In this document: one piece after another, positions 1 to 64,000 of the stretch
Position numbering within the stretch: the first letter of the stretch is position 1
How the letters are laid out: every line of letters begins with the position of its first letter
From: Escherichia phage Ec_MI-02
Sequence record: OP856590.1
Reading direction: 5' to 3' (one strand)
DNA length: 64,000 nt
Notes under the pieces: model-generated
What the model was told of the DNA's origin: nothing
Databases searched by the model: none
The model's input: the letters and a program-made list of their open reading frames with translations, nothing else
Position numbers and translations under genes: made by a program

Positions 1-63
1 CGGAAGCCGATACAAGTGCCGATGACGCCTATATGGCTCTCGCAGAGGCCATGAAAAAAGCGT

Positions 64-71
64 TATAAATA
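64..71 (+). promoter_or_regulatory. T4-type late promoter motif (TATAAATA) upstream of gene 22
   Basis: exact TATAAATA 28 nt upstream of the ATG at 99. Confidence 0.55.
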
Positions 72-98
72 TTATTATCTAAACAACAGGACTACAAA

Positions 99-908
99 AT
101 GCTTAAAGAACAACTGATTGCTGAAGCGCAAAAAATTGATGCTTCCGTTGCTCTTGATAGTATTTTCGAATCAGTTAATATTTCTCCGGAAGCAAAAGAA
201 ACTTTCGGCACTGTATTCGAAGCTACCGTCAAGCAGCACGCCGTTAAATTAGCTGAATCTCATATCGCTAAAATTGCTGAAAAAGCAGAAGAAGAAGTAG
301 AAAAAAATAAAGAAGAAGCCGAAGAAAAAGCTGAGAAGAAAATTGCTGAGCAAGCTTCTAAATTCATCGACCATCTTGCAAAAGAATGGCTCGCTGAAAA
401 TAAATTAGCAGTTGATAAAGGCATCAAAGCCGAACTGTTTGAATCCATGCTAGGTGGATTAAAAGAGCTCTTTGTTGAACACAACGTTGTTGTTCCAGAA
501 GAATCAGTTGATGTTGTAGCTGAAATGGAAGAAGAGCTGCAAGAACATAAAGAAGAATCAGCTCGTCTGTTCGAAGAACTCAATATGCGCGACGCATATA
601 TCAATTATGTGCAGCGTGAAGTGGCATTGAGCGAAAGTACTAAAGATCTGACTGAGTCTCAAAAAGAAAAAGTCTCTGCTCTGGTCGAAGGTATGGATTA
701 TTCAGATGCATTCTCAAGTAAATTGAGTGCCATCGTAGAAATGGTGAAGAAGTCTAATAAAGATGAAAGCACTATTACTGAGGGTATAAATACTCCTGAT
801 ACTGAAGCAGCCGGACTGAATTTCGTCACTGAAGCTGTAGAAGATAAAGCTGCACCTGGTGCAGAAGATATTGTAAGTGTATATGCGAAAGTCGCATCTC
901 GTTTCTAA
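99..908 (+). CDS. 22: prohead core scaffold protein gp22
   Basis: 269-aa acidic, Glu/Lys-rich ORF directly upstream of the major capsid gene; matches T-even gp22 by recall. Confidence 0.9.
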   Translation: MLKEQLIAEAQKIDASVALDSIFESVNISPEAKETFGTVFEATVKQHAVKLAESHIAKIAEKAEEEVEKNKEEAEEKAEKKIAEQASKFIDHLAKEWLAENKLAVDKGIKAELFESMLGGLKELFVEHNVVVPEESVDVVAEMEEELQEHKEESARLFEELNMRDAYINYVQREVALSESTKDLTESQKEKVSALVEGMDYSDAFSSKLSAIVEMVKKSNKDESTITEGINTPDTEAAGLNFVTEAVEDKAAPGAEDIVSVYAKVASRF

Positions 909-926
909 TTTTAAAGGTTAACACAA

Positions 927-2492
927 ATGACTATCAAAACTAAAGCTGAACTTTTGAACAAATGGAAGCCATTACTGGAAGGTGAAGGTTTACCGGAAAT
1001 TGCTAATAGCAAACAAGCGATTATCGCTAAAATCTTTGAAAACCAGGAAAAAGATTTCCAGACAGCTCCAGAATATAAAGACGAAAAAATCGCTCAGGCG
1101 TTCGGTTCTTTCTTAACAGAAGCTGAAATCGGTGGTGACCACGGTTACAACGCTACTAACATCGCTGCAGGTCAGACTTCTGGCGCAGTAACTCAGATTG
1201 GCCCAGCTGTTATGGGTATGGTACGTCGTGCTATTCCTAACCTGATTGCTTTCGATATTTGCGGTGTTCAGCCGATGAACAGCCCGACTGGTCAGGTATT
1301 CGCACTGCGCGCAGTATATGGTAAAGACCCAATCGCTGCCGGCGCTAAAGAAGCATTCCACCCAATGTATGGTCCAGATGCAATGTTCTCTGGTCAGGGT
1401 GCTGCTAAGAAATTCACAGCTCTGGCTGCTAGCACACAAACCACAGTAGGTGATATCTATACTCACTTCTTCCAGGACACTGGTACTGTGTATCTGCAAG
1501 CTTCTGCTCAAGTAACAATTAGTGCAAGCGCAACTGACGCTGCTAAATTAGATGCTGAAATTAAGAAACAAATGGAAGCTGGTGTACTGGTAGAAATCGC
1601 TGAAGGTATGGCTACTTCTATCGCTGAACTTCAGGAAGGTTTCAACGGTTCTACCGATAACCCATGGAATGAAATGGGCTTCCGTATCGATAAACAAGTT
1701 ATCGAAGCTAAATCTCGTCAGCTGAAAGCTGCTTACTCTATCGAATTAGCACAAGACCTCCGCGCTGTTCACGGTATGGATGCTGATGCTGAACTGTCTG
1801 GTATTCTGGCTACCGAAATCATGCTGGAAATCAACCGCGAAGTTGTTGATTGGATTAACTACTCAGCTCAGGTTGGTAAATCTGGTATGACCCTGACTCC
1901 GGGTTCTAAAGCTGGTGTATTTGACTTCCAGGATCCGATTGATATTCGTGGTGCTCGCTGGGCGGGTGAATCCTTTAAAGCTCTGTTGTTCCAGATTGAC
2001 AAAGAAGCAGTTGAAATTGCTCGTCAGACCGGTCGTGGTGAAGGTAACTTCATTATCGCTTCCCGTAACGTAGTTAACGTTCTGGCTTCAGTTGATACTG
2101 GCATTTCTTATGCTGCACAGGGTCTGGCTACCGGCTTTAACACTGATACTACCAAGTCAGTATTTGCTGGTGTTCTGGGTGGTAAATACCGTGTATATAT
2201 CGACCAGTATGCTAAACAGGATTATTTCACTGTAGGTTATAAAGGTCCGAATGAAATGGATGCTGGTATTTACTACGCTCCATATGTAGCTCTGACTCCG
2301 CTGCGTGGTTCCGATCCGAAGAACTTCCAACCGGTAATGGGATTCAAAACTCGTTACGGTATCGGTATCAACCCATTTGCAGAATCCGCTGCTCAGGCTC
2401 CGGCTTCTCGCATCCAGAGCGGTATGCCTTCTATTCTGAATAGCCTTGGTAAAAACGCTTACTTCCGCCGTGTATATGTTAAAGGTATCTAA
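927..2492 (+). CDS. 23: major capsid protein gp23 (precursor)
   Basis: 521 aa; N-terminus MTIKTKAELLNKWKPLLEGEG recognised as T4 gp23. Confidence 0.97.
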   Translation: MTIKTKAELLNKWKPLLEGEGLPEIANSKQAIIAKIFENQEKDFQTAPEYKDEKIAQAFGSFLTEAEIGGDHGYNATNIAAGQTSGAVTQIGPAVMGMVRRAIPNLIAFDICGVQPMNSPTGQVFALRAVYGKDPIAAGAKEAFHPMYGPDAMFSGQGAAKKFTALAASTQTTVGDIYTHFFQDTGTVYLQASAQVTISASATDAAKLDAEIKKQMEAGVLVEIAEGMATSIAELQEGFNGSTDNPWNEMGFRIDKQVIEAKSRQLKAAYSIELAQDLRAVHGMDADAELSGILATEIMLEINREVVDWINYSAQVGKSGMTLTPGSKAGVFDFQDPIDIRGARWAGESFKALLFQIDKEAVEIARQTGRGEGNFIIASRNVVNVLASVDTGISYAAQGLATGFNTDTTKSVFAGVLGGKYRVYIDQYAKQDYFTVGYKGPNEMDAGIYYAPYVALTPLRGSDPKNFQPVMGFKTRYGIGINPFAESAAQAPASRIQSGMPSILNSLGKNAYFRRVYVKGI

Positions 2493-2505
2493 TCTTTGAC
2501 GATTT

Positions 2506-2526
2506 AAGGGACCTTCGGGTCCCTTT
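2506..2526 (+). terminator. stem-loop GGGACC-TTCG-GGTCCC followed by T-run, after gene 23
   Basis: perfect 6-bp stem with UUCG tetraloop 14 nt after the gene 23 stop. Confidence 0.7.
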
Positions 2527-2540
2527 AGTTGTTTTTATGG

Positions 2541-2548
2541 TATAAATA
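2541..2548 (+). promoter_or_regulatory. late promoter motif TATAAATA upstream of gene 24
   Basis: exact TATAAATA 28 nt upstream of ATG 2576. Confidence 0.6.
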
Positions 2549-2575
2549 AATCATATAAACCAAAAGGAAAGCGCA

Positions 2576-3859
2576 ATGGCTAAAATCAACGAACTTCTGC
2601 GCGAATCAACCACAACGAATAGCAACTCAATCGGTCGCCCAAATCTCGTTGCTTTGACTCGCGCTACCACTAAATTAATATATTCTGACATTGTAGCAAC
2701 GCAAAGAACTAATCAACCTGTTGCTGCTTTTTATGGTATCAAATACCTTAACCCAGATAACGAATTTACATTTAAAACTGGTGCTACTTACGCCGGCGAA
2801 GCTGGGTATGTAGACCGAGAACAAATCACAGAATTAACAGAAGAGTCTAAATTAACTCTCAATAAAGGCGATTTATTCAAATATAATAATATCGTTTATA
2901 AAGTATTAGAAGATACACCATTTGCTGATATTGAAGAAAGCGATTTAGAATTAGCTCTTCAGATTGCAATCGTTCTTTTAAAGGTTCGTCTATTTTCTGA
3001 TGCTGCAGTAACAAGCAAATTTGAAAGCTCTGATAGTGAAATTGCGGATGCTAGATTCCAGATTAATAAATGGCAAACCGCAGTTAAATCTCGTAAACTT
3101 AAAACTGGCATCACAGTTGAATTAGCACAAGATTTAGAAGCAAATGGATTCGATGCTCCTAATTTCTTGGAAGATTTGCTTGCAACCGAAATGGCGGATG
3201 AAATCAATAAAGATATTCTGCAGTCTTTGATTACAGTATCAAAACGCTATAAAGTTACAGGAATTACTGATACTGGATTCATTGATTTGAGTTATGCATC
3301 TGCACCTGAAGCTGGTCGTTCATTATACCGAATGGTGTGTGAAATGGTTTCACATATCCAGAAAGAATCAACTTATACAGCAACGTTCTGCGTTGCTTCA
3401 GCTCGCGCCGCTGCGATTCTTGCTGCATCAGGTTGGTTAAAACATAAACCAGAAGATGACAAATATCTTTCACAAAATGCCTACGGGTTCTTAGCTAATG
3501 GTTTACCGCTTTATTGCGATACCAACAGCCCATTGGATTATGTAATCGTGGGTGTAGTAGAAAATATTGGTGAAAAAGAAATTGTTGGATCAATTTTCTA
3601 TGCTCCGTATACAGAAGGCCTTGACTTAGATGACCCTGAACATGTAGGTGCATTTAAAGTTGTAGTTGATCCAGAAAGTTTGCAGCCATCTATCGGTTTA
3701 TTAGTTAGATATGCTTTATCTGCAAATCCTTACACTGTAGCAAAAGATGAAAAAGAAGCAAGAGTAATTGACGGTGGAGACATGGATAAAATGGCGGGTC
3801 GTTCAGATTTGTCTGTTTTATTAGGTGTTAAGCTACCAAAAATTATCATTGATGAATAA
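2576..3859 (+). CDS. 24: capsid vertex protein gp24
   Basis: 427 aa, gp23-paralog-like, in the position after gene 23. Confidence 0.9.
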   Translation: MAKINELLRESTTTNSNSIGRPNLVALTRATTKLIYSDIVATQRTNQPVAAFYGIKYLNPDNEFTFKTGATYAGEAGYVDREQITELTEESKLTLNKGDLFKYNNIVYKVLEDTPFADIEESDLELALQIAIVLLKVRLFSDAAVTSKFESSDSEIADARFQINKWQTAVKSRKLKTGITVELAQDLEANGFDAPNFLEDLLATEMADEINKDILQSLITVSKRYKVTGITDTGFIDLSYASAPEAGRSLYRMVCEMVSHIQKESTYTATFCVASARAAAILAASGWLKHKPEDDKYLSQNAYGFLANGLPLYCDTNSPLDYVIVGVVENIGEKEIVGSIFYAPYTEGLDLDDPEHVGAFKVVVDPESLQPSIGLLVRYALSANPYTVAKDEKEARVIDGGDMDKMAGRSDLSVLLGVKLPKIIIDE

Positions 3860-3863
3860 AACA

Positions 3864-3886
3864 AAGGGACCTTTCGGTCCCTTTTT
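3864..3886. terminator. bidirectional stem-loop between gene 24 (+) and rnlB (-)
   Basis: GGGACC-TTTC-GGTCCC flanked by A-run and T-run between convergent genes. Confidence 0.7.
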
Positions 3887-3888
3887 AT

Positions 3889-4893
3889 TTAACTTACCAA
3901 TTCAATCCAAGCCGGACGAAGTACATCTTGTACCATTTTAACTAATTCCTTCTTAATCAAAGAAGGATTATCCGCTTGAGTTAGAGTAATACCTTCACGA
4001 GAAGTTTCTTCCAAAATATCTTGAACAGTTAGTCCCATCACCTTTCCAAAATCTTTTGGACCAATTTCGCCAATTTTAGAAATAACGTTATTTACTCGGT
4101 TCAGTGTAACGTAACAAGCTAAAATTCCCACCAATTTGTTATCAGCTTCTGACAGTTCAACTTTAGCTTTAATAGGCTTATCAGACTTTTTCTTTTCGCT
4201 AAATTTAGAGTTCTTGCATTTGATGGCTACACGATTGCGATTAGGCAGCCAAGAAGGATAACAAGGTTTCAATACATATCCTTCAGCGGTAAATACTTCG
4301 CCTTTTGCTTCGGCATTCCAAACGCATTTATTTGCATCAACTAATCCAGCGTGGTCTGCTGCAAAATTATAATCTTGGACGACAGAATCTAAATCATTTG
4401 GCAATTTAATAAGTTCTTCAAATTTACCGCGACCTAAAAGTGGAGCCATTTTAAATTTAAATGTATTACAGAATGATTCCATCATATAATCATCGACATA
4501 AGTCACATCACCACTTTCTGTAGTAACAATAATGTCAAACACATAAAAATCTTTATCGCCATAATCGACATTCTTCTGAATGCCAGGTCCGGCGAATTCA
4601 CCGAAGACTTGATAAGATACAACCGCTGAAGTTTCCATAATATCTTGTACTGCTTTAATGGAATCAGCGTAATTCTTCAAAATAATTTCATACCCAAAGA
4701 AATCTTCAGCAGGAAGAATAGGACCAGTTCGTTTAGCACAAGTTACTTTATCACGCTCAATAATCAATGAGAAATTTGTGCCATGAATCTTTTCACGAGC
4801 TACCCATTCGCCGCCAGTCAATCCTAAACTGTAAAGTTTTTCAATAAATTTAGAATTGTAATGATTTTCAAGACTGCTATACTTTTTAAACAT
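3889..4893 (-). CDS. rnlB: RNA ligase 2
   Basis: 334 aa; N-terminus [16 protein letters not shown] and nucleotidyltransferase lysine motif EKIHGTN. Confidence 0.9.
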
Positions 4894-4902
4894 AATTAAT
4901 CC

Positions 4903-5181
4903 TCAAAATGTAATTTCTAACCAATCACCATCACGCTGATCACTATTGGCTTTAAAGCTAAATCCTTCTTTTCTCAGCCAATCACCAATTTCTTCAGTAA
5001 TCAATTTATCGCGAGCAGTACAATAATAACTAAAATATGTTTTACCTTGTTCAGCTGCTTTATTAGCAAGTTCCGAAAAATCTTTAATAAAACACTCTAG
5101 CTTAAACTGTTTACTTTTAAGTGCTTTTTCACGTAATTGATTAGCAAAAGATTCATTTTCATAAAGATCATACTGTTCCAT
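4903..5181 (-). CDS. hypothetical protein (24.2 position)
   Basis: 92-aa ORF in the operon downstream of hoc. Confidence 0.6.
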   Translation of the reverse strand: MEQYDLYENESFANQLREKALKSKQFKLECFIKDFSELANKAAEQGKTYFSYYCTARDKLITEEIGDWLRKEGFSFKANSDQRDGDWLEITF

Positions 5182-5383
5182 TTTTCACCTTTTTATTAAT
5201 ATGCCTTTTTCTATAGACAACTTTTTCTCGAGTTTCAAATTTATTCTTAGCAGTCATAGCTCGAGCCCATAATACAGCCACTTCCTTTGCCTGTAAGTTC
5301 AATTCACGAGCAATTTCAATGAATGACTTTCCAGACTCATGAAGAGTAAACACCACAACCTCAGTTCTCATAATCAATCTCAT
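5168..5383 (-). CDS. hypothetical protein (24.3 position)
   Basis: 71-aa ORF overlapping the next gene; true start uncertain. Confidence 0.5.
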   Translation of the reverse strand: MRLIMRTEVVVFTLHESGKSFIEIARELNLQAKEVAVLWARAMTAKNKFETREKVVYRKRHINKKVKNGTV

Positions 5384-5452
5384 GTTATCGAGTTGGTGCC
5401 ATTATATACATCATTTTCTGAGTGTGTTTTGTGTGCTTTCAAAATGAAGAAA

Positions 5453-5466
5453 GGGGCCGAAGCCCC
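5453..5466 (-). terminator. stem-loop downstream of hoc
   Basis: GGGGC-TTCG-GCCCC on the minus strand just after the hoc stop. Confidence 0.6.
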
Positions 5467-5471
5467 TAAGA

Positions 5472-6602
5472 TTATGGATAGGTATAGATGATACCAGTTT
5501 CTAAAGCAGTTTTATGAATGATGTATCCATTACGTGATTCTTGAACATCAACTTCTGGATAGTCTTTCATCATCTTCTGAAGGGTGTAACGATGCAGGTA
5601 GTATTTACTATCTGGATCTTCAGTTTTCCAATCTTTACCTTCTTCGGTCATTTTTTGGATTTCATCCATAACCCACCAACCGCACCAGATATAAGCCGAA
5701 GTACGATGTGGAAGAGGATGAACATAAGGCAATTCACCTTCTGGTTCTGGAGCAACTTTATCAGTTACCTGAACTTGACCTTCTGCTGTGATAGTTTTGC
5801 TATCATAATCAGTAGCGGTAACAGTTGCAGTAACTTCAATAGTTTGACTTCCAATAGATGATGTATCAACCGTGTATACATTAGTTGACCCTTCTACTGG
5901 AGAAGAATCTTTCTTCCATGAATATTCGATTTGTGCTTCTTCTGGAGCATCCGTAACATTAGCAGTAAATGTAGCCGAAGCATCTTGCTGAACGTTAATA
6001 GAAGGAGGAGTCAATGTAACCTGTGGATTCATTGTTTTCTTATTAACTGTTAATGATACTTCATTAGAAGTAACTTCCTTTTCATTGTAATTTTCTGCAG
6101 TTACTTGCGCTACACACTTAACTGTTTTAGCTCCAACTGTGGTAGGAGTATAGTTAAATGTAGTAGTAGTTTCTCCATCGACCAGAGAACCGTCAACATA
6201 CCACTGATACGTAGCAGACGCTCCTGGTGGCTGTGAAGCCAAGGCAGCAGTAAATTGAACTGGGGTTCCAATTACTCCGGCAGCAGGATTAGCAGGAGTT
6301 ACGGCTAACGTAGTTGTCTGTGTCTTATTTTGAACTGTGATAGTTGTAGTAGTTTCTGCTGTTTCAGGTTCAGATTCTGCAACTTGATTGGTTGCAACCA
6401 CCTTAATAGTCTTTTGACCGGCAGGTCCTTTTAGTACATAACTAAAAGTTGCTTCAGATCCATCTTGTGGAACATCGTCTACAGTCCAAGCATATGTAAT
6501 AGGTCCATCTCCAGTTTGACCACTGGGTGTAGCAGTAAACTGCTGAGTCTGATCTATAACTCCAGTAGGTGTTTTAGGAGTTATATCAACTGTAAAAGCC
6601 AT
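5472..6602 (-). CDS. hoc: highly immunogenic outer capsid protein Hoc
   Basis: 376 aa; MAFTVDITPKTPTGVIDQ N-terminus and repeated Ig-like segments recognised as T4 Hoc. Confidence 0.95.
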   Translation of the reverse strand: MAFTVDITPKTPTGVIDQTQQFTATPSGQTGDGPITYAWTVDDVPQDGSEATFSYVLKGPAGQKTIKVVATNQVAESEPETAETTTTITVQNKTQTTTLAVTPANPAAGVIGTPVQFTAALASQPPGASATYQWYVDGSLVDGETTTTFNYTPTTVGAKTVKCVAQVTAENYNEKEVTSNEVSLTVNKKTMNPQVTLTPPSINVQQDASATFTANVTDAPEEAQIEYSWKKDSSPVEGSTNVYTVDTSSIGSQTIEVTATVTATDYDSKTITAEGQVQVTDKVAPEPEGELPYVHPLPHRTSAYIWCGWWVMDEIQKMTEEGKDWKTEDPDSKYYLHRYTLQKMMKDYPEVDVQESRNGYIIHKTALETGIIYTYP

Positions 6603-6611
6603 AAGTTATCC

Positions 6612-7292
6612 TTATTTTAATGTTACGAAAGAAGAATTACGTGTTTCACGAATTAGAACTGATCCGTCACGATTAATGTAGTAAATTAAGCTAAATAAAG
6701 TTTGGTGCGCCGACGCGTGTTCAAAACTAGTTGGGTGAGATTTCCAATCCGGAGTTTCAGCAATCCACTGGTAAATCCACCAAGGAACAGTGCAGAATCC
6801 TGGATTTTTTCCAATCAGCTGAAGATTCGGACTAAAGTTTTCCGGAAGAGTAAATACAGACGGCTTTTCAGATTCAATAATCTCAGCTACAGCCTGCTCG
6901 AATTTTTCTTCAACAAAAGGAGTATCTTCAATCAAAACATCGGTATTTTCAGGAATTTTATCCGTTTCTACTACTTCAATTTTAATGTCAGATTTAACTG
7001 GAGAATCAATCAGAAGTGCTGCTTCTGGATTGACTTCTTCATCGTCATATTTTAATCCATCTGCAGCATCAGCAGCATCTATTAAGTCTTTAATAGATAA
7101 CCCATCAGTCTCTGGCATAGGTTCACTAGCGAGCTTCTGGAGAGCTTCTTCAATATCATTAACGATATTATCAAAAGATTTATTCTTTTTGACCTTTATA
7201 CCAAACTGTTCAGCATATTCAGCTAATTTAGCTTTAGCTTCTTTATTATCATCAAGAGCCTTCAGCTCTGCAATATAATCTTTATCTATCAT
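6612..7292 (-). CDS. inh: Inh-like protein (inhibitor of prohead protease), by position and size
   Basis: 226-aa acidic ORF between hoc and uvsW. Confidence 0.7.
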   Translation of the reverse strand: MIDKDYIAELKALDDNKEAKAKLAEYAEQFGIKVKKNKSFDNIVNDIEEALQKLASEPMPETDGLSIKDLIDAADAADGLKYDDEEVNPEAALLIDSPVKSDIKIEVVETDKIPENTDVLIEDTPFVEEKFEQAVAEIIESEKPSVFTLPENFSPNLQLIGKNPGFCTVPWWIYQWIAETPDWKSHPTSFEHASAHQTLFSLIYYINRDGSVLIRETRNSSFVTLK

Positions 7293-7305
7293 AATATTTC
7301 CTCAG

Positions 7306-7313
7306 TATAAATA
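7306..7313 (+). promoter_or_regulatory. late promoter motif TATAAATA upstream of uvsW
   Basis: exact TATAAATA 30 nt upstream of ATG 7343. Confidence 0.6.
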
Positions 7314-7342
7314 TAGATATATTTATTACATGGTATTTAGAC

Positions 7343-8854
7343 ATGACTGACATTAAAGTACATTTTTATGATTTTAGTCACGTGAGAATTGATTGTGAAG
7401 AAAGCACATTTCATGAACTCCGTGATTTCTTTAGCTTTGAAGCTGATGGGTATCGTTTTAATCCAAAGTACAAATATGGTCACTGGGATGGACGAATCCG
7501 TCTTTTAGATTATAATCGTCTTCTTCCATTCGGCTTAGTCGGGCAAATTAAAAAGTTCTGTGATAACTTTGGCTATAAAGCCTGGATTGACCCACAGATT
7601 AACGAAAAAGAAGAATTATCAAGAAAAGATTTTGATGAATGGCTTTCTAAATTAGAAATCTATTCAGGAAATAAAAGAATTGAACCGCATTGGTATCAAA
7701 AAGATGCAGTGTTTGAAGGATTAGTTAATCGTCGTAGAATTCTTAATCTTCCAACATCCGCAGGTAAATCTTTAATTCAAGCTTTGCTCGCTCGATATTA
7801 TTTGGAAAATTATGAAGGTAAAATTCTTATCATTGTTCCAACAACTGCTCTGACAACTCAGATGGCTGATGACTTTGTTGACTATCGTTTATTCAGTCAT
7901 GCAATGATAAAGAAAATCGGCGGTGGAGCATCAAAAGATGATAAATATAAAAATGATGCACCAGTCGTTGTTGGTACATGGCAAACTGTAGTAAAACAAC
8001 CGAAAGAATGGTTCTCACAGTTTGGAATGATGATGAATGATGAATGTCATCTTGCTACAGGAAAAAGTATTTCATCTATCATATCAGGTTTAAATAACTG
8101 CATGTTCAAATTCGGTTTGTCTGGTTCATTACGTGATGGCAAAGCCAATATCATGCAGTATGTTGGAATGTTTGGTGAAATATTTAAGCCAGTAACGACT
8201 TCTAAATTAATGGAAGATGGACAAGTAACTGAGTTAAAAATTAATAGCATTTTTCTTCGCTATCCCGATGAGTTCACTACTAAATTAAAGGGAAAAACTT
8301 ACCAAGAAGAAATAAAAATTATTACTGGACTCAGTAAAAGAAATAAATGGATCGCTAAATTAGCTATTAAGCTTGCACAAAAAGATGAAAACGCTTTTGT
8401 CATGTTTAAACACGTATCGCATGGTAAAGCTATTTTCGATTTAATTAAAAATGAATACGATAAAGTTTATTACGTATCAGGGGAAGTTGATACCGAAACT
8501 CGCAATATAATGAAAACCTTAGCTGAAAACGGTAAAGGAATAATTATAGTAGCTAGTTATGGTGTATTTTCTACTGGTATTTCAGTTAAAAATCTGCATC
8601 ACGTCGTTTTAGCACACGGTGTTAAATCTAAAATTATTGTATTGCAAACAATAGGTCGCGTATTACGTAAGCATGGTTCTAAAACAATCGCAACAGTCTG
8701 GGACCTCATCGATGATTGTGGTGTTAAGCCAAAATCTGCTAATACGAAAAAGAAATACGTTCATTTGAATTATCTTTTAAAACACGGCATTGATCGTATT
8801 CAGCGCTACGCAGATGAAAAATTTAATTACGTAATGAAAACAGTTAATTTATAA
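7343..8854 (+). CDS. uvsW: UvsW DNA/RNA helicase
   Basis: 503 aa; Walker A-like LPTSAGKS and DECH box (MMNDECHLATG). Confidence 0.92.
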   Translation: MTDIKVHFYDFSHVRIDCEESTFHELRDFFSFEADGYRFNPKYKYGHWDGRIRLLDYNRLLPFGLVGQIKKFCDNFGYKAWIDPQINEKEELSRKDFDEWLSKLEIYSGNKRIEPHWYQKDAVFEGLVNRRRILNLPTSAGKSLIQALLARYYLENYEGKILIIVPTTALTTQMADDFVDYRLFSHAMIKKIGGGASKDDKYKNDAPVVVGTWQTVVKQPKEWFSQFGMMMNDECHLATGKSISSIISGLNNCMFKFGLSGSLRDGKANIMQYVGMFGEIFKPVTTSKLMEDGQVTELKINSIFLRYPDEFTTKLKGKTYQEEIKIITGLSKRNKWIAKLAIKLAQKDENAFVMFKHVSHGKAIFDLIKNEYDKVYYVSGEVDTETRNIMKTLAENGKGIIIVASYGVFSTGISVKNLHHVVLAHGVKSKIIVLQTIGRVLRKHGSKTIATVWDLIDDCGVKPKSANTKKKYVHLNYLLKHGIDRIQRYADEKFNYVMKTVNL

Positions 8855-8866
8855 GGGCTTCGGCCC
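8855..8866 (+). terminator. short stem-loop after uvsW
   Basis: GGGC-TTCG-GCCC right after the uvsW stop; overlaps the RBS region of the next gene, so may be attenuating rather than terminating. Confidence 0.4.
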
Positions 8867-8879
8867 TTTGGAGAAAAAG

Positions 8880-9110
8880 ATGTTACTAGAATTTAAACAA
8901 TTTCTTTATGAAGCTTCTATTGATGAATTTATGGGTAAAATTGCCTCTTGTCAAACGATAGAAGGTCTAGAAGAACTTGAAGCTTATTACAAGAAAAGAG
9001 TTAAAGAAACTGAATTAAAAGATACTGATGACATCTCTGTGAGAGATGCTTTGGCAGGAAAAAGAGCTGAATTAGAAGATTCAGACGATGAAGTAGAAGA
9101 AAGCTTTTAA
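8880..9110 (+). CDS. uvsW.1: UvsW.1 small acidic protein
   Basis: 76 aa from the ATG at 8880 (ORF-track start 8868 is TTG); RBS GGAGAAAAAG. Confidence 0.8.
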   Translation: MLLEFKQFLYEASIDEFMGKIASCQTIEGLEELEAYYKKRVKETELKDTDDISVRDALAGKRAELEDSDDEVEESF

Positions 9111-9165
9111 ATTAAAAAAGGCCCAACCAAAAAGGAAGGGCCAAAACTATAGACTAAAGGTCACA

Positions 9166-9333
9166 CTATAGCAAAAGTTGTGTTTCATTTAATTGTTCTT
9201 CCGAACTTTCTGAAACTGGTAGTTCTTTAATGTAATTATAACAAGGCCCAGGATGTACAGGACCTTTGTCTGTTTCAACAACCAATGCAGAATCGATTGG
9301 AGTTTTACAGACAACGCAAATCTTATCTGACAT
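9166..9333 (-). CDS. small Cys-containing protein (55 aa), not in ORF track
   Basis: ATG 9333 preceded by AGGAGA RBS and a late-promoter motif; translation MSDKICVVCKTPIDSALVVETDKGPVHPGPCYNYIKELPVSESSEEQLNETQLLL. Confidence 0.5.
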   Translation of the reverse strand: MSDKICVVCKTPIDSALVVETDKGPVHPGPCYNYIKELPVSESSEEQLNETQLLL

Positions 9334-9358
9334 GATTGTCTCCTCTAAATTATATATC

Positions 9359-9366
9359 TATTTATA
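9359..9366 (-). promoter_or_regulatory. late promoter motif (TATAAATA on minus strand)
   Basis: exact motif about 25 nt upstream of the 55-aa ORF start, overlapping the uvsY.-2 stop. Confidence 0.5.
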
Positions 9367-9586
9367 TAACTCTCATATGCATATCAATGCCCATATCTTT
9401 AGAATAAAAATATTCATCAAGATATCCAGCAAATTTTCCTTTAACATAAAGTACATCTTCACCGCATGGGTGGTCGGCCAGGATACGAATATCCTGACGC
9501 TTGAGATTATACTTTTTCATTAAGAATTGAATTTCCGTTTCGAATTCTTCTTCATAATTAAAAGCATCATCAATGCTATATCTCAT
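9362..9586 (-). CDS. hypothetical protein (uvsY.-2 position)
   Basis: 74-aa ORF whose start overlaps the uvsY stop. Confidence 0.7.
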   Translation of the reverse strand: MRYSIDDAFNYEEEFETEIQFLMKKYNLKRQDIRILADHPCGEDVLYVKGKFAGYLDEYFYSKDMGIDMHMRVI

Positions 9587-9999
9587 TATTTTCCAGCCTC
9601 AAATGCTCGCATGTCTTGAATATGCTTAATAGCAAATCCGCGTGATTTAATAGCATCAAGAGCTCCGCTACAGAAATCCAATAAAATTCCCCAATATTGC
9701 AATGAAGTATCAACTTTTAAAACATCCTTATCAGCTGATAGAACTGTCTTCATTTCTGATTTCTCATAACGGTCCATACTAAATTCATCACCATCTCCTC
9801 GTCCCGAGTAGTAGTCTAATTTAGCTTTAAGAGCAACTTTTTTCTGTGCGTCAATTCTAAGCATTTCCTTTTTAATACTTGAATGCTTATTAAGCCATTT
9901 ACTATATAACATCACATTATTAGCTGCTTCATACTGTAATTTAGTCGAATCTATAAACACATCTTTCTTCAATTCTTCTTGAAGATCTTCTAATTTCAT
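9586..9999 (-). CDS. uvsY: UvsY recombination mediator
   Basis: 137 aa, MKLEDLQEELKKDVFIDSTKLQYEAANN recognised as T4 UvsY. Confidence 0.93.
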   Translation of the reverse strand: MKLEDLQEELKKDVFIDSTKLQYEAANNVMLYSKWLNKHSSIKKEMLRIDAQKKVALKAKLDYYSGRGDGDEFSMDRYEKSEMKTVLSADKDVLKVDTSLQYWGILLDFCSGALDAIKSRGFAIKHIQDMRAFEAGK

Positions 10000-10039
10000 A
10001 TTGTTCTCTATTCAATTGTTATTGGATGGACTTAGATTC

Positions 10040-10067
10040 ATTATACCACGTTTATACGTGAAGCATT
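10040..10067 (-). promoter_or_regulatory. MotA-dependent middle promoter upstream of uvsY
   Basis: minus-strand MotA box AATGCTTCA, 13-nt spacer, then perfect TATAAT; 40 nt upstream of the uvsY ATG. Confidence 0.65.
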
Positions 10068-10464
10068 ATACTCTGTTACTGGAAGCCAGTTGTAGTTTTA
10101 TCTGCTCAATATCATCAGGGTTATCGATGACTGAAAAGCGTATTTCTACTATCAGAGTATAATCATCATAAACTGGTATTACATTAACTGCTAATTTATC
10201 AATACGAGGCTCGTAGTTTCTTACTGCGCTTTCAATGTTCCGCTCAACAGTATCAGCAGTAAGAGGAGTCATATTCTCAAAAAGCTGATCAGATAAATCG
10301 CATCCAAATTCTGGGTCAAATGGCCTTGACCCTTTCCTGGTTGTAATAATTCCTAAAAGGCTATTTTTAATTGACCTTAATCCAAGGGATCTGGAAACGT
10401 CTTTGTCCCAATCCATTTTCATTTCTGGGTCAATGTCAGAATAAAGCTTATTAATATTTGCCAT
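10066..10464 (-). CDS. 25: baseplate wedge protein gp25
   Basis: 132 aa, between uvsY and gene 26. Confidence 0.9.
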   Translation of the reverse strand: MANINKLYSDIDPEMKMDWDKDVSRSLGLRSIKNSLLGIITTRKGSRPFDPEFGCDLSDQLFENMTPLTADTVERNIESAVRNYEPRIDKLAVNVIPVYDDYTLIVEIRFSVIDNPDDIEQIKLQLASSNRV

Positions 10465-11090
10465 TACAATAGCTCAAAGAATTCTTTGAGTCCTCTTATT
10501 ACATGAGCGTGAGTTTTTCCACACTCTGGACACTTAATTGGAACAGCCAAATAAACAGTAGGCTTTAAAAGCATATCTTTTATAGCTACAATATCTGACT
10601 CTGTGATGATAGAATATAAATCTTCCAATTCTTTTTCATTTAAGTCTTCAATTGGAATGCTTTCACCGTTAGCATGAATCGTTTCTATACATGATACTAT
10701 CATGTGGGCTATATTTTTATCATCAAAAATTTTAGGGTAATGGAACTTAATTTTAATGTCACCCAGTGTATACCAGAGGTCTTCTGGTGCATCTATTTGT
10801 GTATGTAATAGATTTATATGGGTTGGTATTTCAGTTCCACAGGTGCACTTCCAGGAGTTTTCGTGATTAACTTCTCCAAGAGAATGCGCCCATAAATGAA
10901 TCAACAGTAGTTCTGATTCTTGGCGGTTTAAATCTTTTGCATTTGTACAGTCTTTGATTAGCTTTTTAACGATCTCTTCTACTGAACCGTTCTTTTTAGC
11001 AGTAATAAGTTCTAGATATTCTTTAAGAGTAAATGCGCGACAGTTGATTATTTTAGAACCAACTCTCACATCAAATTTGTATTCATACAT
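10464..11090 (-). CDS. 26: baseplate hub protein gp26
   Basis: 208 aa; stop overlaps the gp25 start. Confidence 0.85.
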
Positions 11091-11111
11091 ATTTAGCTCC
11101 TTTATTTATCA

Positions 11112-11123
11112 TATTTATAAATA
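11112..11123. promoter_or_regulatory. overlapping divergent late promoter motifs for gene 26 (-) and gene 51 (+)
   Basis: atatTTATAAATAgaa contains TATAAATA on both strands (11112-11119 minus, 11116-11123 plus). Confidence 0.55.
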
Positions 11124-11140
11124 GAATAAAAGGAGCATCT

Positions 11141-11890
11141 ATGGCAAACATTATTCGTTGTAAATTACCAGATGGTGTTCATCGTTTTAAACCATTTACG
11201 GTAGAAGATTATCGAGATTTTTTGTTAGTTCGAAACGATATAGAACATCGGTCACCACAAGAACAAAAAGAAATAATTGCTGATTTAATTGCCGATTATT
11301 TTGGAGACTATCCGAAGACTTGGCAACCATTTATATTTTTGCAGGTATTTGTAGGGTCAATAGGTAAAACTAAAGTACCGGTCACATTTGTATGTCCAAA
11401 ATGTAAAAAAGAAAAGACAGTTCCATTTGAAATATATCAAAAAGAATTAAAGGAACCTGTTTTTGATGTAGCTAATGTTAAAATTAAATTAAAGTTTCCT
11501 TCTGAGTTTTATGAAAATAAAGCAAAGATGATTACTGAAAATATTCATTCCGTTCAAGTAGATGAAATGTGGTATGATTGGAAGGAAATTAGCGAATCAA
11601 GTCAAATAGAACTTGTTGATGCCATCGAGATAGAAACATTAGAAAAAATTCTCGATGCAATGAATCCTATTAATTTAACATTACATATGTCATGTTGTAA
11701 TAAGTATGTAAAAAAATACACTGATATAGTAGATGTGTTTAAGCTATTAGTTAACCCAGATGAAATATTTACTTTTTATCAAATTAATCACACACTCGTA
11801 AAAAGTAATTATAGCTTAAATTCAATAATGAAAATGATTCCTGCTGAGCGCGGATTCGTATTAAAACTGATTGAGAAGGATAAACAATAA
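11141..11890 (+). CDS. 51: baseplate hub assembly protein gp51
   Basis: 249 aa with Cys pairs (CPKCKK), divergent from gene 26. Confidence 0.85.
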
Positions 11891-13065
11891 TGAGTATGTT
11901 GCAACGCCCAGGATATCCAAATCTCAGCGTTAAATTATTTGATAGCTACGACGCTTGGAGTAATAATAGATTTGTTGAATTAGCTGCTACTATTACCACA
12001 TTAACTATGCGGGATTCTCTTTATGGCCGAAATGAAGGAATGCTGCAGTTTTATGATTCTAAAAATATCCATACAAAAATGGATGGAAATGAAATAATTC
12101 AGATTTCTGTAGCTAATGCAAACGATATTAATAATGTTAAAACACGAATTTATGGATGCAAGCATTTTTCCGTGTCAGTAGATTCAAAGGGTGATAACAT
12201 CATTGCTATTGAATTGGGAACTATTCATTCTATAGAAAATCTTAAATTTGGCAGACCGTTTTTCTCTGATGCAGGTGAATCTATAAAGGAAATGCTTGGT
12301 GTCATTTATCAGGATCGCACGTTATTAACTCCAGCAATAAATGCTATAAATGCATATGTTCCTGATATTCCATGGACTAGCACATTTGAAAACTATTTGT
12401 CGTATGTCAGAGAAGTTGCTCTAGCTGTAGGAAGTGACAAATTTGTATTTGTGTGGCAAGACATCATGGGAGTTAACATGATGGACTATGATATGATGAT
12501 AAATCAAGAACCGTATCCAATGATTGTCGGTGAGCCATCTTTAATAGGTCAATTCATCCAAGAATTAAAATATCCATTAGCATATGATTTCGTTTGGTTG
12601 ACTAAATCGAATCCTCACAAACGCGACCCAATGAAAAATGCTACTATTTATGCTCATTCATTTTTAGATTCTTCATTGCCAATGATTACTACAGGAAAGG
12701 GCGAAAACTCTATTGTAGTATCAAGGTCAGGTGCTTATTCTGAAATGACTTATAGGAATGGCTATGAAGAAGCTATTCGTCTTCAAACTATGGCACAATA
12801 CGATGGCTATGCTAAATGTTCTACTGTCGGTAATTTTAACTTGACTCCTGGCGTTAAAATTATTTTTAATGATAGTAAAAACCAATTTAAAACAGAATTT
12901 TACGTTGATGAAGTTATCCATGAATTATCCAATAATAATTCAGTAACTCATCTATATATGTTCACTAATGCAACGAAACTGGAAACAATAGACCCAGTTA
13001 AGGTTAAAAATGAATTTAAATCTGATACTACCACTGAAGAAAGTAGTTCTTCCAATAAGCAATAA
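11890..13065 (+). CDS. 27: baseplate hub protein gp27
   Basis: 391 aa after gene 51. Confidence 0.9.
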
Positions 13066-13543
13066 AGAAGTTTCTATTCCTAAAATGGGTCTTAAACATT
13101 ATAACATTTTAAAAGATGTTAAAGGTCCTGATGAAAATTTAAAACTTCTTATTGATTCTATTTGCCCGAATTTATCACCGGCAGAAGTTGATTTCGTTTC
13201 AATTCATTTATTGGAATTTAATGGAAAGATTAAATCTCGTAAAGAAATAGATGGTTATACTTATGACATTAATGATGTTTATGTGTGCCAAAGATTAGAA
13301 TTTCAATACCAAGGAAATACATTTTATTTTAGACCTCCTGGAAAATTTGAACAATTTTTAACGGTGAGCGATATGTTATCCAAATGCTTGCTTAAGGTCA
13401 ACGATGAAGTTAAAGAAATTAATTTTCTTGAGATGCCAGCATTCGTTTTAAAATGGGCAAATGATATTTTTACAACTTTAGCAATTCCTGGCCCTAATGG
13501 TCCAATAACTGGAATTGGTAATATTATTGGATTATTTGAATGA
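13010..13543 (+). CDS. 28: baseplate hub distal subunit gp28
   Basis: 177 aa, overlaps the 3' end of gene 27. Confidence 0.8.
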
Positions 13544-15312
13544 AAAAGCCACAAGAAATGCAAACGATGCGTAGAAAAGTTATTTCAGATAATAAACCAA
13601 CACAGGAAGCGGCTAAATCCGCTTCCAACACTTTATCTGGACTTAACGATATATCTACGAAGTTGGATGATGCTCAAGCTGCTTCTGAATTAATTGCTCA
13701 AACTGTCGAAGAAAAATCGAATGAAATAATTGGAGCAATTGACAATGTAGAAAGCGCAGTGAGTGATACTACTGCTGGTTCTGAGTTAATTGCTGAAACT
13801 GTCGAAATTGGCAACAATATTAATAAAGAAATCGGTGAATCACTCGGAAGTAAATTAGATAAATTAACAAGTTTACTAGAGCAAAAAATTCAGACAGCCG
13901 GAATTCAACAAACTGGAACTAGTTTAGCTACGGTTGAAAGCGCTATTCCTGTTAAAGTTGTTGAGGACGATACAGCTGAATCTGTAGGTCCTTTATTACC
14001 GGCTCCTGAAGCAGTTAATAATGATCCTGATGCTGATTTTTTCCCTACCCCTCAGCCAGTTGAACCTAAACAAGAATCGCCAGAAGAAAAACAGAAAAAA
14101 GACGCATTTAACTTAAAATTATCTCAAGCTTTAGATAAATTAACAAAGACTGTTGATTTCGGATTTAAGAAATCTATTTCAATTACTGATAAAATATCAA
14201 GCATGCTATTTAAGTATACTGTCAGTGCTGCTATTGAAGCTGCTAAAATGACTGCAATGATATTGGCTGTTGTTGTTGGAATAGATCTGCTGATGGTTCA
14301 CTTTAAATATTGGTCAGATAAATTTTCGCAGGCTTGGGATTTATTTAGTTCAAACTTTACTAAATTCTCTAGCGAAACCGGAACATGGGGTCCTTTATTA
14401 CAGAGCATCTTTAGTTCTATTGATGAAATTAAAAAATTCTGGGAAGAGGGAGATTGGGGCGGTTTGACGGTAGCTATTGTAGAAGGGCTCGGAAAGGTTC
14501 TTTACAATTTAGGTGAACTTATTCAATTAGGTATGGCTAAATTATCTGCGGCAATTCTTCGAGTTATTCCTGGTATGAAGGATACTGCTGATGAAGTAGA
14601 AGGAAGAGCGCTGGAAAATTTCCAAAATTCTACTGGAGCATCTCTTAATAAAGAAGACCAGGAAAAAGTTGCGAATTATCAAGATAAACGAATGAATGAC
14701 GATCTTGGTCCAATAGCAAAAGGATTAGATAAAATTGCTAATTGGAAAACCCGTGCATCTAACTGGATTCGTGGTGTTGATAATAAAGAAGCATTGACAA
14801 CCGATGAAGAACGCGCAGCAGAAGAAGAAAAATTAAAGCAACTTTCACCTGAAGAAAGAAAAAATGCTTTAATGAAGGCTAATGAAGCACGTGCCGCGAT
14901 GATTCGTTTTGAAAAATATGCTGATTCAGCTGATATGAGTAAAGACTCAACGGTTAAATCAGTTGAAGCTGCCTATGAAGACCTTAAAAAACGAATGGAT
15001 GACCCGGATTTAAATAATTCACCGGCAGTTAAAAAAGAACTTGCTGCTAGATTTTCTAAAATTGATGCTACTTATCAAGAGCTCAAGAAAAATCAGCCTA
15101 ATGCCAAACCTGAAACTTCTGCTAAATCGCCAGAAGCAAAACAAGTCCAGGTAATAGAAAAGAACAAAGCACAGCAAGCTCCTGTTCAACAAGCATCTCC
15201 TTCAATCAATAATACTAATAATGTTGTTAAGAAAAATACTGTCGTTCATAATATGACACCCGTAACGAGCACGACTGCTCCTGGTGTATTTGATGCGACT
15301 GGAGTTAATTAA
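13540..15312 (+). CDS. 29: baseplate hub / tail length determinator gp29
   Basis: 590 aa, ATGA overlap with gene 28. Confidence 0.9.
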   Translation: MKKPQEMQTMRRKVISDNKPTQEAAKSASNTLSGLNDISTKLDDAQAASELIAQTVEEKSNEIIGAIDNVESAVSDTTAGSELIAETVEIGNNINKEIGESLGSKLDKLTSLLEQKIQTAGIQQTGTSLATVESAIPVKVVEDDTAESVGPLLPAPEAVNNDPDADFFPTPQPVEPKQESPEEKQKKDAFNLKLSQALDKLTKTVDFGFKKSISITDKISSMLFKYTVSAAIEAAKMTAMILAVVVGIDLLMVHFKYWSDKFSQAWDLFSSNFTKFSSETGTWGPLLQSIFSSIDEIKKFWEEGDWGGLTVAIVEGLGKVLYNLGELIQLGMAKLSAAILRVIPGMKDTADEVEGRALENFQNSTGASLNKEDQEKVANYQDKRMNDDLGPIAKGLDKIANWKTRASNWIRGVDNKEALTTDEERAAEEEKLKQLSPEERKNALMKANEARAAMIRFEKYADSADMSKDSTVKSVEAAYEDLKKRMDDPDLNNSPAVKKELAARFSKIDATYQELKKNQPNAKPETSAKSPEAKQVQVIEKNKAQQAPVQQASPSINNTNNVVKKNTVVHNMTPVTSTTAPGVFDATGVN

Positions 15313-15320
15313 GGAATAAT

Positions 15321-16415
15321 ATGGCAATTGTTAAAGAAATAACTGCTGATTTAATTAAAAAGTCCGGTGAGAAAATTTCAGCCGGACAGAGTACTAAATC
15401 AGAAGTAGCAACTAAAACATACACTGCCCAGTTTCCAACTGGGCGTGCTAGTGGTAATGACACTACAGGGGACTTCCAGGTAACAGATCTATATAAGAAT
15501 GGATTATTATTTACTGCATACAATATGTCATCTAGGGATTCTGGAAGTCTTAGATCGATGAGATCTAACTACTCTTCTTCATCTTCGAGTATTTTAAGTA
15601 CAGCTAGAAACACTATTAGTAGTACAGTATCAAAACTATCAAATGGATTAATATCAAATAACAATTCAGGAACAATAAGTAAAGCTCCTGTCGCAAACAT
15701 TCTTTTACCGAGATCTAAATCTGATGTTGATACATCATCACACAGATTTAATGATGTTCAAGAAAGTCTTATCAGCAGAGGCGGAGGTACTGCTACTGGT
15801 GTGTTAAGTAATATTGCTTCAACTGCAGTATTTGGGGCACTGGAAAGTATAACACAGGGTATAATGGCTGATAATAATGAACAGATTTATACGACAGCCA
15901 GAAGTATGTATGGTGGTGCTGAGAATAGAACTAAAGTGTTTACATGGGATTTGACTCCACGTTCAACAGAAGATTTGATGGCTATTATCAATATCTATCA
16001 ATATTTTAACTATTTTTCTTATGGTGAAACGGGCAAATCTCAATATGCTGCTGAAATAAAGGGGTATTTAGATGATTGGTATCGTTCTACGTTAATTGAA
16101 CCTTTATCTCCGGAAGACGCAGCTAAAAATAAAACACTATTTAAGAAAATGACATCGAGCTTAACTAACGTTCTAGTAGTTTCAAACCCGACAATTTGGA
16201 TGGTGAAAAACTTTGGTGCAACATCTAAGTTTGATGGAAAAACGGAAATATTTGGCCCATGCCAAATACAGAGCATCAGATTTGATAAAACACCTAATGG
16301 TAACTTTAACGGATTAGCTATTGCTCCAAACCTCCCTAGTACATTTACTCTTGAGATTACTATGAGAGAAATTATCACGTTAAACCGTGCTTCTTTATAT
16401 GCGGGGACTTTTTAA
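15321..16415 (+). CDS. 48: baseplate tail tube cap gp48
   Basis: 364 aa after gene 29. Confidence 0.9.
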   Translation: MAIVKEITADLIKKSGEKISAGQSTKSEVATKTYTAQFPTGRASGNDTTGDFQVTDLYKNGLLFTAYNMSSRDSGSLRSMRSNYSSSSSSILSTARNTISSTVSKLSNGLISNNNSGTISKAPVANILLPRSKSDVDTSSHRFNDVQESLISRGGGTATGVLSNIASTAVFGALESITQGIMADNNEQIYTTARSMYGGAENRTKVFTWDLTPRSTEDLMAIINIYQYFNYFSYGETGKSQYAAEIKGYLDDWYRSTLIEPLSPEDAAKNKTLFKKMTSSLTNVLVVSNPTIWMVKNFGATSKFDGKTEIFGPCQIQSIRFDKTPNGNFNGLAIAPNLPSTFTLEITMREIITLNRASLYAGTF

Positions 16416-17380
16416 TGTATTCTTTAGAGGAATTTAATAATCAAGCAATAAACGCAGATTTCCAACGTAATAATATGTTTAGCTGCGTTTTTGCGACAAC
16501 TCCATCAACTAAAAGCTCTTCGTTGATAAGTTCAATTAGCAACTTTTCTTATAATAACTTGGGTCTAAATTCAGACTGGTTAGGATTGACTCAAGGCGAT
16601 ATTAATCAGGGAATTACCACGCTAATTACTGCTGGCACACAAAAACTGATAAGAAAATCAGGGGTTAGTAAATATCTTATTGGTGCCATGAGTCAACGTA
16701 CAGTTCAAAGTTTATTGGGCTCATTTACAGTTGGTACATATTTAATTGATTTCTTTAATATGGCATATAATTCATCTGGATTGATGATATATTCTGTAAA
16801 AATGCCAGAGAATAGATTATCCTATGAAACTGACTGGAACTATAATTCTCCTAATATTCGCATAACTGGGAGAGAATTAGACCCTTTGGTTATTTCATTT
16901 AGAATGGATTCAGAAGCTTGTAACTATCGTGCAATGCAAGACTGGGTTAACGCTGTTCAAGACCCAGTAACTGGACTGCGTGCTTTGCCGCAAGATGTCG
17001 AGGCAGATATTCAGGTTAATCTTCATGCTCGTAATGGATTACCTCATACTGCAGTGATGTTCACCGGATGCATTCCAGTGTCAGTGAGCGCTCCTGAGCT
17101 ATCATATGATGGAGATAACCAAATAACTACATTTGATGTTACTTTTGCGTATAGAGTCATGCAGGCTGGGTCGGTTGATAGACAAGCTGCGCTTGAGTGG
17201 CTTGAATCTGCTGCTATAAACGGTATTCAAAGCGTTCTCGGAAATAGTGGAGGTGTTACTGGATTATCTAATTCGCTTTCACGACTTAGTAGATTAGGGG
17301 GAACTGCTGGAAGCATTTCAAACATTAATACTATGACGGGAATTGTCAATTCGCAAAGTAAAATATTAGGAGCAATATAA
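16415..17380 (+). CDS. 54: baseplate tail tube initiator gp54
   Basis: 321 aa, overlapping start with the gene 48 stop. Confidence 0.9.
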   Translation: MYSLEEFNNQAINADFQRNNMFSCVFATTPSTKSSSLISSISNFSYNNLGLNSDWLGLTQGDINQGITTLITAGTQKLIRKSGVSKYLIGAMSQRTVQSLLGSFTVGTYLIDFFNMAYNSSGLMIYSVKMPENRLSYETDWNYNSPNIRITGRELDPLVISFRMDSEACNYRAMQDWVNAVQDPVTGLRALPQDVEADIQVNLHARNGLPHTAVMFTGCIPVSVSAPELSYDGDNQITTFDVTFAYRVMQAGSVDRQAALEWLESAAINGIQSVLGNSGGVTGLSNSLSRLSRLGGTAGSISNINTMTGIVNSQSKILGAI

Positions 17381-17384
17381 CAAT

Positions 17385-17402
17385 GGGGACCGAAAGGTCC
17401 CC
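17385..17402. terminator. bidirectional stem-loop between gene 54 and the alt operon
   Basis: GGGGACC-GAAA-GGTCCCC flanked by T-run. Confidence 0.7.
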
Positions 17403-17408
17403 ATATTT

Positions 17409-17699
17409 TTATTTACGGAATGAAATAAAAGCAGCAACTGAAGCAACTAAGCTGTCTTCAATATAAACTTCAATTTTTACCGGAGCTTCTGACTCAAATT
17501 TACCTGTTACTACACCTTGGAAAATGCTTTCAGTCTGCTCTGGCTTTGAAAAATTTTCAGAAGGAAAAATTCCGAACTTTTTATCTGTTCCAAAAATTTT
17601 GATAAATTCATCATAAACTGCTTCATTAAAAGCGTTATCAGCAGGAATAACGCCTTCAACTACAAGTTCTTGACCTAAAAAGCGTAAAGAAGATTTCAT
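17409..17699 (-). CDS. hypothetical protein (alt-downstream small ORF)
   Basis: 96-aa ORF with its own early-type promoter and RBS GAGGAA. Confidence 0.7.
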   Translation of the reverse strand: MKSSLRFLGQELVVEGVIPADNAFNEAVYDEFIKIFGTDKKFGIFPSENFSKPEQTESIFQGVVTGKFESEAPVKIEVYIEDSLVASVAAFISFRK

Positions 17700-17730
17700 T
17701 TTGTGTTCCTCATGTTATGTCAGTAAAACT

Positions 17731-17759
17731 ATTGTAACACAACACGAGGGACTTGTAAA
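17731..17759 (-). promoter_or_regulatory. sigma70-type early promoter (TTTACA-17-TACAAT) with conserved leader
   Basis: minus-strand GTTTACAA, 17-nt spacer, TACAAT; part of a 53-bp element repeated at 33441-33493. Confidence 0.6.
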
Positions 17760-19817
17760 CTACATCTTGAACTTTTTAGACATTCCGTTGATGTTAACCA
17801 AAGAAGCCAAGATTTGAGAAACTTCGTTTTCCTCTTCTTTTGATTCTTCTACAAGGAATTGATTAAACCCAGCCATTGGACGAACTTCACCAGTTTCCAT
17901 TAGATGATCGCCATCATATACCGATTCTTCTAATTGTTCAGAAGGAGGAACGATTGTGCCTTCGATTAGATACTTATTATAAGCAGTTTCTTTCATCATG
18001 TACGTGCTCACTTTATTAATCTTCAGCAAAATTCCACGCGGTAAAATAACTTCAGCTTCTGATGGAAATCCTGATAAATGACCTGGAACGATAACTTTGA
18101 TTCGCTCAGCCCCTTTAATTACCATACCTACGCTAGTTTCAGCATCTTCATTAGCATATGCAGAATGACTACCCATATGCATTAAATCTTCAGCATCAAC
18201 AGAACCTTCTCCTTCACCAGAAAATACTGCGCCGGAATCATCTAGAGCCATATAGTTTTTACCATGCTCACCGAAGATATTTGGTTTAAGCGATGTTGAT
18301 ACGAAGTTCTTGAAATAGAACATTTTATTTTCAATATTATGACGTAAAGTTTTAAAAGTAACTTCTTGTCCACGATAAAGCGTAGTTCCCGGAGGAAGAA
18401 CTGATCCTTTGGCAAAGGCAGAATCCATTGTCTCGATGTGTTTAATAGCTCGTTCCATGTATTCTTCACGGGTAGAATCTGGTTTACCCAAGAGGAACGA
18501 GTTCATTTCAACATATGAATCTGCACAATAATCTTCGATTACATCAGACTCAGCCTGAGTCAGTCCTTTTGGAGTTACTTCGGTGCTTGCATATTCATAT
18601 GCCTGAGCAGCAGATTCATTAATCAATTTATAAATGCCATTCATGACAAATTGAATAATAGCTACCTTTTCGTCTGGTGTGGCTTTAGAACCTTTAACTA
18701 AATCATTGATAATTTTCTTAATAACATCAAAGCTATTAGAAATATTAATGTCAGCGAGATCGCTCAAAATTTTATCGGTTTTATAATCAAAAAATTCTTT
18801 ATTCTTTAAATATTCTTGAGAACCTTGATGTGTTATATCGCTCTGCAGTCTGATAGACGGATCACGTAAACGTGCATGGGCCAATGCAATATGATTTCGG
18901 AAGCTTTCTAGTTCATAATCGCTAGATTTAAAACGAGAAGCACTTCTCATACCACCGATAGCTCCTTTTCCGAAGTTTGAACCAATCTGAATAACACCAG
19001 AGTTCATTGGTCCTTCTGCTTTATATACCGGAACTTTAGATTCAAACTCTTGATATTTCTTGGCAGCGAAGCTATCACCCTGAAGCGAAGCATCTACAGT
19101 AGAATATTGAGCTTGTGCTGCCAATCGACGACTAATTTTAGTTTTCTGAATAACAGCTTGATCCGTGCGCTTATCATTTTCTAAAGCAATAGAAGCAGCA
19201 ACAGCAACAGCTTTAGGAACAGCATTACCTGTTTTAACATCTACATAAACATCACCAACCTTTGATTCAACTTTTGTGAATAACTCAGTTGAAATAGGAG
19301 GTACACCTGGAATGTCTTCTAAATTGGCATTTTTACGGTAAACCATAATATATGCATACTTTTTATCATAATCCCAGATTTCCTTTAAAAGAACATATCG
19401 ACCTGCTCCTTTAGTACGTACTAAACGGTCAGCAATAACTTGCATTTGACGAGCAGCTCCATTTGTTTTACTTTTTAGTACGCGGAATAGGCATGCGTCA
19501 ATTTTATACTGTTTCATTGTTTGAAGAGCAGTATCAAAAACCGCATTAATGACACCAATTGGATTTCCACCCAAGTTTTTAAGTTTAACTAATGATAGTT
19601 TCTCATTAACACCTATCATTACGATATGCATCATTTTATCGCCTGGCTTAACGTTTTTATTTGTATCACCACCAGAGGTGTATGTACAAAATCTAAATCC
19701 AGGAAGCACACTTTCTTCGCCGGCTTGAATAGCAAAAATTTGAGGTATTTTATGCTTAGGATTTAAGTTAACAATCGGCGCCGAAGCGCCGTCAAATAAT
19801 TCTGTAATAAGTTCCAT
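17760..19817 (-). CDS. Alt-like ADP-ribosyltransferase paralog (copy B, diverged)
   Basis: 685 aa; N-terminal third similar to copy A; retains the ART motifs Arg (LYRGQ), FVSTSL and E-x-E (EAEVILPRG). Confidence 0.8.
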   Translation of the reverse strand: MELITELFDGASAPIVNLNPKHKIPQIFAIQAGEESVLPGFRFCTYTSGGDTNKNVKPGDKMMHIVMIGVNEKLSLVKLKNLGGNPIGVINAVFDTALQTMKQYKIDACLFRVLKSKTNGAARQMQVIADRLVRTKGAGRYVLLKEIWDYDKKYAYIMVYRKNANLEDIPGVPPISTELFTKVESKVGDVYVDVKTGNAVPKAVAVAASIALENDKRTDQAVIQKTKISRRLAAQAQYSTVDASLQGDSFAAKKYQEFESKVPVYKAEGPMNSGVIQIGSNFGKGAIGGMRSASRFKSSDYELESFRNHIALAHARLRDPSIRLQSDITHQGSQEYLKNKEFFDYKTDKILSDLADINISNSFDVIKKIINDLVKGSKATPDEKVAIIQFVMNGIYKLINESAAQAYEYASTEVTPKGLTQAESDVIEDYCADSYVEMNSFLLGKPDSTREEYMERAIKHIETMDSAFAKGSVLPPGTTLYRGQEVTFKTLRHNIENKMFYFKNFVSTSLKPNIFGEHGKNYMALDDSGAVFSGEGEGSVDAEDLMHMGSHSAYANEDAETSVGMVIKGAERIKVIVPGHLSGFPSEAEVILPRGILLKINKVSTYMMKETAYNKYLIEGTIVPPSEQLEESVYDGDHLMETGEVRPMAGFNQFLVEESKEEENEVSQILASLVNINGMSKKFKM

Positions 19818-19820
19818 GAT

Positions 19821-21878
19821 TTATCCTTGAACGAACTTGTAAGGCATGTTTGCAATATCTATGCAAGATGCAATAATTCCAAGAGATGATTCTACTTTTT
19901 GTTTAACATTTGATGAAACAAATGATGCAAAATCAACTCTGTCTTCTATTTCAATATCACCTGTCATTGCAACTACTTCACCGGTTTCCATTAGACGGTC
20001 ACCGTCATAAATTACTGATTCGGTGAGTTCTTCTGTAGTCATAACTTCAGCTTGAATAAGCTTGTTGTTAGTTTTAGCTGTTCCATCATTGTAAGATGCG
20101 TCGGTTATTTTATTGACTTTGACCATCAATCCACGCGGCAAAATGACTTCCATTTCATTTGAAGGCGCTAAACTTCCACCTGGTAAAACAACGTTGACTT
20201 TATCAGCCCCAGTAATAACCCATCCAATTCCAACTAAATTATCGCTAGAATTAACAAGTCCTTCATCGTTTTTATCGATAGAAATGTTTAGACGCTTTTC
20301 GTCTGGTAAAACACCCACAGCTGAATCAGTCATCCAAGTACCAAAAATGTTTGGATATAATGATGTTGATACAAAATTTCTAAAATAAAAAACTCGATTT
20401 TTTACCAATGCTTCATATATTGAAGGTAACATTCGCTGTGAACGATATAAAGTAATACCTTTTGGCAGTCGATCACCATTTTTAAAGGCTGAATCTAAAT
20501 TATCGATGGCTTGTTCTATTTCTGGTGCTGTTAAAATACTTGTACGCTCATCTGGATTATATAATCCCAAAAGAGCATTATTCATGTCTACATATCCTGA
20601 ACCTACGTATTCACGAATTCCGCGTTTTTGTGCCGGTGTGTATTTAGATGAATCTTTATTTTCGACTATAGAATGCAATGACCATCCAACGGTAAGAGCA
20701 TATCCACGTAATTCTCTTCGAATAATCTTTGTTTTTATTGCATTCCAAGAATTTTGCACTAACTCATTCGCAGCATCTTGATTTAAATGCGAATGCTTGT
20801 TAATATTTCTTTCTAACCAAGCACCTTTATATTTTTCTAAAGTATCATCAACTATAGAAGCAATAGTTTCTAAAGTTTTTATTGAAGTAATAGATTCTTT
20901 TCGTAATCTTTCTAAAGCTTTATTTTTTATTTCTGCATTAACATCAGATTCTTTATCTTCAGGAATTATAGAAGCTTCTCTGAATGCCATTCCAGCTGTA
21001 ACACTATTAAGAGCATTCTCTAATGCAAATCCTGAAGTAGAAATAACAGTTAATTCGTTAGCATCAGAAATTAAAGGCGCGTCAGCGGGTTTATTTAATT
21101 CTGCTGCTGAAGCCTCAAATTTTTGAAACATTGGTGTTTCAAATCTAGAAGATTCTAACGATTGACTTTGTGCAATTGCTCTACGGGAAATTTTAACTTT
21201 AACGATTACAGCTTGATCAGAACGTTTATCGTTTTCTTGCGCAATAGATGCTGCAATTGCCTCATTTTTAGTTACTTGAGCTCCAGTATCTTTATTGATA
21301 TAAACATCACCGACCTTCGATTCAACTTTAGTAAAGAGCTCGGTACTAATTTCCGGAACTCCTGGAATGTCTTCTAATGATACATTTTTGCGATGTATAA
21401 GAATATATGCGTACTTTTTATCGTAATCCCAGAGTTCCTTAAGAAGGACGTATCTGCCACCTGAACGACTGCGGATAAGTCTATCAGCAATAAGTTGAAT
21501 TTGACGAGCTTGACCAGCAGTTTTAGACTTAAGAATACGGAGCATACAGGCATCAATTTTATACTGACGCATCGTCTGCATCGCAACAGTAAAAACTGAA
21601 TTGATGTAATTAATTGGGCTTGGACCGAGACCTTTTAATTTAGCAATTGAACCTTTGGCAGTTAATGTAAAAGGAACAATATGCATCATTTTATCGCCCA
21701 TCTTTAAATCGCGATTAGTATCACCTCCAGATGTATAAGTACATAAACGAAAGCCTGGTTGTTCAATTGCGTCATCAACATGAACTGAAAAAATTTGCGG
21801 TATTTTCTTCTTTGGATTTAAGTTTGTAATCGGAAGAGTAGTATCTTCGTCAAATAATTCTGTAATAAGTTCCATCAT
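19821..21878 (-). CDS. alt: Alt ADP-ribosyltransferase (virion-packaged)
   Basis: 685 aa; MELITELFDEDTTLPITNL N-terminus; ART motifs LYRSQ, FVSTSL, EMEVILPRG. Confidence 0.9.
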   Translation of the reverse strand: MMELITELFDEDTTLPITNLNPKKKIPQIFSVHVDDAIEQPGFRLCTYTSGGDTNRDLKMGDKMMHIVPFTLTAKGSIAKLKGLGPSPINYINSVFTVAMQTMRQYKIDACMLRILKSKTAGQARQIQLIADRLIRSRSGGRYVLLKELWDYDKKYAYILIHRKNVSLEDIPGVPEISTELFTKVESKVGDVYINKDTGAQVTKNEAIAASIAQENDKRSDQAVIVKVKISRRAIAQSQSLESSRFETPMFQKFEASAAELNKPADAPLISDANELTVISTSGFALENALNSVTAGMAFREASIIPEDKESDVNAEIKNKALERLRKESITSIKTLETIASIVDDTLEKYKGAWLERNINKHSHLNQDAANELVQNSWNAIKTKIIRRELRGYALTVGWSLHSIVENKDSSKYTPAQKRGIREYVGSGYVDMNNALLGLYNPDERTSILTAPEIEQAIDNLDSAFKNGDRLPKGITLYRSQRMLPSIYEALVKNRVFYFRNFVSTSLYPNIFGTWMTDSAVGVLPDEKRLNISIDKNDEGLVNSSDNLVGIGWVITGADKVNVVLPGGSLAPSNEMEVILPRGLMVKVNKITDASYNDGTAKTNNKLIQAEVMTTEELTESVIYDGDRLMETGEVVAMTGDIEIEDRVDFASFVSSNVKQKVESSLGIIASCIDIANMPYKFVQG

Positions 21879-21898
21879 ATCCTCTCTAGTGTTTATTC

Positions 21899-21906
21899 TA
21901 TTTATA
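21899..21906 (-). promoter_or_regulatory. late promoter motif upstream of the alt operon
   Basis: exact TATAAATA on the minus strand 21 nt upstream of the alt ATG. Confidence 0.6.
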
Positions 21907-21911
21907 AAATT

Positions 21912-21929
21912 AAAGGCCCGAAGGCCTTT
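21912..21929 (-). terminator. stem-loop upstream of alt / downstream of the ligase operon
   Basis: AAAGGCC-(loop)-GGCCTTT hairpin. Confidence 0.6.
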
Positions 21930-22116
21930 AATAATCTATTGGTAAGAGAGTACGGTATATTTCAAACTTTGGACCTTTTTCATAGGCATCAAATGTTTCT
22001 GTGAATTTATTATAAGCATATGCATCTATAAATTCAATCATAATTTGTGATACAGAAGTAGAAACATCTCCACCTTCTTTTTGAGCCACGACAATTGTTT
22101 CTAAATAAGCTTTCAT
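21928..22116 (-). CDS. hypothetical protein (62 aa)
   Basis: ORF whose start overlaps the ligase stop. Confidence 0.6.
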   Translation of the reverse strand: MKAYLETIVVAQKEGGDVSTSVSQIMIEFIDAYAYNKFTETFDAYEKGPKFEIYRTLLPIDY

Positions 22117-23576
22117 AGACCAGTTACCTCATGAAAATCACCAAATACATCCTCGAATGTATTAGCTTTAGTTTTATCTTCACGTAAACGAATCGCAATT
22201 GGAAGAAATAATTTAACGTAATCGGTGCGGCCATCAGATTTTAACCAACCATTACATTCGCATTCTAGAATTTTTCCAATATAATAATTTTGGTTTTCCA
22301 TAATGCGAGTACGGTCAAGTTCATGCGATTTTACACCGGCTTTATCTTTTAAACCTGAACCAGCATTTACTTTAATTTTTCCACATTCTGATTCAAGAAT
22401 AAATCCACCCGCTTTAGTAGGGTCTTTACGGTGAGGATAAATTCCTACAATTTTTAAATCAACATCAATTACTTCTTTAAATTTATAGAGATTTTTTGAA
22501 CGAGCATTTTCCCATAATCCATCGATATTTTTGAGAATAATACCTTCAAGACCTTGGTCAATATACTTTTTATAAATTACCTTAGCTTCATCTAGGTTAT
22601 TTACTATCTGGTTTTCAATTAAAATTACTTTATCATATCCTGATGTCATTTGTTCTAGTTTAGAAAAACGTACATCATATTTTAAACGAAACGCTGGAAG
22701 ACCGTATATTTCTACCAACGGGACATAATCCCAGACCTGAAACTTCATGCATTGAGCTTCTTTTTCAGAAATGGTTCCCTTTAAAGATTTATTGGCGATT
22801 CCATTAGAAGTAGTACGAGATTCCGCTACTTCGGCGAATTCTTTAGCTTTACTAATTTCAGGATAAGCATCAAAAAGAAAATCTAGGCCTTCTGGTTCCT
22901 TTTTAACTTGCTCATGGTATACCAATTCGCCATCAATTAACACACCTTCTGGATGAATCTGGCGGGCTTCAGCAGTCATTTTGATTAATTCTTCCTTAAG
23001 AAGATCTAATCCTAGATATTCATTACCAGCTCGTGATAAAAGACGAACATCATCTAATTCATCGCCTCGGACTTCAGCAAAACACCGGGCTCCATCTGCT
23101 TTTAACTGTGCAAAGGCTGGAAATTTGATATTCTTACTAATGCCTTTTTCATCATAAGAACTTGCCAGCATTTGAGGTTGTTCAGGAATTAAACCTGGCC
23201 AAACTTTGTTTGCAATAGATACTGAAGCACCGCATTCAAGGTCTCGCATCATCACTCGACGCAAAACTTCAACATCATCCTTTTTACCATCAGTGATATA
23301 TCCAGTTAATTCCTCAATTGCCGCATTTCCAGTCAATTTCCGAGTAGCTAACGTGAATTCAATGAAGTCAAGCATATCGGTAATAGTCAGCATTCCAAAA
23401 CTCTGGGTAGCAATACCAGGCTTAGGCCATTTCTTGATATAATACTGTAACCCACGAGAATAAGTCAGACGATATACTCGTTTAAGCAATTCGTTATCTT
23501 TATTCTTTTCAAGAATTGCTTGCTTCTGCTTAGTTGATCCAATAGATGCTATTTCATTCAGAATTTTAAGAATCAT
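22113..23576 (-). CDS. 30: ATP-dependent DNA ligase gp30
   Basis: 487 aa; MILKILNEIASIGSTKQKQAILEKN N-terminus and adenylation motif KADGAR. Confidence 0.95.
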   Translation of the reverse strand: MILKILNEIASIGSTKQKQAILEKNKDNELLKRVYRLTYSRGLQYYIKKWPKPGIATQSFGMLTITDMLDFIEFTLATRKLTGNAAIEELTGYITDGKKDDVEVLRRVMMRDLECGASVSIANKVWPGLIPEQPQMLASSYDEKGISKNIKFPAFAQLKADGARCFAEVRGDELDDVRLLSRAGNEYLGLDLLKEELIKMTAEARQIHPEGVLIDGELVYHEQVKKEPEGLDFLFDAYPEISKAKEFAEVAESRTTSNGIANKSLKGTISEKEAQCMKFQVWDYVPLVEIYGLPAFRLKYDVRFSKLEQMTSGYDKVILIENQIVNNLDEAKVIYKKYIDQGLEGIILKNIDGLWENARSKNLYKFKEVIDVDLKIVGIYPHRKDPTKAGGFILESECGKIKVNAGSGLKDKAGVKSHELDRTRIMENQNYYIGKILECECNGWLKSDGRTDYVKLFLPIAIRLREDKTKANTFEDVFGDFHEVTGL

Positions 23577-23842
23577 TGTTCATCCTTCAGAGTTTGATTT
23601 ACATTTCTATTATAAATCAATTCATCATTAAGCTCAGGCAAAGACTTGTGATATGTAGTTCTAACTTTATTTCCTTGCATCCAGTGCTTGACGTAAATGA
23701 AACCTTGCTCTACACATTTTTTAAAAATTCGTTCGTCTTTTTGAGCTCGGAATTCTGGATTGCATCTAAAAAATTGATTTACGTGACCGTAATCACGTGT
23801 AGTATTACCTTCATTTTCATAAATAGTATGAACAACAAACAT
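23573..23842 (-). CDS. hypothetical protein (30.1 position)
   Basis: 89-aa ORF, ATGA-coupled to neighbours. Confidence 0.65.
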   Translation of the reverse strand: MFVVHTIYENEGNTTRDYGHVNQFFRCNPEFRAQKDERIFKKCVEQGFIYVKHWMQGNKVRTTYHKSLPELNDELIYNRNVNQTLKDEQ

Positions 23843-24681
23843 TAGAATGCTCCTTGGAAAATATTATCACCACAAGTAGGTCTATTATACAAATACTCTA
23901 TACCACCAGGTTTAATATAGTTCCATGTCTGAAATGGATGTGTCTGATATGGATGATATAGATGATTATAAGGATTAAATCCAGGCGTTCTCCAGGTAGT
24001 GTTCCAAGGAAAAGAATCGTTTTTAACCATCTTCTCAATTAAATCTTTTATAGCTTTTTCACTATCAAAACTTTCTTTATTTTCCTTTGGTGAAAAAAGC
24101 TTATTTTCTATATCATTCCATGTATAAACTCGCTGGGCAGTTTTTGGAATATTGTCACGCTCTCCTCGAGCCATCCAATACACAGGAACATTTAATATTT
24201 CACTCGCATGATCGCAATGGTGAGCGAGATCGTCAATATAACAAATTACGCTATATTTCTCTTTTGCCTTTTTGAACAACTCTTCTTTTGAAGAATCATG
24301 AACACACATCATTACTTCTGAGAAGGCACCAGGAAAAAGAGCATTCAAATTAAATTGACGATTCAACAGAGCGTCAATAGAATCACCCAATGCTGTGACA
24401 GCTACAAAATTATAATCTTCTTTTAATTTGTTAATTACACACAGGGCATCTTTATATGGAGACAAGTAACGAATAAAATCTGATCGATTGTATTTTTCAA
24501 TTAGCTTGACACCGAGTTCTTCATCACAATTAAAGAGTTTACCCGGAGAAATAAATTTCTCATCTTGGATCATTTTTAAAATATGTTCTAACGGAAGATT
24601 ATATTTCTGAGCAAAATAAGGAAGGCCTGATTGCCAGCTTAAACATACTCCATCAATATCAGTTAAAATAGTAGGCTTCAT
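23842..24681 (-). CDS. hypothetical protein, possibly HAD-like hydrolase (30.2 position)
   Basis: 279 aa; N-terminal LTDIDGV resembles HAD motif I (DxDG); assignment tentative. Confidence 0.6.
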   Translation of the reverse strand: MKPTILTDIDGVCLSWQSGLPYFAQKYNLPLEHILKMIQDEKFISPGKLFNCDEELGVKLIEKYNRSDFIRYLSPYKDALCVINKLKEDYNFVAVTALGDSIDALLNRQFNLNALFPGAFSEVMMCVHDSSKEELFKKAKEKYSVICYIDDLAHHCDHASEILNVPVYWMARGERDNIPKTAQRVYTWNDIENKLFSPKENKESFDSEKAIKDLIEKMVKNDSFPWNTTWRTPGFNPYNHLYHPYQTHPFQTWNYIKPGGIEYLYNRPTCGDNIFQGAF

Positions 24682-25142
24682 AGAGAGTCTCTTAATAGGT
24701 TTAACACATCAATAAATTCAGCTTCGGTTAATATTGTATCATCTTTTGTTAGACCATTAGCCATGCTGTGCTTCAAAACTTTTCCTTTCGAGGCTTGTAA
24801 TGCATCACGAAAGCCCTTGTTTTGGAACGCTGCTTCAAAATATGCATTTGTATATAATTCTTTCCACGCTGGAGAGTATCTTGAAAACGGAACTCCAAGC
24901 CAGAAGAGGGTCCCACGGTCCTGAGCTCTAGCATAAGACCTTCCAGCTTGTTGGGCGGCAAGCCCGGATAACCCAAATATACGACGTTGTTGTTCAATAT
25001 TTTTCACCTTACACCCTTGGAGGAATCCTTCGAGACCTCCAAATTGGATACCATCCATAACAAAAGGCCATTGGGCGAAATTACTTAATGCGCATGATGG
25101 CCATCTAAAATTGCTTCTAATCTCTAACTCAGACATTTTCAA
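24678..25142 (-). CDS. NADAR (YbiA-like, DUF1768) domain protein (30.3 position)
   Basis: 154 aa; LSNFAQWPFVMDGIQF...LEGFLQ resembles the YbiA/NADAR signature. Confidence 0.7.
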   Translation of the reverse strand: MKMSELEIRSNFRWPSCALSNFAQWPFVMDGIQFGGLEGFLQGCKVKNIEQQRRIFGLSGLAAQQAGRSYARAQDRGTLFWLGVPFSRYSPAWKELYTNAYFEAAFQNKGFRDALQASKGKVLKHSMANGLTKDDTILTEAEFIDVLNLLRDSL

Positions 25143-25335
25143 TACTTATAATTTCAACATCAGCCCAATGACCATAGCAAGGAAGACGAAATTCAACTGG
25201 CCAGTTAGGGTCCTTTTCTAATATAATAGACTGTACTTGTGGCTCTTCATATTCATCGGTATACGGACCTTTATACGTTACTTTATATGTGACCTTAATG
25301 TACTGAATTCCAAAAATCTTATTAATTATATTCAT
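25129..25335 (-). CDS. hypothetical protein (68 aa)
   Basis: small ORF in the operon. Confidence 0.55.
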   Translation of the reverse strand: MNIINKIFGIQYIKVTYKVTYKGPYTDEYEEPQVQSIILEKDPNWPVEFRLPCYGHWADVEIISIENV

Positions 25336-25529
25336 ACTAATTCCTTTAATCCGTAAATAGGAGATAATTCATCGCCCATACGAAGGTCTTCATTTCCATC
25401 TACCCAGGAAACAATATAAGCCTCTTTTATTTGAATACCACTCCATTTAAATGGAGGTAGAACCTTAGAAATTAATCCAGGTATACCAACTCCCTTTAAT
25501 TCAACAGTTTGACCTAAAAAGAATTTCAT
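25332..25529 (-). CDS. hypothetical protein (65 aa)
   Basis: small ORF, ATGA-coupled. Confidence 0.55.
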   Translation of the reverse strand: MKFFLGQTVELKGVGIPGLISKVLPPFKWSGIQIKEAYIVSWVDGNEDLRMGDELSPIYGLKELV

Positions 25530-25816
25530 TAGAACCTCATCTGAAAGCCATGCGATTTAACATTACCGCCGCCAATATCAGAAATATTAATTTCACGCGC
25601 AATTGAAGGGTCAATGTCAATTTCACGATTGAGTTTAGTGATAGCTAAAGTATCGCGCCCATTTACAGTACGGAACTCTAAAGGACATACTACATTAACG
25701 TAGTTTTTAATCGATTCGCTGGTAGGTTGCAAATGAGCAGGAAGGTCTTTAGGCGCTTTAGAGAAAACCACTTCACAGAAATTTTTGCGGGTGTCAAAAT
25801 AAGTAGTCATAAACAT
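25529..25816 (-). CDS. hypothetical protein (95 aa)
   Basis: start trimmed to ATG 25816 with RBS GAGGAAAA; ORF-track start (TTG) lies beyond the upstream hairpin. Confidence 0.6.
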   Translation of the reverse strand: MFMTTYFDTRKNFCEVVFSKAPKDLPAHLQPTSESIKNYVNVVCPLEFRTVNGRDTLAITKLNREIDIDPSIAREINISDIGGGNVKSHGFQMRF

Positions 25817-25833
25817 AGTATTTTCCTCAGTAA

Positions 25834-25847
25834 GGGGCCGAAGCCCC
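25834..25847 (-). terminator. stem-loop after the upstream 121-aa gene
   Basis: GGGGC-TTCG-GCCCC on the minus strand. Confidence 0.55.
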
Positions 25848-25856
25848 TGTTTTATT

Positions 25857-26222
25857 TTAAATATCAAATTCGTTAAGAACTACATCAAAGATTGCTTCAA
25901 GATGCTCAGGTTTAGCTCTGTTACTCAGAATATGACGAATCCAAGTTTTAACCAGAAGCTTGCGATTAACGCCATTCCAGCAAGGATGAGTCCCTAAATC
26001 GCGTTGACGAAAATCATCATCCAAAGCGATTTTGAAGTTGGAACCTTCCATTGTGATTGAAACCGTGATGCCATTTTCAAATCGCATATAAACGTAGTTA
26101 GGAGTCATATACTGTTCAATTTCGCATACTGATCCATTTTGATGTTTCCAAAGGCAAATAGTATCAATAGAACCTGCAATACCGTTAGAAACATATTTAC
26201 GTTCAAAGTTGATGTAGTTCAT
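25857..26222 (-). CDS. hypothetical protein (121 aa)
   Basis: ORF with its own early promoter. Confidence 0.65.
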   Translation of the reverse strand: MNYINFERKYVSNGIAGSIDTICLWKHQNGSVCEIEQYMTPNYVYMRFENGITVSITMEGSNFKIALDDDFRQRDLGTHPCWNGVNRKLLVKTWIRHILSNRAKPEHLEAIFDVVLNEFDI

Positions 26223-26259
26223 TTTTATTCTCCGAGATGTTTAATTGCGGTACAGGTAT

Positions 26260-26287
26260 ATAATATCATATCCTGTACCAAAGTAAA
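26260..26287 (-). promoter_or_regulatory. sigma70-type early promoter
   Basis: minus-strand TTTACT, 16-nt spacer, TATTAT. Confidence 0.5.
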
Positions 26288-26290
26288 CAA

Positions 26291-26623
26291 TTATTTTACT
26301 ACTTTCCAGTGCTGCATGTCAAGTTTACCAACTTTTTTCATCTTCTCAATTAAGCGTTCTGCGCGTTGGCGAGCTGTAACATAATGCCATTCACCTAATT
26401 CATTTTGTTCAATTTTTCCAACGATTACTGTATTCAATTCATAAATCCAACCAGTAAAGAAATTATGAACTTGAATTGTAAAGGTGAAATCTGTTCCCAT
26501 ACCTTCTGTTGTTTCTACTTCAATAATATCACCTTCAACTGCCATTAAGAACCACATAGTTTCATCATATTTACCATTGAAGCATTTAGTTTTAACTGTA
26601 GCGTTCAGATTAATCGTTTTCAT
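26291..26623 (-). CDS. hypothetical protein (110 aa)
   Basis: ORF with upstream early promoter. Confidence 0.65.
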   Translation of the reverse strand: MKTINLNATVKTKCFNGKYDETMWFLMAVEGDIIEVETTEGMGTDFTFTIQVHNFFTGWIYELNTVIVGKIEQNELGEWHYVTARQRAERLIEKMKKVGKLDMQHWKVVK

Positions 26624-26650
26624 TTTATTCTCCTTTGTTTGTGTAAGATA

Positions 26651-26679
26651 ATACTATCACAAAGGAACCATACTGTAAA
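26651..26679 (-). promoter_or_regulatory. sigma70-type early promoter
   Basis: minus-strand TTTACA, 17-nt spacer, TAGTAT. Confidence 0.5.
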
Positions 26680-26710
26680 CAACTTTGTGCAATCTTTGGA
26701 AAATAAAAAA

Positions 26711-26728
26711 GGACTCCCGAAGGAGTCC
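26711..26728 (-). terminator. stem-loop downstream of the 72-aa basic gene
   Basis: GGACTCC-TTCG-GGAGTCC then T-run on the minus strand. Confidence 0.65.
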
Positions 26729-26733
26729 TCAAC

Positions 26734-26952
26734 TTATGCTTTCTGCTTACCAAAACGAGAAGCATCATCTCGAAGAACCGCACGTGCTCGGCGCATGATC
26801 TTCTCAACAGTTTGATTGATACGAGAGTTCGACCCACGCTTGTAACCAGCGCGTTTAGAATCACCAACTTTCTTTTCAACTGCTTTCTTTGCTTTAGCTT
26901 GTTTTGCCATTATAAATTCTCTTTTAAATGAAAATGCAGGACTTATTGGCAT
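26734..26952 (-). CDS. small basic protein (72 aa, Lys/Arg-rich)
   Basis: followed by a hairpin; the overlapping track ORF 26625-26879 runs through that hairpin and was rejected. Confidence 0.65.
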   Translation of the reverse strand: MPISPAFSFKREFIMAKQAKAKKAVEKKVGDSKRAGYKRGSNSRINQTVEKIMRRARAVLRDDASRFGKQKA

Positions 26953-27104
26953 TGCCTGCGCAAGCCCTCAAGGGGAACATAGGTTTTGAATATTTACCGA
27001 CAGGATAACCATAAACCTCGTCAACATTCAAGAGGTACACCGTAAAACAAAGTTAGACGGCTCCTCGATTTTAGCTCACACTAAGGCAGTGAATCTCCAA
27101 TAAA

Positions 27105-27353
27105 TTACTTCAGTGTTACCACAAAGTGACGAACTGCTTTTCGTGCAGCAGAAGCCAGAGGCTTAGCATATTTAAGTTCATCTTTTTCCTGAAGCTCAGC
27201 GGCTAATGCAGTTTGAGCAGGATTCAGATGTTTGAAATAACGCAGGATTTCAAGAGCTTCGGCTTCAACATCAATAGATGCGCCATAGTTTTCGTGACCA
27301 TTATTCCATGCGTTTCGTTGCAGTTCAAGAGCGTGTTGTAATTGTTTAATCAT
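27105..27353 (-). CDS. rIII: RIII lysis-inhibition accessory protein
   Basis: 82 aa, MIKQLQHALELQRNAWNNGHENYG recognised. Confidence 0.85.
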   Translation of the reverse strand: MIKQLQHALELQRNAWNNGHENYGASIDVEAEALEILRYFKHLNPAQTALAAELQEKDELKYAKPLASAARKAVRHFVVTLK

Positions 27354-27500
27354 TTAAAAATTCTCGTTAGAGATTAAAACTCGGTAGTCACGTTCTTCTG
27401 AATTTCATCTTCTTTCGACAGATCTCTCAGTTGTAGACTACCACGTAGAATTGTTCGGTTAACTTATTATTCCGACACCCAATTCATATTATTATTTATA

Positions 27501-27836
27501 TCACTTATAAAGACACGGAATAGCTTTATAGTGACAGGTAACGAATTTTTGTTTAATTTCTTTTGGCTGCTTAAGTCCCAAGGCTACAAAAGGATGCGGA
27601 ACGTTTCGAATTTGACCAACTGGAAGAGAAGTCAAATCACCAACTTCGCAGAAACCTTCAGGAACATCAGGACCAACAGAGTGAACTACACACAGTTCAG
27701 GAACTTCACCTTGAACACGTTTACCGATAATAAGTCCTGATTCTGTAACTTCTTCATCACCGGCTTGTGCAGGTTCAGAAACTAAAATAACATATTCACC
27801 GACAGCACGAATTGGTAGCTGTTGTACTTCAGACAT
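27501..27836 (-). CDS. 31: co-chaperonin gp31 (GroES analogue)
   Basis: [30 protein letters not shown] recognised. Confidence 0.93.
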
Positions 27837-27892
27837 CATTTTTCCTTTTTGTTAACAGATGAATTAATAATAACAAATAATTCTTAAAGCAT

Positions 27893-28201
27893 TTATTTAC
27901 CAATAAATTGAAGCAAATGCTCAGCTTTCATACCATTAACGGAAATCAATTTGTCAATAGAAAAACCTCGCCACACGCCAAGCTCAACATCAAATACTGG
28001 AATCATATCAGTAGATTCTTTCCGAGCAGATTCAGTCAATTTACCAGTTTGCATGGTTGGCATAAAGTCCGCATCACGAGTGCCTTTCATAGTACGAATA
28101 GTACCATCAGACTTTTCAAAAACTACGTTTGAAACCCCCATGGACAATTTAGTTTTCAAAATTTCACGAATTGCTACTTTTTGTTCAGTCGTCAGTTTCA
28201 T
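27893..28201 (-). CDS. hypothetical protein (102 aa)
   Basis: ORF between gene 31 and cd. Confidence 0.6.
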   Translation of the reverse strand: MKLTTEQKVAIREILKTKLSMGVSNVVFEKSDGTIRTMKGTRDADFMPTMQTGKLTESARKESTDMIPVFDVELGVWRGFSIDKLISVNGMKAEHLLQFIGK

Positions 28202-28438
28202 TTATTTACCTATTACAGTTTTAATATGAGTTGTTCCACGTTCTTTAAGAGTGGAAAGCAATTTTTGGCATTTTTCTAAATCAGATTTCCAACTATACGG
28301 CCTATCAATACTAGTCCAATCAGTTTTATAATACTGTTTCCATTTAGAGAAAAAATATTTCTTATACTCTACAGCAAATGAAATGTTCTCGTTAGAATAA
28401 GAACTAATTGCTGTGAGCTGTACCAAACGAAATTTCAT
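28202..28438 (-). CDS. hypothetical protein (78 aa)
   Basis: ORF, start overlaps the cd stop. Confidence 0.6.
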   Translation of the reverse strand: MKFRLVQLTAISSYSNENISFAVEYKKYFFSKWKQYYKTDWTSIDRPYSWKSDLEKCQKLLSTLKERGTTHIKTVIGK

Positions 28439-29019
28439 TATTCACCACAGAATTCGTTGATATTTTCCCAGTTTAACTTATTCAAGTTTTTCTTAGGAAC
28501 ATTAAACACTTCAATACCTGCATTTCGCAGAATATCATCCCAGCCAGGTTTATTTTTATCGTATGTTTCGCAATAAACCAGCTTTTTAATACCAGATTGA
28601 GCTATCGCTTTTGCACAATCTGGGCAAGGAGAAAGTGTTACATACATAGTAGCACCTTCAATTGAAGAACCGTTTCGTGCAGCAAACAAAATCGCATTTA
28701 ATTCAGCATGAATTTCATTTTTAGACGACCATTCAGAGTGCGCGCTACGGTGTTCTTTCGCCAAGACAAAACGATCAGTTGAACCAAATGATACACATTC
28801 AGGCTTATGACCTTGAATGATAGTATGTTTAGGTTTATTCAGCAACCAACCTTGCTCGGCAGCATAATCACAACAGTTCACACCCCCGGCAGGTGAACCA
28901 TTATATCCGGTAGAAATAATACGTCCATTCTTTTCAATTACTGCTCCTACCTTCCAGGAGCAACATTTTGATTCTTGCGATACTAAATATGCAATTTGAA
29001 GTACTGTACTCGCTTTCAT
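28438..29019 (-). CDS. cd: dCMP deaminase
   Basis: 193 aa; zinc-binding deaminase motifs HAE and PCxxC. Confidence 0.93.
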   Translation of the reverse strand: MKASTVLQIAYLVSQESKCCSWKVGAVIEKNGRIISTGYNGSPAGGVNCCDYAAEQGWLLNKPKHTIIQGHKPECVSFGSTDRFVLAKEHRSAHSEWSSKNEIHAELNAILFAARNGSSIEGATMYVTLSPCPDCAKAIAQSGIKKLVYCETYDKNKPGWDDILRNAGIEVFNVPKKNLNKLNWENINEFCGE

Positions 29020-29354
29020 TTCATAATCACCAAATAAGCAGATTTAGCAGTTTCAACACGATAAATTTCGTGACGAAGTTTAGTTATACTTTTAATAACA
29101 GAACTAATTATATTCTGCCCATCTTTAAAGCGGTTTTTCTTATCAATAAAAATTGCGCCAACCATCTTTTTGTGAAGCTCAACTGGATACTTCGTCACAA
29201 TAATAGCATCATACACAGAAGGATGAATACTATTCACTAGAGTGTCATTCATTAAAGTTATTCTAATAAACTGTGCTGTGTCAGAGTCAAGCGCTCTATG
29301 ATCGCCAGTATCATTTTCAAGACAATTATCAATTATATCAGTTAAATTCATCAT
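29016..29354 (-). CDS. hypothetical protein (112 aa)
   Basis: ATGA-coupled ORF. Confidence 0.6.
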   Translation of the reverse strand: MMNLTDIIDNCLENDTGDHRALDSDTAQFIRITLMNDTLVNSIHPSVYDAIIVTKYPVELHKKMVGAIFIDKKNRFKDGQNIISSVIKSITKLRHEIYRVETAKSAYLVIMK

Positions 29355-29587
29355 AGTACGCCATACACCCTTTGTGCTTCAACTAATCCATCAAAATCCA
29401 ATTTGAGATGTGTTATTTGGTCACCATCACCTGGATTCACAATTACTAATACTGAACGAGGAGTTTCGGTAATAACGCGAACCGATGTTTCTGGAAATCG
29501 TTCAGAAACCTTATTTACCAATTCCTGAGCAAATAGTTTAACTTTTTCTTGGAATTCTTTAACAGTAATTGGTTTTTCACTTAGCAT
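29351..29587 (-). CDS. hypothetical protein (78 aa)
   Basis: ATGA-coupled ORF. Confidence 0.6.
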   Translation of the reverse strand: MLSEKPITVKEFQEKVKLFAQELVNKVSERFPETSVRVITETPRSVLVIVNPGDGDQITHLKLDFDGLVEAQRVYGVL

Positions 29588-30108
29588 GTTGATCCCAGCT
29601 CCTTACTTTCAACGTTTTTAACTAATTTGACAGAAACTAATTCGGCATCTTGGGTAATCATTACCGGACCTTCTTCATACTCTTCAAGATATTCTAGAGC
29701 TTTCTTTTTAGCTTCTTCCTTCGTATCAGTTTGAGCATAGATATAAAACATGCAACCAGTAATACCTACTACTTTCCACTTAATTTCTTTATCAGTTTTA
29801 ATTTCAAATTTACTGACAGAATCATCTTTTTGAACTTCTTCGAAAAAAGAATATTCTAACATATAAGCAATTGAAAATAGCGGGCTAACTTTATAGGATT
29901 CGCCCATTACATCAACAGCTTTATACCAGCAGTCATCAATTTCGCGTTTAATGCTAATAACATTTTTCGCAGGATCTATTTTTACTTTAAATGAATTTTC
30001 CCCAATAAACTGGGCAATTCGTTTATTAGCCCCGCAAGTTTCATTAAAAATATCTTTATATCCAGCTTTAAAGCGATAAACCTTATCTTCTTCAAACCAT
30101 TCGCTCAT
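29581..30108 (-). CDS. hypothetical protein (175 aa)
   Basis: ORF with upstream early promoter. Confidence 0.65.
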   Translation of the reverse strand: MSEWFEEDKVYRFKAGYKDIFNETCGANKRIAQFIGENSFKVKIDPAKNVISIKREIDDCWYKAVDVMGESYKVSPLFSIAYMLEYSFFEEVQKDDSVSKFEIKTDKEIKWKVVGITGCMFYIYAQTDTKEEAKKKALEYLEEYEEGPVMITQDAELVSVKLVKNVESKELGSTC

Positions 30109-30138
30109 TTCAATTTCCTCATTTGTTTTGGTAGAGCT

Positions 30139-30167
30139 ATAATATCACAACTCTACCGTAAAGTAAA
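30139..30167 (-). promoter_or_regulatory. sigma70-type early promoter
   Basis: minus-strand TTTACT, 17-nt spacer, TATTAT. Confidence 0.5.
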
Positions 30168-30170
30168 CTA

Positions 30171-30452
30171 TTAAATTGCTTTGAATTCTGATGTCTGTGA
30201 TTCAAAGCGAATATCGCCTTTGATGACTAGCTCAGCATCAAGACCAAATACGACAATGATATGCGCGGAACCCGGATACAGCGTAATTGCAATAGAATCC
30301 ACCTGGTCTGGAAGCAAAGTGTTCAATACATGAGTCACTTGAGCATGAATTCGAAGCTCGGCTGCGTTATCAAGCTTTTCAAACATATTATTAGCGATAA
30401 TTTGACTAAACACTACTTCTACGATTTTAGAATAAGTCGGAAACATATTCAC
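30171..30452 (-). CDS. hypothetical protein (93 aa)
   Basis: ORF in the operon. Confidence 0.6.
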   Translation of the reverse strand: MNMFPTYSKIVEVVFSQIIANNMFEKLDNAAELRIHAQVTHVLNTLLPDQVDSIAITLYPGSAHIIVVFGLDAELVIKGDIRFESQTSEFKAI

Positions 30453-30649
30453 CCCACATAATTTTCTTCAAGCCAATTAATAACATCCAACGCATTATCA
30501 AAAGTTGAACCATCTACTATGTCTTCTGTTTCATAATCAAGAATATCTAAGTCTATTCTTCCATCAACAATAGGCCATAAACAAAATAAATATTTCTTTT
30601 CTTTTTCAATTTTATCACAAAGTTGATAAATCTTTTCTATGTTATTCAT
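30449..30649 (-). CDS. hypothetical protein (66 aa)
   Basis: ATGA-coupled ORF. Confidence 0.55.
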   Translation of the reverse strand: MNNIEKIYQLCDKIEKEKKYLFCLWPIVDGRIDLDILDYETEDIVDGSTFDNALDVINWLEENYVG

Positions 30650-30838
30650 AAGTTTTCCATGGTAAAGGCAGTTTAGTTTTCTTTACTGTTAGTTCAACAT
30701 TAGGATTCTTTTCTCTCAATTTAATGCATTCCTCCCAAGCTCTGATTTCACTAGTGAATACACAAAATTGCCCATTACTAGTACCAACTAAACCACTATT
30801 TACAATAACAATAGACCAAGTTTCATGATGCCACGCCA

Positions 30839-30839
<1 letters not shown>
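30642..30839 (-). CDS. hypothetical protein (65 aa)
   Basis: start trimmed to the ATG that overlaps the pseT stop (TAATG). Confidence 0.5.
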
Positions 30840-32064
<1,225 letters not shown>

Positions 32065-32067
32065 TTA

Positions 32068-32298
32068 TTATTTCTCAACCAATGATTGAATATAATCATG
32101 CAGGTCTTTAGATGCTTTACCCCACTTATTTTGGTATTCATTTTTAAGATTAGCACGTGATTGAGCTAATAAAACATCATTAGTTGGAGGTAAAGATTCT
32201 AACCGCTGAATCTGGCGTCCGTAAATCATTGCAGCCATCTCGGATTCATAAATCAATCCTTTGAGATGTTCAAATTGATGCCATGAAATCATTTGCAT
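32068..32298 (-). CDS. hypothetical protein (76 aa)
   Basis: small ORF. Confidence 0.55.
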   Translation of the reverse strand: MQMISWHQFEHLKGLIYESEMAAMIYGRQIQRLESLPPTNDVLLAQSRANLKNEYQNKWGKASKDLHDYIQSLVEK

Positions 32299-32588
32299 TT
32301 ATCCTCTTTTAACTCTTGGCGATAATAACATATCATAGTTTTCTGATCATGTACATATCGTTTTACATCATTAAGCCAAATACGAAATTCCTGGGAATCT
32401 TCGAATGGCATACCGACCCAAGCTTTACCATCAATAACTTTAACTTGCCAAGATAGTTTAGCTTCATCGTATGACTTTATTTGTACTGGCCAATTAGGAT
32501 GAACTGTTTCTTTCTTTACTTCTAGAGGCTTTGTCGAACAACCAACTAGAAGACCGATAGATAATATTACTGCTGACAGTTTAATCAT
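32289..32588 (-). CDS. outer-membrane spanin-like lipoprotein (Rz1-like)
   Basis: 99 aa; signal peptide with lipobox LVGC; adjacent to the candidate i-spanin. Confidence 0.65.
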   Translation of the reverse strand: MIKLSAVILSIGLLVGCSTKPLEVKKETVHPNWPVQIKSYDEAKLSWQVKVIDGKAWVGMPFEDSQEFRIWLNDVKRYVHDQKTMICYYRQELKEDKCK

Positions 32589-32938
32589 TTAGAAAGGTCC
32601 TGGATGTCTTCTGCGAACTTGTTGAAGGAGTTGTTGATTTGTTTTTCAACCAATCCTGGCTTATGAGCCACCACATCCGCCTTCTTTGCGTCTTTGCGCA
32701 GTTTTTCATTTTCACGCTCAATAGCAGCAATTGCCTCACGATTTTTATTATTCATCGCATCAATATAATTATACTGAATTCGCAAATTATTTAATGCTAA
32801 AGCGTTTTCATTGGCCGTTTTTGTAATTTCTACAACAGACGTTTCTAATCTTTCAATTTTATTTTTTAAAATTAAAGAAGTTCCGCCCAATGCAATTACA
32901 ATTAATAACAAGCCTGTTGTCGTATTACTTAATTGCAT
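32585..32938 (-). CDS. inner-membrane spanin-like protein (Rz-like)
   Basis: 117 aa; N-terminal TM helix followed by a charged, coiled-coil-like periplasmic segment. Confidence 0.65.
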   Translation of the reverse strand: MQLSNTTTGLLLIVIALGGTSLILKNKIERLETSVVEITKTANENALALNNLRIQYNYIDAMNNKNREAIAAIERENEKLRKDAKKADVVAHKPGLVEKQINNSFNKFAEDIQDLSK

Positions 32939-33435
32939 AAAGTTTTAATAACCTCTATAATATCGTCTTGAGAAAGACCGTTAATTAAAATATGATGTTC
33001 AGCCGGAGATTTAGAAATTTTAAAGCATGCCTCAACATCTTCTGCCATATCTGATGCACTACGATTTGGATTACTAATTCCAAGACGGTGTTTTCCCGTT
33101 AAAGGATTAACGATGATATAGCATTTACAGTTGTTAATATGAACATTAGGTTGAGTCTGATTAATGAACACATCACAATCATATTTCGCAAGCTGATTTT
33201 CTAAAAAGACTTTCATCTCCTCAACCGCATCAGGAAGCATATCACGAGCTTGCTCAAGACGACGATTTCGATATTCTTTAATGGTCGTTTTCCGCTTGAC
33301 TTGCTTAGCTAAATCTTTCTTAAGATCGGTGATATATCCAACTCGACGATTTCCTTTAAATACAGAAATCCCATCTGTAGTATCACCGTATGCTTCAACG
33401 ACCATCTCAGTAGTAATAAGCTGCAAATCCATCAT
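32929..33435 (-). CDS. alc: Alc (host transcription terminator)
   Basis: 168 aa between the pseT region and rnlA; by position, size and recall. Confidence 0.75.
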   Translation of the reverse strand: MMDLQLITTEMVVEAYGDTTDGISVFKGNRRVGYITDLKKDLAKQVKRKTTIKEYRNRRLEQARDMLPDAVEEMKVFLENQLAKYDCDVFINQTQPNVHINNCKCYIIVNPLTGKHRLGISNPNRSASDMAEDVEACFKISKSPAEHHILINGLSQDDIIEVIKTLCN

Positions 33436-33463
33436 AAAGTCCTCATGTTATGTCAGTAAGACT

Positions 33464-33492
33464 ACTGTAACACAACACGAGGGACTTGTAAA
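33464..33492 (-). promoter_or_regulatory. sigma70-type early promoter with conserved leader (copy of the 17708-17760 element)
   Basis: minus-strand GTTTACAA, 17-nt spacer, TACAGT; 53-bp near-identical repeat. Confidence 0.6.
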
Positions 33493-33496
33493 CAGC

Positions 33497-35084
<1,588 letters not shown>

Positions 35085-35091
35085 AATAAAA

Positions 35092-35107
35092 TGGGCCTTG
35101 CGGCCCA
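35092..35107 (-). terminator. stem-loop between nrdB and denA
   Basis: GGGCC-GCAA-GGCCC on the minus strand. Confidence 0.5.
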
Positions 35108-35111
35108 CTCC

Positions 35112-36290
35112 TTAAAAATATTTTTTAAAACTCATCATAACTTTATCATCAACATCATTATCAATCTGTGCTACAAGGTAAGATGACAGTTCTACTTCTT
35201 GTGGCGCGGATTGAACATTATCAGAATTAAGATATTCACGAATCCAAGGATACGGATGTTTAACCGGAGCATCGGTAATTGGGCATGGAAGACCGCACTG
35301 TTTCATACGAGATACAGTTAAGTAATCAATAAAGCTCCACATGCTATTTGTATTTAATCCAGGAACATCGCCATCTTTAAATAAATGAACTGCCCAATCT
35401 TTTTCTTGGCGGTTAACTTCCATGAAAATATCAACTGCTTCTTGTTCACACTCTTGGGCGATTTTAACCCATTCATCACCATCAGTGCCAAGTTGAAGTT
35501 GACGAATAATATATTGGGTGCCTTTAAGGTGAAGCTGCTCATCACGTGCAATGAACTTCATAATCTTGGCATTACCTTCCATGATTTCCATGTTTTTATG
35601 GAAGTTAAAGGTACATGCGAAAGATACATAAAAACGAATAGCTTCCAATGCGTTGATTACGTGCAGGCAGAGGTAAAGAGAGCGCATTAGTTCACGTTTC
35701 CAATACATTTCATGCTCTATGGCATCTTTAATATCATCTTCGTCTGCGTTAATTTCTTTTTGGTACTCAATATCAGCTTTAGCATTCTGCCAATATCTAG
35801 TTTTCTTAATAACATCATCATAATAACGACCAATAGATTCAGCACGTTTCATGATAGCTTTATCTAATACAATCTCATCAAATACCTTTGACGGATCAGT
35901 ATAAAGATTCCGCATAATATGAGTGTATGAACGACTGTGAATAGTTTCACTAAAAGTCCATGTAGCAACCCATGTATCAAGGCTTGGGTCTGAAATTAAT
36001 GACATAAGTACAGCAGACGGTGCACGACCCTGAATGCTATCTAGAAGTGATTGATACTTCAGGTTATTAGTAAAAATATCTTGCTGATACTGAGGAAGCT
36101 TGTTAAATTGTGCAGCATCCATCATCAAGTTTACTTCTTCAGGACGCCAGAAAAATGATAATTGCTTTTCGGTTAAATCTTCAAAAACTTTATGACGTTG
36201 AATATCATAACGCGCAATACCAAGACCTGAACCGAAGAACATAGGTTCTTTTAAAACATCAACTGGATTTGTATTAAAAACTGTGCTCAT
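35112..36290 (-). CDS. nrdB: ribonucleotide reductase small subunit (continuous, no intron)
   Basis: 392-aa uninterrupted ORF with a ferritin-like diiron fold signature. Confidence 0.93.
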   Translation of the reverse strand: MSTVFNTNPVDVLKEPMFFGSGLGIARYDIQRHKVFEDLTEKQLSFFWRPEEVNLMMDAAQFNKLPQYQQDIFTNNLKYQSLLDSIQGRAPSAVLMSLISDPSLDTWVATWTFSETIHSRSYTHIMRNLYTDPSKVFDEIVLDKAIMKRAESIGRYYDDVIKKTRYWQNAKADIEYQKEINADEDDIKDAIEHEMYWKRELMRSLYLCLHVINALEAIRFYVSFACTFNFHKNMEIMEGNAKIMKFIARDEQLHLKGTQYIIRQLQLGTDGDEWVKIAQECEQEAVDIFMEVNRQEKDWAVHLFKDGDVPGLNTNSMWSFIDYLTVSRMKQCGLPCPITDAPVKHPYPWIREYLNSDNVQSAPQEVELSSYLVAQIDNDVDDKVMMSFKKYF

Positions 36291-36341
36291 AAATTTTCCG
36301 CTTAGTTAATAGATAGTGACTCGTCCGTGAGTCAAATTATA

Positions 36342-38606
36342 TCATAATTTACAGGATGAACAATCTTCAGCTTTTGGAGTTTCTATTTCATAATCATCAG
36401 TACCAGAACCATCACGGGTATTATGATAATAGAAATTTTTTCCGCCAAAATACCAAAAATACAAAAGGTCATCAATCATTATTGACATTGGAACCTTTCC
36501 TTTTGGAAAAATCTGCGGGTCATAATATGTATTCGCTGAAGCTGATTGACATACCCATTTCAGCATAATAGCTACTTGCGTAAGATAAGGTTTATTACCT
36601 TTTTTAGCTAATTTCCACGTATAATCATACAGGTCTATGTTATGCTCAATATTGGGCACGACTTGATTAAAGGAGCCCTCTTTTGATTCTTTAACAGAGA
36701 CTGGTCCACGTGGAGGCTCGATACCGTTTGTACTGTTAGAAACTTGGGAAGATGACTCACATGGCATAAGTGCTGATAATGTGCTATTACGGATGCCAAA
36801 GAGCTTAAGGTCTTCCCGCAGCGACGACCAGTCACAAACGTATTTTGGAGCTGCGATTTGGTCAATCTTTTTATTGTACCAGTCGATAGGTAATTCGCCT
36901 CGAGACCAACGAGTGTCTGAATAATATTCGCAAGGTCCTTTTTCTTTGGCGAGCTTAATGGATGCTTTAATGAGTCCATACTGTAATCTCTCAAATAGTT
37001 CATGTGTTAAATCGTTAGCATCTTCATAAGAAGCAAAATTACTTGCCAGCCAAGCTGCATAGTTAGTAACACCTACGCCAAGGTTTCGACGCTTTTTAGC
37101 TTTTTCTGCTTCAGGAACTGGATATCCTTGGTAGTCCAAAAGATTATCAAGAGCACGAACTTGGACTTCTGCCAATTCATTAATTTTATCTTGGTCTTGC
37201 CAATCGAAGTTATCTAACACAAATGCAGATAACGTGCACAATCCAATTTCAGCATCAGGACTATTCACATCATTTGTTGGAATAGCAATTTCACAACACA
37301 AGTTACTCTGACGAATAGGTGCCTTTTCACGAATAAATGGCGTATAGTTATTCGTATTATCAATGAACTGCACATAAATCCTTGCTGTTCCTGAGCGTTC
37401 AGTCATGAGTAATTCAAACAGTTCACGGGCTTTAATACGCTTTTTACGAATATTAGGGTCTTTTTCTGCGGCTTCGTATAATTCACGGAAACGGTCTTGG
37501 TCTTTAAAATAAGAATAATAAAGTTCGCCACCCATTTCATGCGGACTGAACAAAGTAATGTAATCATTCTTTCCGAATCGTTCCATCATTAGGTCATTCA
37601 GTTGAACGCCATAATCCATATGACGGATACGGTTTTCTTCTACACCTTTGTTATTTTTCAAAACGAGAAGATTTTCAACTTCCAAATGCCAAATAGGATA
37701 ATAAGCAGTAGCAGCGCCGCCACGAATTCCACCCTGTGAACATGATTTAACTGCAGTCTGAAAATGTTTCCAAAAAGGAATAACACCAGTATGACGCACT
37801 TCACCCATTCCAATCTTAGAACCTTCGGCACGAATCATACCAACGTTAATACCAATTCCAGCGCGTTTGGAGATATATTCAACAATTGAAGCAGAAGCCT
37901 TATTGATAGACTTTAATGAATCACCTGCCTCAATAACAACGCATGAACTAAACTGCCGAGTTGGAGTACGGCAACCAGCCATAATAGGGGTTGGCAGTGA
38001 AATCTGTCGAGTAGATACTGCTTCATAAAAACGAATAACATGTTTTAATCTATCAACAGGTTCATCTTGATGCAATGCCATTCCAATAGTCATAAATGCA
38101 AACTGTGGAGTTTCATAAATTTGACCAGTGGTTTTATCTTTAACTAGATATTTTTCTTTTAATTGCATCGCCCCGGAATAAGTAAATTCCATATCCCGTT
38201 CGTGCTTAATTTTTGATTCTAAAAATGTAATTTCTTCTGCTGAATATTTTGACAATAATTCAGGGTCGTATTTACCTTCATTTACACAATAAGAAATATG
38301 ATCAATAAATGAACGTGGTTCATACTGTCCATAAACATGCTTACGAAGAGCGAACATTAAACAGCGTGCAGCTACATATTGGTAATCAGGCTCTTCAACT
38401 GAAATAGAATTCGCAGCAGCCTTAATTACAATGGTTTGAATGTCATCAGTTGTCATTCCATCACGGAGATATGATTTAATATTTTCATATAATTCATAAG
38501 GATCTACAGATGTTCCTTCAGCTGCCCAAGATAAAACTTTAATAATTTTTTGCGGGTCAAAGCTCTGAGAAACACCACTACTTTTGATAACATTAATTAA
38601 TTGCAT
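36342..38606 (-). CDS. nrdA: ribonucleotide reductase large subunit
   Basis: 754 aa; C-terminal Cys pair CSSCKL and RNR catalytic region. Confidence 0.95.
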   Translation of the reverse strand: MQLINVIKSSGVSQSFDPQKIIKVLSWAAEGTSVDPYELYENIKSYLRDGMTTDDIQTIVIKAAANSISVEEPDYQYVAARCLMFALRKHVYGQYEPRSFIDHISYCVNEGKYDPELLSKYSAEEITFLESKIKHERDMEFTYSGAMQLKEKYLVKDKTTGQIYETPQFAFMTIGMALHQDEPVDRLKHVIRFYEAVSTRQISLPTPIMAGCRTPTRQFSSCVVIEAGDSLKSINKASASIVEYISKRAGIGINVGMIRAEGSKIGMGEVRHTGVIPFWKHFQTAVKSCSQGGIRGGAATAYYPIWHLEVENLLVLKNNKGVEENRIRHMDYGVQLNDLMMERFGKNDYITLFSPHEMGGELYYSYFKDQDRFRELYEAAEKDPNIRKKRIKARELFELLMTERSGTARIYVQFIDNTNNYTPFIREKAPIRQSNLCCEIAIPTNDVNSPDAEIGLCTLSAFVLDNFDWQDQDKINELAEVQVRALDNLLDYQGYPVPEAEKAKKRRNLGVGVTNYAAWLASNFASYEDANDLTHELFERLQYGLIKASIKLAKEKGPCEYYSDTRWSRGELPIDWYNKKIDQIAAPKYVCDWSSLREDLKLFGIRNSTLSALMPCESSSQVSNSTNGIEPPRGPVSVKESKEGSFNQVVPNIEHNIDLYDYTWKLAKKGNKPYLTQVAIMLKWVCQSASANTYYDPQIFPKGKVPMSIMIDDLLYFWYFGGKNFYYHNTRDGSGTDDYEIETPKAEDCSSCKL

Positions 38607-38863
38607 AAGTCCTCAACTTGAAAATCGTCTTTAAACAATCGGTTAACTATATGAGCTATTATATCACCATGACACGGCTTCGGTTTACATGTGCATCCTA
38701 GCCTCATTCCACGTAAAGGCTCTAAATGTGCTTTAGTTATTTCTCCGGATTTAATTCGACGTATAAAATCTTTTTTTGAATAATTCAATGGCAGCCTCCC
38801 GGCTGCCAGCATCTTTACCGACGTAATTTCCCCAAAATGTACCACGGTGAATATTAACATCAA
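38597..38863 (-). CDS. hypothetical protein (88 aa)
   Basis: ORF between td and nrdA. Confidence 0.6.
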   Translation of the reverse strand: MMLIFTVVHFGEITSVKMLAAGRLPLNYSKKDFIRRIKSGEITKAHLEPLRGMRLGCTCKPKPCHGDIIAHIVNRLFKDDFQVEDLCN

Positions 38864-38877
38864 AGTCGGATTTATAT

Positions 38878-39153
38878 TTATTCACTACCTGGCATAGACG
38901 GCCCGCGCGGTGATAATTCGTCATATTGTTTTTCCGTTAAAACAGTAATATCATAATAACAGTCAGAAGAAGTTTTAACTGTGGAAATTTTATTATCAAA
39001 ATACTCACGAGTCATTTTATGAGTATAATATTTTTTGCCATAAATGATAATAGGCTGATTTGGTCCTGGAACTTCTAACTCGCTTGGATTAGGAAGTGTA
39101 AAAAGAACGACACCAGAAGTATCTTTAAATCGTAAAATCATATATCCTCGCAA
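38878..39153 (-). CDS. hypothetical protein (91 aa)
   Basis: ORF between td and nrdA. Confidence 0.6.
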
Positions 39154-39164
39154 TTAAATTAAAA

Positions 39165-40024
39165 TTATACCGCCATCTTTCCTTTAATTGGCGGGTGAGA
39201 TACATAGTTGTTAAGAACAAAATCATGCGGCTTTGCGAATTGACTCAACCAAAATACCTGTGATTCTGTGTTCCATTCATCAAATTCATCTGGAAATTTT
39301 AATTGTAATTCGCATAAATCCATAGGTTCACGACGCAAAATTTCTTTACATTGTTCTACGTGATTCATATAGATATGAGTATTACCACCAGAAAATATCA
39401 AATCTCCAGGAATAAGATTACACATCTTAGCTACAATATGAACTAACGTAGCATATGATGCAATATTAAATGGAAGACCGAGGAAAACATCTACCGAACG
39501 TTGATACCACTGCAAATCCAAATAGCCATTACGCACATTAAATTGATAGAACATATGACAAGGTGGTAATGCCATTTGCTTGAGTTCAGCTGGATTCCAT
39601 GCTGAAACAATTTGACGTCTATCATTTGGCAGTTTTTTAATACGATCAACAACTTCTATAATTTGGTCTACACCACCAAAATCACGCCACTGTTTTCCAT
39701 AAATTGGACCAAGTTCACCACTATGGTATCCTAAATCTTTTGCTTGATTTTCGTAATTTTCATCCCAGACTGTTTTGCCTTGAATTAATGAATCATGTTG
39801 AATTAATCGCAAATCATTGACATTTGTGCTTCCCGATAAAAACCATATTAGCTCAGCAATGCAAGCTTTCCAGGCAAGCTTCTTAGTCGTTACTGCAGGA
39901 AAACCTTTAGTTAAATCCCAGCGTAATTTAGTACCGAACAAAGCAATTGTTCCTGTGCCTGTTCGGTCATCGGTTTCATAACCGTTTTCCAGGATATTTT
40001 TAATTAAAAATTGGTATTGTTTCA

Positions 40025-40025
<1 letters not shown>
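39165..40025 (-). CDS. td: thymidylate synthase (continuous, no intron)
   Basis: 286 aa from ATG 40025 (MKQYQ...); ORF-track start is TTG; the ATG overlaps the upstream ORF stop as TAATG. Confidence 0.95.
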
Positions 40026-41057
<1,032 letters not shown>

Positions 41058-41067
41058 GTTATTTTCC

Positions 41068-41310
41068 TTAAACAGACTTTTTCACAATTTTCCAATCAGC
41101 TTTAAACTGATCGACGTCAGAATGGTAAATCCAGAATCCTGCGCTTTCTCCATCTTCATAAAGAGGACATCCATCACATTCATCTTCCCATCCCATATCA
41201 CGCAAAAGACGTTCAGCTTTTTCAATGAGTTCAGAATCTTTACCGATGATATTAAAATACCATTTACCTCTAACTTCTGAATCTTTAATGCTCTGACGTT
41301 GTAATCTCAT
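41068..41310 (-). CDS. hypothetical protein (80 aa)
   Basis: ORF with upstream early promoter. Confidence 0.6.
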   Translation of the reverse strand: MRLQRQSIKDSEVRGKWYFNIIGKDSELIEKAERLLRDMGWEDECDGCPLYEDGESAGFWIYHSDVDQFKADWKIVKKSV

Positions 41311-41335
41311 TTTATTCTCCTTAGTTGATAGGGTA

Positions 41336-41364
41336 ATAGTATCACACTACTACCCTTTTGTAAA
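41336..41364 (-). promoter_or_regulatory. sigma70-type early promoter
   Basis: minus-strand GTTTACAA, 17-nt spacer, TACTAT. Confidence 0.55.
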
Positions 41365-41745
41365 CTACTTTTTGAAAGTTTTTCGCAAAAGTTCAATGAT
41401 TTCGTCTACATTATTTTCGTCAACAATGCAGTGAATTTTTGTTACGCCAGAAACCTTGTCTTCGACTTCATCTTCTTCGGAAGTCGGTTCTTTATACTCA
41501 CGAAAACAATGAAATTCGTCTTCGCAAATTTCTAAAAGTCTATCTTTGAGGTAAAAATGCTTTCCGTTAGCGCATTCAATATGTTTTACCGCTTTAAATC
41601 CATTAGCAAAGAAAACTTCTTTAACTTCAAACCATCCGCCATTTTCTCGAATAATTTTAACTATTGACGCGTTGGATCGTGGGCTATAATTAATAAATGT
41701 ATCAATAAGTCTTGGAACAAGTTCATACTTTTTGCCAATATACAT
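41365..41745 (-). CDS. hypothetical protein (126 aa)
   Basis: ORF in the frd upstream region. Confidence 0.6.
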   Translation of the reverse strand: MYIGKKYELVPRLIDTFINYSPRSNASIVKIIRENGGWFEVKEVFFANGFKAVKHIECANGKHFYLKDRLLEICEDEFHCFREYKEPTSEEDEVEDKVSGVTKIHCIVDENNVDEIIELLRKTFKK

Positions 41746-41789
41746 TACGTTTTCCTCATTTTAACGGGGCTGTAATAGCCCCTTGATAA

Positions 41790-42020
41790 TTATTGTTCAA
41801 TCAATCCCATGTAAAATTCTGCGTCTTCAGAATCCATGCCGTCACAATACTCATTAGCCATAAAGCGGGTGAGGTCTTCAAGAGGACCTTCAATGACAAT
41901 AGAAAAATTGCAATAATTGGGATCATCGTGAATACTTGTGATACTAAGTTCAGGATAACGATTACGAATAATTTCTTCAATATATTCAAAATCAACGATG
42001 TCAATATCAACTTTAGCCAT
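41790..42020 (-). CDS. hypothetical acidic protein (76 aa)
   Basis: start trimmed to ATG 42020 (MAKVD...) with strong RBS AAAGAGGAAAA. Confidence 0.6.
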
Positions 42021-42052
42021 ATTATTTTCCTCTTTAATCATCAGCAGTATTG

Positions 42053-42142
42053 CCGATAGTTGTATAGTACCATAAAGCTTTATGCTTGTAAACCGTTTTG
42101 TGAAAAAATTTTGAAATAAAAAAGGGGACCTCTAGGGTCCCC
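42053..42142 (-). repeat. early promoter plus stem-loop cassette (PeSL-like), copy 1
   Basis: hairpin GGGGACC-TCTA-GGGTCCCC, A/T tract, TTTACA-17-TACTAT; near-identical to 58125-58226. Confidence 0.6.
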
Positions 42143-42164
42143 AATTAATTAGTAATATAATCTA

Positions 42165-43073
42165 TTAAAGGTCATTCAAAAGGTCATCCAGGTCCGTGTC
42201 ATCAGCACTAGATGAACTGCCAGAGCTTGAGCTCATAAAATCATCTTCAGTTTTTGTATTGAAGTCGTCAACATTGAATGCATCCAAATCATCAGCAACT
42301 TTATCAGCTTTCTTAGCGGCAGTCGCTGCGGCACCACCCATAGCAGCAGTTCCCATAACTTGACTGAATTTAGTGCTCAGTTCTTCAAACGATTTGAATT
42401 TATCTTTAGAAGTCATTTCAGAAAGGTCAACCATTTGTTCGAACAGTTCTTTCTGGAAAGATTCATCATCAATGTTTGGAATCGCAGATTGATTCAGGAA
42501 TTTAGATTCGTCGTAGTTACTAAAACCAGAAACTTGTTTAACTTTCAGTACAAAGTTAGCACCTTCCCACGGACAAGTTACATCAACCGGAGTTTCACCC
42601 ATTTCAACATCAACTGCAATCATTGCATTGATTTTATCCCAGATTTTCTTACCGAAGCGGTATTTAAATACTTTACCTTCATTTTCTGGAGCAGCCGGGT
42701 CTTTTACTACAAGAATGTTAGCCCAGTAAGAAGTTTTACGTTTAACAAGACCGTACTCTTTATTGTCAGTGTTATACAAATCATTTTTACTGATGTACTG
42801 ACATACTGGACAAGAATCGTAATCACCGTGGGTAGATGAACAGTTTTCAATATACCATTTACCATTTTTCTTGAAACCGTGATTTACAAGAATTGCAAAT
42901 GGTGCTTGTTCATCATTTTTAGACGGAAGAAAACGAATTACTGCTTGACCGTTACCCGCATTATCGAGTTTCAGTTTCCACTCGCCTTTATCTTCAGAAG
43001 AAAAACCACCTTTATTTCCAGCCAGTTTAGCCATTTGTGCAGCGAGTTCAGCAGTAGATTTACGTTTAAACAT
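42165..43073 (-). CDS. 32: single-stranded DNA-binding protein gp32
   Basis: 302 aa, [17 protein letters not shown]; acidic Ser/Asp-rich C-terminus. Confidence 0.96.
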
Positions 43074-43156
43074 TTTTATTTCCTTTTTAATTTAATTAAC
43101 AGTTGGTGCTATGACGATGTATGACCTCATAGCTGGTCAGTGAGATAATTATAATC

Positions 43157-43164
43157 TATTTATA
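43157..43164 (-). promoter_or_regulatory. late promoter motif upstream of gene 32
   Basis: exact TATAAATA on the minus strand in the 59-32 intergenic region. Confidence 0.5.
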
Positions 43165-43172
43165 ATAAGCAA

Positions 43173-43826
43173 TTAATACTTGCAAGATTTCACAGTTTCA
43201 ATGAAAACACTTTTAGCTTTCTGCGAATCAATATTTAAAATTTTTCTATAAGCCTTTAACTTTATAGAATAATTATTCCAGACTAAATTATCAGTCTGTT
43301 CATCATGTTTATCAATTATATTTAAAAACGAATCAAGCAAGATAAACGTCTCAAACGAAATTATATTCGATTGAAGTAGTTTAAAAATATAACTTGATTG
43401 AACTTTTGGATTATACTCAAAGATTTCTTTAAAAGCAGAAACTTCAACTTTTTTACTAAAATAATAAATGTTGCGAATATCTTCTTCAAACTTAAATTTA
43501 ATTTGCTTTAAGCGTCCGATATATTCACGATAAAACACAAGTGCATCAGCGTCAGAGATGTCACCAATCCAAGCATCTTGGTTAGCAACCAGATTGCTTA
43601 TAAAGATTAAAGCAAGTTCCTTTAATTTATATTTTTCTGATAACTTCTGGAAAAAATACTTATCCCTTCGCTTTTGATAAGCGGCATCAGACACCCGCAT
43701 GCACCAATTATACTTAATTACATCATACTTTCCATTCATATGCTGTTTTATCATTAAGTATAATTTATAAACTGATTTACCATCAATATATCTTTCACCA
43801 CCAGCAGGCATGCGGAGTTTAATCAT
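43173..43826 (-). CDS. 59: helicase loader gp59
   Basis: 217 aa, MIKLRMPAGGERYIDGKSVYKLY recognised. Confidence 0.9.
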   Translation of the reverse strand: MIKLRMPAGGERYIDGKSVYKLYLMIKQHMNGKYDVIKYNWCMRVSDAAYQKRRDKYFFQKLSEKYKLKELALIFISNLVANQDAWIGDISDADALVFYREYIGRLKQIKFKFEEDIRNIYYFSKKVEVSAFKEIFEYNPKVQSSYIFKLLQSNIISFETFILLDSFLNIIDKHDEQTDNLVWNNYSIKLKAYRKILNIDSQKAKSVFIETVKSCKY

Positions 43827-44170
43827 AGTAGAAAATCTAATGTATTAGTTTTTTCACAACGAACAACAGAAGGACGTAAAAGATTTTCGTCAATAGCTTC
43901 TGACTGAATTTTTTCAATTATACCCGAAGGAATAAATTTAGCAAATTGAGTTTCAGGAATAGAATTTTCTTCTAAGAATGCTGTTGTAGCTTCAAGATAA
44001 CTCATTCCAAACTCTTCTACCATTTTTTCAATAATAAATCCATTTTCTTGACGATCAAGAAGCTTTGCAATTTCATCCTTTTCTTTCTTAATTGAAAGTT
44101 CTTTTTCTGAAAGACCGGTCTCATCGACCGGACGAATATCATTTAGAGAAAACTGTGTCATAAAGTTCAA
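43823..44170 (-). CDS. 33: late transcription co-activator gp33
   Basis: 115 aa, ATGA-coupled to gene 59. Confidence 0.85.
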   Translation of the reverse strand: MNFMTQFSLNDIRPVDETGLSEKELSIKKEKDEIAKLLDRQENGFIIEKMVEEFGMSYLEATTAFLEENSIPETQFAKFIPSGIIEKIQSEAIDENLLRPSVVRCEKTNTLDFLL

Positions 44171-44408
44171 CTACCTCTTCAGTTTCAGCTTCAAACACAT
44201 CACGGTTATCTTTATGATACAAAGCTAACAGACGATTAAACATCTTGCCATCAACGCCAAGTTCATCTTTGGCACGAATTCGAATATCTTTAATCAATTC
44301 ATTATAACCAGAAATTTTCAGTTTATGATCAGATGCTTCTTTAATAAATTTAGCCAAATCTTCGCCATGGATAGCTTCATCAAATTCAACCATTTCTTTT
44401 TTAGCCAT
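44139..44408 (-). CDS. dsbA: double-stranded DNA-binding protein DsbA
   Basis: 89 aa, MAKKEMVEFDEAIHGEDLAKFIKEA. Confidence 0.85.
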   Translation of the reverse strand: MAKKEMVEFDEAIHGEDLAKFIKEASDHKLKISGYNELIKDIRIRAKDELGVDGKMFNRLLALYHKDNRDVFEAETEEVVELYDTVFSK

Positions 44409-44416
44409 TATTCACC

Positions 44417-45334
44417 TCAAAATTCATTAATGCTATTAGTTAATTTAGAAAGACCCGCTTTTACAAAATATGAATAAATTTTGCCACGCGGTGGTAATTT
44501 ATATGAATTATAGTAATTCACAATGTTTGAAGCAATATTATCAGGAATATAATCAAAATCAATTAGAACTAAATTTTCTTTATATCGATTATATTCAGAT
44601 TCTGTGAGAAGCACCTTAGCTTGCTCACGGTCATTAGCAATAGCTTCAACAATAGAGGTTTTCATTGAAGGAGTTCGTTCACCTTCAACTCTAGTAAACC
44701 AAAAGTCAGATCGTACTTTAACTGAGGCGACGTTATCCTTTTTGTCACCTTTAAGGATTTTAGTCATACAGTCAATTTCAGCAGAACCGCTTTTAATTTT
44801 AACCCATTTCTTGTGCATCGGTGACCACTGCTTAACATTTGGATATTTATGAAGTTGAGTAAAGTCACCATCCGATGAAATGATTAAAATCTTGTGTCCT
44901 TCTAAAGAGAACTTTTTAACAAGAACAGCAATATGGTCATCTGCTTCATACTTATCAATATCCATAACGATGTATGGCATATAAGCTTTCAGTTCATCTA
45001 TAACTTTATGACTGGATTCAAAATAACCTTCCCAATCCCAAGTAGATTCTTCTCGTGCTTTTCCACGGTTTTTCTTATAATAATAAGCAAAATCACGACG
45101 CCAGTATCCAGATTTCGCGTTATCAATACACAGTACAATTTTAGTGTATCCAAGAGTTTTTGCTTTTTTGACATTAAACTTAATTGAGTTCAATATCAAA
45201 TGACGAACCATTGATAAATTAATTTTTTCTTTATCTGGAAAGTTTACCAAAGCAGTTGAAAGCGCAATCTGACTAAAGTCAATTAAGCAGATTCCTTCTT
45301 TGTAATCTTCATCCAGCATCATTTCTAAATCCAT
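44417..45334 (-). CDS. rnh: RNase H (5'-3' exonuclease, FEN-like)
   Basis: 305 aa from ATG 45334 (MDLEMMLDEDYKEG); ORF-track start is TTG. Confidence 0.92.
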   Translation of the reverse strand: MDLEMMLDEDYKEGICLIDFSQIALSTALVNFPDKEKINLSMVRHLILNSIKFNVKKAKTLGYTKIVLCIDNAKSGYWRRDFAYYYKKNRGKAREESTWDWEGYFESSHKVIDELKAYMPYIVMDIDKYEADDHIAVLVKKFSLEGHKILIISSDGDFTQLHKYPNVKQWSPMHKKWVKIKSGSAEIDCMTKILKGDKKDNVASVKVRSDFWFTRVEGERTPSMKTSIVEAIANDREQAKVLLTESEYNRYKENLVLIDFDYIPDNIASNIVNYYNSYKLPPRGKIYSYFVKAGLSKLTNSINEF

Positions 45335-45396
45335 ATGAACCTCGTTCAATTAGTGAGATTTCTATTATATACCATCTGAATCTTAAAGTAAACAAG

Positions 45397-45404
45397 TATA
45401 AATA
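45397..45404 (+). promoter_or_regulatory. late promoter motif upstream of gene 34
   Basis: exact TATAAATA 35 nt upstream of ATG 45439. Confidence 0.6.
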
Positions 45405-45438
45405 CTTATTATTGAAAACACAATAGGAGCCCGGGAGA

Positions 45439-48400
45439 ATGGCCGAGATTAAAAGAAAGTTCAGAGCAGAAGATGGTCTGGACGCAGGTGGCGATAAAAT
45501 AATCAACGTAGCTTTAGCTGATCGTGCCGTAGGAACTGACGGTGTTAACGTTGATTACCTAATTCAAGAAAACACAGTTCAACAATACGATCCAACTCGT
45601 GGATATTTAAAAGATTTTGTAATCATTTATGATAACCGTTTTTGGGCTGCTATAAATGATATTCCAAAACCAGCGGGAGCTTTTAATAGCGTACGCTGGA
45701 GAGCATTACGTACTGATACTAATTGGACAACTGTTTCATCAGGACCTTATCAATTAAAGTCAGGTGAATCAATTTCAGTTAATACTGCAGCAGGAAATGA
45801 TATCACATTTACTTTGCCAACTTCTCCAATTGATGGAGATACTATCGTTCTTCAAGATATTGGTGGAAAACCCGGAGTTAACCAAGTTTTAATTGTAGCT
45901 CCAGTGCAAAGTATTGTAAACTTTAGAGGCGAACAAGTACGATCAGTACTAATGACCCATCCAAAATCACAGATAGTTTTAATTTTTAGTAATCGTCTGT
46001 GGCAAATGTATGTGGCTGATTATAGCAGAGAAGCGGTAGTTGTGACGCCAGCAAGTCTCTACCAGGCGCAGTCAAACGATTTTATCGTGCGCAGATTTAC
46101 TTCTGCTGCACCGATAAATATTAAACTTCCGAGATTTGCTAATCATGGCGATATTATTAATTTCGTTGATTTAGATAAATTAAATCCTCTTTATCATACA
46201 ATTGTTACTACATATGATGAAACTACATCAGTACAAGAAGATGGAACTCATTCGATTGAAGGACGTACATCGATTGACGGTTTCTTGATGTATGATGATA
46301 ATGAGAAATTATGGAGATTATTTGACGGGGATAGTAAAGCACGTTTACGTGTTATAACAACTAATTCTAATATTCGTCCAAACGAAGAAGTTATGGTATT
46401 TGGTGCGAATAATGGAACAACTCAAACAATTGAACTTCAGCTTCCGACCGATATTTCCATTGGCGATACTGTTAAAATTTCCATGAATTACATGAGAAAA
46501 GGCCAAACAGTTAAAATCAAAGCTGCCGGTGAAGATAAAATTGCTTCTTCAGTTCAATTGCTGCAATTCCCAAAACGTTCAGAATATCCACCTGAAGCTG
46601 AATGGGTGACTGTTCAAGAATTAGTTTTTAACGGTGAAACTAATTATGTTCCAGTTTTACAACTTGCTTATATCGAAGATTCTGACGGAAAATACTGGGT
46701 TGTACAGCAAAACGTTCCAACTGTAGAAAGAGTTGATTCTTTAAATGATTCTACTAGAGCAAGATTAGGTGTGATTGCTTTAGCTACACAAGCTCAAGCT
46801 AACGTCGATTTAGAAAATTCTCCACAAAAAGAATTAGCAATTACTCCAGAAACATTAGCTAACCGTACTGCTACAGAAACTCGTAGAGGTATCGCAAGAA
46901 TAGCAACCACTGCTCAAGTGAACCAGGACACTACATTCTCTTTTGCTGATGATATTATCATCACTCCTAAAAAGCTGAATGAAAGAACTGCTACAGAAAC
47001 TCGTAGAGGTGTTGCTGAAATTGCTACACAGCAAGAAACTAACGCAGGTACTGATGATACTACAATCATCACTCCTAAAAAGCTTCAAGCTCGACAAGGT
47101 TCTGAATCATTATCTGGTATTGTAACCTTTGTATCTACCGCAGGAGCTACTCCAGCTTCTAGTCGTGAATTAAATGGTACAAATGTTTATAATAAAAACA
47201 CTAATAATTTAGTTGTTTCGCCTAAAGCACTGGATCAATATAAAGCTACTCCAACGCAACAAGGTGCAGTAATTTTAGCAGTTGAAAGTGAAGTAATTGC
47301 TGGACAAAGCCAAGAAGGATGGGCAAATGCGGTTGTAACTCCAGAAACGTTACATAAAAAGACATCAACTGATGGAAGAATTGGTTTAATTGAAATTGCT
47401 ACGCAAAGTGAAGTTAATACAGGAACTGATTATACTCGCGCAGTCACTCCTAAAACTTTAAATGACCGTAAAGCAACTGAAAGTTTAAGTGGTATAGCTG
47501 AAATTGCTACGCAAGTTGAATTCGACGCAGGCGTCGACGATACTCGTATCTCTACACCATTAAAAATTAAAACCAGATTTAATAGTACTGATCGTACTTC
47601 TGTTGTTGCTCTATCTGGATTAGTTGAATCAGGAACTCTCTGGGACCATTATACCCTTAATATTCTTGAAGCAAATGAGACACAGCGTGGTACACTTCGT
47701 GTGGCTACACAAGTTGAAGCTGCTGCAGGAACATTAGATAATGTTCTAATAACTCCTAAAAAGCTTTTAGGTACTAAATCTACTGAAGCGCAAGAAGGCG
47801 TTATTAAAGTTGCAACTCAATCTGAAACTGTAGCTGGAACGTCAGCAAATACTGCTGTATCTCCAAAAAATTTAAAATGGATTGTGCAGAGCGAACCTAC
47901 TTGGGCAGCAACTACTTTGGTAAGAGGTTTTGTTAAAACTTCATCTGGTTCAATTACATTCGTTGGTAATGATACAGTTGGTTCAACGCAGTCATTAGAC
48001 TTGTACGAGAAAAATAGCTATGCAGTATCGCCATATGAATTAAACCGTGTATTAGCAAATTATTTGCCGTTAAAGGCAAAAGCTGCTGACACGAATTTAT
48101 TGGATGGTCTAGATTCATCCCAGTTCATTCGTAGGGATATTGCGCAGACGGTTAATGGTTCACTAACCTTAACTCAACAAACGAATCTGAGTGCCCCTCT
48201 TGTATCATCTAGTACTGCTACGTTTGGTGGATCAGTTTCAGCAAATAGTACACTAACTATTTCTAATACTGGAACAGAAACTCATTTGATTTTTGAGAAA
48301 GGACCTCAAACTGGAACTAACCCTGCACAGACGATGACTGTTAGAGTGTGGGGGAATCAATTTAGTGGGGAATCAAACACAACACGTTCTACCGTATTTG

Positions 48401-49308
48401 AAGTTAGTGATGAAACATCTTATCACTTTTATTCTCAACGCGATAAAGATGGTAATATAGCATTTAGCATTAATGGTACTGTAATGCCAATAAATGTGAA
48501 TGCTTTAGGTTCTTTGAACGCGAACGGCGTTGCAACATTCGGTAGTTCAGTTACTGCTAATGGCGAATTTATCAGTAAATCGTCGAATGCTTTTAGAGCA
48601 ATAAACGGTGATTATGGATTCTTTATTCGTAATGATGCTGCTAACACCTATTTTATGCTTACTGCATCTGGTGATCAGACTGGTGGATTTAATGGATTAC
48701 GTCCATTATCAATTAATAATCAATCTGGTCAGGTTACAATTGGTGAAAGCTTAATCATTGCCAAAGGTGCTACTATAACTTCAGGTGGTTTAACTGTCAA
48801 CTCGAGAATTCGTTCTCAGGGTACTAAAACCTCTGATTTATATACTCGTGCGCCAACATCTGATACTGTAGGATTCTGGTCAATCGATATTAATGATTCA
48901 GCCACTTATAACCAGTTCCCGGGTTATTTTAAAATGGTTGAAAAAACTAATGAAGTGACTGGGCTTCCATACTTAGAACGTGGCGAAGAGGTTAAATCTC
49001 CTGGTACATTGACTCAGTTTGGTAACACACTCGATTCACTTTACCAAGATTGGATTACTTATCCAACGACTCCAGAAGCACGTACCACTCGCTGGACGCG
49101 TACATGGCAGAAAACCAAAAACTCTTGGTCAAGTTTTGTTCAGGTATTTGATGGAGGTAACCCTCCTCAGCCGTCTGATATCGGTGCTTTACCATCTGAT
49201 AATGCTACAATGGGGAATCTTACTATTCGTGATTTCTTACGAATTGGTAATGTTCGCATTATTCCTGACCCAGTGAATAAAACGGTTAAATTTGAATGGG
49301 TTGAATAA
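45439..49308 (+). CDS. 34: long tail fiber proximal subunit gp34
   Basis: 1289 aa with internal tandem sequence repeats. Confidence 0.95.
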   Translation: MAEIKRKFRAEDGLDAGGDKIINVALADRAVGTDGVNVDYLIQENTVQQYDPTRGYLKDFVIIYDNRFWAAINDIPKPAGAFNSVRWRALRTDTNWTTVSSGPYQLKSGESISVNTAAGNDITFTLPTSPIDGDTIVLQDIGGKPGVNQVLIVAPVQSIVNFRGEQVRSVLMTHPKSQIVLIFSNRLWQMYVADYSREAVVVTPASLYQAQSNDFIVRRFTSAAPINIKLPRFANHGDIINFVDLDKLNPLYHTIVTTYDETTSVQEDGTHSIEGRTSIDGFLMYDDNEKLWRLFDGDSKARLRVITTNSNIRPNEEVMVFGANNGTTQTIELQLPTDISIGDTVKISMNYMRKGQTVKIKAAGEDKIASSVQLLQFPKRSEYPPEAEWVTVQELVFNGETNYVPVLQLAYIEDSDGKYWVVQQNVPTVERVDSLNDSTRARLGVIALATQAQANVDLENSPQKELAITPETLANRTATETRRGIARIATTAQVNQDTTFSFADDIIITPKKLNERTATETRRGVAEIATQQETNAGTDDTTIITPKKLQARQGSESLSGIVTFVSTAGATPASSRELNGTNVYNKNTNNLVVSPKALDQYKATPTQQGAVILAVESEVIAGQSQEGWANAVVTPETLHKKTSTDGRIGLIEIATQSEVNTGTDYTRAVTPKTLNDRKATESLSGIAEIATQVEFDAGVDDTRISTPLKIKTRFNSTDRTSVVALSGLVESGTLWDHYTLNILEANETQRGTLRVATQVEAAAGTLDNVLITPKKLLGTKSTEAQEGVIKVATQSETVAGTSANTAVSPKNLKWIVQSEPTWAATTLVRGFVKTSSGSITFVGNDTVGSTQSLDLYEKNSYAVSPYELNRVLANYLPLKAKAADTNLLDGLDSSQFIRRDIAQTVNGSLTLTQQTNLSAPLVSSSTATFGGSVSANSTLTISNTGTETHLIFEKGPQTGTNPAQTMTVRVWGNQFSGESNTTRSTVFEVSDETSYHFYSQRDKDGNIAFSINGTVMPINVNALGSLNANGVATFGSSVTANGEFISKSSNAFRAINGDYGFFIRNDAANTYFMLTASGDQTGGFNGLRPLSINNQSGQVTIGESLIIAKGATITSGGLTVNSRIRSQGTKTSDLYTRAPTSDTVGFWSIDINDSATYNQFPGYFKMVEKTNEVTGLPYLERGEEVKSPGTLTQFGNTLDSLYQDWITYPTTPEARTTRWTRTWQKTKNSWSSFVQVFDGGNPPQPSDIGALPSDNATMGNLTIRDFLRIGNVRIIPDPVNKTVKFEWVE

Positions 49309-49316
49309 GAGGTATT

Positions 49317-50432
49317 ATGGAAAAATTTATGGCAGAGTTTGGACAAGGATATGTCCAAACGCCATTTTTATCGGAAAGTAATTCAGTAAGATATAAAATA
49401 AGTATAGCGGGTTCTTGCCCGCTTTCTACAGCAGGACCATATGTTAAATTTCAGGATAATCTTGTCGGAAGTCAAACATTTAGCGCAGGTCTTCATTTAA
49501 GAGTTTTTGACCCTTCCACTGGAGCATTAGTTGATAGTAAGTCATATGCTTTTTCGACTTCAAATGATACTACATCAGCTGCTTTTGTTAGTTTCATGAA
49601 TTCTTTTTCAAACAATAGACTTGTTGCTATATTAACTAGCGGAAAGGTTAATTTTCCTCCTGAAGTAGTATCTTGGTTAAGAGCAGCAGGAACGTCTGCT
49701 TTTCCATCTGATTCTTTATTGTCAAGATTTGACGTATCATATGCTGCTTTTTACACTTCTTCTAAAAGAGCTATTGCATTGGAGCATGTTAAACTAAGTA
49801 ATAGAAAAAGCACAGATGACTATCAAACTATTTTAGATGTTGTATTTGACAGTTTAGAAGACGTTGGAGCTACAGGATTTCCTAAAAGAACATATGAAAG
49901 CGTTGAGCAATTTATGTCAGCAGTCGGTGGAACTAATAACGAAATTGCACGTTTACCAACTTCATCCGCGATAAGTAAACTCTCTGATTATAATTTAATT
50001 CCTGGCGATGTTCTTTATCTTAAAGCGCAGTTATACGCTGATGCAGATTTACTTGCGCTTGGAACTACAAATATATCAATCCGTTTTTATGATGAATCGA
50101 ATGGATATATTTCTTCAACACATGCTGAGTTTACTGGACAAGCCGGGTCATGGGAATTAAAGGAAGATTATGTAGTTATTCCAGAAAATGCAGTAGGATT
50201 TACGATATATGCACAAAGAACTGCACAAGCAGGTCAAGGTGGCATGAGAAATTTAAGCTTTTCTGAAGTATCAAGAAATGGCGGAATTTCAAAACCTGCT
50301 GAATTTGGCGTCAACGGTATTCGAGTTAATTATGTCTGCGAATCTGCTTCACCTCCGGATATAATGGTACTTCCTACGCAAGCATCGTCTAAAACTGGTA
50401 AAGTGTTTGGGCAAGAATTTAGAGAAGTTTAA
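49317..50432 (+). CDS. 35: long tail fiber hinge protein gp35
   Basis: 371 aa after gene 34. Confidence 0.9.
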   Translation: MEKFMAEFGQGYVQTPFLSESNSVRYKISIAGSCPLSTAGPYVKFQDNLVGSQTFSAGLHLRVFDPSTGALVDSKSYAFSTSNDTTSAAFVSFMNSFSNNRLVAILTSGKVNFPPEVVSWLRAAGTSAFPSDSLLSRFDVSYAAFYTSSKRAIALEHVKLSNRKSTDDYQTILDVVFDSLEDVGATGFPKRTYESVEQFMSAVGGTNNEIARLPTSSAISKLSDYNLIPGDVLYLKAQLYADADLLALGTTNISIRFYDESNGYISSTHAEFTGQAGSWELKEDYVVIPENAVGFTIYAQRTAQAGQGGMRNLSFSEVSRNGGISKPAEFGVNGIRVNYVCESASPPDIMVLPTQASSKTGKVFGQEFREV

Positions 50433-50437
50433 ATTGA

Positions 50438-50455
50438 GGGAGCCTTCGGGTTCCC
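50438..50455 (+). terminator. stem-loop after gene 35
   Basis: GGGAGCC-TTCG-GGTTCCC then T-run. Confidence 0.65.
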
Positions 50456-50463
50456 TTTTTCTT

Positions 50464-50471
50464 TATAAATA
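50464..50471 (+). promoter_or_regulatory. late promoter motif upstream of gene 36
   Basis: exact TATAAATA 24 nt upstream of ATG 50495. Confidence 0.6.
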
Positions 50472-50494
50472 CTATTAAAATAAAGGGGCATACA

Positions 50495-51151
50495 ATGGCT
50501 GATTTAAAAGTAGGTTCAACAACTGGAGGCTCTGTCATTTGGCATCAAGGAAATTTTCCATTGAATCCAGCCGGTGACGATGTACTCTATAAATCATTTA
50601 AAATATATTCAGAATATAATAAACCACAAGCTGCTGATAATGATTTCGTTTCTAAAGCTAATGGTGGCACGTATTTAAATAAAGTAATTTTTAATAAAGG
50701 AATGACTGTTCCCGGTGCAGGGTCAGGTGACAATGGTATTTTTGCTGGTCCTGGTGATAATGCCACGTATGATACTACAAATATGGATATTGTTTCGTGG
50801 TATGGTATTGGTTTTAAATCATCACAAGGTTCAGCGGGTAGAACTGTAGTAATTAACACACGAAATGGAGATATTAGCTCAAAGGGTGTAATTGAAGCAT
50901 CACAAATACGCGCAACTTCATTATCTCCAGTAAATAATTATGACCTTACACGGAAAGATTATGTCGATGGAGCAATAAATATTGTTACAGCAAACGCAAA
51001 CTCTAGGGTATTACGCTCTGGAGATACTATGACAGGTAACTTAACCGCGCCAAACCTTTTTTCGCAGAATCCTGCATCTCAACCATCACATGTTCCACGA
51101 TTTGATCAAATTGTTATTAAGGATTCTGTTCAAGATTTCGGCTATTATTAA
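50495..51151 (+). CDS. 36: long tail fiber distal subunit gp36
   Basis: 218 aa before gene 37. Confidence 0.9.
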   Translation: MADLKVGSTTGGSVIWHQGNFPLNPAGDDVLYKSFKIYSEYNKPQAADNDFVSKANGGTYLNKVIFNKGMTVPGAGSGDNGIFAGPGDNATYDTTNMDIVSWYGIGFKSSQGSAGRTVVINTRNGDISSKGVIEASQIRATSLSPVNNYDLTRKDYVDGAINIVTANANSRVLRSGDTMTGNLTAPNLFSQNPASQPSHVPRFDQIVIKDSVQDFGYY

Positions 51152-51159
51152 GAGGACTT

Positions 51160-53862
51160 ATGGCTACTTTAAAACAAATACAATTTAAAAGAAGCAAAAC
51201 CGCAGGAGCACGTCCTGCCGCTTCAGTATTAGCCGAAGGTGAATTGGCTATAAACTTAAAAGACCGTGTACTTTTTACTAAAGATGACCAAGGAAATATT
51301 ATTGATCTGGGTTTTGCTAAAGGCGGTAGCATTGACGGGAATGTTATTCATATAGGAAATTATAATCAAACTGGTGATTATACTTTAAATGGAACCTTCA
51401 CTCAGACAGGTAATTTTAATTTAACTGGTATTGCTCGAGTAACTCGTGATATTATTGCCGCTGGGCAGATTATGACTGAAGGTGGGGAACTTATTACAAA
51501 AAGTTCAGGTACAGCGCATGTTCGTTTTTTCGATAGCAATAGCCGCGAACGCGGAATCATTTATTCACCGGCTAATGATGGATTAACTACACAAGTACTT
51601 AATATCAGGGTTCAAGACTACGCCGCTGGTAGCGAAAGCACTTATGCATTTTCAGGCAATGGCCTATTTACTTCACCTGAAGTATCAGCATGGAAATCTA
51701 TGTCAACTCCTCAGATTTTGACCGATAAAGTTATTACAGATGGGAAGAAGACAGGCGATTATGATATCTATTCATTATCAAATAACACTCCATTGGCAGA
51801 AAGCGAAACGGCTATTAACCACCTCCGTGTTATGCGAAATGCTGTAGGAGCAGGTATTTTCCACGAAGTTAATGTTAATGACGGAATAACCTGGTATTCC
51901 GGAGATGGCTTAGACACTTATATTTTGTCGTTTAACTGGGCCGGTGGATTGAAAGCCGGTCATTCTATTTCTGTAGGTCTTCCAGGTGGCCCTAAAGGAT
52001 ATTCTGAATTAGGAACAGCTTCAATTGCCCTCGGTGATAATGATACCGGATTTAAATGGCATCAAGATGGGTATTTCCATACAGTAAACAACGGAACAAA
52101 AACTTTCATTTACGGTCCTGCGGAAACACAAAGCCTTAGAAAAATGGTTATGGGTTATTCTCCGGATGGTATTCTCATGACAACGCCACCGACAGAAAAC
52201 TATGCTCTTGCTACTGTCGTAACATATCATGATAATAATGCGTTTGGAGATGGCCAGACTCATTTAGGTTATTATCAAGGCGGTAATTATCATCACTATT
52301 TCCGCGGTAAAGGTGTCACAAACATTAATACTCATGGCGGTTTGTTAGTTACTCCTGGTAATATTGATGTTAATGGCGGTTCGGTTAATATTGACGGTCG
52401 TAATAATGCTTCTACCGTGATTTTTAAAGGAAATACAACCGGTTATAGTTCAGTTGATAATGTGGAAATCAAAGTTTGGGGTAATACCTTTACTAATCCT
52501 AGTGAAGGCACCCGTAAAAATGTCATGGAAATTTCTGACGCAACTAGTTGGATGAGCTATATTCAACGAACAACTGCAGGTAAAGTCGAATCGGTTATAA
52601 ATGGTACCCAGATTGTTAATGAAAACTTGACAGTAGTAAAAAATGCTACATTTGACGGTACAATCAGCGCAGCCGGTGAAATCGCGGCAAATGCTGTAAA
52701 TGCGCTTCGCATTTGGAACGCAGATTATGGAGCCATTTTTAGACGTTCAGAAGGCAGTCTTCATATTATTCCAACTGCCTATGGTGAAGGTAAACATGGC
52801 GATATTGGTCCACTTCGCCCGTTTAGCATGGCTTTAGATACTGGTAAAGTCACTATTCCAGATTTACAATCAAGTTACAATACGTTCGCAGCAAACGGTT
52901 ATATTAAATTTACTGGTCACGGAGCAGGCGCTGGTGGTTATGATATTCAATATATTCAAGCAGCTCCTATTTTCCAGGAAATCGATGATGACGCAGTAAA
53001 TAAATATTATCCTATTGTTAAACAGAAGTTTTTAAACGGTAAAGCTGTTTGGTCTTTAGGTACTGAAATTAATTCGGGTACATTCGTTATTCATCATCTG
53101 AAAGAAGATGGTTCACAAGGCCATACGTCTCGTTTTAATCAAGACGGTACTGTTAACTTCCCAGATAACGTTTCTGACCCACAAGCTATATATGAATTTC
53201 ACCATAACGGAACTCTGTATGTTCCTAACATGGTTAAAACTGGAGCAAGATTATCAGCTGGCGGCGGCGACCCGGTGTGGACTGGGCCATGTCTTGTTAT
53301 TGGTGATAATGATACTGGTTTAGTCCATGGCGGTGATGGCCGAATCAATATGGTTGCCAATGGTGTTCATATTGCTTCATGGTCATCTGCTTATCATCTC
53401 CATGAAGGTCTTTGGGATACTACTGGTGCTTTGTGGACTGAGCAAGGAAGAGCTATTATTTCTTTTGGTCATTTAATCCAACAGAGTGATGCCTATTCTA
53501 CATTTGTCCGTGATGTTTATGTCCGTTCTGATATTCGCGTTAAAAAAGACCTCGTTAAATTTGAAAATGCTTCTCAGAAGCTTTCTAAAATTAACGGTTA
53601 CACTTATATGCAGAAGCGAGGCCTGGATGAGGAAGGTAATCAGAAATGGGAACCTAACGCTGGTTTAATTGCTCAAGAAGTTCAAGCTATTTTACCAGAA
53701 TTAGTTGAAGGCGACCCTGATGGTGAAGCTTTACTTCGTTTGAACTATAACGGTGTAATTGGTTTAAATACAGCTGCAATCAATGAGCATACTGCAGAAA
53801 TTGCAGAACTTAAATCAGAAATCGAAGAACTTAAAGCATTAATTAAATCATTGTTAAAATAA
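51160..53862 (+). CDS. 37: long tail fiber distal subunit gp37 with C-terminal intramolecular-chaperone-like domain
   Basis: 900 aa; C-terminal about 111 aa begin with SDIRVKKDL (self-cleaving chaperone-type motif) and end in a coiled-coil-like segment. Confidence 0.9.
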
Positions 53863-53867
53863 TAAGA

Positions 53868-53881
53868 GGGGCTTCGGCCCC
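53868..53881 (+). terminator. stem-loop between genes 37 and 38
   Basis: GGGGC-TTCG-GCCCC directly upstream of the gene 38 RBS; possibly attenuating. Confidence 0.45.
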
Positions 53882-53893
53882 TTGGAGGTTTAT

Positions 53894-54688
53894 ATGGCAG
53901 TAACAGGACCGTGGGTAGGATCGTCTGCAGTAGTTAATACAGGACAAAATTGGATGGGTGGTGCGGCCCAACGATTAAGAATGGGCATTCCGTTCTGGAT
54001 GAGTAATATGATAGGTCGATCTGTTGAAGTAATTCACACACTTGGAGCAGACCATAACTTCAATGGTCAATGGTTCCGAGATAGATGTTTTGAGGCAGGT
54101 AGTGCACCTATAGTGTTTAATATCACCGGAAATTTGGTATCATATTCCAGAGACGTTCCTTTATTCTTCATGTACGGAGATACACCAAATGAATATGTTC
54201 AGTTGAATATTATTGGTGGAGCTCATATGTGGGGAAGAGGCGGACAAGGTGGATGGACTCATTCTGGTGGAGATGGTAATGGCCAACAAGGTGGGCATTG
54301 TATTCAAAATGATATTGGTGGACGATTAAGAATTAATAACGGCGGAGTAATTTGTGGCGGCGGTGGCGGCGGTGGCGGTATCGCTTATCGTTCTCACTCT
54401 GGTGCAAACTGGCGGGATATTGGTGGCGGTGGAGGAAGACCATTTGGCCCAGGAGGTGGCGGTGGTTATTCAGGAGGTGCTGCTTCTTATGATGGCCCAG
54501 GAGGCGGTTATAATTATGGTAATGCTCACTCTGGACAGGGTGGTGATGCTGGTGCAAATGGACAAAATGCCTGGCATGATGGCGGTAAAGTACTAAAAGT
54601 CGGGGCTGGCGGGGCTGCAGGTTATGCTGTCATAGGGTCTACGCCAACATGGCAAAATGTTGGCGTAATATATGGTCCAAGAGTATAA
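53894..54688 (+). CDS. 38: tail fiber adhesin gp38 (T2-type, glycine-rich motifs)
   Basis: 264 aa from ATG 53894; poly-Gly runs (GGGGGGGG, GGGGG, GGGGG) separated by variable segments. Confidence 0.85.
54353..54480 (+). repeat. GGN-codon runs encoding the gp38 glycine-rich motifs
   Basis: ggcggtggcggc-type repeats; they also generate spurious alternative-frame ORFs. Confidence 0.7.
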
Positions 54689-54718
54689 TTTGAATAAATA
54701 TCCTTAAAAGGAGGGTCT

Positions 54719-55375
54719 ATGGCAGCACCTAGAATATCATTTTCGCCCTCTGATATTCTGTTTGGTGTTCTAGATCGCTTGTTCAAAGATAACGCTACCG
54801 GGAAAGTTCTTGCTTCCCGGGTAGCTGTCGTAATTCTTTTGTTTATAATGGCGATTGTTTGGTATAGGGGAGATAGTTTCTTTGAGTACTATAAGCAATC
54901 AAAGTATGAAACATACAGTGAAATTATTGAAAAGGAAAGAAATGCACGCTTTGAATCTGTCGCCCTGGAACAACTCCAGATAGTTCATATATCATCTGAG
55001 GCAGACTTTAGTGCGGTGTATTCTTTCCGCCCTAAAAACTTAAACTATTTTGTTGATATTATAGCATACGAAGGAAAACTACCTTCAACAATAAGTGAAA
55101 AATCACTTGGAGGATATCCTGTTGATAAAACTATGGATGAATATGCAGTTCATTTAAATGGACGTCATTATTATTCCAATTCAAAATTTGCTTTTTTACC
55201 AACCAAAAAGCCTACTCCCGAAATAAATTACATGTACAGTTGTCCATATTTTAATTTGGATAATATCTATGCTGGAACAATAACCATGTATTGGTATAGA
55301 AATGATCATATAAGTAATGACCGCCTTGAATCAATATGTGCTCAGGCGGCCAGAATATTAGGAAGGGCTAAATAA
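54719..55375 (+). CDS. t: holin T
   Basis: 218 aa, MAAPRISFSPSDILFGVLDRLFKDNATGKV with a single TM segment. Confidence 0.95.
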   Translation: MAAPRISFSPSDILFGVLDRLFKDNATGKVLASRVAVVILLFIMAIVWYRGDSFFEYYKQSKYETYSEIIEKERNARFESVALEQLQIVHISSEADFSAVYSFRPKNLNYFVDIIAYEGKLPSTISEKSLGGYPVDKTMDEYAVHLNGRHYYSNSKFAFLPTKKPTPEINYMYSCPYFNLDNIYAGTITMYWYRNDHISNDRLESICAQAARILGRAK

Positions 55376-55648
55376 TTATTTGTTTGTATACATCTCTAGA
55401 TATCGATATACACCCTCAAAACCCTCGTTGAATTCATCGATGAGGGTTTTCTTATCTTCTTGAGTTAATTCAGAAACAATTTTACGGAATGAATTCTGAT
55501 TCAACTTTCTACCTTCATGCGTTACTCCAATCTCATTCAGAAATGCAATAAAATTAGCACGATTCTCAACAATATCTTCTCGGGAAAATTTAATCAAAAT
55601 AGACGCAACAGTAATAATTTCACGAACTGTATCAATATTTTTATTCAT
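55376..55648 (-). CDS. asiA: anti-sigma70 protein AsiA
   Basis: 90 aa, MNKNIDTVREIITVASILIKFSREDIVENRANF. Confidence 0.95.
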   Translation of the reverse strand: MNKNIDTVREIITVASILIKFSREDIVENRANFIAFLNEIGVTHEGRKLNQNSFRKIVSELTQEDKKTLIDEFNEGFEGVYRYLEMYTNK

Positions 55649-55660
55649 TAACTATACCAC

Positions 55661-55813
55661 TCAATTAGTTGACTTTACTATAATATCATCAGACGCTTGA
55701 TTTGTAAACTGGTCTGTGGTATTTTCTTCAAAAATTTTTTCTACGAATTCCTTGAACGACTTACGTTCCTGAGCTACATTATGCTCGATTACTTTTTCAA
55801 GATTATGACTCAT
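55661..55813 (-). CDS. small hypothetical protein (50 aa), not in ORF track
   Basis: ATG overlaps the arn stop (ATGA); translation MSHNLEKVIEHNVAQERKSFKEFVEKIFEENTTDQFTNQASDDIIVKSTN. Confidence 0.45.
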   Translation of the reverse strand: MSHNLEKVIEHNVAQERKSFKEFVEKIFEENTTDQFTNQASDDIIVKSTN

Positions 55814-56088
55814 TCGAAATAATCTTCAATTTCATAATCAAGAACATAAATCATTATAGTTTTTAATACATCATCAATACTTTTTCCTGGAGCTGGAATT
55901 ACGTAAAAATATCCCGCCTTTGAATTATCTTTATAAATTCCAACCAAGAAATCATTATTCTCAAGATGCAGTTCTTCAACTAATTCATTAACAATTGAGT
56001 GGTATAAATTTGGTAGTAACTTATATAGCTTTTCTAGAATATCAATTTTGATTGTGTATTGAACTACAGATTGAGAATCAATAATCAT
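55810..56088 (-). CDS. arn: anti-restriction nuclease Arn
   Basis: 92-aa acidic protein, MIIDSQSVVQYTIKIDILEKLYKLL. Confidence 0.8.
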   Translation of the reverse strand: MIIDSQSVVQYTIKIDILEKLYKLLPNLYHSIVNELVEELHLENNDFLVGIYKDNSKAGYFYVIPAPGKSIDDVLKTIMIYVLDYEIEDYFE

Positions 56089-56165
56089 AGACCTTCCCCT
56101 TATGTTTCTGTTTGCGATTAGATTCTTTAAACGCTTTCTTCTTATCTTTATGGACAGAAGCTTTA

Positions 56166-56390
56166 TTAAAATTGTGTTTTGCGACTAAATTGTTCATAGT
56201 GCTGAATTACCTCTCTTAAACAATTGCATGTGAATGAAAACTTTTTAGCTACACCACATTCAAATATATGTTCTCTTAAATCACGTGTATCAGTATATCC
56301 CATCTTAACGATAAAATGCCGTATTAGATTTTTATCTTTATCATTGAGAGAATTAAAATAATCGGATTTTGAATTAATTTCCCTGGCCAA
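56166..56390 (-). CDS. hypothetical protein (74 aa)
   Basis: ORF in the arn-motA operon. Confidence 0.55.
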   Translation of the reverse strand: MAREINSKSDYFNSLNDKDKNLIRHFIVKMGYTDTRDLREHIFECGVAKKFSFTCNCLREVIQHYEQFSRKTQF

Positions 56391-56670
56391 ATTGAACCAC
56401 CTTCAGTTGACGTTTTAGTTCTTTTATCATTTCTTCGTTCATCGCAATATAAAGATCGCGTAAAGCAGGTTTTAACATTCCATTTATTGGAGAACTAAAT
56501 GGGCATACATAATCTTTTCCTACGAGCTTTTTGGTGAATTCCATATTACAGAACTGAAATGCCGGTTCATTGGCATAAATTCCCCAATTAGTTGACATCA
56601 TTTTATTGGCATATTCTAGTGCCTGGATTTGATTCTTAATTCCATCAATTTGAAACTTTTTAATATTCAT
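56374..56670 (-). CDS. hypothetical protein (98 aa)
   Basis: ORF in the arn-motA operon. Confidence 0.6.
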   Translation of the reverse strand: MNIKKFQIDGIKNQIQALEYANKMMSTNWGIYANEPAFQFCNMEFTKKLVGKDYVCPFSSPINGMLKPALRDLYIAMNEEMIKELKRQLKVVQFGQGN

Positions 56671-57131
56671 TAGTAAAGGTCCTCAGAGTAAAGTTCTTTT
56701 TCACTACCACCGCGTTCAATACGTACTTGTCCGGCGTAAGTTGCAATAATCATTGCTTCTTCACGTGTCCAATAATTACTATATTGGTCAATAAACCCTT
56801 GGTCATCATCACAAACTTGTTGAGTAACTAATTGAGGTTTAACTACATCTAAAACTTCTGCCATATCTTTAGAATAATGACGAGCACCCGGAATAACAAG
56901 AGTTCGTCCATCTTTTAATTTAAAACGGTTGGCTGCGCAAACAATTCGTCGTTGATATTTTTGGTTTTCGTCCCAATACGCAGTCTGCCAACAGATTTCA
57001 GGAACTTCATCTAAAACATTTTGTTCTGTGTATTCACCACTGTAAGAAGCTAATTTAGCAGCCAAACTTTCTGGAGTCTCACGTGACAAAGCTTTATCTA
57101 ACAGAGCTAAACGTTCTTTAAAAGTTTTCAT
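56670..57131 (-). CDS. hypothetical protein (153 aa)
   Basis: ATGA-coupled ORF. Confidence 0.6.
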
Positions 57132-57457
57132 TTAAACCATCCTTTAATACGCTGCCACAAAGTTTTCTGTTGAGCTTTATTAACACCAATTGAGCGAATA
57201 ACTGGTTGAGATTCCTGGAATTCTTTATAATCAGCAAGGTAAATTTCGTAAGCTGCATCCGTAAATGAACTTATCGCCGCCATAAAATTATTGCGAATAC
57301 CTACTGGAGCATCTTTACTTTCACGAATAATCATGTATTTACCAGTCTTAATCTTTACGATAGTTCCAAGATAAGCTCCGTGGTACCAGATGTCCCATCC
57401 CTCTTGAGTGGGTTCTGCACAACGACGAAGTTCATTAACAATTTCTAACTTGTTCAT
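57128..57457 (-). CDS. hypothetical protein (109 aa)
   Basis: ATGA-coupled ORF. Confidence 0.6.
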
Positions 57458-57467
57458 TATTTATTCC

Positions 57468-58103
57468 TCACAGTTCAGATGCTACGGTGATTACTGCTTC
57501 AATGTTTTCTGCCGAGCGTTTAATGTCAAGATACACATTACCGTTTTTAGCGATTTTACATGACATTCCGATATCAGTAAATTTCTGAATATGATGTTCC
57601 ATCATTTTGTATCCAAAAATTCGCATATTTCCGTTGTTGTTAATTTCAAAATTGCGAATTCCGTGAGTGCGTTTTTCTAAAATAGCAAGATAGTTACTGC
57701 GGTAAGTTTCAACCTTTTTAAGAACAAATCCATTTTCATCTAAAAGTTTTAACATGAAGTCTTTATCTTCTTCCATATCGGAAGTAATCTCACGAGCTTT
57801 ACGAGTTGCTCGTTTTTTCAGCAGTTCAGGAGCATTTTCCTGTGCGTATAAAGTTGCTGCGTTTGAAATAATATCCTGAGCTTCACCAGTAATGATTAAT
57901 CCATCACCAGATTTCTCCACCAGGCCTTTTTTAATCAATACCCCAATATTACTATTAACTACTGCATTACCTAAATCTGGATGCACCTCACGAACTTCTG
58001 CAGCTGTAATGAAATCTTTCTTAGCAATGGTAATTAAAATCGCAGCAGTTTTTTCATTCAGAACATCGTTAGAAGCTTTGATGATGTAAGTTACTTTAGA
58101 CAT
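57468..58103 (-). CDS. motA: middle-transcription activator MotA
   Basis: 211 aa, MSKVTYIIKASNDVLNEKTAAILITIAKKDFITAAEV. Confidence 0.95.
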   Translation of the reverse strand: MSKVTYIIKASNDVLNEKTAAILITIAKKDFITAAEVREVHPDLGNAVVNSNIGVLIKKGLVEKSGDGLIITGEAQDIISNAATLYAQENAPELLKKRATRKAREITSDMEEDKDFMLKLLDENGFVLKKVETYRSNYLAILEKRTHGIRNFEINNNGNMRIFGYKMMEHHIQKFTDIGMSCKIAKNGNVYLDIKRSAENIEAVITVASEL

Positions 58104-58124
58104 TTTCTAATCTCCGTAATTCTG

Positions 58125-58226
58125 TATCAGTAGTTGATAGTTGTATAGTACCACAGTATGCTTTGGTTGTAAACCATTTTGTGAAAAAATTTTTTGAAAT
58201 AAAAAAGGGAGAGCCGAGGCTCTCCC
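58125..58226 (-). repeat. early promoter plus stem-loop cassette (PeSL-like), copy 2, upstream of motA
   Basis: hairpin GGGAGAGCC-(loop)-GGCTCTCCC, A/T tract, GTTTACAA-17-TACTAT, conserved leader. Confidence 0.6.
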
Positions 58227-58231
58227 TAAAA

Positions 58232-58381
58232 TTACTGCATGACTGTGATAACTGTCATGATAACACGTTGAATTCCGAACGCAAGAAGACCTCCTGCTAC
58301 GGCAGGAACAACACCTAAACCCGCCAGTAAAACGCAACCAGATACTAATGCAGCGCTTGTAATACCTATGAATGGACTCAT
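58232..58381 (-). CDS. small hydrophobic membrane peptide (49 aa), not in ORF track
   Basis: ATG overlaps the gene 52 stop (ATGA); MSPFIGITSAALVSGCVLLAGLGVVPAVAGGLLAFGIQRVIMTVITVMQ. Confidence 0.5.
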   Translation of the reverse strand: MSPFIGITSAALVSGCVLLAGLGVVPAVAGGLLAFGIQRVIMTVITVMQ

Positions 58382-59706
58382 TTGATTTCCTCTAAATCTT
58401 TGGTGTATTCTGTAACTACATCAGTAGTTTTCCAATATTCGTTTTCTTCTTTTTTAGCTTTAGCTTCTTCAGCAAGTTTCTTTGCTTCGTCGGAAGTCAT
58501 ATGAAAAATATTCATTCCAACTAGTTTATCAACATAAGAAGAATACATATCAATTTTAGAAAGTTCTTCGGTCAGTTCTTTACGAGTTTTACCCTGCACA
58601 ACAATTTCACCCGAAATTACTTTCTTAATGAAATGTGCCTTGGCAAAGGCTAAACGAAATGCTGATTCAGTTTCTTTGATTTTGTTATCAATTCGTTTTT
58701 GGACATAAGTTTTACGAACTTCAACGAAGTCTTTGATTAAATCAACTACGTTATCGTAAACTTGCAGTTTTCCTTTCTCATTAATAACGGTAATATTCTG
58801 GGAACGCCGCTCAATCAACCCGAAGTCTTTCATAATTTTTGCGTGTCGTTCTTCTTCATTATCGCTCAAAGAGTATTCTTTACGGAATTTAACTTTGAAG
58901 CCAAAACCGTGCTCACCGCAAGCATCATCCCACGTAATGAAGCCTTTATCTTCAAGCGGGTCTAAGATTTTACTCACGTAAGTTTCACGATCATACTTAT
59001 ACGGAATCTCAGTGATATGCATTTGAGTTCGTGAAGTAAACTTGTACGTTCCACGAATTTCATATTGACCGTCAATTTCAACGACTTCACCGCGAAATTC
59101 TGGGAATTCTACCTTCGGTTTAGTTACTTTCTTTCCTTGAAGAGCTTGCAATACAGCTTTCTTGACAGAAGAAACGCTATGAGGAAGAATGTAAGTTGCA
59201 TAACCAGTTGCAATACCGGAAACACCGTTAAGAAGAACAGTAGGAATAATAGGCAAATAGAAAGCAGGCGGAATGTGTTCTTTATCTTGATGTACCGGAG
59301 CATATTCAGTATCTTTATATACGTTATAGAAATTTTTACTTACACGAGCAAAAATATAACGACTTGCCGCTGCTTTTTGAACGGTACGAGAACCAAAGTT
59401 TCCTTGACCATCTAACAAAGGAAAGTTATTATTCCAAGTGTTAGCCATCAAAGCGCCCGCGTCTTGTGCAGAGTTTTCACCATGATGATATCCAAGGTCC
59501 GCTACACCACCTGCAATAGAAGCGAGTTTGTGAAACTTATCTTTATTTCCTCGTGCCAAATCAAGAGCTCGAGCAATAACAAATCGTTGAACTGGCTTAA
59601 ATCCATCAATCATATTTGGGATAGCACGATTTTCAACCGTGTACATAGCATAAGCCAATGCTTCATTATCAATGATACTTTTTAAATCGCGATTATTCAG
59701 TTGCAT
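58378..59706 (-). CDS. 52: DNA topoisomerase II medium subunit gp52
   Basis: 442 aa; GyrA-like N-terminal region. Confidence 0.95.
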   Translation of the reverse strand: MQLNNRDLKSIIDNEALAYAMYTVENRAIPNMIDGFKPVQRFVIARALDLARGNKDKFHKLASIAGGVADLGYHHGENSAQDAGALMANTWNNNFPLLDGQGNFGSRTVQKAAASRYIFARVSKNFYNVYKDTEYAPVHQDKEHIPPAFYLPIIPTVLLNGVSGIATGYATYILPHSVSSVKKAVLQALQGKKVTKPKVEFPEFRGEVVEIDGQYEIRGTYKFTSRTQMHITEIPYKYDRETYVSKILDPLEDKGFITWDDACGEHGFGFKVKFRKEYSLSDNEEERHAKIMKDFGLIERRSQNITVINEKGKLQVYDNVVDLIKDFVEVRKTYVQKRIDNKIKETESAFRLAFAKAHFIKKVISGEIVVQGKTRKELTEELSKIDMYSSYVDKLVGMNIFHMTSDEAKKLAEEAKAKKEENEYWKTTDVVTEYTKDLEEIK

Positions 59707-59843
59707 AAATTTACCATACTAGTGAATGTAGTGCCATAATAACATCAGAAATGAAAAGCACGACTTGAATTAATCCGAACATTACTCCATAATATAGTGC
59801 TACCAATAAAGTAGCAAGGGCTAATGAATAGCCCAAGATTTTC

Positions 59844-60002
59844 TTAATCATTAGTAGATAACAACACAAATGTTAAATATGCACACATACCCTGGGCTAA
59901 AGCTTGTGAAAACACACTGCTAGCATCAATACAGATAGTTAAAACACATGCTACTATCCAACAAACAAATGAAATAACTCCTAATAATTTTGCGATATTC
60001 AT
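59844..60002 (-). CDS. ac: small membrane protein (Ac-like, acridine sensitivity)
   Basis: 52 aa from ATG 60002 with RBS GAGGAG; hydrophobic. Confidence 0.6.
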   Translation of the reverse strand: MNIAKLLGVISFVCWIVACVLTICIDASSVFSQALAQGMCAYLTFVLLSTND

Positions 60003-60012
60003 AATATTCTCC

Positions 60013-60168
60013 TCAACTATTTTTAGAACCAATGTACGCGAATAATGATAAAATCGCTAATACGCCCTGAGCTGATGCTTGCAAAAATACTGAAGTTTCT
60101 CCAGTTATTACTGTTCCGATGCATAAAAAGAACCAACAGAAAAAGGCTATACCGTGAACAAATTTCAT
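60013..60168 (-). CDS. small hydrophobic membrane peptide (51 aa), not in ORF track
   Basis: MKFVHGIAFFCWFFLCIGTVITGETSVFLQASAQGVLAILSLFAYIGSKNS; resembles the adjacent Ac-like peptide. Confidence 0.5.
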   Translation of the reverse strand: MKFVHGIAFFCWFFLCIGTVITGETSVFLQASAQGVLAILSLFAYIGSKNS

Positions 60169-60175
60169 ATTTTCC

Positions 60176-60256
60176 TCACTGGCGTCCGAAGACGCCTTTG
60201 GTTTTAAGATTATTACGATAGAACTGCATCACGTGTTCGTTATGGAAATTACTCAT
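60176..60256 (-). CDS. stp: Stp peptide (26 aa)
   Basis: [26 protein letters not shown]; ATG overlaps the ndd stop (TAATG). Confidence 0.85.
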
Positions 60257-60708
60257 TAGTATGCCTGCAAAACAAATTTAAAGTTATCAGCCAACATACG
60301 GTTCATTTCTTCAAGCGTTTGATATTCAGAATGATGATTACGAGTAAACGCTAAAGCTAACTGGCCTTTTCCAAATCCTGTCGTCAGAGGTTTCATCTTA
60401 GAAGCAGGTAGATAAAATACTGCGTATGGAACATTATTATTTGCAATAGTACGCGCAAGCTGAGACCGACGTTGACGAATATGACTTAGAACTGCACTGA
60501 ATCCTTGCTTAGAACGCTGATTACCTACATAAAATCGTGCAGATACGCATGAACCATATGAACCATCGAATTCACTTACCAAAAAGTAAAATCCAGGTTT
60601 AGATAAAATATCTTTGTGCGGAGTTCCCAAAAACCATTCACCACCCTTGATTGTACCAATAACAGTAGCACCTGCATTATTCAGATCAGTAACAGTCATG
60701 TATTTCAT
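60256..60708 (-). CDS. ndd: nucleoid disruption protein Ndd
   Basis: 150 aa, [28 protein letters not shown]. Confidence 0.9.
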
Positions 60709-60767
60709 ATTAATTTCCTCTAATTATTTTCTACTCCAAGGCCGCATGAATACACACGGCCAATAAA

Positions 60768-60983
60768 TTAATCGTCGCAATCGACGCTCAATTCCCAGAA
60801 CTCTTCTACAGTATAAGTTTCAGTATCATTTTCAATACAGAAACGTTCATTACTGTTGTTTGCTAAAGTAGCGTTAACTGTCATTTTCTCGCTAGTGCTC
60901 TTAAGAGGTGAAATACGAATTAACTGATCACCACTATCCAAGCAAAAAATTTCGCCAACTTTTACATCTTTAAAAATTTTCAT
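60768..60983 (-). CDS. hypothetical protein (71 aa)
   Basis: ORF downstream of denB. Confidence 0.55.
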   Translation of the reverse strand: MKIFKDVKVGEIFCLDSGDQLIRISPLKSTSEKMTVNATLANNSNERFCIENDTETYTVEEFWELSVDCDD

Positions 60984-61098
60984 AATTCACCTCAGGGAGT
61001 ATAAAATCCAAATGCAGTTGTTGACCATCCCATCCAATACGGAAAATTTGCACCAACGTAAAACATGAGAATATAAAACCAACCACTCAGCAAATTTA

Positions 61099-61296
61099 TC
61101 ATTTTACACCATTCCAAATTGTTTCAACCACAGATTTTAAGCCATTTTGATGAATGTCCATTCCGACAACCGCCATCAAATAAATTCCAACTACAACTGA
61201 ACCTAAGGCGAAAATCAGCATGAAAATGAATAAAGCCGGAAAAATATTATCGAAAAACCATTCAACAAATGTAAAAGCAATGCGTTTACGCTTCAT
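61099..61296 (-). CDS. small membrane protein (65 aa)
   Basis: start trimmed to ATG 61296 with RBS GAGGAAAA; hydrophobic. Confidence 0.5.
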   Translation of the reverse strand: MKRKRIAFTFVEWFFDNIFPALFIFMLIFALGSVVVGIYLMAVVGMDIHQNGLKSVVETIWNGVK

Positions 61297-61303
61297 ATTT
61301 TCC

Positions 61304-61417
61304 TCACATAAATCCAAAGTAAGCGTTTAATACATCAATCATTAAAACGATTGGGAATATACTCAAAACTACTAGTATTATAACTACATTCCATATAGCT
61401 TTAATAATCTTTTTCAT
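61304..61417 (-). CDS. hydrophobic peptide (37 aa)
   Basis: ATG 61417 with RBS GGAGGAA; the longer track ORF runs through a promoter and was trimmed. Confidence 0.45.
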   Translation of the reverse strand: MKKIIKAIWNVVIILVVLSIFPIVLMIDVLNAYFGFM

Positions 61418-61445
61418 TTTCTGTTCCTCCGTAGTTGATAGAGTA

Positions 61446-61474
61446 ATAATACCACAGAGGAACAGTCTTGTAAA
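61446..61474 (-). promoter_or_regulatory. sigma70-type early promoter
   Basis: minus-strand GTTTACAA, 17-nt spacer, TATTAT. Confidence 0.5.
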
Positions 61475-61692
61475 CAACTTTTTTAAAAATATTCGTAATA
61501 AATGTGAATACCAACTACTACCGCTGAAACTTGCGCAACCCACCATGCACAAGCAATAAGTACAGAATTCAAAATTTTCATAATAACCTCATTACAAAAG
61601 TAAATGTTAAACAAATTAATGGAATACTAATTAACCAAATAAAACACCACCACAATGAACTCATAGTTCAATCTCAACGATTTTCATTTTAC

Positions 61693-61899
61693 TCAATAAT
61701 CTGCTAAAAGATCGACGATTGCATCACGAAGACACTTATTCGCAATACGTTTAAGAGCAATTTCAGTTTCTGGAGCATTTTGAATAATCATTGAATTCAA
61801 TTCAGCCTCAGCAAACTGAAGTTCTTTAACTAATTCAGCTTTATATTTTCCTTGCCCTTTCTTAGCTTTTGCTCGTTTTAATTCAGCTGTAGTAAACAT
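61693..61899 (-). CDS. hypothetical protein (68 aa)
   Basis: start trimmed to ATG 61899 with RBS GGAGAA. Confidence 0.55.
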   Translation of the reverse strand: MFTTAELKRAKAKKGQGKYKAELVKELQFAEAELNSMIIQNAPETEIALKRIANKCLRDAIVDLLADY

Positions 61900-61923
61900 T
61901 TTATTCTCCAAATCCGTATCAGT

Positions 61924-61975
61924 TGATAGTTGTATAGTACCACAGTCCTTGTGGTATGTAAACCGTTTTGTGAAA
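61924..61975 (-). repeat. early promoter cassette (PeSL-like, partial), copy 3
   Basis: GGTTTACAT-17-TACTAT with the same conserved leader as copies 1 and 2; no upstream hairpin. Confidence 0.55.
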
Positions 61976-61980
61976 ATTTT

Positions 61981-62538
61981 TTAAATGGAAAGATACCATC
62001 CGTTGTAGTTGCTTTTTCTTACAACCTTACGAAGGTCTTCTCTGTCACCAATGAACTTCGGAGTGTATTGAATGACACCTGGATGAATTTCTTTAGTGTT
62101 GAATATAATTATACAGTCAGCGACCTGATGATTCAGAATGGGCCCTAGATTTATTCCAGAACCATATGGATACTCTCCGCTGCATCCTGTTGTTACAGAA
62201 ATCCAACGTGAGTCAGTTTGATGTGTCTTAACTTCTACACGAAGCCCGCAGTATCTTGGATGCGCCAATACATCCCATGCGTATGTATACGGGTCATTAA
62301 CGTCCTCTTGGCCTTTATTAACATACCCGCTTAGCCAATCTGCTACAAAAAACTCTGCGTACACCGCGATACGGCATCTTTCGATAACTTCTGCTTTATC
62401 CTGATTTGGATTTTGTTTTAAAGAGTATCTTGCTGTATCAGCAATTTTGACCTTCATTTCACTAGTCAAGTCACTGTTCGATAGGGTAAATGTCGGAATC
62501 TGAAATAGTCTCTGTAAACCCGGATTCGTTTTCTGCAT
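61981..62538 (-). CDS. denB: endonuclease IV
   Basis: 185 aa; overlaps the upstream ORF by 68 nt, so an internal ATG at 62457 is an alternative start. Confidence 0.8.
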   Translation of the reverse strand: MQKTNPGLQRLFQIPTFTLSNSDLTSEMKVKIADTARYSLKQNPNQDKAEVIERCRIAVYAEFFVADWLSGYVNKGQEDVNDPYTYAWDVLAHPRYCGLRVEVKTHQTDSRWISVTTGCSGEYPYGSGINLGPILNHQVADCIIIFNTKEIHPGVIQYTPKFIGDREDLRKVVRKSNYNGWYLSI

Positions 62539-62800
62539 TTAGACTTTCCTTTTTACCGCTGAGATAAGCGTTATATACTTTAAGAGTGCCGTAATAAATT
62601 CGGTCATTTTCATCTAAAGACTCATGGTCAAGTTCATCGAGTTCCTTTTTATCCATGACTATAACATCATTGCAGTAAAGAAACCCAAGTTTTTCGTGAC
62701 CAAACTCAAATTTATTGCAGTACACAATATTAGCGTGATGATTTCCGTGCAGTTTAATCTCTTTTATGTCGGAATCACCGATATTCATACAATAAATCAT
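62471..62800 (-). CDS. hypothetical protein (109 aa)
   Basis: acidic ORF upstream of denB. Confidence 0.55.
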   Translation of the reverse strand: MIYCMNIGDSDIKEIKLHGNHHANIVYCNKFEFGHEKLGFLYCNDVIVMDKKELDELDHESLDENDRIYYGTLKVYNAYLSGKKESLNAENESGFTETISDSDIYPIEQ

Positions 62801-62820
62801 AATTTTTCCTTAAAACAAAA

Positions 62821-62833
62821 GGGCCGAAGCCCC
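62821..62833 (-). terminator. short stem-loop
   Basis: GGGC-TTCG-GCCC on the minus strand followed by a T-rich tract. Confidence 0.45.
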
Positions 62834-62838
62834 TTATT

Positions 62839-63033
62839 TTATTTGAATTGTGCAATTCTTTTTTCTAAACAGTCTGCGTAAGATTTCATTGAGATGAACT
62901 GTGAAAGCAGTAATTCTTGCTCAACTTCATTAACTGATAGAAACTTTGTGCTTTCTAAAAATTTGCTCAGTGCATTAATTTTGAGCATTAATTGATCGTA
63001 TTCTTCTTTTACTCGTGCTTGATAACCTAACAT
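62839..63033 (-). CDS. hypothetical protein (64 aa)
   Basis: ORF with RBS AAGGAAAA downstream of rIIB. Confidence 0.6.
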   Translation of the reverse strand: MLGYQARVKEEYDQLMLKINALSKFLESTKFLSVNEVEQELLLSQFISMKSYADCLEKRIAQFK

Positions 63034-63049
63034 AATTTTCCTTAGTTAA

Positions 63050-63061
63050 GGGCCGAAGCCC
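63050..63061 (-). terminator. short stem-loop after rIIB
   Basis: GGGC-TTCG-GCCC directly after the rIIB stop. Confidence 0.45.
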
Positions 63062-64000
63062 TTATTTAAATTGTTCAGTAACGTCTTCAACTACTTCGTA
63101 TTGGCAGGTACGCATTTTAGCATCGTTGTAATCAATCGGAATTGATACTACATCGCGAGGATGTACTTTAACTTTTACAACTCGGCTGGTTGAACTGCCA
63201 AAGTGACGAATATAAGATTTAGAACATACATGCAGACCACGAGAACAAGTTTGTGTATCATCGTCGTTCACACGAGTACGTGGCATTTTAACTACTTTAC
63301 CAGGACTGTTATCAAAAGTATTTGAATGGCAGTCAAAGTAATTGCTGCGAACTACTTTCCAAGCATAAAAGTAGCCATCTTCTGTAATTTCAATATCGTT
63401 TGCTACCAAGAAATCAAAGAGTCGAGATACCGCTTTTTGGCTCGGGTTTTCCAACAGATTTTCCAAGAACGGAAAATAAAATTCAAAGTTTTCGCCTTTT
63501 TCCATCGAATCGAGAATACGATCAACTAAACCAGACCGCAATTCAATATTTTGATAGAACAAGCTTCCACCTTCAATTCGAACATCACCGGAAATATATT
63601 TTTCAACAGCGCGACGAACATTAATTTTTTGTGCCGCTTCTTCCAATTTATCTGCAACAAGCAGATTAAGAATTTCCTGGAAGTTTGAATGAGTATTAGG
63701 AGTTGCGTTATAAGTTACACCATCAACAGTAATTGAAATGAATTTTTTAGATGCATTCCAAATAATGTCAGATTTAGCAACTGGAGCAATAGCTGTATCG
63801 CTATTAACTTTAATAGTAATGTCACCGCTAATGGTAACTTTGGAGCGTTCAGCTTCTTCAGCATTTTTCAAAACACGACGGATTGTGTCAACCGATACAC
63901 CTTGCCAATCAGCCAATTCCTGCTGGGTATAATTACCACTTGAATACAGTTTGACAATTTCAGCTTGTTCGTTTTTGGTCAGGCATTTAATATTGTACAT
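63062..64000 (-). CDS. rIIB: RIIB rapid-lysis protein
   Basis: 312 aa, MYNIKCLTKNEQAEIVKLYSSGNYTQQELADW; the ATG lies exactly at the window end. Confidence 0.95.
   Translation of the reverse strand: MYNIKCLTKNEQAEIVKLYSSGNYTQQELADWQGVSVDTIRRVLKNAEEAERSKVTISGDITIKVNSDTAIAPVAKSDIIWNASKKFISITVDGVTYNATPNTHSNFQEILNLLVADKLEEAAQKINVRRAVEKYISGDVRIEGGSLFYQNIELRSGLVDRILDSMEKGENFEFYFPFLENLLENPSQKAVSRLFDFLVANDIEITEDGYFYAWKVVRSNYFDCHSNTFDNSPGKVVKMPRTRVNDDDTQTCSRGLHVCSKSYIRHFGSSTSRVVKVKVHPRDVVSIPIDYNDAKMRTCQYEVVEDVTEQFK

Follow-up and report, generated by a model that had tools for sequence, protein, structure and literature searches.

A full-length alt paralog beside alt in a Tequatrovirus genome, retained in phage T4 only as a deletion remnant

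In the genome of Escherichia phage Ec_MI-02 (OP856590.1), the T4-type ADP-ribosyltransferase gene alt is followed by a full-length paralog, of which T4 itself carries only a remnant. We analyzed a stretch of 64,000 nucleotides (the window, to which all positions refer; features are on the minus strand unless stated otherwise), which belongs to Tequatrovirus and shares 99.1% identity with Shigella phage pSs-1. The gene pair, a T4-type Alt and a full-length neighbor already annotated as alt.-2, is real and already known. It is no discovery, because the full-length gene is annotated in T2, T6, RB32, and hundreds of other genomes, and paralogs of this kind are mentioned in one 2006 paper and one 2026 paper. 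We consider it likely that the locus combines late-transcribed alt with an old full-length paralog whose product would also be packaged and would act on partly different targets.

The upstream gene, copy A, is alt (gpAlt; 19821..21875), the ortholog of the gene for T4 Alt (NP_049811; 96% protein identity), a packaged and injected NAD:arginine ADP-ribosyltransferase. A preliminary description of this DNA reported two adjacent 685-aa minus-strand ORFs 3 nt apart. The layout (19821..21878 and 17760..19817) stands, and the annotation of pSs-1 shows an identical two-gene arrangement in which both genes carry the RefSeq label "Alt-like RNA polymerase ADP-ribosyltransferase." The length of copy A has to be revised: the second ATG (21875) is the most likely start codon and yields 684 aa plus stop, in agreement with the pSs-1 annotation and with the N terminus of T4 Alt (682 aa), MELITE. 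Copy B (17760..19817; 685 aa plus stop) is the same gene as RB32 alt.-2 (YP_803136), T6 alt.-2 (AXN58232), T2 "alt.-1" (AYD82791), and pSs-1 gp209 (YP_009111014). All encode 685 aa between alt and alt.-3, with no difference of substance, and the gene is intact in RB32, T6, and T2; the records label it "hypothetical," "apparent insertion in alt.-2," or "Alt-like ART." Its genome position, with gene 30/alt.1 on one side and alt.-3/gene 54 on the other, is conserved.

The proposed Alt-type homology of the pair was confirmed by BLASTP (42% identity, E 3e-158), far above chance level. Each copy appears to be a four-part protein, with a conserved N domain of ∼237 aa (21165-21875 in copy A, 19104-19817 in copy B), a variable helical middle of ∼170 aa (20661-21164 and 18588-19103), a C3/VIP2-type R-S-E ADP-ribosyltransferase (ART) domain with an E-x-E motif (20019-20660 and 17925-18587), and an acidic C-terminal propeptide (19824-20018 and 17763-17924). 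We took region sizes from a global alignment and scored identity per 40-aa segment. The N-terminal homology, which begins with an identical MELITELFD, extends over ∼237 aa, slightly more than the ∼225 first described, at 55 to 82% identity per segment and 67% over the whole N domain. The C-terminal catalytic region can again be aligned, as had been noted: the ART region is about 30 to 50% identical except for one loop, and the motifs picked out earlier (LYRSQ/LYRGQ, FVSTSL in both, EMEVILPRG/EAEVILPRG, and ESV(I)YDGD(R/H)LMETGEV) are all present. The C-terminal tails are 25 to 45% identical (C-propeptide, ∼38%), and the propeptide has 54 aa in copy B versus 65 aa in Alt. Recent gene conversion was rejected as the cause of N-domain conservation, since dS between the copies is saturated (1.0 to 1.6) in every region; the N domain is therefore conserved by selection (omega of ∼0.22 against the saturated dS).

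The middle region (residues 238-405 of A, 239-410 of B) is only 8 to 25% identical, and the preliminary description took it for an unrelated, swapped-in domain of ∼230 residues. That the two middles share no detectable similarity held up: in pairwise phmmer comparisons of 65 family members, A-type and B-type middle clusters were never linked at an E value of ≤0.01, and hhalign of the two cluster profiles gave a probability of 3.6%. Each middle does match PHROG 802, but this family mixes A and B types, so the match does not prove homology. The size (∼170 aa) and the swap fared less well. A swapped-in, unrelated domain is probably not the explanation, because dS is saturated gene-wide, the length of the middle is conserved across the family, and AF2 predicts a collinear helical domain in both copies (possibly in part an artefact of the one alignment shared by the two runs). 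The modeled helices and the conserved length suggest extreme divergence rather than a foreign insert.

Copy B has the profile match, the catalytic residues, and the predicted fold of an R-S-E ADP-ribosyltransferase. It scores 72.8 bits against Pfam PF03496 (ADPrib_exo_Tox; C3/VIP2/Alt clade) over profile positions 13 to 191 of 196, and copy A scores 117.9 bits (curated cut-off, 23.4 bits). The catalytic residues are R482, S507-T-S509, and E587-A-E589 in copy B and R478, S503-T-S505, and E574-M-E576 in copy A; R482, S507, E587, and E589 are invariant among 64 aligned family members. Copy B is also collinear with the Tevenvirinae Alt family PHROG 802 (residues 1-685 to profile positions 2-674, E 4e-255), and PF26846 (Tevenvirinae_ADPRT) is a precomputed annotation on a 99%-identical protein (P0001) and on genes in L003-L007. 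Sequence searches of solved structures found none for copy B and only marginal CDTa matches (E ∼0.005) for copy A. The preliminary description had allowed that copy B might fail to model as an ART fold; its AF2 model is confident (pLDDT, 81.9; pTM, 0.75), and the closest structural match is the arginine-specific toxin Vis. Bacterial arginine-specific and C3/VIP2-type ART toxins (Vis, Certhrax, C3bot, iota/CDTa, and VIP2) are among the closest known systems, and the E-x-E motif indicates a predicted arginine specificity for copy B. The two enzymes differ in the loop from S-T-S to E-x-E and in the ARTT turn, where copy B has F584 and copy A has no aromatic residue.

Copy B is under strong purifying selection, with a dN/dS of 0.044 against an ortholog with a dS of 0.25, and a protein at least 95% identical is found intact in about 396 (∼400) phage records. 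Judged by this conservation, it is a maintained functional gene.

Whether the T4 reference carries the second copy had been left open; it does, as a deletion remnant only. The T4 ORFs alt.-1 and alt.-2 (NP_049810 and NP_049809) correspond to the first ∼117 codons of copy B. T4 DNA is 97% identical to 19886..19470 and then resumes at 17779; the deletion spans 1,699 bp between 9-nt repeats, CTAAAAAGT, located at 19470..19478 (upstream copy, left end) and 17771..17779 (downstream copy, right end), and has a microhomology junction. In addition, an A5 run inside copy B (19654..19658) is A4 in T4, a 1-nt frameshift that splits the remnant into alt.-1 and alt.-2. The T4 annotation describes these ORFs as "an old duplication of the first part of alt," and the RB32 and T6 annotation notes speak of an "insertion" in alt.-2. 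Identity of the remnant reaches 97% with the 5′ end of copy B but only 73% with alt, and PHROGs built on T4 alt.-1/alt.-2 fit copy B far better than copy A. This pattern indicates that the T4 ORFs would have arisen by deletion from a full-length gene, in contrast to the annotated insertion. In all, 91 phage records (T4 and 90 others) have the T4-type junction.

On some metagenome contigs, a single A/B hybrid gene is found, and these natural hybrids of an A-type N domain and a B-type effector occupy the alt position. Copies A and B share at most 28 nt of uninterrupted exact identity, below k=31 and k=99, so the hybrids are probably not assembly chimeras, although the hybrid state was not seen in any isolate genome among the best matches. 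They suggest that the N domains are interchangeable delivery modules. Because T4 and 90 other records are without copy B and some contigs have one hybrid gene, copy B is dispensable, at least on some hosts.

The preliminary description placed a single late promoter upstream of copy A, and our scans agree. An exact T4-type late promoter, TATAAATA (21899..21906), precedes the alt start codon by 23 nt, in a placement identical to that in the T4 alt upstream region. From 11124 to 27492, neither strand has another exact copy; the octamer alone is not statistically unusual, with 12 exact copies in the whole window versus 8.7 expected, and the assignment combines the consensus with T4 data. T4 alt is experimentally a late gene by omics (PMC9697503). 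Inside copy A, we found no exact TATAAATA (only 1-mismatch variants at 21300 and 20648), no full MotA-box consensus (only relaxed matches of the TGCTT type, one at 20863 and one at 19093), and no early-type promoter; these scans thus showed no separate promoter for copy B, and a sigma-70 scan was at background (23 found versus 27 expected). The copy A stop codon TAA (19821-19823) is followed by the spacer ATC (19818-19820), and a Shine-Dalgarno AAGGA for copy B (19824..19828) is embedded in the final codons of copy A, 6 nt ahead of the B ATG; it is identical in T4 upstream of alt.-1. The single late promoter, the lack of a consensus internal promoter, and a Shine-Dalgarno sequence overlapping the end of A support coexpression of the two genes. 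One late transcription unit would run from TATAAATA at 21906-21899, with copy B translated from its own Shine-Dalgarno sequence and ATG, 3 nt past the alt stop.

In T4, the Alt precursor enters the prohead core, and gp21 trims it by 6 residues at the N terminus and 63 at the C terminus, at sites mapped to ITE-6 and LTE-619 (PMC5694885). Together with the DNA, about 40 copies enter the cell by injection and ADP-ribosylate host proteins, RNA polymerase alpha among them; in "alteration," one alpha subunit is modified at Arg265 immediately after infection. Copy A has the same sites, ITE-6 and LTE-619, and a predicted mature mass of 68.2 kDa, equal to the published value. Copy B carries the prohead-protease motif L/I-x-E of the T4 head-packaged internal proteins (Alt and IPI-III): its predicted sites, ITE-6 and LEE-631, align with those of Alt, and at least 90% of family members keep each of the P1 glutamates, E6 and E619 (E631 in B). 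The predicted mature mass is 69.1 kDa. Packaging of copy B is plausible because both mapped gp21 motifs are conserved; it would then enter the prohead, be trimmed by gp21, and be injected as T4 Alt is. Since both sites are kept under strong purifying selection on the gene, copy B would most likely be a second packaged, injected arginine ART. In the literature searched, no phage had virion proteomics, an activity assay, or genetics reported for copy B. T4 Alt and copy B share the four-part architecture, R/S-T-S/E-x-E, the motifs at both cleavage sites, and a predicted late operon but differ in overall sequence (42% identity), in a middle of ∼170 aa that cannot be aligned, and in the aromatic residue of the B ARTT turn. 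Because the middle domain, the S-T-S/E-x-E loop, and the ARTT turn differ, the set of host proteins that copy B modifies probably differs in part from that of copy A.

The common architecture, processing motifs, and E-x-E arginine signature would also suit a redundant backup, packaged like Alt, which shares the targets of Alt (RNA polymerase alpha Arg265 and the other substrates) and adds dose only. T4 lives without copy B, alt is nonessential too, and single hybrid genes occur on some contigs, all in line with redundancy. We regard it as unlikely: the copies have long been separate, with saturated dS, yet strong purifying selection acts on each (omega of 0.04 for B), their middle domains cannot be aligned, the ARTT turn and catalytic loop differ, and redundancy rarely survives in pure form in a phage genome across ∼400 records. 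It is less probable still that copy B is made late but stays unpackaged, acting on host or phage proteins in the producing cell or after release by lysis. The gene sits in a predicted late transcription unit, its presence in virions is predicted from conservation, and its C-propeptide is unlike that of Alt; on the other hand, MELITELFD is identical, the N domains share 67% of their residues, both gp21 P1 glutamates are kept across the family, and the hybrids at the alt position suggest interchangeable delivery modules.

A decaying or inactive duplicate on its way to a T4-like remnant would fit the loss of copy B by deletion and frameshift in T4 and 90 other records, but the intact 685-aa ORF in about 400 records, a dN/dS of 0.044 with all catalytic residues invariant, and the confident ART model make it very improbable. 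T4 ModA and ModB, R-S-E ADP-ribosyltransferases from this phage group, target proteins of host transcription and translation; in literature descriptions they are set apart as small, early, and unpackaged, without the N domain, middle domain, and propeptides. Such ARTs reportedly show unexpected chemistry, the RNAylation by T4 ModB being the case in point, and copy B might likewise transfer ADP-ribose or NAD-capped RNA to an unusual or nonprotein acceptor. Given that the E-x-E motif and the match to Vis point to arginine and that no positive evidence favors another acceptor, we assign this the slightest probability of all. Our preferred reading remains a second packaged enzyme with targets partly distinct from those of Alt.

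More tentatively, T-even Alt proteins may be a modular delivery system in which a constant N domain and C-propeptide carry an exchangeable cassette of middle domain plus ART, with copy B having its own host target. Recombination would exchange the cassette among phages and from one tandem gene to the other, the target of copy B could be a defense or translation component, and the T4-based literature would have missed copy B because T4 is a natural alt.-2 deletion mutant. Adjacent Alt-like genes occupy the same genome position in other Tevenvirinae genera (SP18 alta/altb, 44RR ORF187c/188c, and RB49 ORF183c; PMC1524935). These tandem paralogs have no one-to-one orthology with copies A and B: in SP18, the middle domain and tail of altb, the downstream copy, are of A type, and alta belongs to neither sequence cluster and is without a C-propeptide match.

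Almost all knowledge of injected phage ADP-ribosyltransferases comes from T4. T4 is the exception, because it has lost a second enzyme still encoded, under strong selection, by T2, T6, and about four-fifths of sequenced relatives. The contrast between T4 and T2/T6 would bear on any extra host proteins modified in the first seconds of infection.

The genes that flank the pair have signals of their own. Upstream, alt.1 (21928..22116; Phage_blade family, PF24647, E 7.5e-29) is part of the gene 30 transcription unit. Directly after its stop, a UUCG-tetraloop hairpin followed by a U-rich run (21912..21929; −13.5 kcal/mol, z −3.6, as stable in 0 of 200 shuffles), identical in T4, probably ends early gene 30-alt.1 transcripts; it is missing from the list of the consensus terminator scan. 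Downstream, alt.-3 (17409..17699; DUF5498, PF17602, E 1e-64) is the last gene ahead of a terminator and is probably also on the late alt transcript. A T4 early-type promoter for alt.-3 (17731..17760; GTTTAC, 17 nt, TACAAT), conserved in T4, overlaps the copy B stop codon, and a bidirectional terminator hairpin (17383..17404, both strands; 9-bp stem with 6 GC pairs) occupies the interval between alt.-3 and the plus-strand gene 54.

In the ORF listing, the alt gene (copy A; 19821..21878) and its full-length paralog directly downstream (copy B; 17760..19817) both lie on the minus strand, with a gap of 3 nt between them. The layout is as first described, two adjacent ORFs 3 nt apart, but the length of 685 aa does not hold for copy A: its start is almost certainly the second ATG (21875), giving 684 aa, in agreement with the annotation of Shigella phage pSs-1 and with T4 Alt, which begins with MELITE. 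The two proteins are 42% identical by BLASTP (E = 3e-158), and all the motifs quoted for both ORFs in the preliminary description are present. In a global alignment, the N-terminal ∼237 residues show 55 to 82% identity per 40-residue window, the catalytic part ∼30 to 50%, and the C-terminal tail moderate similarity; identity in the middle (A 238-405, B 239-410) is at noise level, 8 to 25%. N-terminal homology and an unalignable middle had been recognized correctly, but this middle spans ∼170 residues, not 230.

The Alt gene pair is real and the earlier reading is essentially right, but the pair has already been annotated and published. The 4.9 kb around it is 99.1% identical to pSs-1, in whose RefSeq record both genes are labeled "Alt-like RNA polymerase ADP-ribosyltransferase," and >370 Tequatrovirus records match 80% or more of the length of this region. 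The neighbors are as in T4: gene 30 (DNA ligase), alt.1, the pair, and alt.-3 (DUF5498), with gene 54 on the opposite strand; copy A shares 96% identity with T4 Alt. An intact copy B, with no less than 95% protein identity, occurs in ∼396 phage records, and at least 80% of its DNA is covered in ∼401. T2 and T6 have the same 2058-nt gene, labeled alt.-1 in T2. Its annotation goes back to the RB32 genome, where the note, repeated in T6, reads "alt.-2 ... apparent insertion in alt.-2; similar to alt." At E ≤ 0.001, just 114 of 1.84 billion cluster representatives match copy B. Some 60 of the 114 are Alt-like proteins of full length, about half of which match copy B in two pieces, the N-domain and the ADP-ribosyltransferase (ART) domain only.

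The preliminary description had left open whether T4 carries the second copy. At this position (L002, the T4 locus, 3066-3451) T4 has only two small ORFs, alt.-1 (61 aa) and alt.-2 (67 aa), which, according to its record, stem from an old duplication of alt's first part. DNA alignment identifies them as the remnant of a full-length gene: T4 DNA matches the 5′ end of copy B (window 19886..19470) at 97% identity but alt at only 73%. After window 19470, the T4 sequence resumes at window 17779..17364, and a 9-nt direct repeat, CTAAAAAGT, is found at both break points (window 19470-19478 and 17771-17779). T4 also has one A fewer in an A5 run (window 19658-19654). From the jump in the alignment, the repeat at both of its ends, and the lost A, we conclude that T4 carries a 1699-bp microhomology deletion and a frameshift in a formerly full-length gene. 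The "insertion" wording in RB32 and T6 thus has the direction reversed. The PHROG families built from T4 alt.-1 and alt.-2 match copy B (E = 6e-40 and 3e-38, respectively) better than copy A (1e-21 and 2e-19). A probe spanning the T4-type junction found it in 91 records; ∼390 others match only the probe half downstream of the junction. With the deletion mechanism resolved, the phage that serves as the model for all Alt biology, T4, proves to be a natural deletion mutant of the copy B gene.

Both proteins score well above the threshold for Pfam PF03496 and are matched end to end by PHROG 802 ("Alt-like"). Across 64 aligned family sequences, Y430, D465, R482, S507, E587, E589, P593, R594, and G595 (copy B numbering) are invariant, a set that takes in the R/S-T-S/E-x-E residues of arginine-specific ARTs. 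No Alt protein with a solved structure turned up in a sequence search; AlphaFold models are confident for both copy B (pLDDT 81.9, pTM 0.75) and copy A (pLDDT 81.0, pTM 0.69). The domain matches, invariant residues, and models therefore do not bear out the refuting case named earlier, in which copy B would fail to model as an ART. By its substitution pattern, copy B is a maintained gene (dS 0.247, dN 0.011, omega 0.044 in comparison with its O157 typing phage 7 ortholog).

The unalignable middle had been attributed to a domain swap. At the sequence level the A and B middles are indeed unrelated: among 65 family members, A-type and B-type middles form separate clusters that are never linked by phmmer, and profile-profile comparison of the two gives a probability of 3.6%. 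Several observations nevertheless count against a foreign domain swapped into this position. The middle is of similar length in all family members (mostly 145 to 185 aa), and dS between A and B has reached saturation over the entire gene, so no part of the pair is younger than the rest. In the AlphaFold models, which share one alignment and were compared by residue ranges, the middle is an all-helical domain whose helices are nearly collinear: A 248-260 and B 250-260 (helix 1), 272-280 and 273-281 (helix 2), 282-294 and 286-295 (helix 3), 306-324 and 301-318 (helix 4), 332-348 and 328-338 (helix 5), 350-360 and 340-355 (helix 6), and 366-405 and 362-374 (helix 7), with an eighth helix in B alone (381-409). 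The copy B model also superposes on an independently predicted model of alta from Shigella phage SP18 over 648 columns (TM 0.69/0.75); no sequence similarity was found between the middles of these two proteins. With the caveat that the A and B models were built on one shared alignment and compared by residue ranges, we conclude that the middle is probably one ancestral helical domain that evolves very fast.

In T4, the prohead core contains ∼40 copies of Alt. Cleavage by the prohead protease gp21 at ITE-6 and at LTE-619 takes 63 residues off the C terminus and yields a product of 68.2 kDa (PMC5694885; PMC9026906). Copy A has both sites and a computed mature mass of 68.2 kDa. What is added here is that the second copy keeps both processing sites as well: copy B has ITE-6 and, in line with LTE-619 in the alignment, LEE-631, which predicts a mature mass of 69.1 kDa and an acidic C-propeptide of 54 aa. 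The P1 glutamates of both sites are kept in at least 90% of the Alt family, and the shared segment ESVYDGD(R/H)LMETGEV consists of the P1 glutamate and the first C-propeptide residues. Because the gp21 sites are conserved and the N-domains of A and B are 67% identical, copy B is likely to be packaged and processed by gp21; a literature search on either step for copy B yielded no proteomic or biochemical reports.

The ARTT turn before E-x-E differs between B (residues 584-586; window 18060-18068) and A (570-573; window 20157-20168). Copy B has Phe584 three residues ahead of E587, a position that is aromatic (Y/F/W/H) in 47/63 family members; T4-type Alt, with LAPSN and no aromatic residue in the turn, is an outlier within the family. 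Substrate recognition by C3/iota-type ARTs involves this turn, which makes it plausible that the targets of copy B differ in part from those of Alt. A passage in PMC13600099 likewise speculates on broader targets.

A single late promoter had been proposed before the upstream copy, and the sequence agrees with this. Right after the alt.1 stop come a hairpin with a UUCG tetraloop (−13.5 kcal/mol, z −3.6) and an adjoining U-rich run; directly past them, 23 nt before the alt ATG, lies an exact TATAAATA (21906-21899, minus strand), the sole exact copy between 11124 and 27492. T4 has the same order of hairpin, U-rich run, and TATAAATA upstream of alt. A motif search inside alt found no exact late promoter, full MotA-box consensus, or early-type promoter, and the Shine-Dalgarno sequence of copy B, AAGGA, sits within the last codons of alt. 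The prediction that alt and copy B are cotranscribed from one late promoter is well supported by sequence, since there is one such promoter, none inside alt, and T4 alt behaves as a late gene in a time-resolved transcriptome and proteome (PMC9697503). Farther downstream, alt.-3 may be expressed both early and, via read-through, late, because its early-type promoter (GTTTAC, 17 nt, TACAAT; 17731-17760, minus strand) overlaps the copy B stop; a bidirectional terminator lies downstream of alt.-3.

The alt position is occupied by two allele types, one T4-type (682 to 684 aa; window 19821-21875 and T4) and one of 697 aa (RB32, T2, T6, and O157 typing phage 7). We compared window 19821-21875 with loci L008 (4362-6455), L004 (5001-7094), L010 (6363-8456), and L011 (5805-7898). 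The ends of the two types are nearly identical (dS 0.21 for the N-domain and 0.25 for the C-propeptide). Divergence is much greater in the middle (35% amino acid identity, dS 1.06) and in the ART domain (67%, dS 1.33), a pattern that resembles the replacement of an effector cassette flanked by constant end modules.

In some metagenome/SRA contigs, alt.1 and alt.-3 flank just one alt gene, which has an A-type 5′ end and a B-type remainder (L006 4001-6061, L007 4001-6055, and L003 5001-7061). Such a hybrid would be the expected product of unequal recombination between tandem copies, and the hybrid proteins P0003, P0004, P0005, and P0007 have four distinct crossover points, all within the N-domain. 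The hybrid state was not found among the best-matching isolate genomes; an origin as k-mer assembly chimeras is nonetheless unlikely, because the longest exact match between A and B is 28 nt.

Other genera are also known to have tandem alt paralogs, as in 44RR and RB49 (PMC1524935). SP18 (L009 3968-7912) also has a tandem pair, alta/altb, arranged unlike the A/B pair: the upstream copy, alta (624 aa), has no detectable C-terminal propeptide match, and in the downstream copy, altb, the middle domain is A-type and the tail resembles that of A. Because of this different arrangement, tandem alt pairs across genera are not simple one-to-one orthologs.

Follow-up and report, generated by a model that had tools for sequence, protein, structure and literature searches.

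Genes 30.3 and 30.2 of Escherichia phage Ec_MI-02 very probably encode, respectively, AdfN, a NADAR protein that counters DarTG1, and a HAD-type phosphatase that acts independently of that counter-defense. Our analysis covered a stretch of 64,000 nucleotides of the phage genome (sequence record OP856590.1; hereafter the window). In the window we examined orthology, intact length, conservation of catalytic residues and the NADAR fold, and the function was taken from published work on phage T4. The finding on adfN is right but already known, as it was published for the 97%-identical T4 orthologue.

Identification of gene 30.3

The smaller open reading frame (ORF) was originally described as a 154-aa frame at 24678-25142. 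We found it on the minus strand with a TTG start, carrying ...LSNFAQWPFVMDGIQFGGLEGFLQGCK... as quoted. The start of the gene is probably the ATG at 25136 (152 aa), which makes the TTG start two codons too long. We favor this ATG because the T4 annotation starts there, because the published catalytic numbering (E36, K43) fits that start alone, and because the stop codon of gene 30.4, just upstream, overlaps it (ATGTCTGA). Alignment with T4 gp30.3 (NP_049816) showed 148 of 152 residues to be identical (97%) without truncation, and the protein ends LLRDSL, as does T4 gp30.3. The four differences were I47, F104, M125 and N127, which are V, I, I and S in T4. Judged by its sequence, the ORF is adfN, the orthologue of T4 gene 30.3, and it encodes a minimal NADAR protein with a single domain. 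Its features are as follows:

24678..25136, minus strand: adfN (T4 gene 30.3), 152-aa phage-type NADAR, predicted DNA guanine-ADP-ribose glycohydrolase (T4 identity, PF08010, AlphaFold, fold matches, PMC11825919)
25029..25031, minus strand: E36 codon GAA, catalytic Glu of LEGFLQ (read from the sequence; aligned with the Glu of YbiA SEHYFQ)
25008..25010, minus strand: K43 codon AAG, ADP-ribose phosphate-binding Lys (read from the sequence)
24768..24770, minus strand: H123 codon CAC, phage-NADAR histidine of the last strand (read from the sequence; LKHS, directly after model strand 120-122)
24678..24725, minus strand: C-terminal helix (~residues 138-152) and stop codon (model helix 138-151; intact; absent from the DarTG1-sensitive RB69 allele)

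The assignment of the small ORF to NADAR, made in the original prediction from its YbiA-like motif, was borne out at the level of family, profile and fold. A Pfam scan matched the protein to PF08010 (Phage_30_3) at 2.7e-69 (231.7 bits versus a cutoff of 36), and this family is the 'phage NADAR / gp30.3' branch within the NADAR superfamily (PMC11125620, PMC11543638). The YbiA-type model PF08719 (NADAR) did not match the protein at E <= 0.1 in the same scan, and single-sequence searches of NCBIfam, PADLOC and PDB sequences likewise gave no match. Because the protein has no PF08719, NCBIfam or PADLOC match of its own, its placement in the superfamily rests on transitive profile matches together with the fold. 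That is, PF08719 was matched by 14 of 74 diverse family members (best 3.5e-6), and the best PDB match of the family profile was YbiA, across the FSNFAAWP...SEHYFQ motif. An exhaustive search with the profile returned 1,448 clusters; its members are very numerous and in many cases multidomain.

The AlphaFold model of the protein (pLDDT 96.1, pTM 0.90) has the NADAR fold, which consists of a helical core and two small flanking beta-sheets. In a Foldseek search of the PDB, the top three matches were 2b3w (YbiA), 8bat (G. lovleyi NADAR) and 8bau (P. nicotianae NADAR), each at probability 1.00 with TM 0.59-0.67. The next match had a probability <=0.07, so that the model matched solved NADAR structures only. 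Together, profiles and model place the protein in the NADAR superfamily (phage branch), and we do not file it in the YbiA family.

The residues expected of an active enzyme were conserved. The Glu of LEGFLQ is E36 and was invariant in 74 diverse homologues. In T4 AdfN this residue is needed: the E36A mutant lost de-ADP-ribosylation in vitro and gave only partial rescue in vivo (PMC11825919). K43, the mutation of which to Ala weakened T4 AdfN (PMC11825919), was at least 90% conserved in the 74 homologues and aligned with the Lys of YbiA SEHYFQAQK. The two residues are spaced by 7 residues, as are E88 and K95 of the E. coli C7 NADAR. H123 did not vary within the close family, and its conservation across the wide family was at least 90%; at this position of the last strand, phage NADARs carry His, YbiA Glu and DarG1 Asp (PMC11543638, PMC11125620). 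All four substitutions relative to T4 are conservative, and M125 and N127 lie near H123. Lastly, alignment and model showed that the C-terminal helix lost in RB69 is kept here, leaving AdfN full length; the 15-residue truncation of the RB69 allele lowers activity (PMC11825919).

Genomic setting

The genome is T4-like (Tequatrovirus) and carries both genes on its minus strand; the window keeps the T4 gene order alt, 30, 30.1, 30.2, 30.3, 30.4. The region is genuine conserved coding sequence and not a chance occurrence; a sequence search found it 95-99% identical in 306 phage records. The pair had been described as lying downstream of the DNA ligase gene (22113-23576). This is true in plus-strand coordinates only; in the direction of transcription, which here follows the minus strand, both 30.3 and 30.2 precede the ligase gene. 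At least two ADP-ribosyltransferases (ARTs) had been ascribed to the phage, which is true within the window, where Alt and a tandem paralogue both match PF03496. The neighboring genes are as follows:

23573..23842, minus strand: gene 30.1 (DUF3045; PF11243, 4.5e-62; order as in T4; same operon)
22113..23576, minus strand: gene 30, ATP-dependent DNA ligase (PF01068, 3e-32; order as in T4; transcriptionally downstream)
19821-21878, same strand as adfN: Alt (PF03496, 4.7e-34)
17769-19820, same strand as adfN: tandem Alt paralogue (41.6% identical; PF03496, 3.2e-20)

ModA and ModB are further genes of T4-type phages, located elsewhere in the genome.

Function of AdfN

T4 gp30.3 was renamed AdfN after it was found to strip from DNA the guanine-ADP-ribose deposited by DarT1 (Johannesman et al. 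2025, PMC11825919). On DarTG1 hosts T4 requires adfN, and the gene is sufficient in the case of RB69 (PMC11825919), and in vitro the enzyme hydrolyzes G-ADPr and not T-ADPr (PMC11125620). In the published T4 transposon screen, insertions in 30.3 had a log2FC of -7.25 on DarTG1 and 0.03 on DarTG2. The gene is non-essential on K-12, where 27 of its 28 sites carry insertions, and DarTG1 was its sole phenotype in the screen. The 97% identity to the T4 protein suggests that AdfN of the window has the same enzymatic activity and anti-DarTG1 role. Upon infection of a DarTG1 host, the DarT1 toxin would ADP-ribosylate guanines of the phage DNA and block replication. AdfN would then hydrolyze the N-glycosidic bond between ADP-ribose and guanine via E36, K43 (contacting the ADP-ribose phosphate) and the phage-specific H123. 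The DNA would be unmodified again, ADP-ribose would be released, and replication could continue.

Two functions had been offered for the NADAR enzyme at the outset. The first, reversal of host ADP-ribosylation used as defense, has been established experimentally for the T4 orthologue and DarTG1. The second, for which we found no support, is that the enzyme acts on modifications made by the phage's own ARTs, the two Alt paralogues, for example by removing marks that are off-target or no longer needed. Two Alt-type ART genes do lie 3-7 kb from adfN on the same strand, but we consider this reading extremely unlikely: reported NADAR activities concern ADP-ribose attached to a base, which is guanine or, in some subfamilies, cytosine, whereas the T4 record describes Alt as an RNA polymerase (protein) ADP-ribosyltransferase. 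Moreover, the dispensability of adfN on K-12 and its phenotype on DarTG1 only speak against it, and alt insertions were without effect on DarTG1 (log2FC -0.01) in the T4 transposon screen.

A comparative-genomics proposal of 2022 held that phage NADARs act mainly on soluble ADP-ribose-derived immune signals or toxins, not on DNA adducts. The size and often multidomain make-up of the family make other substrates plausible in other members. As an account of this gene the proposal is improbable, however, because it is older than the T4 AdfN experiments, in which DNA guanine-ADPr activity and a DarTG1-specific phenotype were directly demonstrated for the orthologue.

Removal of guanine-ADP-ribose from DNA is the preferred function, but the simple view of AdfN as a free-standing eraser is incomplete, because AdfN-T4 did not rescue uninfected E. 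coli from DarT1 and did not fully rescue T5 and Bas25 (PMC11825919). AdfN-T4 works fully only in T-even infection (PMC11825919).

Gene 30.2 and its relation to adfN

The neighboring 279-aa ORF (23842-24681) is present on the minus strand, starts with ATG and begins MKPTILTDIDGVCLSW. It had been called HAD-like with little confidence, and fold searches and conserved motifs I-IV upheld the call. Its features are as follows:

24097..24681, minus strand: gene 30.2 residues 1-195, HAD-superfamily phosphatase domain with C1 helical cap
24652..24660, minus strand: HAD motif I, D8-I-D10 (GAT ATT GAT), nucleophile Asp and Asp+2 general acid/base (read from the sequence)
23842..24096, minus strand: gene 30.2 residues 196-279, helix 198-220 followed by an aromatic/Pro-rich, low-confidence tail; lineage-variable

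None of the curated Pfam HAD models was matched by the window protein in a Pfam scan. Weak matches were seen among its 89 homologues: Hydrolase in 21, NT5C in 17 and HAD_2 in 10 (best 1.2e-4). Against PDB sequences, single-sequence and profile searches gave marginal matches only, the best profile match being cdN 2jao (E 0.095), covering motif I, the cap and motif II; because these matches were marginal, a fold search was needed. Fold searches confidently recovered the Rossmannoid HAD core with a cap, with matches spread evenly across many HAD class-I enzymes. Motif I (DxDx[T/V]) reads D8-I-D10-G-V12; motif II (S/T) is T96, with which strand 91-96 ends; motif III (K/R) is K132, ahead of helix 133-142; and motif IV (DD) is D150-D151, where strand 145-150 ends. 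Among the 89 homologues all of these were either invariant or conserved to at least 90%; D8 and D10 were invariant. Past about residue 220 the pLDDT of the model fell to 39-67, and many homologues end at ~200-220 aa, with only ~68% of the query covered.

By resemblance in sequence and model, 30.2 appears closest to the 5'(3')-deoxyribonucleotidases, though we do not file it as an NT5C member. It would be a HAD-type phosphatase that depends on Mg2+, carries a small-molecule (C1) cap and is translationally coupled to adfN, and we infer that its substrate is most likely a (deoxy)nucleoside monophosphate. A literature search on gp30.2 returned nothing relevant. In the published T4 transposon data, insertions in 30.2 had no phenotype on DarTG1, on DarTG2, or on M9 versus LB. 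We concluded that 30.2 is dispensable and acts independently of the DarTG1 counter-defense.

The 4-nt overlap ATGA between 30.3 and 30.2 points to translational coupling, and a NADAR gene lies directly upstream on the same strand in 36 of 79 loci of 30.2. These observations, and the full action of AdfN-T4 only during T-even infection, would fit a two-enzyme module in which 30.2 dephosphorylates the ADP-ribose-derived product of AdfN, or a role of 30.2 as the T-even factor that AdfN needs. We nevertheless judge either version highly unlikely. On DarTG1, insertions at 71 sites in 30.2 were not depleted (log2FC -0.12, p 0.61), whereas those in 30.3 were lost. A 30.2-like gene occurred within 5 kb in just 14 of 80 NADAR-seeded phage loci, a set that was seeded with [MI]E[GA][FL]LQ..K and left out the T4-type LEGFLQGCK, and so describes non-Tequatrovirus NADARs only. 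In several T4-like genomes, moreover, 30.2 and the NADAR gene are ~57-59 kb apart, and 30.2 remains by the ligase region, not by the NADAR gene. Linkage of the two genes is lineage-specific. The transposon data and this weak, lineage-specific synteny led us to reject both an obligate 30.2/30.3 module and 30.2 as an AdfN cofactor.

Gene 30.4

The gene upstream of adfN has the following position:

25129..25335, minus strand: gene 30.4, 68-aa ORF, PHROG 2042 (its stop and the adfN start share 8 nt)

In the T4 transposon screen, the only two genes with a conditional effect on DarTG1 were adfN and 30.4 (log2FC -1.79, adjusted p 0.014 for 30.4). Gene 30.4 occurs alongside adfN only in close T-even relatives, the clade where AdfN-T4 works. 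A T-even-specific factor that AdfN-T4 requires for full activity is a tentative reading of 30.4, and on balance a doubtful one. A simpler reading of the phenotype is that adfN expression is reduced through lost translational coupling. Against strong polarity stands the finding that 30.1 fully tolerated insertions in the T4 transposon data, even though the next gene of its operon is the essential ligase gene.

Implications

The adfN result leaves current understanding unchanged, but it moves the window gene from 'hypothetical protein' to a gene with known function. Annotation lags behind: tblastn found 1,510 phage records with the family, and almost all of the 40 sampled were still labeled hypothetical. 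We predict that Ec_MI-02, unlike RB69, resists hosts carrying DarTG1, a prediction that helps in forecasting host range and in choosing therapeutic phages. The results also allow 30.2 to be annotated as a phosphatase of the HAD family, as is already done in a few database entries for its homologues. Only the 30.4 lead points forward, to the question of why AdfN-T4 acts only in T-even infections.

Comparison with known systems

Gene 30.2 shares just 15-21% identity with cdN/mdN (2jao, 2i7d, 1q92) and the deoxyribonucleotidase-like protein 3bwv. It differs from cdN/mdN and Pfam NT5C in lacking a Pfam HAD match of its own and in carrying an extra C-terminal extension of ~80 residues.

E. coli YbiA (2b3w; PF08719) is the best structural match to AdfN (TM 0.67/0.62, E 2.7e-5) and the best profile match to its family, on the FSNFAxWP...E..FQ..K motif. 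YbiA differs in having Glu at the third catalytic position; the two share 20% identity, and AdfN falls below PF08719 on its own. Published work connects YbiA with riboflavin-intermediate N-glycosidase activity and with swarming (PMC11125620).

The DarG1-type NADAR antitoxins (E. coli C7; G. lovleyi, 8bat) resemble AdfN in fold, in guanine-ADPr hydrolysis (T4 AdfN) and in the 7-residue Glu/Lys spacing. In contrast, they have Asp at the position of His123 and, at the N-terminus, additional elements forming a DNA channel, whereas the phage NADAR is a bare core. DarG1 neutralizes DarT1 in uninfected cells and AdfN-T4 does not; moreover, AdfN is an orphan without an adjacent darT.

AdfN-Bas32 and AdfN-Bas60, two non-T4 phage NADARs, are likewise phage-encoded orphans that counter DarTG1 and are guanine-specific (PMC11825919). 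However, they are independently acquired branches and are active without T-even infection, which AdfN-T4 is not (PMC11825919).

T4 AdfN itself differs from the window protein by the conservative changes V47I, I104F, I125M and S127N (T4 to window). The two proteins share 97% identity over 152 residues, the slot between 30.4 and 30.2, the residues E36, K43 and H123, and an intact C-terminal helix.

Gene order and boundaries

The window belongs to a T4-like phage genome (Tequatrovirus). Region 23573–25335 matched 306 phage records at 95–99% identity (best match, Shigella phage ESh16 at 98.6%), and gene order on the minus strand was exactly that of T4: alt, alt.1, 30 (ligase), 30.1, 30.2, 30.3, 30.4 and onward. 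The genes of interest are:

22113–23576, minus strand: gene 30, DNA ligase
23573–23842, minus strand: gene 30.1
23842–24681, minus strand: gene 30.2, HAD-fold protein, 279 aa
24678–25136, minus strand: gene 30.3 (adfN), NADAR protein, 152 aa
24773–24997, minus strand: 74-aa ORF in another frame inside adfN, the counterpart of gene 30.3' in the T4 annotation, where it is described as translated internally in a frame of its own
25129–25335, minus strand: gene 30.4, 68 aa

The original prediction had described two ORFs with NADAR-like and HAD-like motifs, and both ORFs and motifs were found in the ORF listing of the window. It had placed the pair downstream of the ligase gene; in fact 30.3 and 30.2 lie upstream, because they are transcribed towards it. 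The 154-aa ORF predicted for 30.3 was also present, beginning with TTG at 25142 (minus strand), but the start is most likely the ATG at 25136, which gives 152 aa, because the T4 annotation is the same and the published E36/K43 numbering fits that start only. This ATG overlaps the stop of 30.4 (ATGTCTGA), and the overlap between 30.3 and 30.2 is ATGA.

Gene 30.3 encodes a NADAR protein

Hmmscan matched 30.3 to PF08010 (Phage_30_3) at 2.7e-69, with no direct match to PF08719, the YbiA-type NADAR model; NCBIfam, PADLOC and PDB returned nothing in single-sequence search. When ten close homologues were combined into a profile, the top PDB match was YbiA (2b3w; E 0.057); the alignment covered precisely the predicted motif, with E36 opposite the Glu and K43 opposite the Lys of SEHYFQAQK. 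An exhaustive HMM search recovered 1,448 clusters of the 30.3 family at E ≤ 0.001. Among 74 diverse single-domain members, all matched PF08010 and 14 also matched PF08719 (best 3.5e-6); these double matches link the two models transitively. AlphaFold gave a very confident model (pLDDT 96.1, pTM 0.90) with only three meaningful PDB matches, all of them the solved NADAR structures (YbiA 2b3w, G. lovleyi DarG1-type 8bat, and P. nicotianae with ADP-ribose 8bau), each at probability 1.00, and the next match was at 0.07. E36 was invariant in the 74 sequences, and K43 and H123 were at least 90% conserved. Phage NADARs are defined by this His (PMC11543638, PMC11125620), whereas YbiA has Glu and DarG1 has Asp at the position. 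Together, the profile, transitive, fold and conserved-residue results show that the NADAR call was correct, and that the conserved Glu singled out in it is the catalytic one, E36, whose replacement by Ala abolishes removal of ADP-ribose from DNA by the purified T4 protein (PMC11825919).

Many gp30.3 relatives in databases are truncated to 86–126 aa or fused with PF11097, PF06919 or PF06019, other small T4 ORF families (e.g. phages SV76, NR1, UGJNEcP4 and RPN226). From this it seems that natural phages frequently carry a broken or recombined adfN, RB69 being one case, and those that do may be sensitive to DarTG1. Some family members of ~290–480 aa gave two or three matches each to the profile, suggestive of tandem NADAR domains; in many others the domain forms the C-terminal part of a longer protein. 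By tblastn, the AdfN family occurred in 1,510 of 50,697 phage records; nearly all of 40 sampled records call the gene a 'hypothetical protein', so public annotation lags the 2023–2025 literature.

Orthology to T4 AdfN

Protein 30.3 was identical to T4 gp30.3 at 148 of 152 residues, gap-free and with a complete C-terminus; judged by this alignment, it is the orthologue of a characterised protein. Johannesman et al. mapped resistance of T-even phages to DarTG1, a toxin-antitoxin defence whose DarT1 toxin ADP-ribosylates guanines in phage DNA, to gene 30.3, renamed adfN (anti-DarT factor NADAR); T4 needs the gene for resistance, and the gene suffices for RB69, a phage with a naturally truncated version (PMC11825919). 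Purified T4 AdfN strips ADP-ribose from DarT1-modified DNA; in vivo, its function is weakened by K43A and by loss of 15 residues as in RB69 (PMC11825919). Independently, the T4 enzyme was found in vitro to cleave guanine-ADPr, not thymine-ADPr (PMC11125620). G-ADPr and C-ADPr were both offered to it as substrates in a 2026 study, which ascribes removal of C-ADPr solely to the NADAR and YbiA families and does not extend it to phage NADARs (PMC12945103). In a T4 transposon screen, insertions in 30.3 disappeared when the host carried DarTG1 (log2FC −7.25), but neither DarTG2 (0.03) nor minimal medium affected them (10.1101/2025.11.20.689424). AdfN-T4 gave no protection to uninfected E. coli from DarT1 and rescued T5 and Bas25 only weakly, and the authors who discovered it suspect that a further T-even protein is involved (PMC11825919). 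The first of two proposed roles, reversal of host ADP-ribosylation used as defence, is thus supported through the published role of the orthologue. Overall, the original observation is confirmed and its interpretation supported, and the finding is already known.

Gene 30.2 encodes a HAD-type protein

Protein 30.2 was 97% identical to T4 gp30.2, annotated as hypothetical, and matched no Pfam or NCBIfam model. AlphaFold was confident for residues 1–195 (pLDDT above 90), giving a core in which beta and alpha elements alternate, interrupted by a helical insert (residues 16–86); beyond residue 195 there are one helix and then ~55 low-confidence residues. The HAD motifs (D8xD10GV, T96, K132, D150-D151) were placed as the fold requires, and 89 homologues showed little or no variation in any of the four; with the beta/alpha core, this bears out a HAD call that had been offered as weak. 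From what is established for HAD proteins, the Asp+2 of 30.2 indicates a phosphotransferase rather than a dehalogenase. The C1 cap in the model points to a small-molecule substrate, not a polynucleotide end. Homologues weakly matched Pfam Hydrolase, NT5C and HAD_2, and a few of their database entries already read HAD hydrolase or deoxyribonucleotidase. We take 30.2 to be a dispensable phosphatase, and we infer a (deoxy)nucleotide or related small molecule as its substrate. Residues 196–279 (23842–24096, minus strand) form an extension rich in aromatic residues, Pro and Asn (FPWNTTWRTPGFNPYNHLYHPYQTHPFQTWNY...), of low model confidence; it is absent or different in most homologues, where conservation covers the first ~190 residues only.

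The ATGA overlap would suit a functional module of 30.2 and 30.3, as would a NADAR gene directly upstream on the same strand in 36 of 79 viral-contig 30.2 loci. However, a 30.2-like gene lay within 5 kb in only 14 of 80 NADAR-seeded loci, a set that the search pattern left without T4-type sequences. Some 57–59 kb separate the two genes in several T4-like genomes of 170 kb, where 30.2 remains in the ligase region; therefore, the NADAR gene moved or was separately acquired within the T4 superfamily. Decisively, T4 30.2 insertions (71 sites) were not depleted on DarTG1 (log2FC −0.12, p 0.61), DarTG2 (0.00) or M9 (−0.10) (10.1101/2025.11.20.689424), which is evidence that 30.2 takes no part in DarTG1 counter-defence. 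Their adjacency is synteny of particular lineages and does not make the two genes a module.

Gene 30.4

The DarTG1 sheet of the T4 screen lists two significant genes, 30.3 and, directly upstream, the 68-aa 30.4 (log2FC −1.79, adjusted p 0.014), which goes unmentioned in the main text of the preprint (10.1101/2025.11.20.689424). In the window 30.4 has no known domain and shares 8 nt with the beginning of adfN. Of the loci fetched, the 14 closest of T-even type have a 30.4 homologue directly beside the NADAR gene; none occurred in the other 22 30.2-linked NADAR loci or in the 80 NADAR-seeded loci. The simplest explanation for the depletion is lost translational coupling to adfN, but strong polarity is disfavoured, as 30.1 tolerates insertions fully although the next gene of its operon is the essential ligase gene, and the screen's authors argue against widespread polarity (10.1101/2025.11.20.689424). 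A genuine accessory role for gp30.4 is conceivable but unlikely. The added value here is modest: 30.2 gains a solid annotation as a HAD phosphatase, the evidence places it outside DarTG1 counter-defence, and 30.4 is a lead that bears on the additional protein suspected for AdfN-T4.

ADP-ribosyltransferases of the phage

The second proposed role was that the NADAR enzyme processes products of the phage's own ADP-ribosyltransferases, of which at least two were predicted; the window does encode two of Alt type. Nevertheless, the NADAR activities described in the studies consulted act on base-linked ADP-ribose (PMC11125620, PMC12945103), and in the T4 transposon data adfN is dispensable without DarTG1 and alt insertions leave DarTG1 resistance unaffected (10.1101/2025.11.20.689424). 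All three observations speak against this role, for which we found no support.

The second Alt-like ADP-ribosyltransferase (17769–19820, minus strand) is full length and in tandem with alt, is 41.6% identical to Alt and matches PF03496 at 3.2e-20. In contrast, T4 has at this position only the decayed fragments alt.-1 and alt.-2, which its annotation traces to an ancient duplication covering the initial part of alt.

Follow-up and report, generated by a model that had tools for sequence, protein, structure and literature searches.

The distal long tail fibre of Escherichia phage Ec_MI-02 combines a gp37 with a predicted self-cleaving chaperone and an adhesin-type gp38

The analysis of the distal tail-fibre genes of Escherichia phage Ec_MI-02 places the receptor-recognition end of its long tail fibre, with a probability of about 0.9, on the T2/T6/S16 plan, in which a self-cleaving gp37 is combined with a gp38 adhesin. 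In the proposed mechanism, gp37 would be synthesised as a 900-residue precursor whose C-terminal 111-residue S74 chaperone drives trimerisation of the beta-helical gp37 tip, and the folded chaperone would then excise itself between Arg789 and Ser790 by means of Ser790 and Lys795. The excision would leave a trimer ending in DVYVR, which one copy of gp38 may cap, docking through W7, W20 and W35 and displaying five variable loops from a polyglycine-II (PGII) sandwich. These loops would most probably bind OmpA, and binding may depend to some extent on LPS.

The window, a stretch of 64,000 nucleotides, is the sequence of a published phage of the genus Tequatrovirus (OP856590), and its gp37 and gp38 have already been deposited in GenBank, labelled merely as tail fibre proteins. 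Gene 37 occupies 51160..53862 on the plus strand and encodes the distal long-tail-fibre subunit precursor (900 aa, an exact match to UZV41567.1), while gene 38 (53894..54688, plus strand, stop codon at 54686-54688) encodes the putative receptor-recognising adhesin (264 aa, 100% identical to the deposited Ec_MI-02 protein UZV41568.1). The listing of open reading frames puts the start of gp38 at a TTG at 53882, upstream of the ATG at 53894; we take the ATG as the real start because all homologues begin with MAV. The gene order is g37-g38-t: g38 immediately follows a g37 whose product carries the intramolecular chaperone (IMC) domain at its end, and it precedes the holin gene t (54719-55375; PF11031, E 2e-117). 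Upstream of g36, a pattern search found TATAAATA (50464..50471, plus strand), a late promoter motif of the T4 type, and no further copies between it and g38; this motif is the probable start of a g36-g37-g38-t late transcript. The g37-g38 spacer carries a UUCG-tetraloop hairpin (53866..53882, plus strand) directly 5' of the GGAGG Shine-Dalgarno sequence of g38, with an RNA fold of -14.1 kcal/mol; the same hairpin was also scored as a terminator-like site on the minus strand. Since the plus strand has no U-tract after the hairpin and the z score of the fold is merely -1.66, we interpret it as an intercistronic hairpin with a UUCG loop and not as a terminator. Sigma-70-like sites in the region are rarer than in shuffled sequences (14 vs 19), and both an intrinsic terminator and a sigma-70 promoter between g37 and g38 were rejected.

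The initial annotation had described a 900-residue gp37 whose last 111 residues form a domain opening at Ser790 (nt 53527) and closing in a helical segment, and all of these features lie where it had placed them. Its proposal that this end acts as an intramolecular chaperone is strengthened by a Pfam match and by an alignment with the S16 domain over its full length. The Peptidase_S74 IMC domain (residues 790-900; 53527..53859, plus strand) terminates in a C-terminal heptad helix, and a 21-nt tandem repeat lies in its helix-coding part (53795-53835). PF13884 covers residues 790-849 of the 900 (E 1.4e-12, 48.2 bits; cutoff 22), all 111 IMC residues align with the S16 gp37 domain (E 5e-32), many PHROG tail-fibre C-termini match residues 784-900, and the protein as a whole belongs to PHROG 1699, "long tail fiber protein distal subunit" (E 0). 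The IMC also matches the MYRF ICA domain, though distantly (E 0.03), and an NCBIfam search returned no matches for either gp37 or gp38. By homology, gp37 terminates in an intramolecular chaperone of the S74 family.

The position of the cut can be predicted from the published autocleavage site of S16 gp37, DLNVS^SDRRIKK (PMC7917993). Ec_MI-02 DVYVR^SDIRVKK lines up with it, and the cut falls at R789^S790, immediately before Ser790 as had been anticipated. Alignment of the cleavage motif marks Ser790 as the predicted nucleophile (53527-53529, plus strand) and Lys795 as its partner at Ser +5 (53542-53544, plus strand), with S790-D-I-R-V-K795 matching S16 S-D-R-R-I-K and MYRF D-L-R-A-K and both dyad positions kept. 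The catalytic Ser/Lys(+5) dyad of S74/ICA domains has been described in work on MYRF (PMC3742443), and our assignment follows the MYRF papers and not endosialidase residue numbers; a literature search for the endosialidase Ser911/Lys916 numbering found nothing. Processing of T2/T6 gp37 is known from the literature, and T2 gp37 retains VYIR followed by SDIRLK. By analogy with these systems, we infer that gp37 cleaves itself between Arg789 and Ser790 in Ec_MI-02. The distal tip left behind (residues 711-789; 53290..53526, plus strand) would end in DVYVR789 and is the predicted docking surface for gp38, consistent with the alignment of residues 711-900 with the crystallised S16 gp37 tip 6F45_A (E 1e-42) and with reports of gp38 docking on the cleaved gp37 end (PMC7917993, PMC6851490). 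The S74 domains of endosialidases and MYRF share the Ser-Lys(+5) dyad that opens a C-terminal domain after a trimeric beta-helix, and their cleavage depends on trimer folding, but their sequence similarity is distant, and in Ec_MI-02 the cut is predicted to create a docking face for a separate adhesin as well.

The next gene had been read as encoding a 264-residue gp38 adhesin, and family and structure searches bear this out. The protein matches PF05268 (E 8e-68, 229 bits; cutoff 25), Gp38_N (PF21721) over residues 1-40 (E 1e-21, 77 bits; cutoff 25), and PHROG 2056, "tail fiber protein; host specificity" (E 6e-110), and its sequence matches the gp38 structures of PP01 (9V85, E 1e-72) and S16 (6F45_D, E 3e-52). 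An AlphaFold2 model (pLDDT 86, mostly above 90 in the specificity domain) has three domains, namely a helical attachment domain, a beta-helix and a PGII sandwich, and the sole significant PDB matches of this model in Foldseek were 9V85 (E 8e-27) and 6F45_D (E 6e-23), with TM scores of 0.74-0.87. [quoted passage not shown] It contains W7, W20 and W35, each either invariant or reaching at least 90% conservation across 65 homologues; their docking role is known from the S16 structure. The polyglycine specificity domain (residues 114-245; 54233..54628, plus strand) was delimited by alignment with 9V85 and 6F45, by the AlphaFold2 model and by the glycine runs.

A different division of labour is found in T4, where the tip is borne by gp37 and gp38 is a chaperone. 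Were Ec_MI-02 of that type, gp37 would bear the receptor-binding tip and gp38 would be a mere assembly chaperone absent from virions, as might be read from some GenBank records of close homologues (wV7, HY03) that keep the name "distal long tail fiber assembly catalyst", which derives from T4. We regard this as extremely improbable: gp38 matches adhesin families PF05268 and PF21721 and solved adhesins only, gp37 carries no T4 needle-tip match and has the S74 domain at its end, and Pfam and PDB searches with both proteins gave zero matches to a T4-type gp37 tip or gp38 chaperone. The literature, moreover, explicitly separates T4-type from adhesin-type gp38, in agreement with the contrast that the initial annotation had drawn. 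Judged by sequence and predicted fold, gp38 is of the adhesin type (T2/T6/S16 class) and would be carried on the virion, as in relatives whose gp38 has been shown to sit at the tip of the virion fibre and to set receptor choice.

Alignment with gp37 and gp38 of T2 and S16 reveals an architecture common to all, although the designation "T2-type" describes the architecture and not the nearest relative. T2 itself has a processed gp37 C-terminus and a glycine-rich gp38, but its gp38 is just 40% and its gp37 C-terminus 28% identical to those of Ec_MI-02, its gp37 is 1341 aa long, and its receptors are FadL/OmpF. S16 (6F45; Dunne et al. 2018) shares the gp37 trimer tip and the S74 chaperone with its SD.R.KKD motif, which in S16 is autocleaved, together with the three docking tryptophans, the beta-helix and the PGII sandwich of gp38; it differs in gp38 identity (~45%), in its loops, in binding Salmonella OmpC and in the length of the IMC (113 vs 111 residues). 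The closest relatives belong to the PP01/RB32/FL08 group. PP01 (9V85; Terasaki et al. 2026, PMC12892980) has a gp37 that is 94% identical over the aligned residues, a nearly identical IMC, a nearly identical N-terminal half of gp38 and the same gp38 fold, yet it binds OmpC, has a divergent specificity cassette and carries an extra 209 aa in gp37.

Glycine makes up 26.5% of gp38 and 36% of residues 110-264, with runs at G155-162, G177-181, G187-191 and G203-205. That such runs are conserved and separated by variable segments had been noted from the single sequence and is now a measured property, because column entropy over residues 111-245 in a 65-sequence alignment is 0.79 bits at glycine and 1.78 bits at non-glycine positions. 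The entropy profile defines four hypervariable segments, all on the plus strand: HVS1 or loop A (residues 120-132; 54251..54289), HVS2 or loop B (163-176; 54380..54421), HVS3 or loops C-D (189-213; 54458..54532) and HVS4 or loop E (221-238; 54554..54607), of which HVS1, HVS3 and HVS4 were also placed by mapping of the PP01 loops. HVS2 contains the polymorphic sites 167 and 174 and differs from FL08, AV119, SH7, wV7 and KIT03. At the DNA level, a variable cassette of ~500 bp (54160-54660) is 51-71% identical to PP01, HY01 and Sfk20 and 92-96% identical to SH7, between flanks that are ~95-100% identical across the same four phages; the DNA comparison thus identifies the loop-coding ~500 bp as a swap cassette. 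The suggestion that the GGN repeats are recombination-prone was right in so far as such repeats exist and recombination at them has been reported in the literature. These repeats are short, however, comprising direct repeats of 15-25 nt and one tandem array of 9 nt x 2.8 (54354-54378), and the DNA identity profile together with Trojet et al. 2011 (PMC3157838) indicates that adhesin exchange would proceed mostly via the long conserved flanks and not via the glycine motifs.

The receptor was approached through adhesins with determined specificity. Ec_MI-02 gp38 is 96% identical to that of FL08 and 93-94% identical to that of AV119, figures that also hold for the specificity domain, and 91% identical overall to that of RB32, with 6 differing residues within 107-264. 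Its specificity domain clusters with the OmpA-specific "type 1" clade formed by these phages. FL08 and AV119 gp38 are "type 1" OmpA adhesins and experimentally OmpA-dependent (Lutz et al. 2025, PMC12032242), as are RB32 (OmpA/LPS) and RB33 (Trojet et al. 2011, PMC3157838). FL08/AV119 and RB32/RB33 resemble Ec_MI-02 in g37-g38-t order, gp38 length class and HVS set, but RB32 gp38 has a T6-like N-terminal attachment domain, unlike Ec_MI-02. Because FL08, AV119 and RB32 all depend on OmpA in experiments, we consider E. coli OmpA the likely receptor of Ec_MI-02 gp38 by sequence relationship, and binding may possibly show some LPS dependence; a literature search for receptor data on KIT03, wV7 and SH7 found none.

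A few loop substitutions could nonetheless have retargeted an adhesin of the same architecture to OmpC, Tsx, OmpF, FadL or OmpW, or mainly to LPS. A single HVS3 substitution (e.g. Q206L) turns OmpF to OmpW specificity in RB51/RB68, PST has gained OmpA use although it is only 3 residues from T6, and the O157 phage PP01 uses OmpC, O157:H7 being also the isolation host of Ec_MI-02. Relative to FL08, moreover, Ec_MI-02 gp38 has 8 specificity-domain differences in or near loops (among them S167V and R174K, both in loop B, and D200V, G201A, N207Q, A221G and H228S), and it carries one additional residue, inserted at G108. Such retargeting appears unlikely when weighed against the independently characterised FL08, AV119 and RB32/33, which have at least 93-96% specificity-domain identity and all need OmpA, and against the polymorphism of the variable positions inside that same OmpA clade. 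The R-x-H-S-G-A motif of loop B, a predicted OmpA contact (R165-A170 in FL08 gp38), is retained in Ec_MI-02, and the PP01 specificity domain is distant, at about 50-60% DNA identity. OmpA therefore stays the preferred receptor.

The gp37 of Ec_MI-02 is also 209 aa shorter than that of FL08. Protein alignments against PP01, FL08, Sfk20 and L007 place the junction of a 209-aa in-frame deletion at 53172..53173 (plus strand), where NFPDNV is joined to SDPQAIYEF, and the deleted 209 aa gave only sub-threshold Pfam matches, to gp37_trimer (E 0.17) and DUF4884. The 900-aa form could be an error of sequence assembly, or a defective allele, in a phage that truly has the usual ~1109-aa gp37: it is the sole member of its 90% cluster, a metagenomic contig carries a 1102-aa gp37 beside a 96%-identical gp38 (cluster member P0107), and the deleted and retained parts have a short repeat motif, APIF...YYPI.K.K, in common. 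Yet the reading frame is preserved exactly across the deletion junction, which is out of register with this repeat, so that a simple repeat collapse is unlikely, and the Ec_MI-02 phage was propagated and plaqued. HY01, which was sequenced independently, has a 912-aa gp37 that has lost the same module through a 197-aa deletion with different junctions. We rate the assembly error or defective allele as improbable. About even odds are given to the proposal that the missing part of the shaft is a spacer which can be dispensed with and has been lost repeatedly, and that Ec_MI-02 infects with a naturally shortened distal half-fibre.

The receptor-recognition module described here is a textbook one that is already known, and it adds nothing new to the field: the genetics of the gp37-IMC/gp38 system date from the 1980s and its structures from 2018 onwards, and receptor prediction from gp38 is routine. 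Its practical value lies in annotation, as Ec_MI-02 has been proposed for biocontrol of O157:H7, and the predicted use of OmpA points to the resistance mutations that may be expected and to suitable partner phages for a cocktail. With its short gp37, the phage is also a natural, if minor, case in which a change of shaft length is tolerated. If the spacer reading is true, a shorter half-fibre could change reach through O-antigen or capsule, and Ec_MI-02 gp37 would offer a minimal T2-type gp37 for engineering.

The analysis of the long-tail-fibre cluster in this segment of a Tequatrovirus (T4-like) genome places g34 at 45439-49308, g35, for the hinge protein gp35, at 49317-50432, g36 at 50495-51151, g37 (900 aa) at 51160-53862 and g38 (264 aa) at 53894-54688, followed 3' by the holin gene t (54719-55375) and then a strand switch to asiA. 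The gp37 and gp38 sequences match every residue of UZV41567.1 and UZV41568.1 from Ec_MI-02 (GenBank OP856590), a phage from pigeon faeces isolated on E. coli O157:H7, whose published description includes no fibre-tip analysis and names no receptor. The 24 kb around both genes is 95-97% identical in Shigella phages Sfk20, KNP5 and SH7. As a side observation, residues 58-123 of gp35 match PF15711 (ILEI, "interleukin-like EMT inducer"; E 1.2e-7) at 32.6 bits, above the curated cutoff of 27, a family not expected in a phage fibre hinge.

The initial annotation had proposed a T2-type tip in which a self-cleaving gp37 C-terminus is combined with a gp38 adhesin, and both this interpretation and the underlying description proved right, with the stated coordinates, the Ser790 codon, the 111-residue tail and the glycine runs separated by variable segments recovered exactly. 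Residue 790 begins at nt 53527, where the sequence reads SDIRVKKDL, and the last 111 residues finish as a heptad-patterned helix whose coding DNA contains a 21-nt tandem repeat. That the segment is an S74 intramolecular chaperone is established by Pfam, which places residues 790-849 in the Peptidase_S74 family ("chaperone of endosialidase") with an above-threshold E of 1.4e-12, and by an end-to-end alignment with the C-terminus of the crystallised Salmonella phage S16 gp37 construct (6F45; E 5e-32), the MYRF autocleavage domain aligning more weakly than S16. In S16, autocleavage at DLNVS^SDRRIKK releases the last 113 residues and uncovers the surface on which gp38 docks (PMC7917993); the Ec_MI-02 counterpart is DVYVR^SDIRVKK, and T2 retains VYIR|SDIRLK. 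Ser790 and Lys795 occupy the positions of the conserved catalytic S74 dyad, a serine and a lysine five residues on (PMC3742443), and processing of T2/T6 gp37 is established (Drexler et al. 1986, cited in PMC3157838). Because the aligned S16 site, the dyad, the T2 motif and T2/T6 processing coincide, we strongly infer that gp37 would be cut immediately before Ser790.

The assignment of gp38 to the T2/T6/S16-type adhesins was confirmed by family matches (PF05268, E 8e-68; PF21721, E 1e-21), by structure matches to the PP01 gp38 receptor-binding domain (9V85, E 1e-72) and S16 gp38 (6F45_D, E 3e-52), and by W7, W20 and W35, the conserved counterparts of the tryptophans by which S16 gp38 inserts into the gp37 trimer. 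An AlphaFold2 model built from a 65-sequence alignment (mean pLDDT 86) returned 9V85 and 6F45_D as its only significant matches in a Foldseek search of the PDB, with no other match below E = 1. Glycine makes up 26.5% of the protein, rising to 36% over the C-terminal 155 residues, and occurs in runs of 8, 5, 5 and 3; across residues 111-245, the 65-homologue alignment gives a mean entropy of 0.79 bits at glycines versus 1.78 bits between them, so that glycine positions are conserved and intervening positions variable. The contrast originally drawn with T4, where gp37 itself carries the receptor-binding tip and gp38 acts only as a chaperone, agrees with the literature. The Ec_MI-02 tip shows nothing of the T4 plan: gp37 terminates in the S74 domain, not in a needle that binds the receptor, and a profile search found no chaperone-family match for gp38. 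Close homologues in GenBank are annotated inconsistently, as "distal long tail fiber assembly catalyst," "tail protein and peptidase," "hypothetical protein," or "tail fibers protein"; the chaperone name carried over from T4 misdescribes an adhesin of this kind.

By mapping PP01 loops A-E together with the entropy profile, four variable stretches were defined in gp38 (residues 120-132, 163-176, 189-213 and 221-238). The protein is 96% identical to gp38 of FL08 and 93-94% to that of AV119, members of the broad-range "type 1" OmpA group that lose infectivity on delta-ompA (PMC12032242), and differs at only six positions within residues 107-264 from RB32, an OmpA-dependent phage with sensitivity to LPS composition (Trojet et al., PMC3157838). 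Because of this near-identity to three OmpA-dependent adhesins, with differences confined to a small number of polymorphic positions in the loops (167, 174, 200-201, 207, 221, 228 and 250), OmpA is the predicted receptor, with a probability of about 0.75-0.8, bearing in mind demonstrated cases in which one substituted loop residue switched gp38 from one porin to another.

A 100-bp DNA identity profile from the g37 end through t delimits the specificity cassette: identity over 54160-54660 falls to 51-71% with PP01, HY01 and Sfk20 but is 92-96% with SH7, while its flanks (the chaperone domain, the first 90 codons of g38, its last codons, and t) are about 95-100% identical in all four. The closest overall relatives of the genome thus carry another cassette. 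RB32 gp38 joins nearly the same specificity domain to a T6-like N-terminal attachment domain (MAVVGVPGWIG...); therefore, the two halves recombine independently. The GGN repeats, originally described as recombination-prone, are real but short. Trojet et al. (PMC3157838), who found exchange between glycine motifs in 0 of 14 chimeras, concluded that the flanks are the preferred exchange sites, and our profile fits this. At 54000-54750, across the gp38 specificity domain, GC rises to 0.46-0.49 versus about 0.35-0.40 nearby and GC skew to +0.32 versus about 0.1, owing to 70 GGN codons (29 GGT, 20 GGA, 17 GGC and 4 GGG).

The 900-aa length of gp37 is due to a clean in-frame loss of 209 shaft residues (PP01 672-880), as revealed by protein alignments with PP01, FL08, Sfk20 and one metagenomic contig, at the junction ...NFPDNV/SDPQAIYEF... 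(nt about 53172/53173). The 90% cluster of this gp37 contains no other protein; a short motif is common to the lost piece and the retained part, but the junction lies out of register with it. HY01 gp37 (912 aa) lacks the same module with other junctions (ARN/GNQEN), which makes its loss an independent event. A genuine, tolerated deletion is considered more likely than misassembly. Separately, residues 417-567 match the gp34 C-terminal trimerisation domain (PF21446; PDB 4UXE/5NXF, E about 1e-17), which reflects a module common to proximal and distal half-fibres.

The T4 late-promoter motif TATAAATA lies just upstream of g34 (45397-45404) and g36 (50464-50471), its 12 occurrences in the window being not above the chance expectation of 8.7 +/- 3.1. 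Because a pattern search found none between g36 and g38, the upstream copy suggests that g36, g37, g38 and t may form one late transcript. One GC-rich UUCG-tetraloop hairpin lies 3' of g35 (50436-50457); another, in the g37-g38 spacer (53866-53882), sits directly 5' of the g38 Shine-Dalgarno GGAGG and has a folding z-score of only -1.66 and no plus-strand U-tract.

The gp37 chaperone/gp38 system is already well known from genetics, structure and receptor prediction, and the Ec_MI-02 sequences are already deposited; what is added here is the OmpA receptor prediction, the boundaries of the specificity cassette and the shortened gp37 shaft.

Follow-up and report, generated by a model that had tools for sequence, protein, structure and literature searches.

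In T4/PST-type phage genomes, PeSLs (promoter-early-stem-loop elements) are described as a stem-loop just upstream of an AT-rich region, followed by a promoter sequence of the form TTTACW-N17-TAYWAT, a Shine-Dalgarno sequence (SD), and a start codon (PMC4122927). For RB49/phi1, inverse PCR showed that neighbouring PeSLs form mini-circles (Arbiol et al. 2010, PMC2839356), and an exchange of ndd.4/.5 in the denB-ndd region is presented in Fig. 6A of Comeau, Arbiol and Krisch 2014 (PMC4122927). PeSL-PeSL recombination has so far been documented only by inverse PCR and pairwise genome comparison. T4 early promoters as such are composed of UP, −35, TGn, and −10 elements with extra conserved regions (Hinton 2010, PMC2988021). 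The three elements described below are very probably composite regulatory cassettes (terminator, strong early promoter, and leader) of the T4-type PeSL kind. This class of elements is already known from T4/PST-type genomes, and the finding is correct but not new; its value lies in confirmation, in corrected gene assignments, and in added detail on exchange between cassettes.

Three cassettes on the minus strand of a T4-like genome

The stretch of DNA analysed (64,000 nucleotides, hereafter the window) makes up the final 64 kb of a Tequatrovirus (T4-like) genome and keeps the T4 map order from ~105 kb to the rIIB end. Around the copies, identity to many Tequatrovirus genomes is 97%; the same value holds for the final 24 kb of the window when compared with Shigella phages Sfk20 and KNP5. 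Upon re-reading of the sequence, three elements were found on the minus strand at the places that an initial annotation had assigned to them. A 20-mer, TTTTCACAAAAYGGTTTACA, searched for with up to three mismatches, has exactly three sites in the window, all with 0 mismatches, against 0.03 expected from shuffled sequence. The likeness of the three copies is far beyond chance. A repeat search grouped the same copies at 77–78% ungapped identity over 69 nt; ungapped pairwise values are too low owing to 1–3-nt indels in the A/T tract and the leader, and a gapped comparison was used. The conserved core had been put at about 50 bp, which is too short: homology begins at the T-run behind the hairpin and extends up to the leader, and copies 2 and 3 remain alike for ~15 nt more within the leader. 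Beyond these limits, the flanks of the copies are unrelated. The features of the three copies and of their neighbours are as follows.

42011–42142, minus strand: copy 1, between the gene 32 terminator and frd.3
42124–42142, minus strand: copy 1 hairpin GGGGACC-CTAGA-GGTCCCC, predicted intrinsic terminator after gene 32 (stop codon 42165–42167)
42094–42123, minus strand: copy 1 T-run and A/T block, TTTTTTATTTC-AAAATTTTTTCACAAAACG (terminator U-tract and UP-element-like block)
42064–42093, minus strand: copy 1 core promoter, with GTTTACA at 42087–42093, palindromic spacer AGCATAAAGCTTTA, and TGG-TACTAT (extended −10) at 42064–42072
42011–42063, minus strand: copy 1 initially transcribed block, ACAACTATC at 42055–42063 (conserved), and leader (locus-specific)
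42028–42033 and 42018–42020, minus strand: copy 1 leader signals, SD AGAGGA and frd.3 ATG, respectively
41790–42020, minus strand: frd.3, 76 aa, acidic, downstream of copy 1
58104–58227, minus strand: copy 2, between the motA.1 terminator and motA
58232–58381, minus strand: motA.1, a 49-aa membrane ORF, the last gene of the upstream transcription unit predicted to end at the copy 2 hairpin
58206–58227, minus strand: copy 2 hairpin AGGGAGAGC-CTCG-GCTCTCCCT, predicted intrinsic terminator, 9 bp
58175–58205, minus strand: copy 2 T-run and A/T block, TTTTTATTTC-AAAAAATTTTTTCACAAAATG (UP-element-like)
58145–58174, minus strand: copy 2 core promoter, with GTTTACA at 58168–58174, spacer ACCAAAGCATACTG, and TGG-TACTAT at 58145–58153
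58104–58144, minus strand: copy 2 initially transcribed block, ACAACTATCAAC at 58133–58144 (conserved), and leader with a GGAG SD at 58112–58115
57468–58103, minus strand: motA, 211 aa, downstream of copy 2
61900–61985, minus strand: copy 3, between denB and the 68-aa ORF
61964–61985, minus strand: copy 3 A/T block, TTTAAAAAATTTTCACAAAACG, overlapping the denB stop codon (61981–61983), without an upstream hairpin
61934–61963, minus strand: copy 3 core promoter, with GTTTACA at 61957–61963, palindromic spacer TACCACAAGGACTG, and TGG-TACTAT at 61934–61942
61900–61933, minus strand: copy 3 initially transcribed block, ACAACTATCAAC at 61922–61933, and leader with a GGAG SD at 61906–61909; the leader ends 3′ in GGAGAATAAAATG, which forms the 5′ junction of the indel comprising the 68-aa ORF
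61693–61899, minus strand: 68-aa ORF (phrog_4535), downstream of copy 3, a variable gene that is absent from T4
61661–61687, minus strand: ORF87 remnant, MKIVEIEL*, 8 codons (the 87-aa ORF is intact in many relatives)
61446–61475, minus strand: next early promoter downstream of copy 3, before an ndd.4-like ORF; a looser relative, 64% identical to copy 1

Common to the three copies are TTTTCACAAAA[C/T]G-GTTTACA, a 17-nt spacer from TTTACA to TACTAT, and TGGTACTATACAACTATC; the A/T tract, GTTTACA, and the 17-nt spacer are present in each copy, as the initial annotation had it. Read 5′ to 3′, a cassette consists of a GC hairpin that is particular to its locus (in copies 1 and 2 alone), TTTTTTATTT(C/T), AAAA(A)TTTTTTCACAAAA(C/T)G, GTTTACA, a 14-nt variable spacer segment, TGG-TACTAT, ACAACTATC(AAC), and a leader ending with GGAG or GAGG and ATG. 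The early-promoter consensus TTTACW-N17-TAYWAT takes the form TTTACA-N17-TACTAT in 3/3 copies, with TGG directly before the −10 element, and all copies have an AT-rich region 5′ of the −35 element and an SD with a start codon at the 3′ end. The full set of T4 early promoter elements is present (UP-like A/T block, GTTTAC −35, TGn, −10, and an early gene downstream). A sequence said to be conserved in the initially transcribed region of all copies, AACTATCAAC, is found in copies 2 and 3, while copy 1 reads AACTATCGGC. The consensus of the E. coli UP element is AAAWWTWTTTTnnAAAA, and the A/T block of the cassettes resembles a near-consensus UP element when compared with it, in keeping with the published make-up of T4 early promoters (PMC2988021). 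The start of transcription in copy 2 is predicted to lie near position 58138. The DksA paper holds no data on the motA early promoter. RegB nuclease cuts GGAG in early translation-initiation regions (PMC3014915), and the GGAG SDs of copies 2 and 3 are, by their motif, the kind of site that this enzyme cuts in early mRNAs.

A GC-rich hairpin with a U-run behind it, placed where a transcription unit ends, is the mark of an intrinsic terminator and is found in copies 1 and 2 only. Folding gave −14.3 kcal/mol for the 7-bp GC stem of copy 1 (GGGGACC/GGTCCCC) and −18.9 kcal/mol (z = −5.7) for the 9-bp stem of copy 2, which has a CUCG loop and a T-run; no significant hairpin was obtained on folding of copy 3 (−4.2 kcal/mol, like shuffles). 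The terminator scan and folding thus agree with the initial annotation that copies 1 and 2 have upstream hairpins and copy 3 has none, but in copy 1 the 3′ arm of the stem, which had been given as GGGTCCCC, reads GGTCCCC. The hairpin lies 4 nt past the stop codon of motA.1 in copy 2, and 22 nt past that of gene 32, whose product ends …DDLLNDL*, in copy 1. A terminator downstream of gene 32 was predicted in 5/6 T4-like genomes (Nolan et al. 2006, PMC1524935). There were 0 matches to Rfam curated RNA families at gathering score in the whole window.

Other repeated sequences were noticed in the window. A GC hairpin, (A)AGGGGCCGAAGCCCCT(T), recurs with variants between genes at 5447–5475, 25820–25857, 62806–62843, and 63035–63072; example sites are rIIB/denB.1 and denB.1/next ORF. 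It contains the motif GGGC…GCCC, which Mosig tied to T4 deletion endpoints, as quoted by Arbiol et al. 2010 (PMC2839356). A second dispersed promoter pair, at 17707–17760 and 33440–33493 (minus strand), is 96% identical over 54 nt including the spacer and the leader (GTTTACAagtccctcgtgttgtgtTACAAT…). Its T4 counterparts are at 123093 and 136336, and it represents a paralogous family distinct from the three copies. The features at 17760–19817 and 19821–21878 (minus strand) are tandem full-length 685-aa ORFs, which have 42% mutual identity, both carry a PF03496 ADP-ribosyltransferase domain, and occupy the T4 position of alt and the truncated alt.-1/alt.-2 duplicate. Alt is an injected enzyme that stimulates some early promoters.

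Five other promoters of the window (minus strand, 26260–26288, 26651–26680, 30139–30168, 41336–41365, and 61446–61475) have a spacer complementary to the 22 nt after the −10 element, often including the SD. Complementarity of at least 6 nt between the spacer and the region after −10 was found in 5/13 early promoters of the window and in 18/39 T4 sites (control 7.8%); at least 8 nt was found in 8/39 T4 sites (control 0.3%). Since the transcription start would lie between the two arms, the anti-SD arm would be present only on upstream read-through RNA, and the complementarity could restrict translation to transcripts that begin at the promoter of the gene itself. The three cassettes have no spacer complementarity to the region after −10; two of the three have self-palindromic spacers instead.

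The cassette sub-family and its spacers

The GenBank and RefSeq records of T4 come without promoter features, and T4 promoters were re-derived by a pattern scan of the assembled genome. The cassettes of the window have nearly identical counterparts at all three loci in T4. Further full copies are found at 43/imm.1, at nrdC.11/nrdC.10, and between e.8 and the tRNA region, and a partial copy at nrdC.9/.8. The sub-family therefore has six full members in T4. Identities within the family were compared with those of other promoter pairs over 39 early-promoter-like sites. In the 30 nt upstream of the −35 element, identity was 0.81 within the family and 0.38 in other pairs (95th percentile of the latter, 0.67); in the 20 nt downstream of the −10 element, the corresponding values were 0.88 and 0.45 (0.70). 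In the 14-nt spacer segment, the family (0.35) was at the level of other pairs (0.37; 95th percentile, 0.71). The sub-family is a discrete cluster, since both blocks exceed the 95th percentile of other promoters, and the proposition that the copies are no more alike than a promoter consensus would make them does not stand. Two fixed blocks around a free spacer are unlike a recent duplication, and would fit a strong functional constraint on both blocks. As a separate observation, the T4 cassettes upstream of imm.1 and downstream of denB share the promoter, the leader, and the first four codons (ATGAAAATCGCT, MKIA); homology of paralogous cassettes can therefore enter coding sequence.

A scan of IMG/VR and metagenome contigs with TGGTACTATACAACTATC returned ~85 copies from ~25 T4-like genomes or contigs. 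At the 32-to-frd.3 locus, four unrelated types of 14-nt spacer were observed in 13 genomes. The spacer of T4 and of the window, AGCATAAAGCTTTA, is the nrdC.11 type; ACCAAAGCATACTG is the motA type; TACCACAAGGACTG or TACAACAAGGACTA is the denB type; and a TCCTTGTCCTTCCA-like spacer is nearest to the e.8 / 43-imm.1 type. Each of the four matches, exactly or nearly, the resident spacer of another cassette locus. The motA, denB, and nrdC.11 loci retain their own spacer types, from which a few genomes deviate by single bases. Co-conversion took in position −37 in only some of the genomes, and the exchange events thus have differing endpoints. The pattern at the frd.3 locus indicates ectopic gene conversion between cassettes, which can explain the presence of identical non-consensus 14-mers at different loci, while a shared consensus cannot.

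A broader reading, which we put forward tentatively and regard as possible though somewhat doubtful, is that the sub-family evolves in concert, its interior (the −35/−10 spacer, at times with −37) having been copied repeatedly between loci, with the gene 32/frd.3 cassette as a recurrent recipient. If true and not already described, this would be evidence for PeSL-PeSL recombination from natural populations and at nucleotide resolution, and would raise the question of why the frd.3 site is a sink. One speculation is that the sink arises because a site for the homing endonuclease SegG lies close by, upstream of gene 32. The spacer swaps of the frd.3 cassette are the only result of this analysis that may exceed the literature.

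Apparent deletions were seen on the 168-kb contig IMGVR_UViG_2974787500_000001, whose motA.1 and nrdC.11 cassettes both have the hairpin fused directly to the spacer/−10 part. The T-run, the UP-like block, and the −35 element are gone from both (~50 bp each). These fusions may reflect two genuine deletions that inactivate the promoters, or they may stem from faulty assembly.

Genes flanked by the cassettes

The initial annotation had permuted the flanked genes: copy 1 precedes the 76-aa acidic ORF, copy 2 precedes motA, and copy 3 precedes the 68-aa ORF. The 76-aa acidic ORF is Frd.3 (Pfam PF05798), with 731 phage records and identities down to 38–60% in other genera. The suggestion that the flanked ORFs are recent acquisitions held for the 68-aa ORF and failed for motA and frd.3, which are conserved. 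In all examined relatives that have this cassette, motA is present and syntenic with it, either directly behind it or after an inserted 75-aa ORF. The 68-aa ORF is patchy, with 128 phage records versus 496 for the adjoining denB in the phage collection; ORF87 has 623. At copy 1, the interior of the cassette alone varies, while the ORF downstream of the denB, motA, and nrdC.11 cassettes varies among relatives.

Four states of the denB locus were found: cassette-orf68-ORF87 (UFV-AREG1), cassette-orf68-remnant (the window), cassette-remnant only (T4), and cassette-ORF87 (an IMG/VR contig). The orf68 indel starts exactly at the cassette ATG and ends at a repeated GAGTAAAATG. The 68-aa ORF does not lie between two full cassettes, its 3′ junction being only this 10-nt SD-ATG repeat, GAGTAAAATG; copy 3 and the promoter at 61446–61475 bracket small variable ORFs. 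ORF87 was lost by a 237-bp deletion between AAATGAAA repeats (8 nt, unrelated to the promoter), and T4 has the same deletion. An unannotated mini-ORF, MKI(V/A)EIEL*, overlaps the start of ndd.6 in the window and in T4 and is the C-terminal remnant of ORF87 (phrog_2390).

At the motA locus, the 75-aa ORF lies between the cassette and motA in five relatives, and in one examined contig another early promoter comes after this ORF, with 22 nt of the first promoter's leader repeated in its own. A derivation of the two motA-locus alleles by a single deletion between promoters flanking the 75-aa ORF was considered and rejected, as it would not yield the motA leader of the window. At the nrdC.11 locus, either nrdC.10 or a 49-aa ORF is found downstream. 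The association of cassettes with indels is partly correlation, because early promoters concentrate in variable regions anyway.

Proposed mechanism, alternatives, and known systems

In the mechanism that we propose, the GC-rich hairpin and T-run of copies 1 and 2 would close the upstream unit (gene 32 and genes 52-motA.1, respectively). The T/A-rich stretch would continue as the UP-like block (AAAAATTTTTT-CA-CAAAA), to be followed by GTTTACA, the 17-nt spacer, and the extended −10 element TGG-TACTAT. Because of this combination of a UP-like block, a GTTTACA −35 element, a 17-nt spacer, and an extended −10 element, unmodified host σ70 RNA polymerase would start immediately after infection, ~7 nt past TACTAT. 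Transcription would yield a leader that is poor in G and presumably unstructured (ACAACUAUCAAC...), with a GGAG or GAGG SD and the ATG of frd.3, motA, or the 68-aa ORF. The anatomy, the family structure, the spacer swaps, and the indel junctions are seen directly in the sequences; we infer promoter and terminator activity in this phage from its sequence and from T4, and likewise infer the transcription start and the recombination mechanism. The two ~30-bp near-identical blocks (UP/−35 and −10/leader) are long enough for phage homologous recombination; in natural relatives, internal segments have been traded among cassettes, by ectopic gene conversion on our reading, and the cassettes border sites where ORFs were inserted, deleted, or replaced. 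Much of the likeness of the flanking blocks may be functional constraint and not recombination, because a background spacer between near-identical blocks is also the pattern left by purifying selection on polymerase contacts. The three copies of the window cannot viably shuffle together, because crossing-over between them would delete essential genes (gene 52, tail fibre genes).

The mechanism has to be weighed against the view that the elements are simply three very good T4 early promoters, whose likeness stems entirely from selection for optimal UP, −35, TGn, −10, and leader sequences, with no role in shuffling. The conserved blocks do coincide with RNA polymerase contacts while the spacer is at background identity, weaker versions of the blocks occur in other early promoters (tttcAcAAAgttGTTTACa; TACTATtaccctATCAACTAc), extra conserved regions of T4 early promoters have been published (PMC2988021), and motA and frd.3 are conserved genes. 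Promoter strength, however, does not predict identical non-consensus 14-nt spacers at non-orthologous loci, nor that the orthologous frd.3 locus carries four different spacers, each with its match at another locus. The family is also a discrete cluster (0.81/0.88 against 95th percentiles of 0.67/0.70), the T4 43/imm.1 and denB cassettes share the leader to the ATG plus the MKIA codons, and an ORF indel has its junction at a cassette ATG. We therefore consider selection alone an unlikely account.

Exchange endpoints inside the cassette could also mean that an integron-like, dedicated site-specific recombinase or DNA-binding protein, and not general homologous recombination, acts on the hairpin and the conserved blocks, and Arbiol et al. 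speculated along these lines about GGGG...CCCC stems (PMC2839356). The hairpins, however, are locus-specific, and copy 3 has none, yet its denB-type spacer is found at another locus. Endpoints vary, with −37 co-converted or not, and no candidate recombinase was seen among the ORFs next to the cassettes. A dedicated recombinase is very unlikely. Still less credible is an origin of the copies as remnants of a mobile element or as a recent segmental duplication carried to three places. They are dispersed direct repeats of ~70–100 bp in one orientation, as such an origin would have it, but their flanks are unrelated, with homology ending at the hairpin and in the leader, terminal inverted repeats and target duplications are absent, no transposase- or recombinase-like ORF is found among the ORFs adjoining the cassettes, and the spacers differ wholly between copies. 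The cassettes are also old and syntenic, because the same loci are occupied in T4 and ~25 relatives. This origin was rejected on the unrelated flanks, the old syntenic positions, and the differing spacers. Composite cassettes of the PeSL kind, as proposed above, would explain how T4-like phages give small early genes a strong, insulated expression signal of their own. They would also provide short shared sequences for gene swaps between co-infecting phages. In annotation, they can be used to mark the starts of early transcription units and sites of gain or loss of accessory ORFs.

The anatomy agrees with the published T4/PST definition (PMC4122927), and the PeSL classification of the initial annotation is borne out. 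Copies 1 and 2 contain every sequence element of a PeSL; copy 3 is a half-PeSL or a plain early promoter, because it has no stem-loop. Genome type (T4/PST-like) and, in copies 1 and 2, the whole architecture are as in described PeSLs; a link with ORF indels and replacements is seen at copy 3 and, through the inserted 75-aa ORF of some relatives, at copy 2. The published ndd.4/.5 segment adjoins copy 3 in the same denB-ndd region. The copies differ in that motA and frd.3, out of the three genes they flank, are conserved and not ORFans, and in that the stems are locus-specific GC-rich terminators, while the frequent form in PST is given as AGNA...TCNT (PMC4122927). The available text of the two PeSL papers (PMC2839356, PMC4122927) makes no mention of the fine structure described here, in which six members form a sub-family that keeps two blocks fixed and swaps the spacer.

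With intrinsic terminators, copies 1 and 2 share the GC-rich stem, the short loop, and the T-run; unlike in a plain terminator, the T-run goes straight into the UP-like block of the next promoter, and we propose that one A/T stretch serves both. With T4 early promoters, the copies share GTTTAC at −36 to −31, an A-rich −40s region, TGn, and a −10 element of the form TAnnnT, and they stand directly 5′ of early genes (motA, frd.3); they differ in forming a sub-cluster tighter than the general consensus. Lambdoid morons and integron gene cassettes are similar in presenting small accessory genes as self-contained expression units, with conserved borders that permit insertion while neighbours remain undisturbed. 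In contrast to these systems, the copies appear to lack a site-specific recombinase or an attC-like site, exchange seemingly proceeds via short homology and general recombination, and core genes are driven as well.
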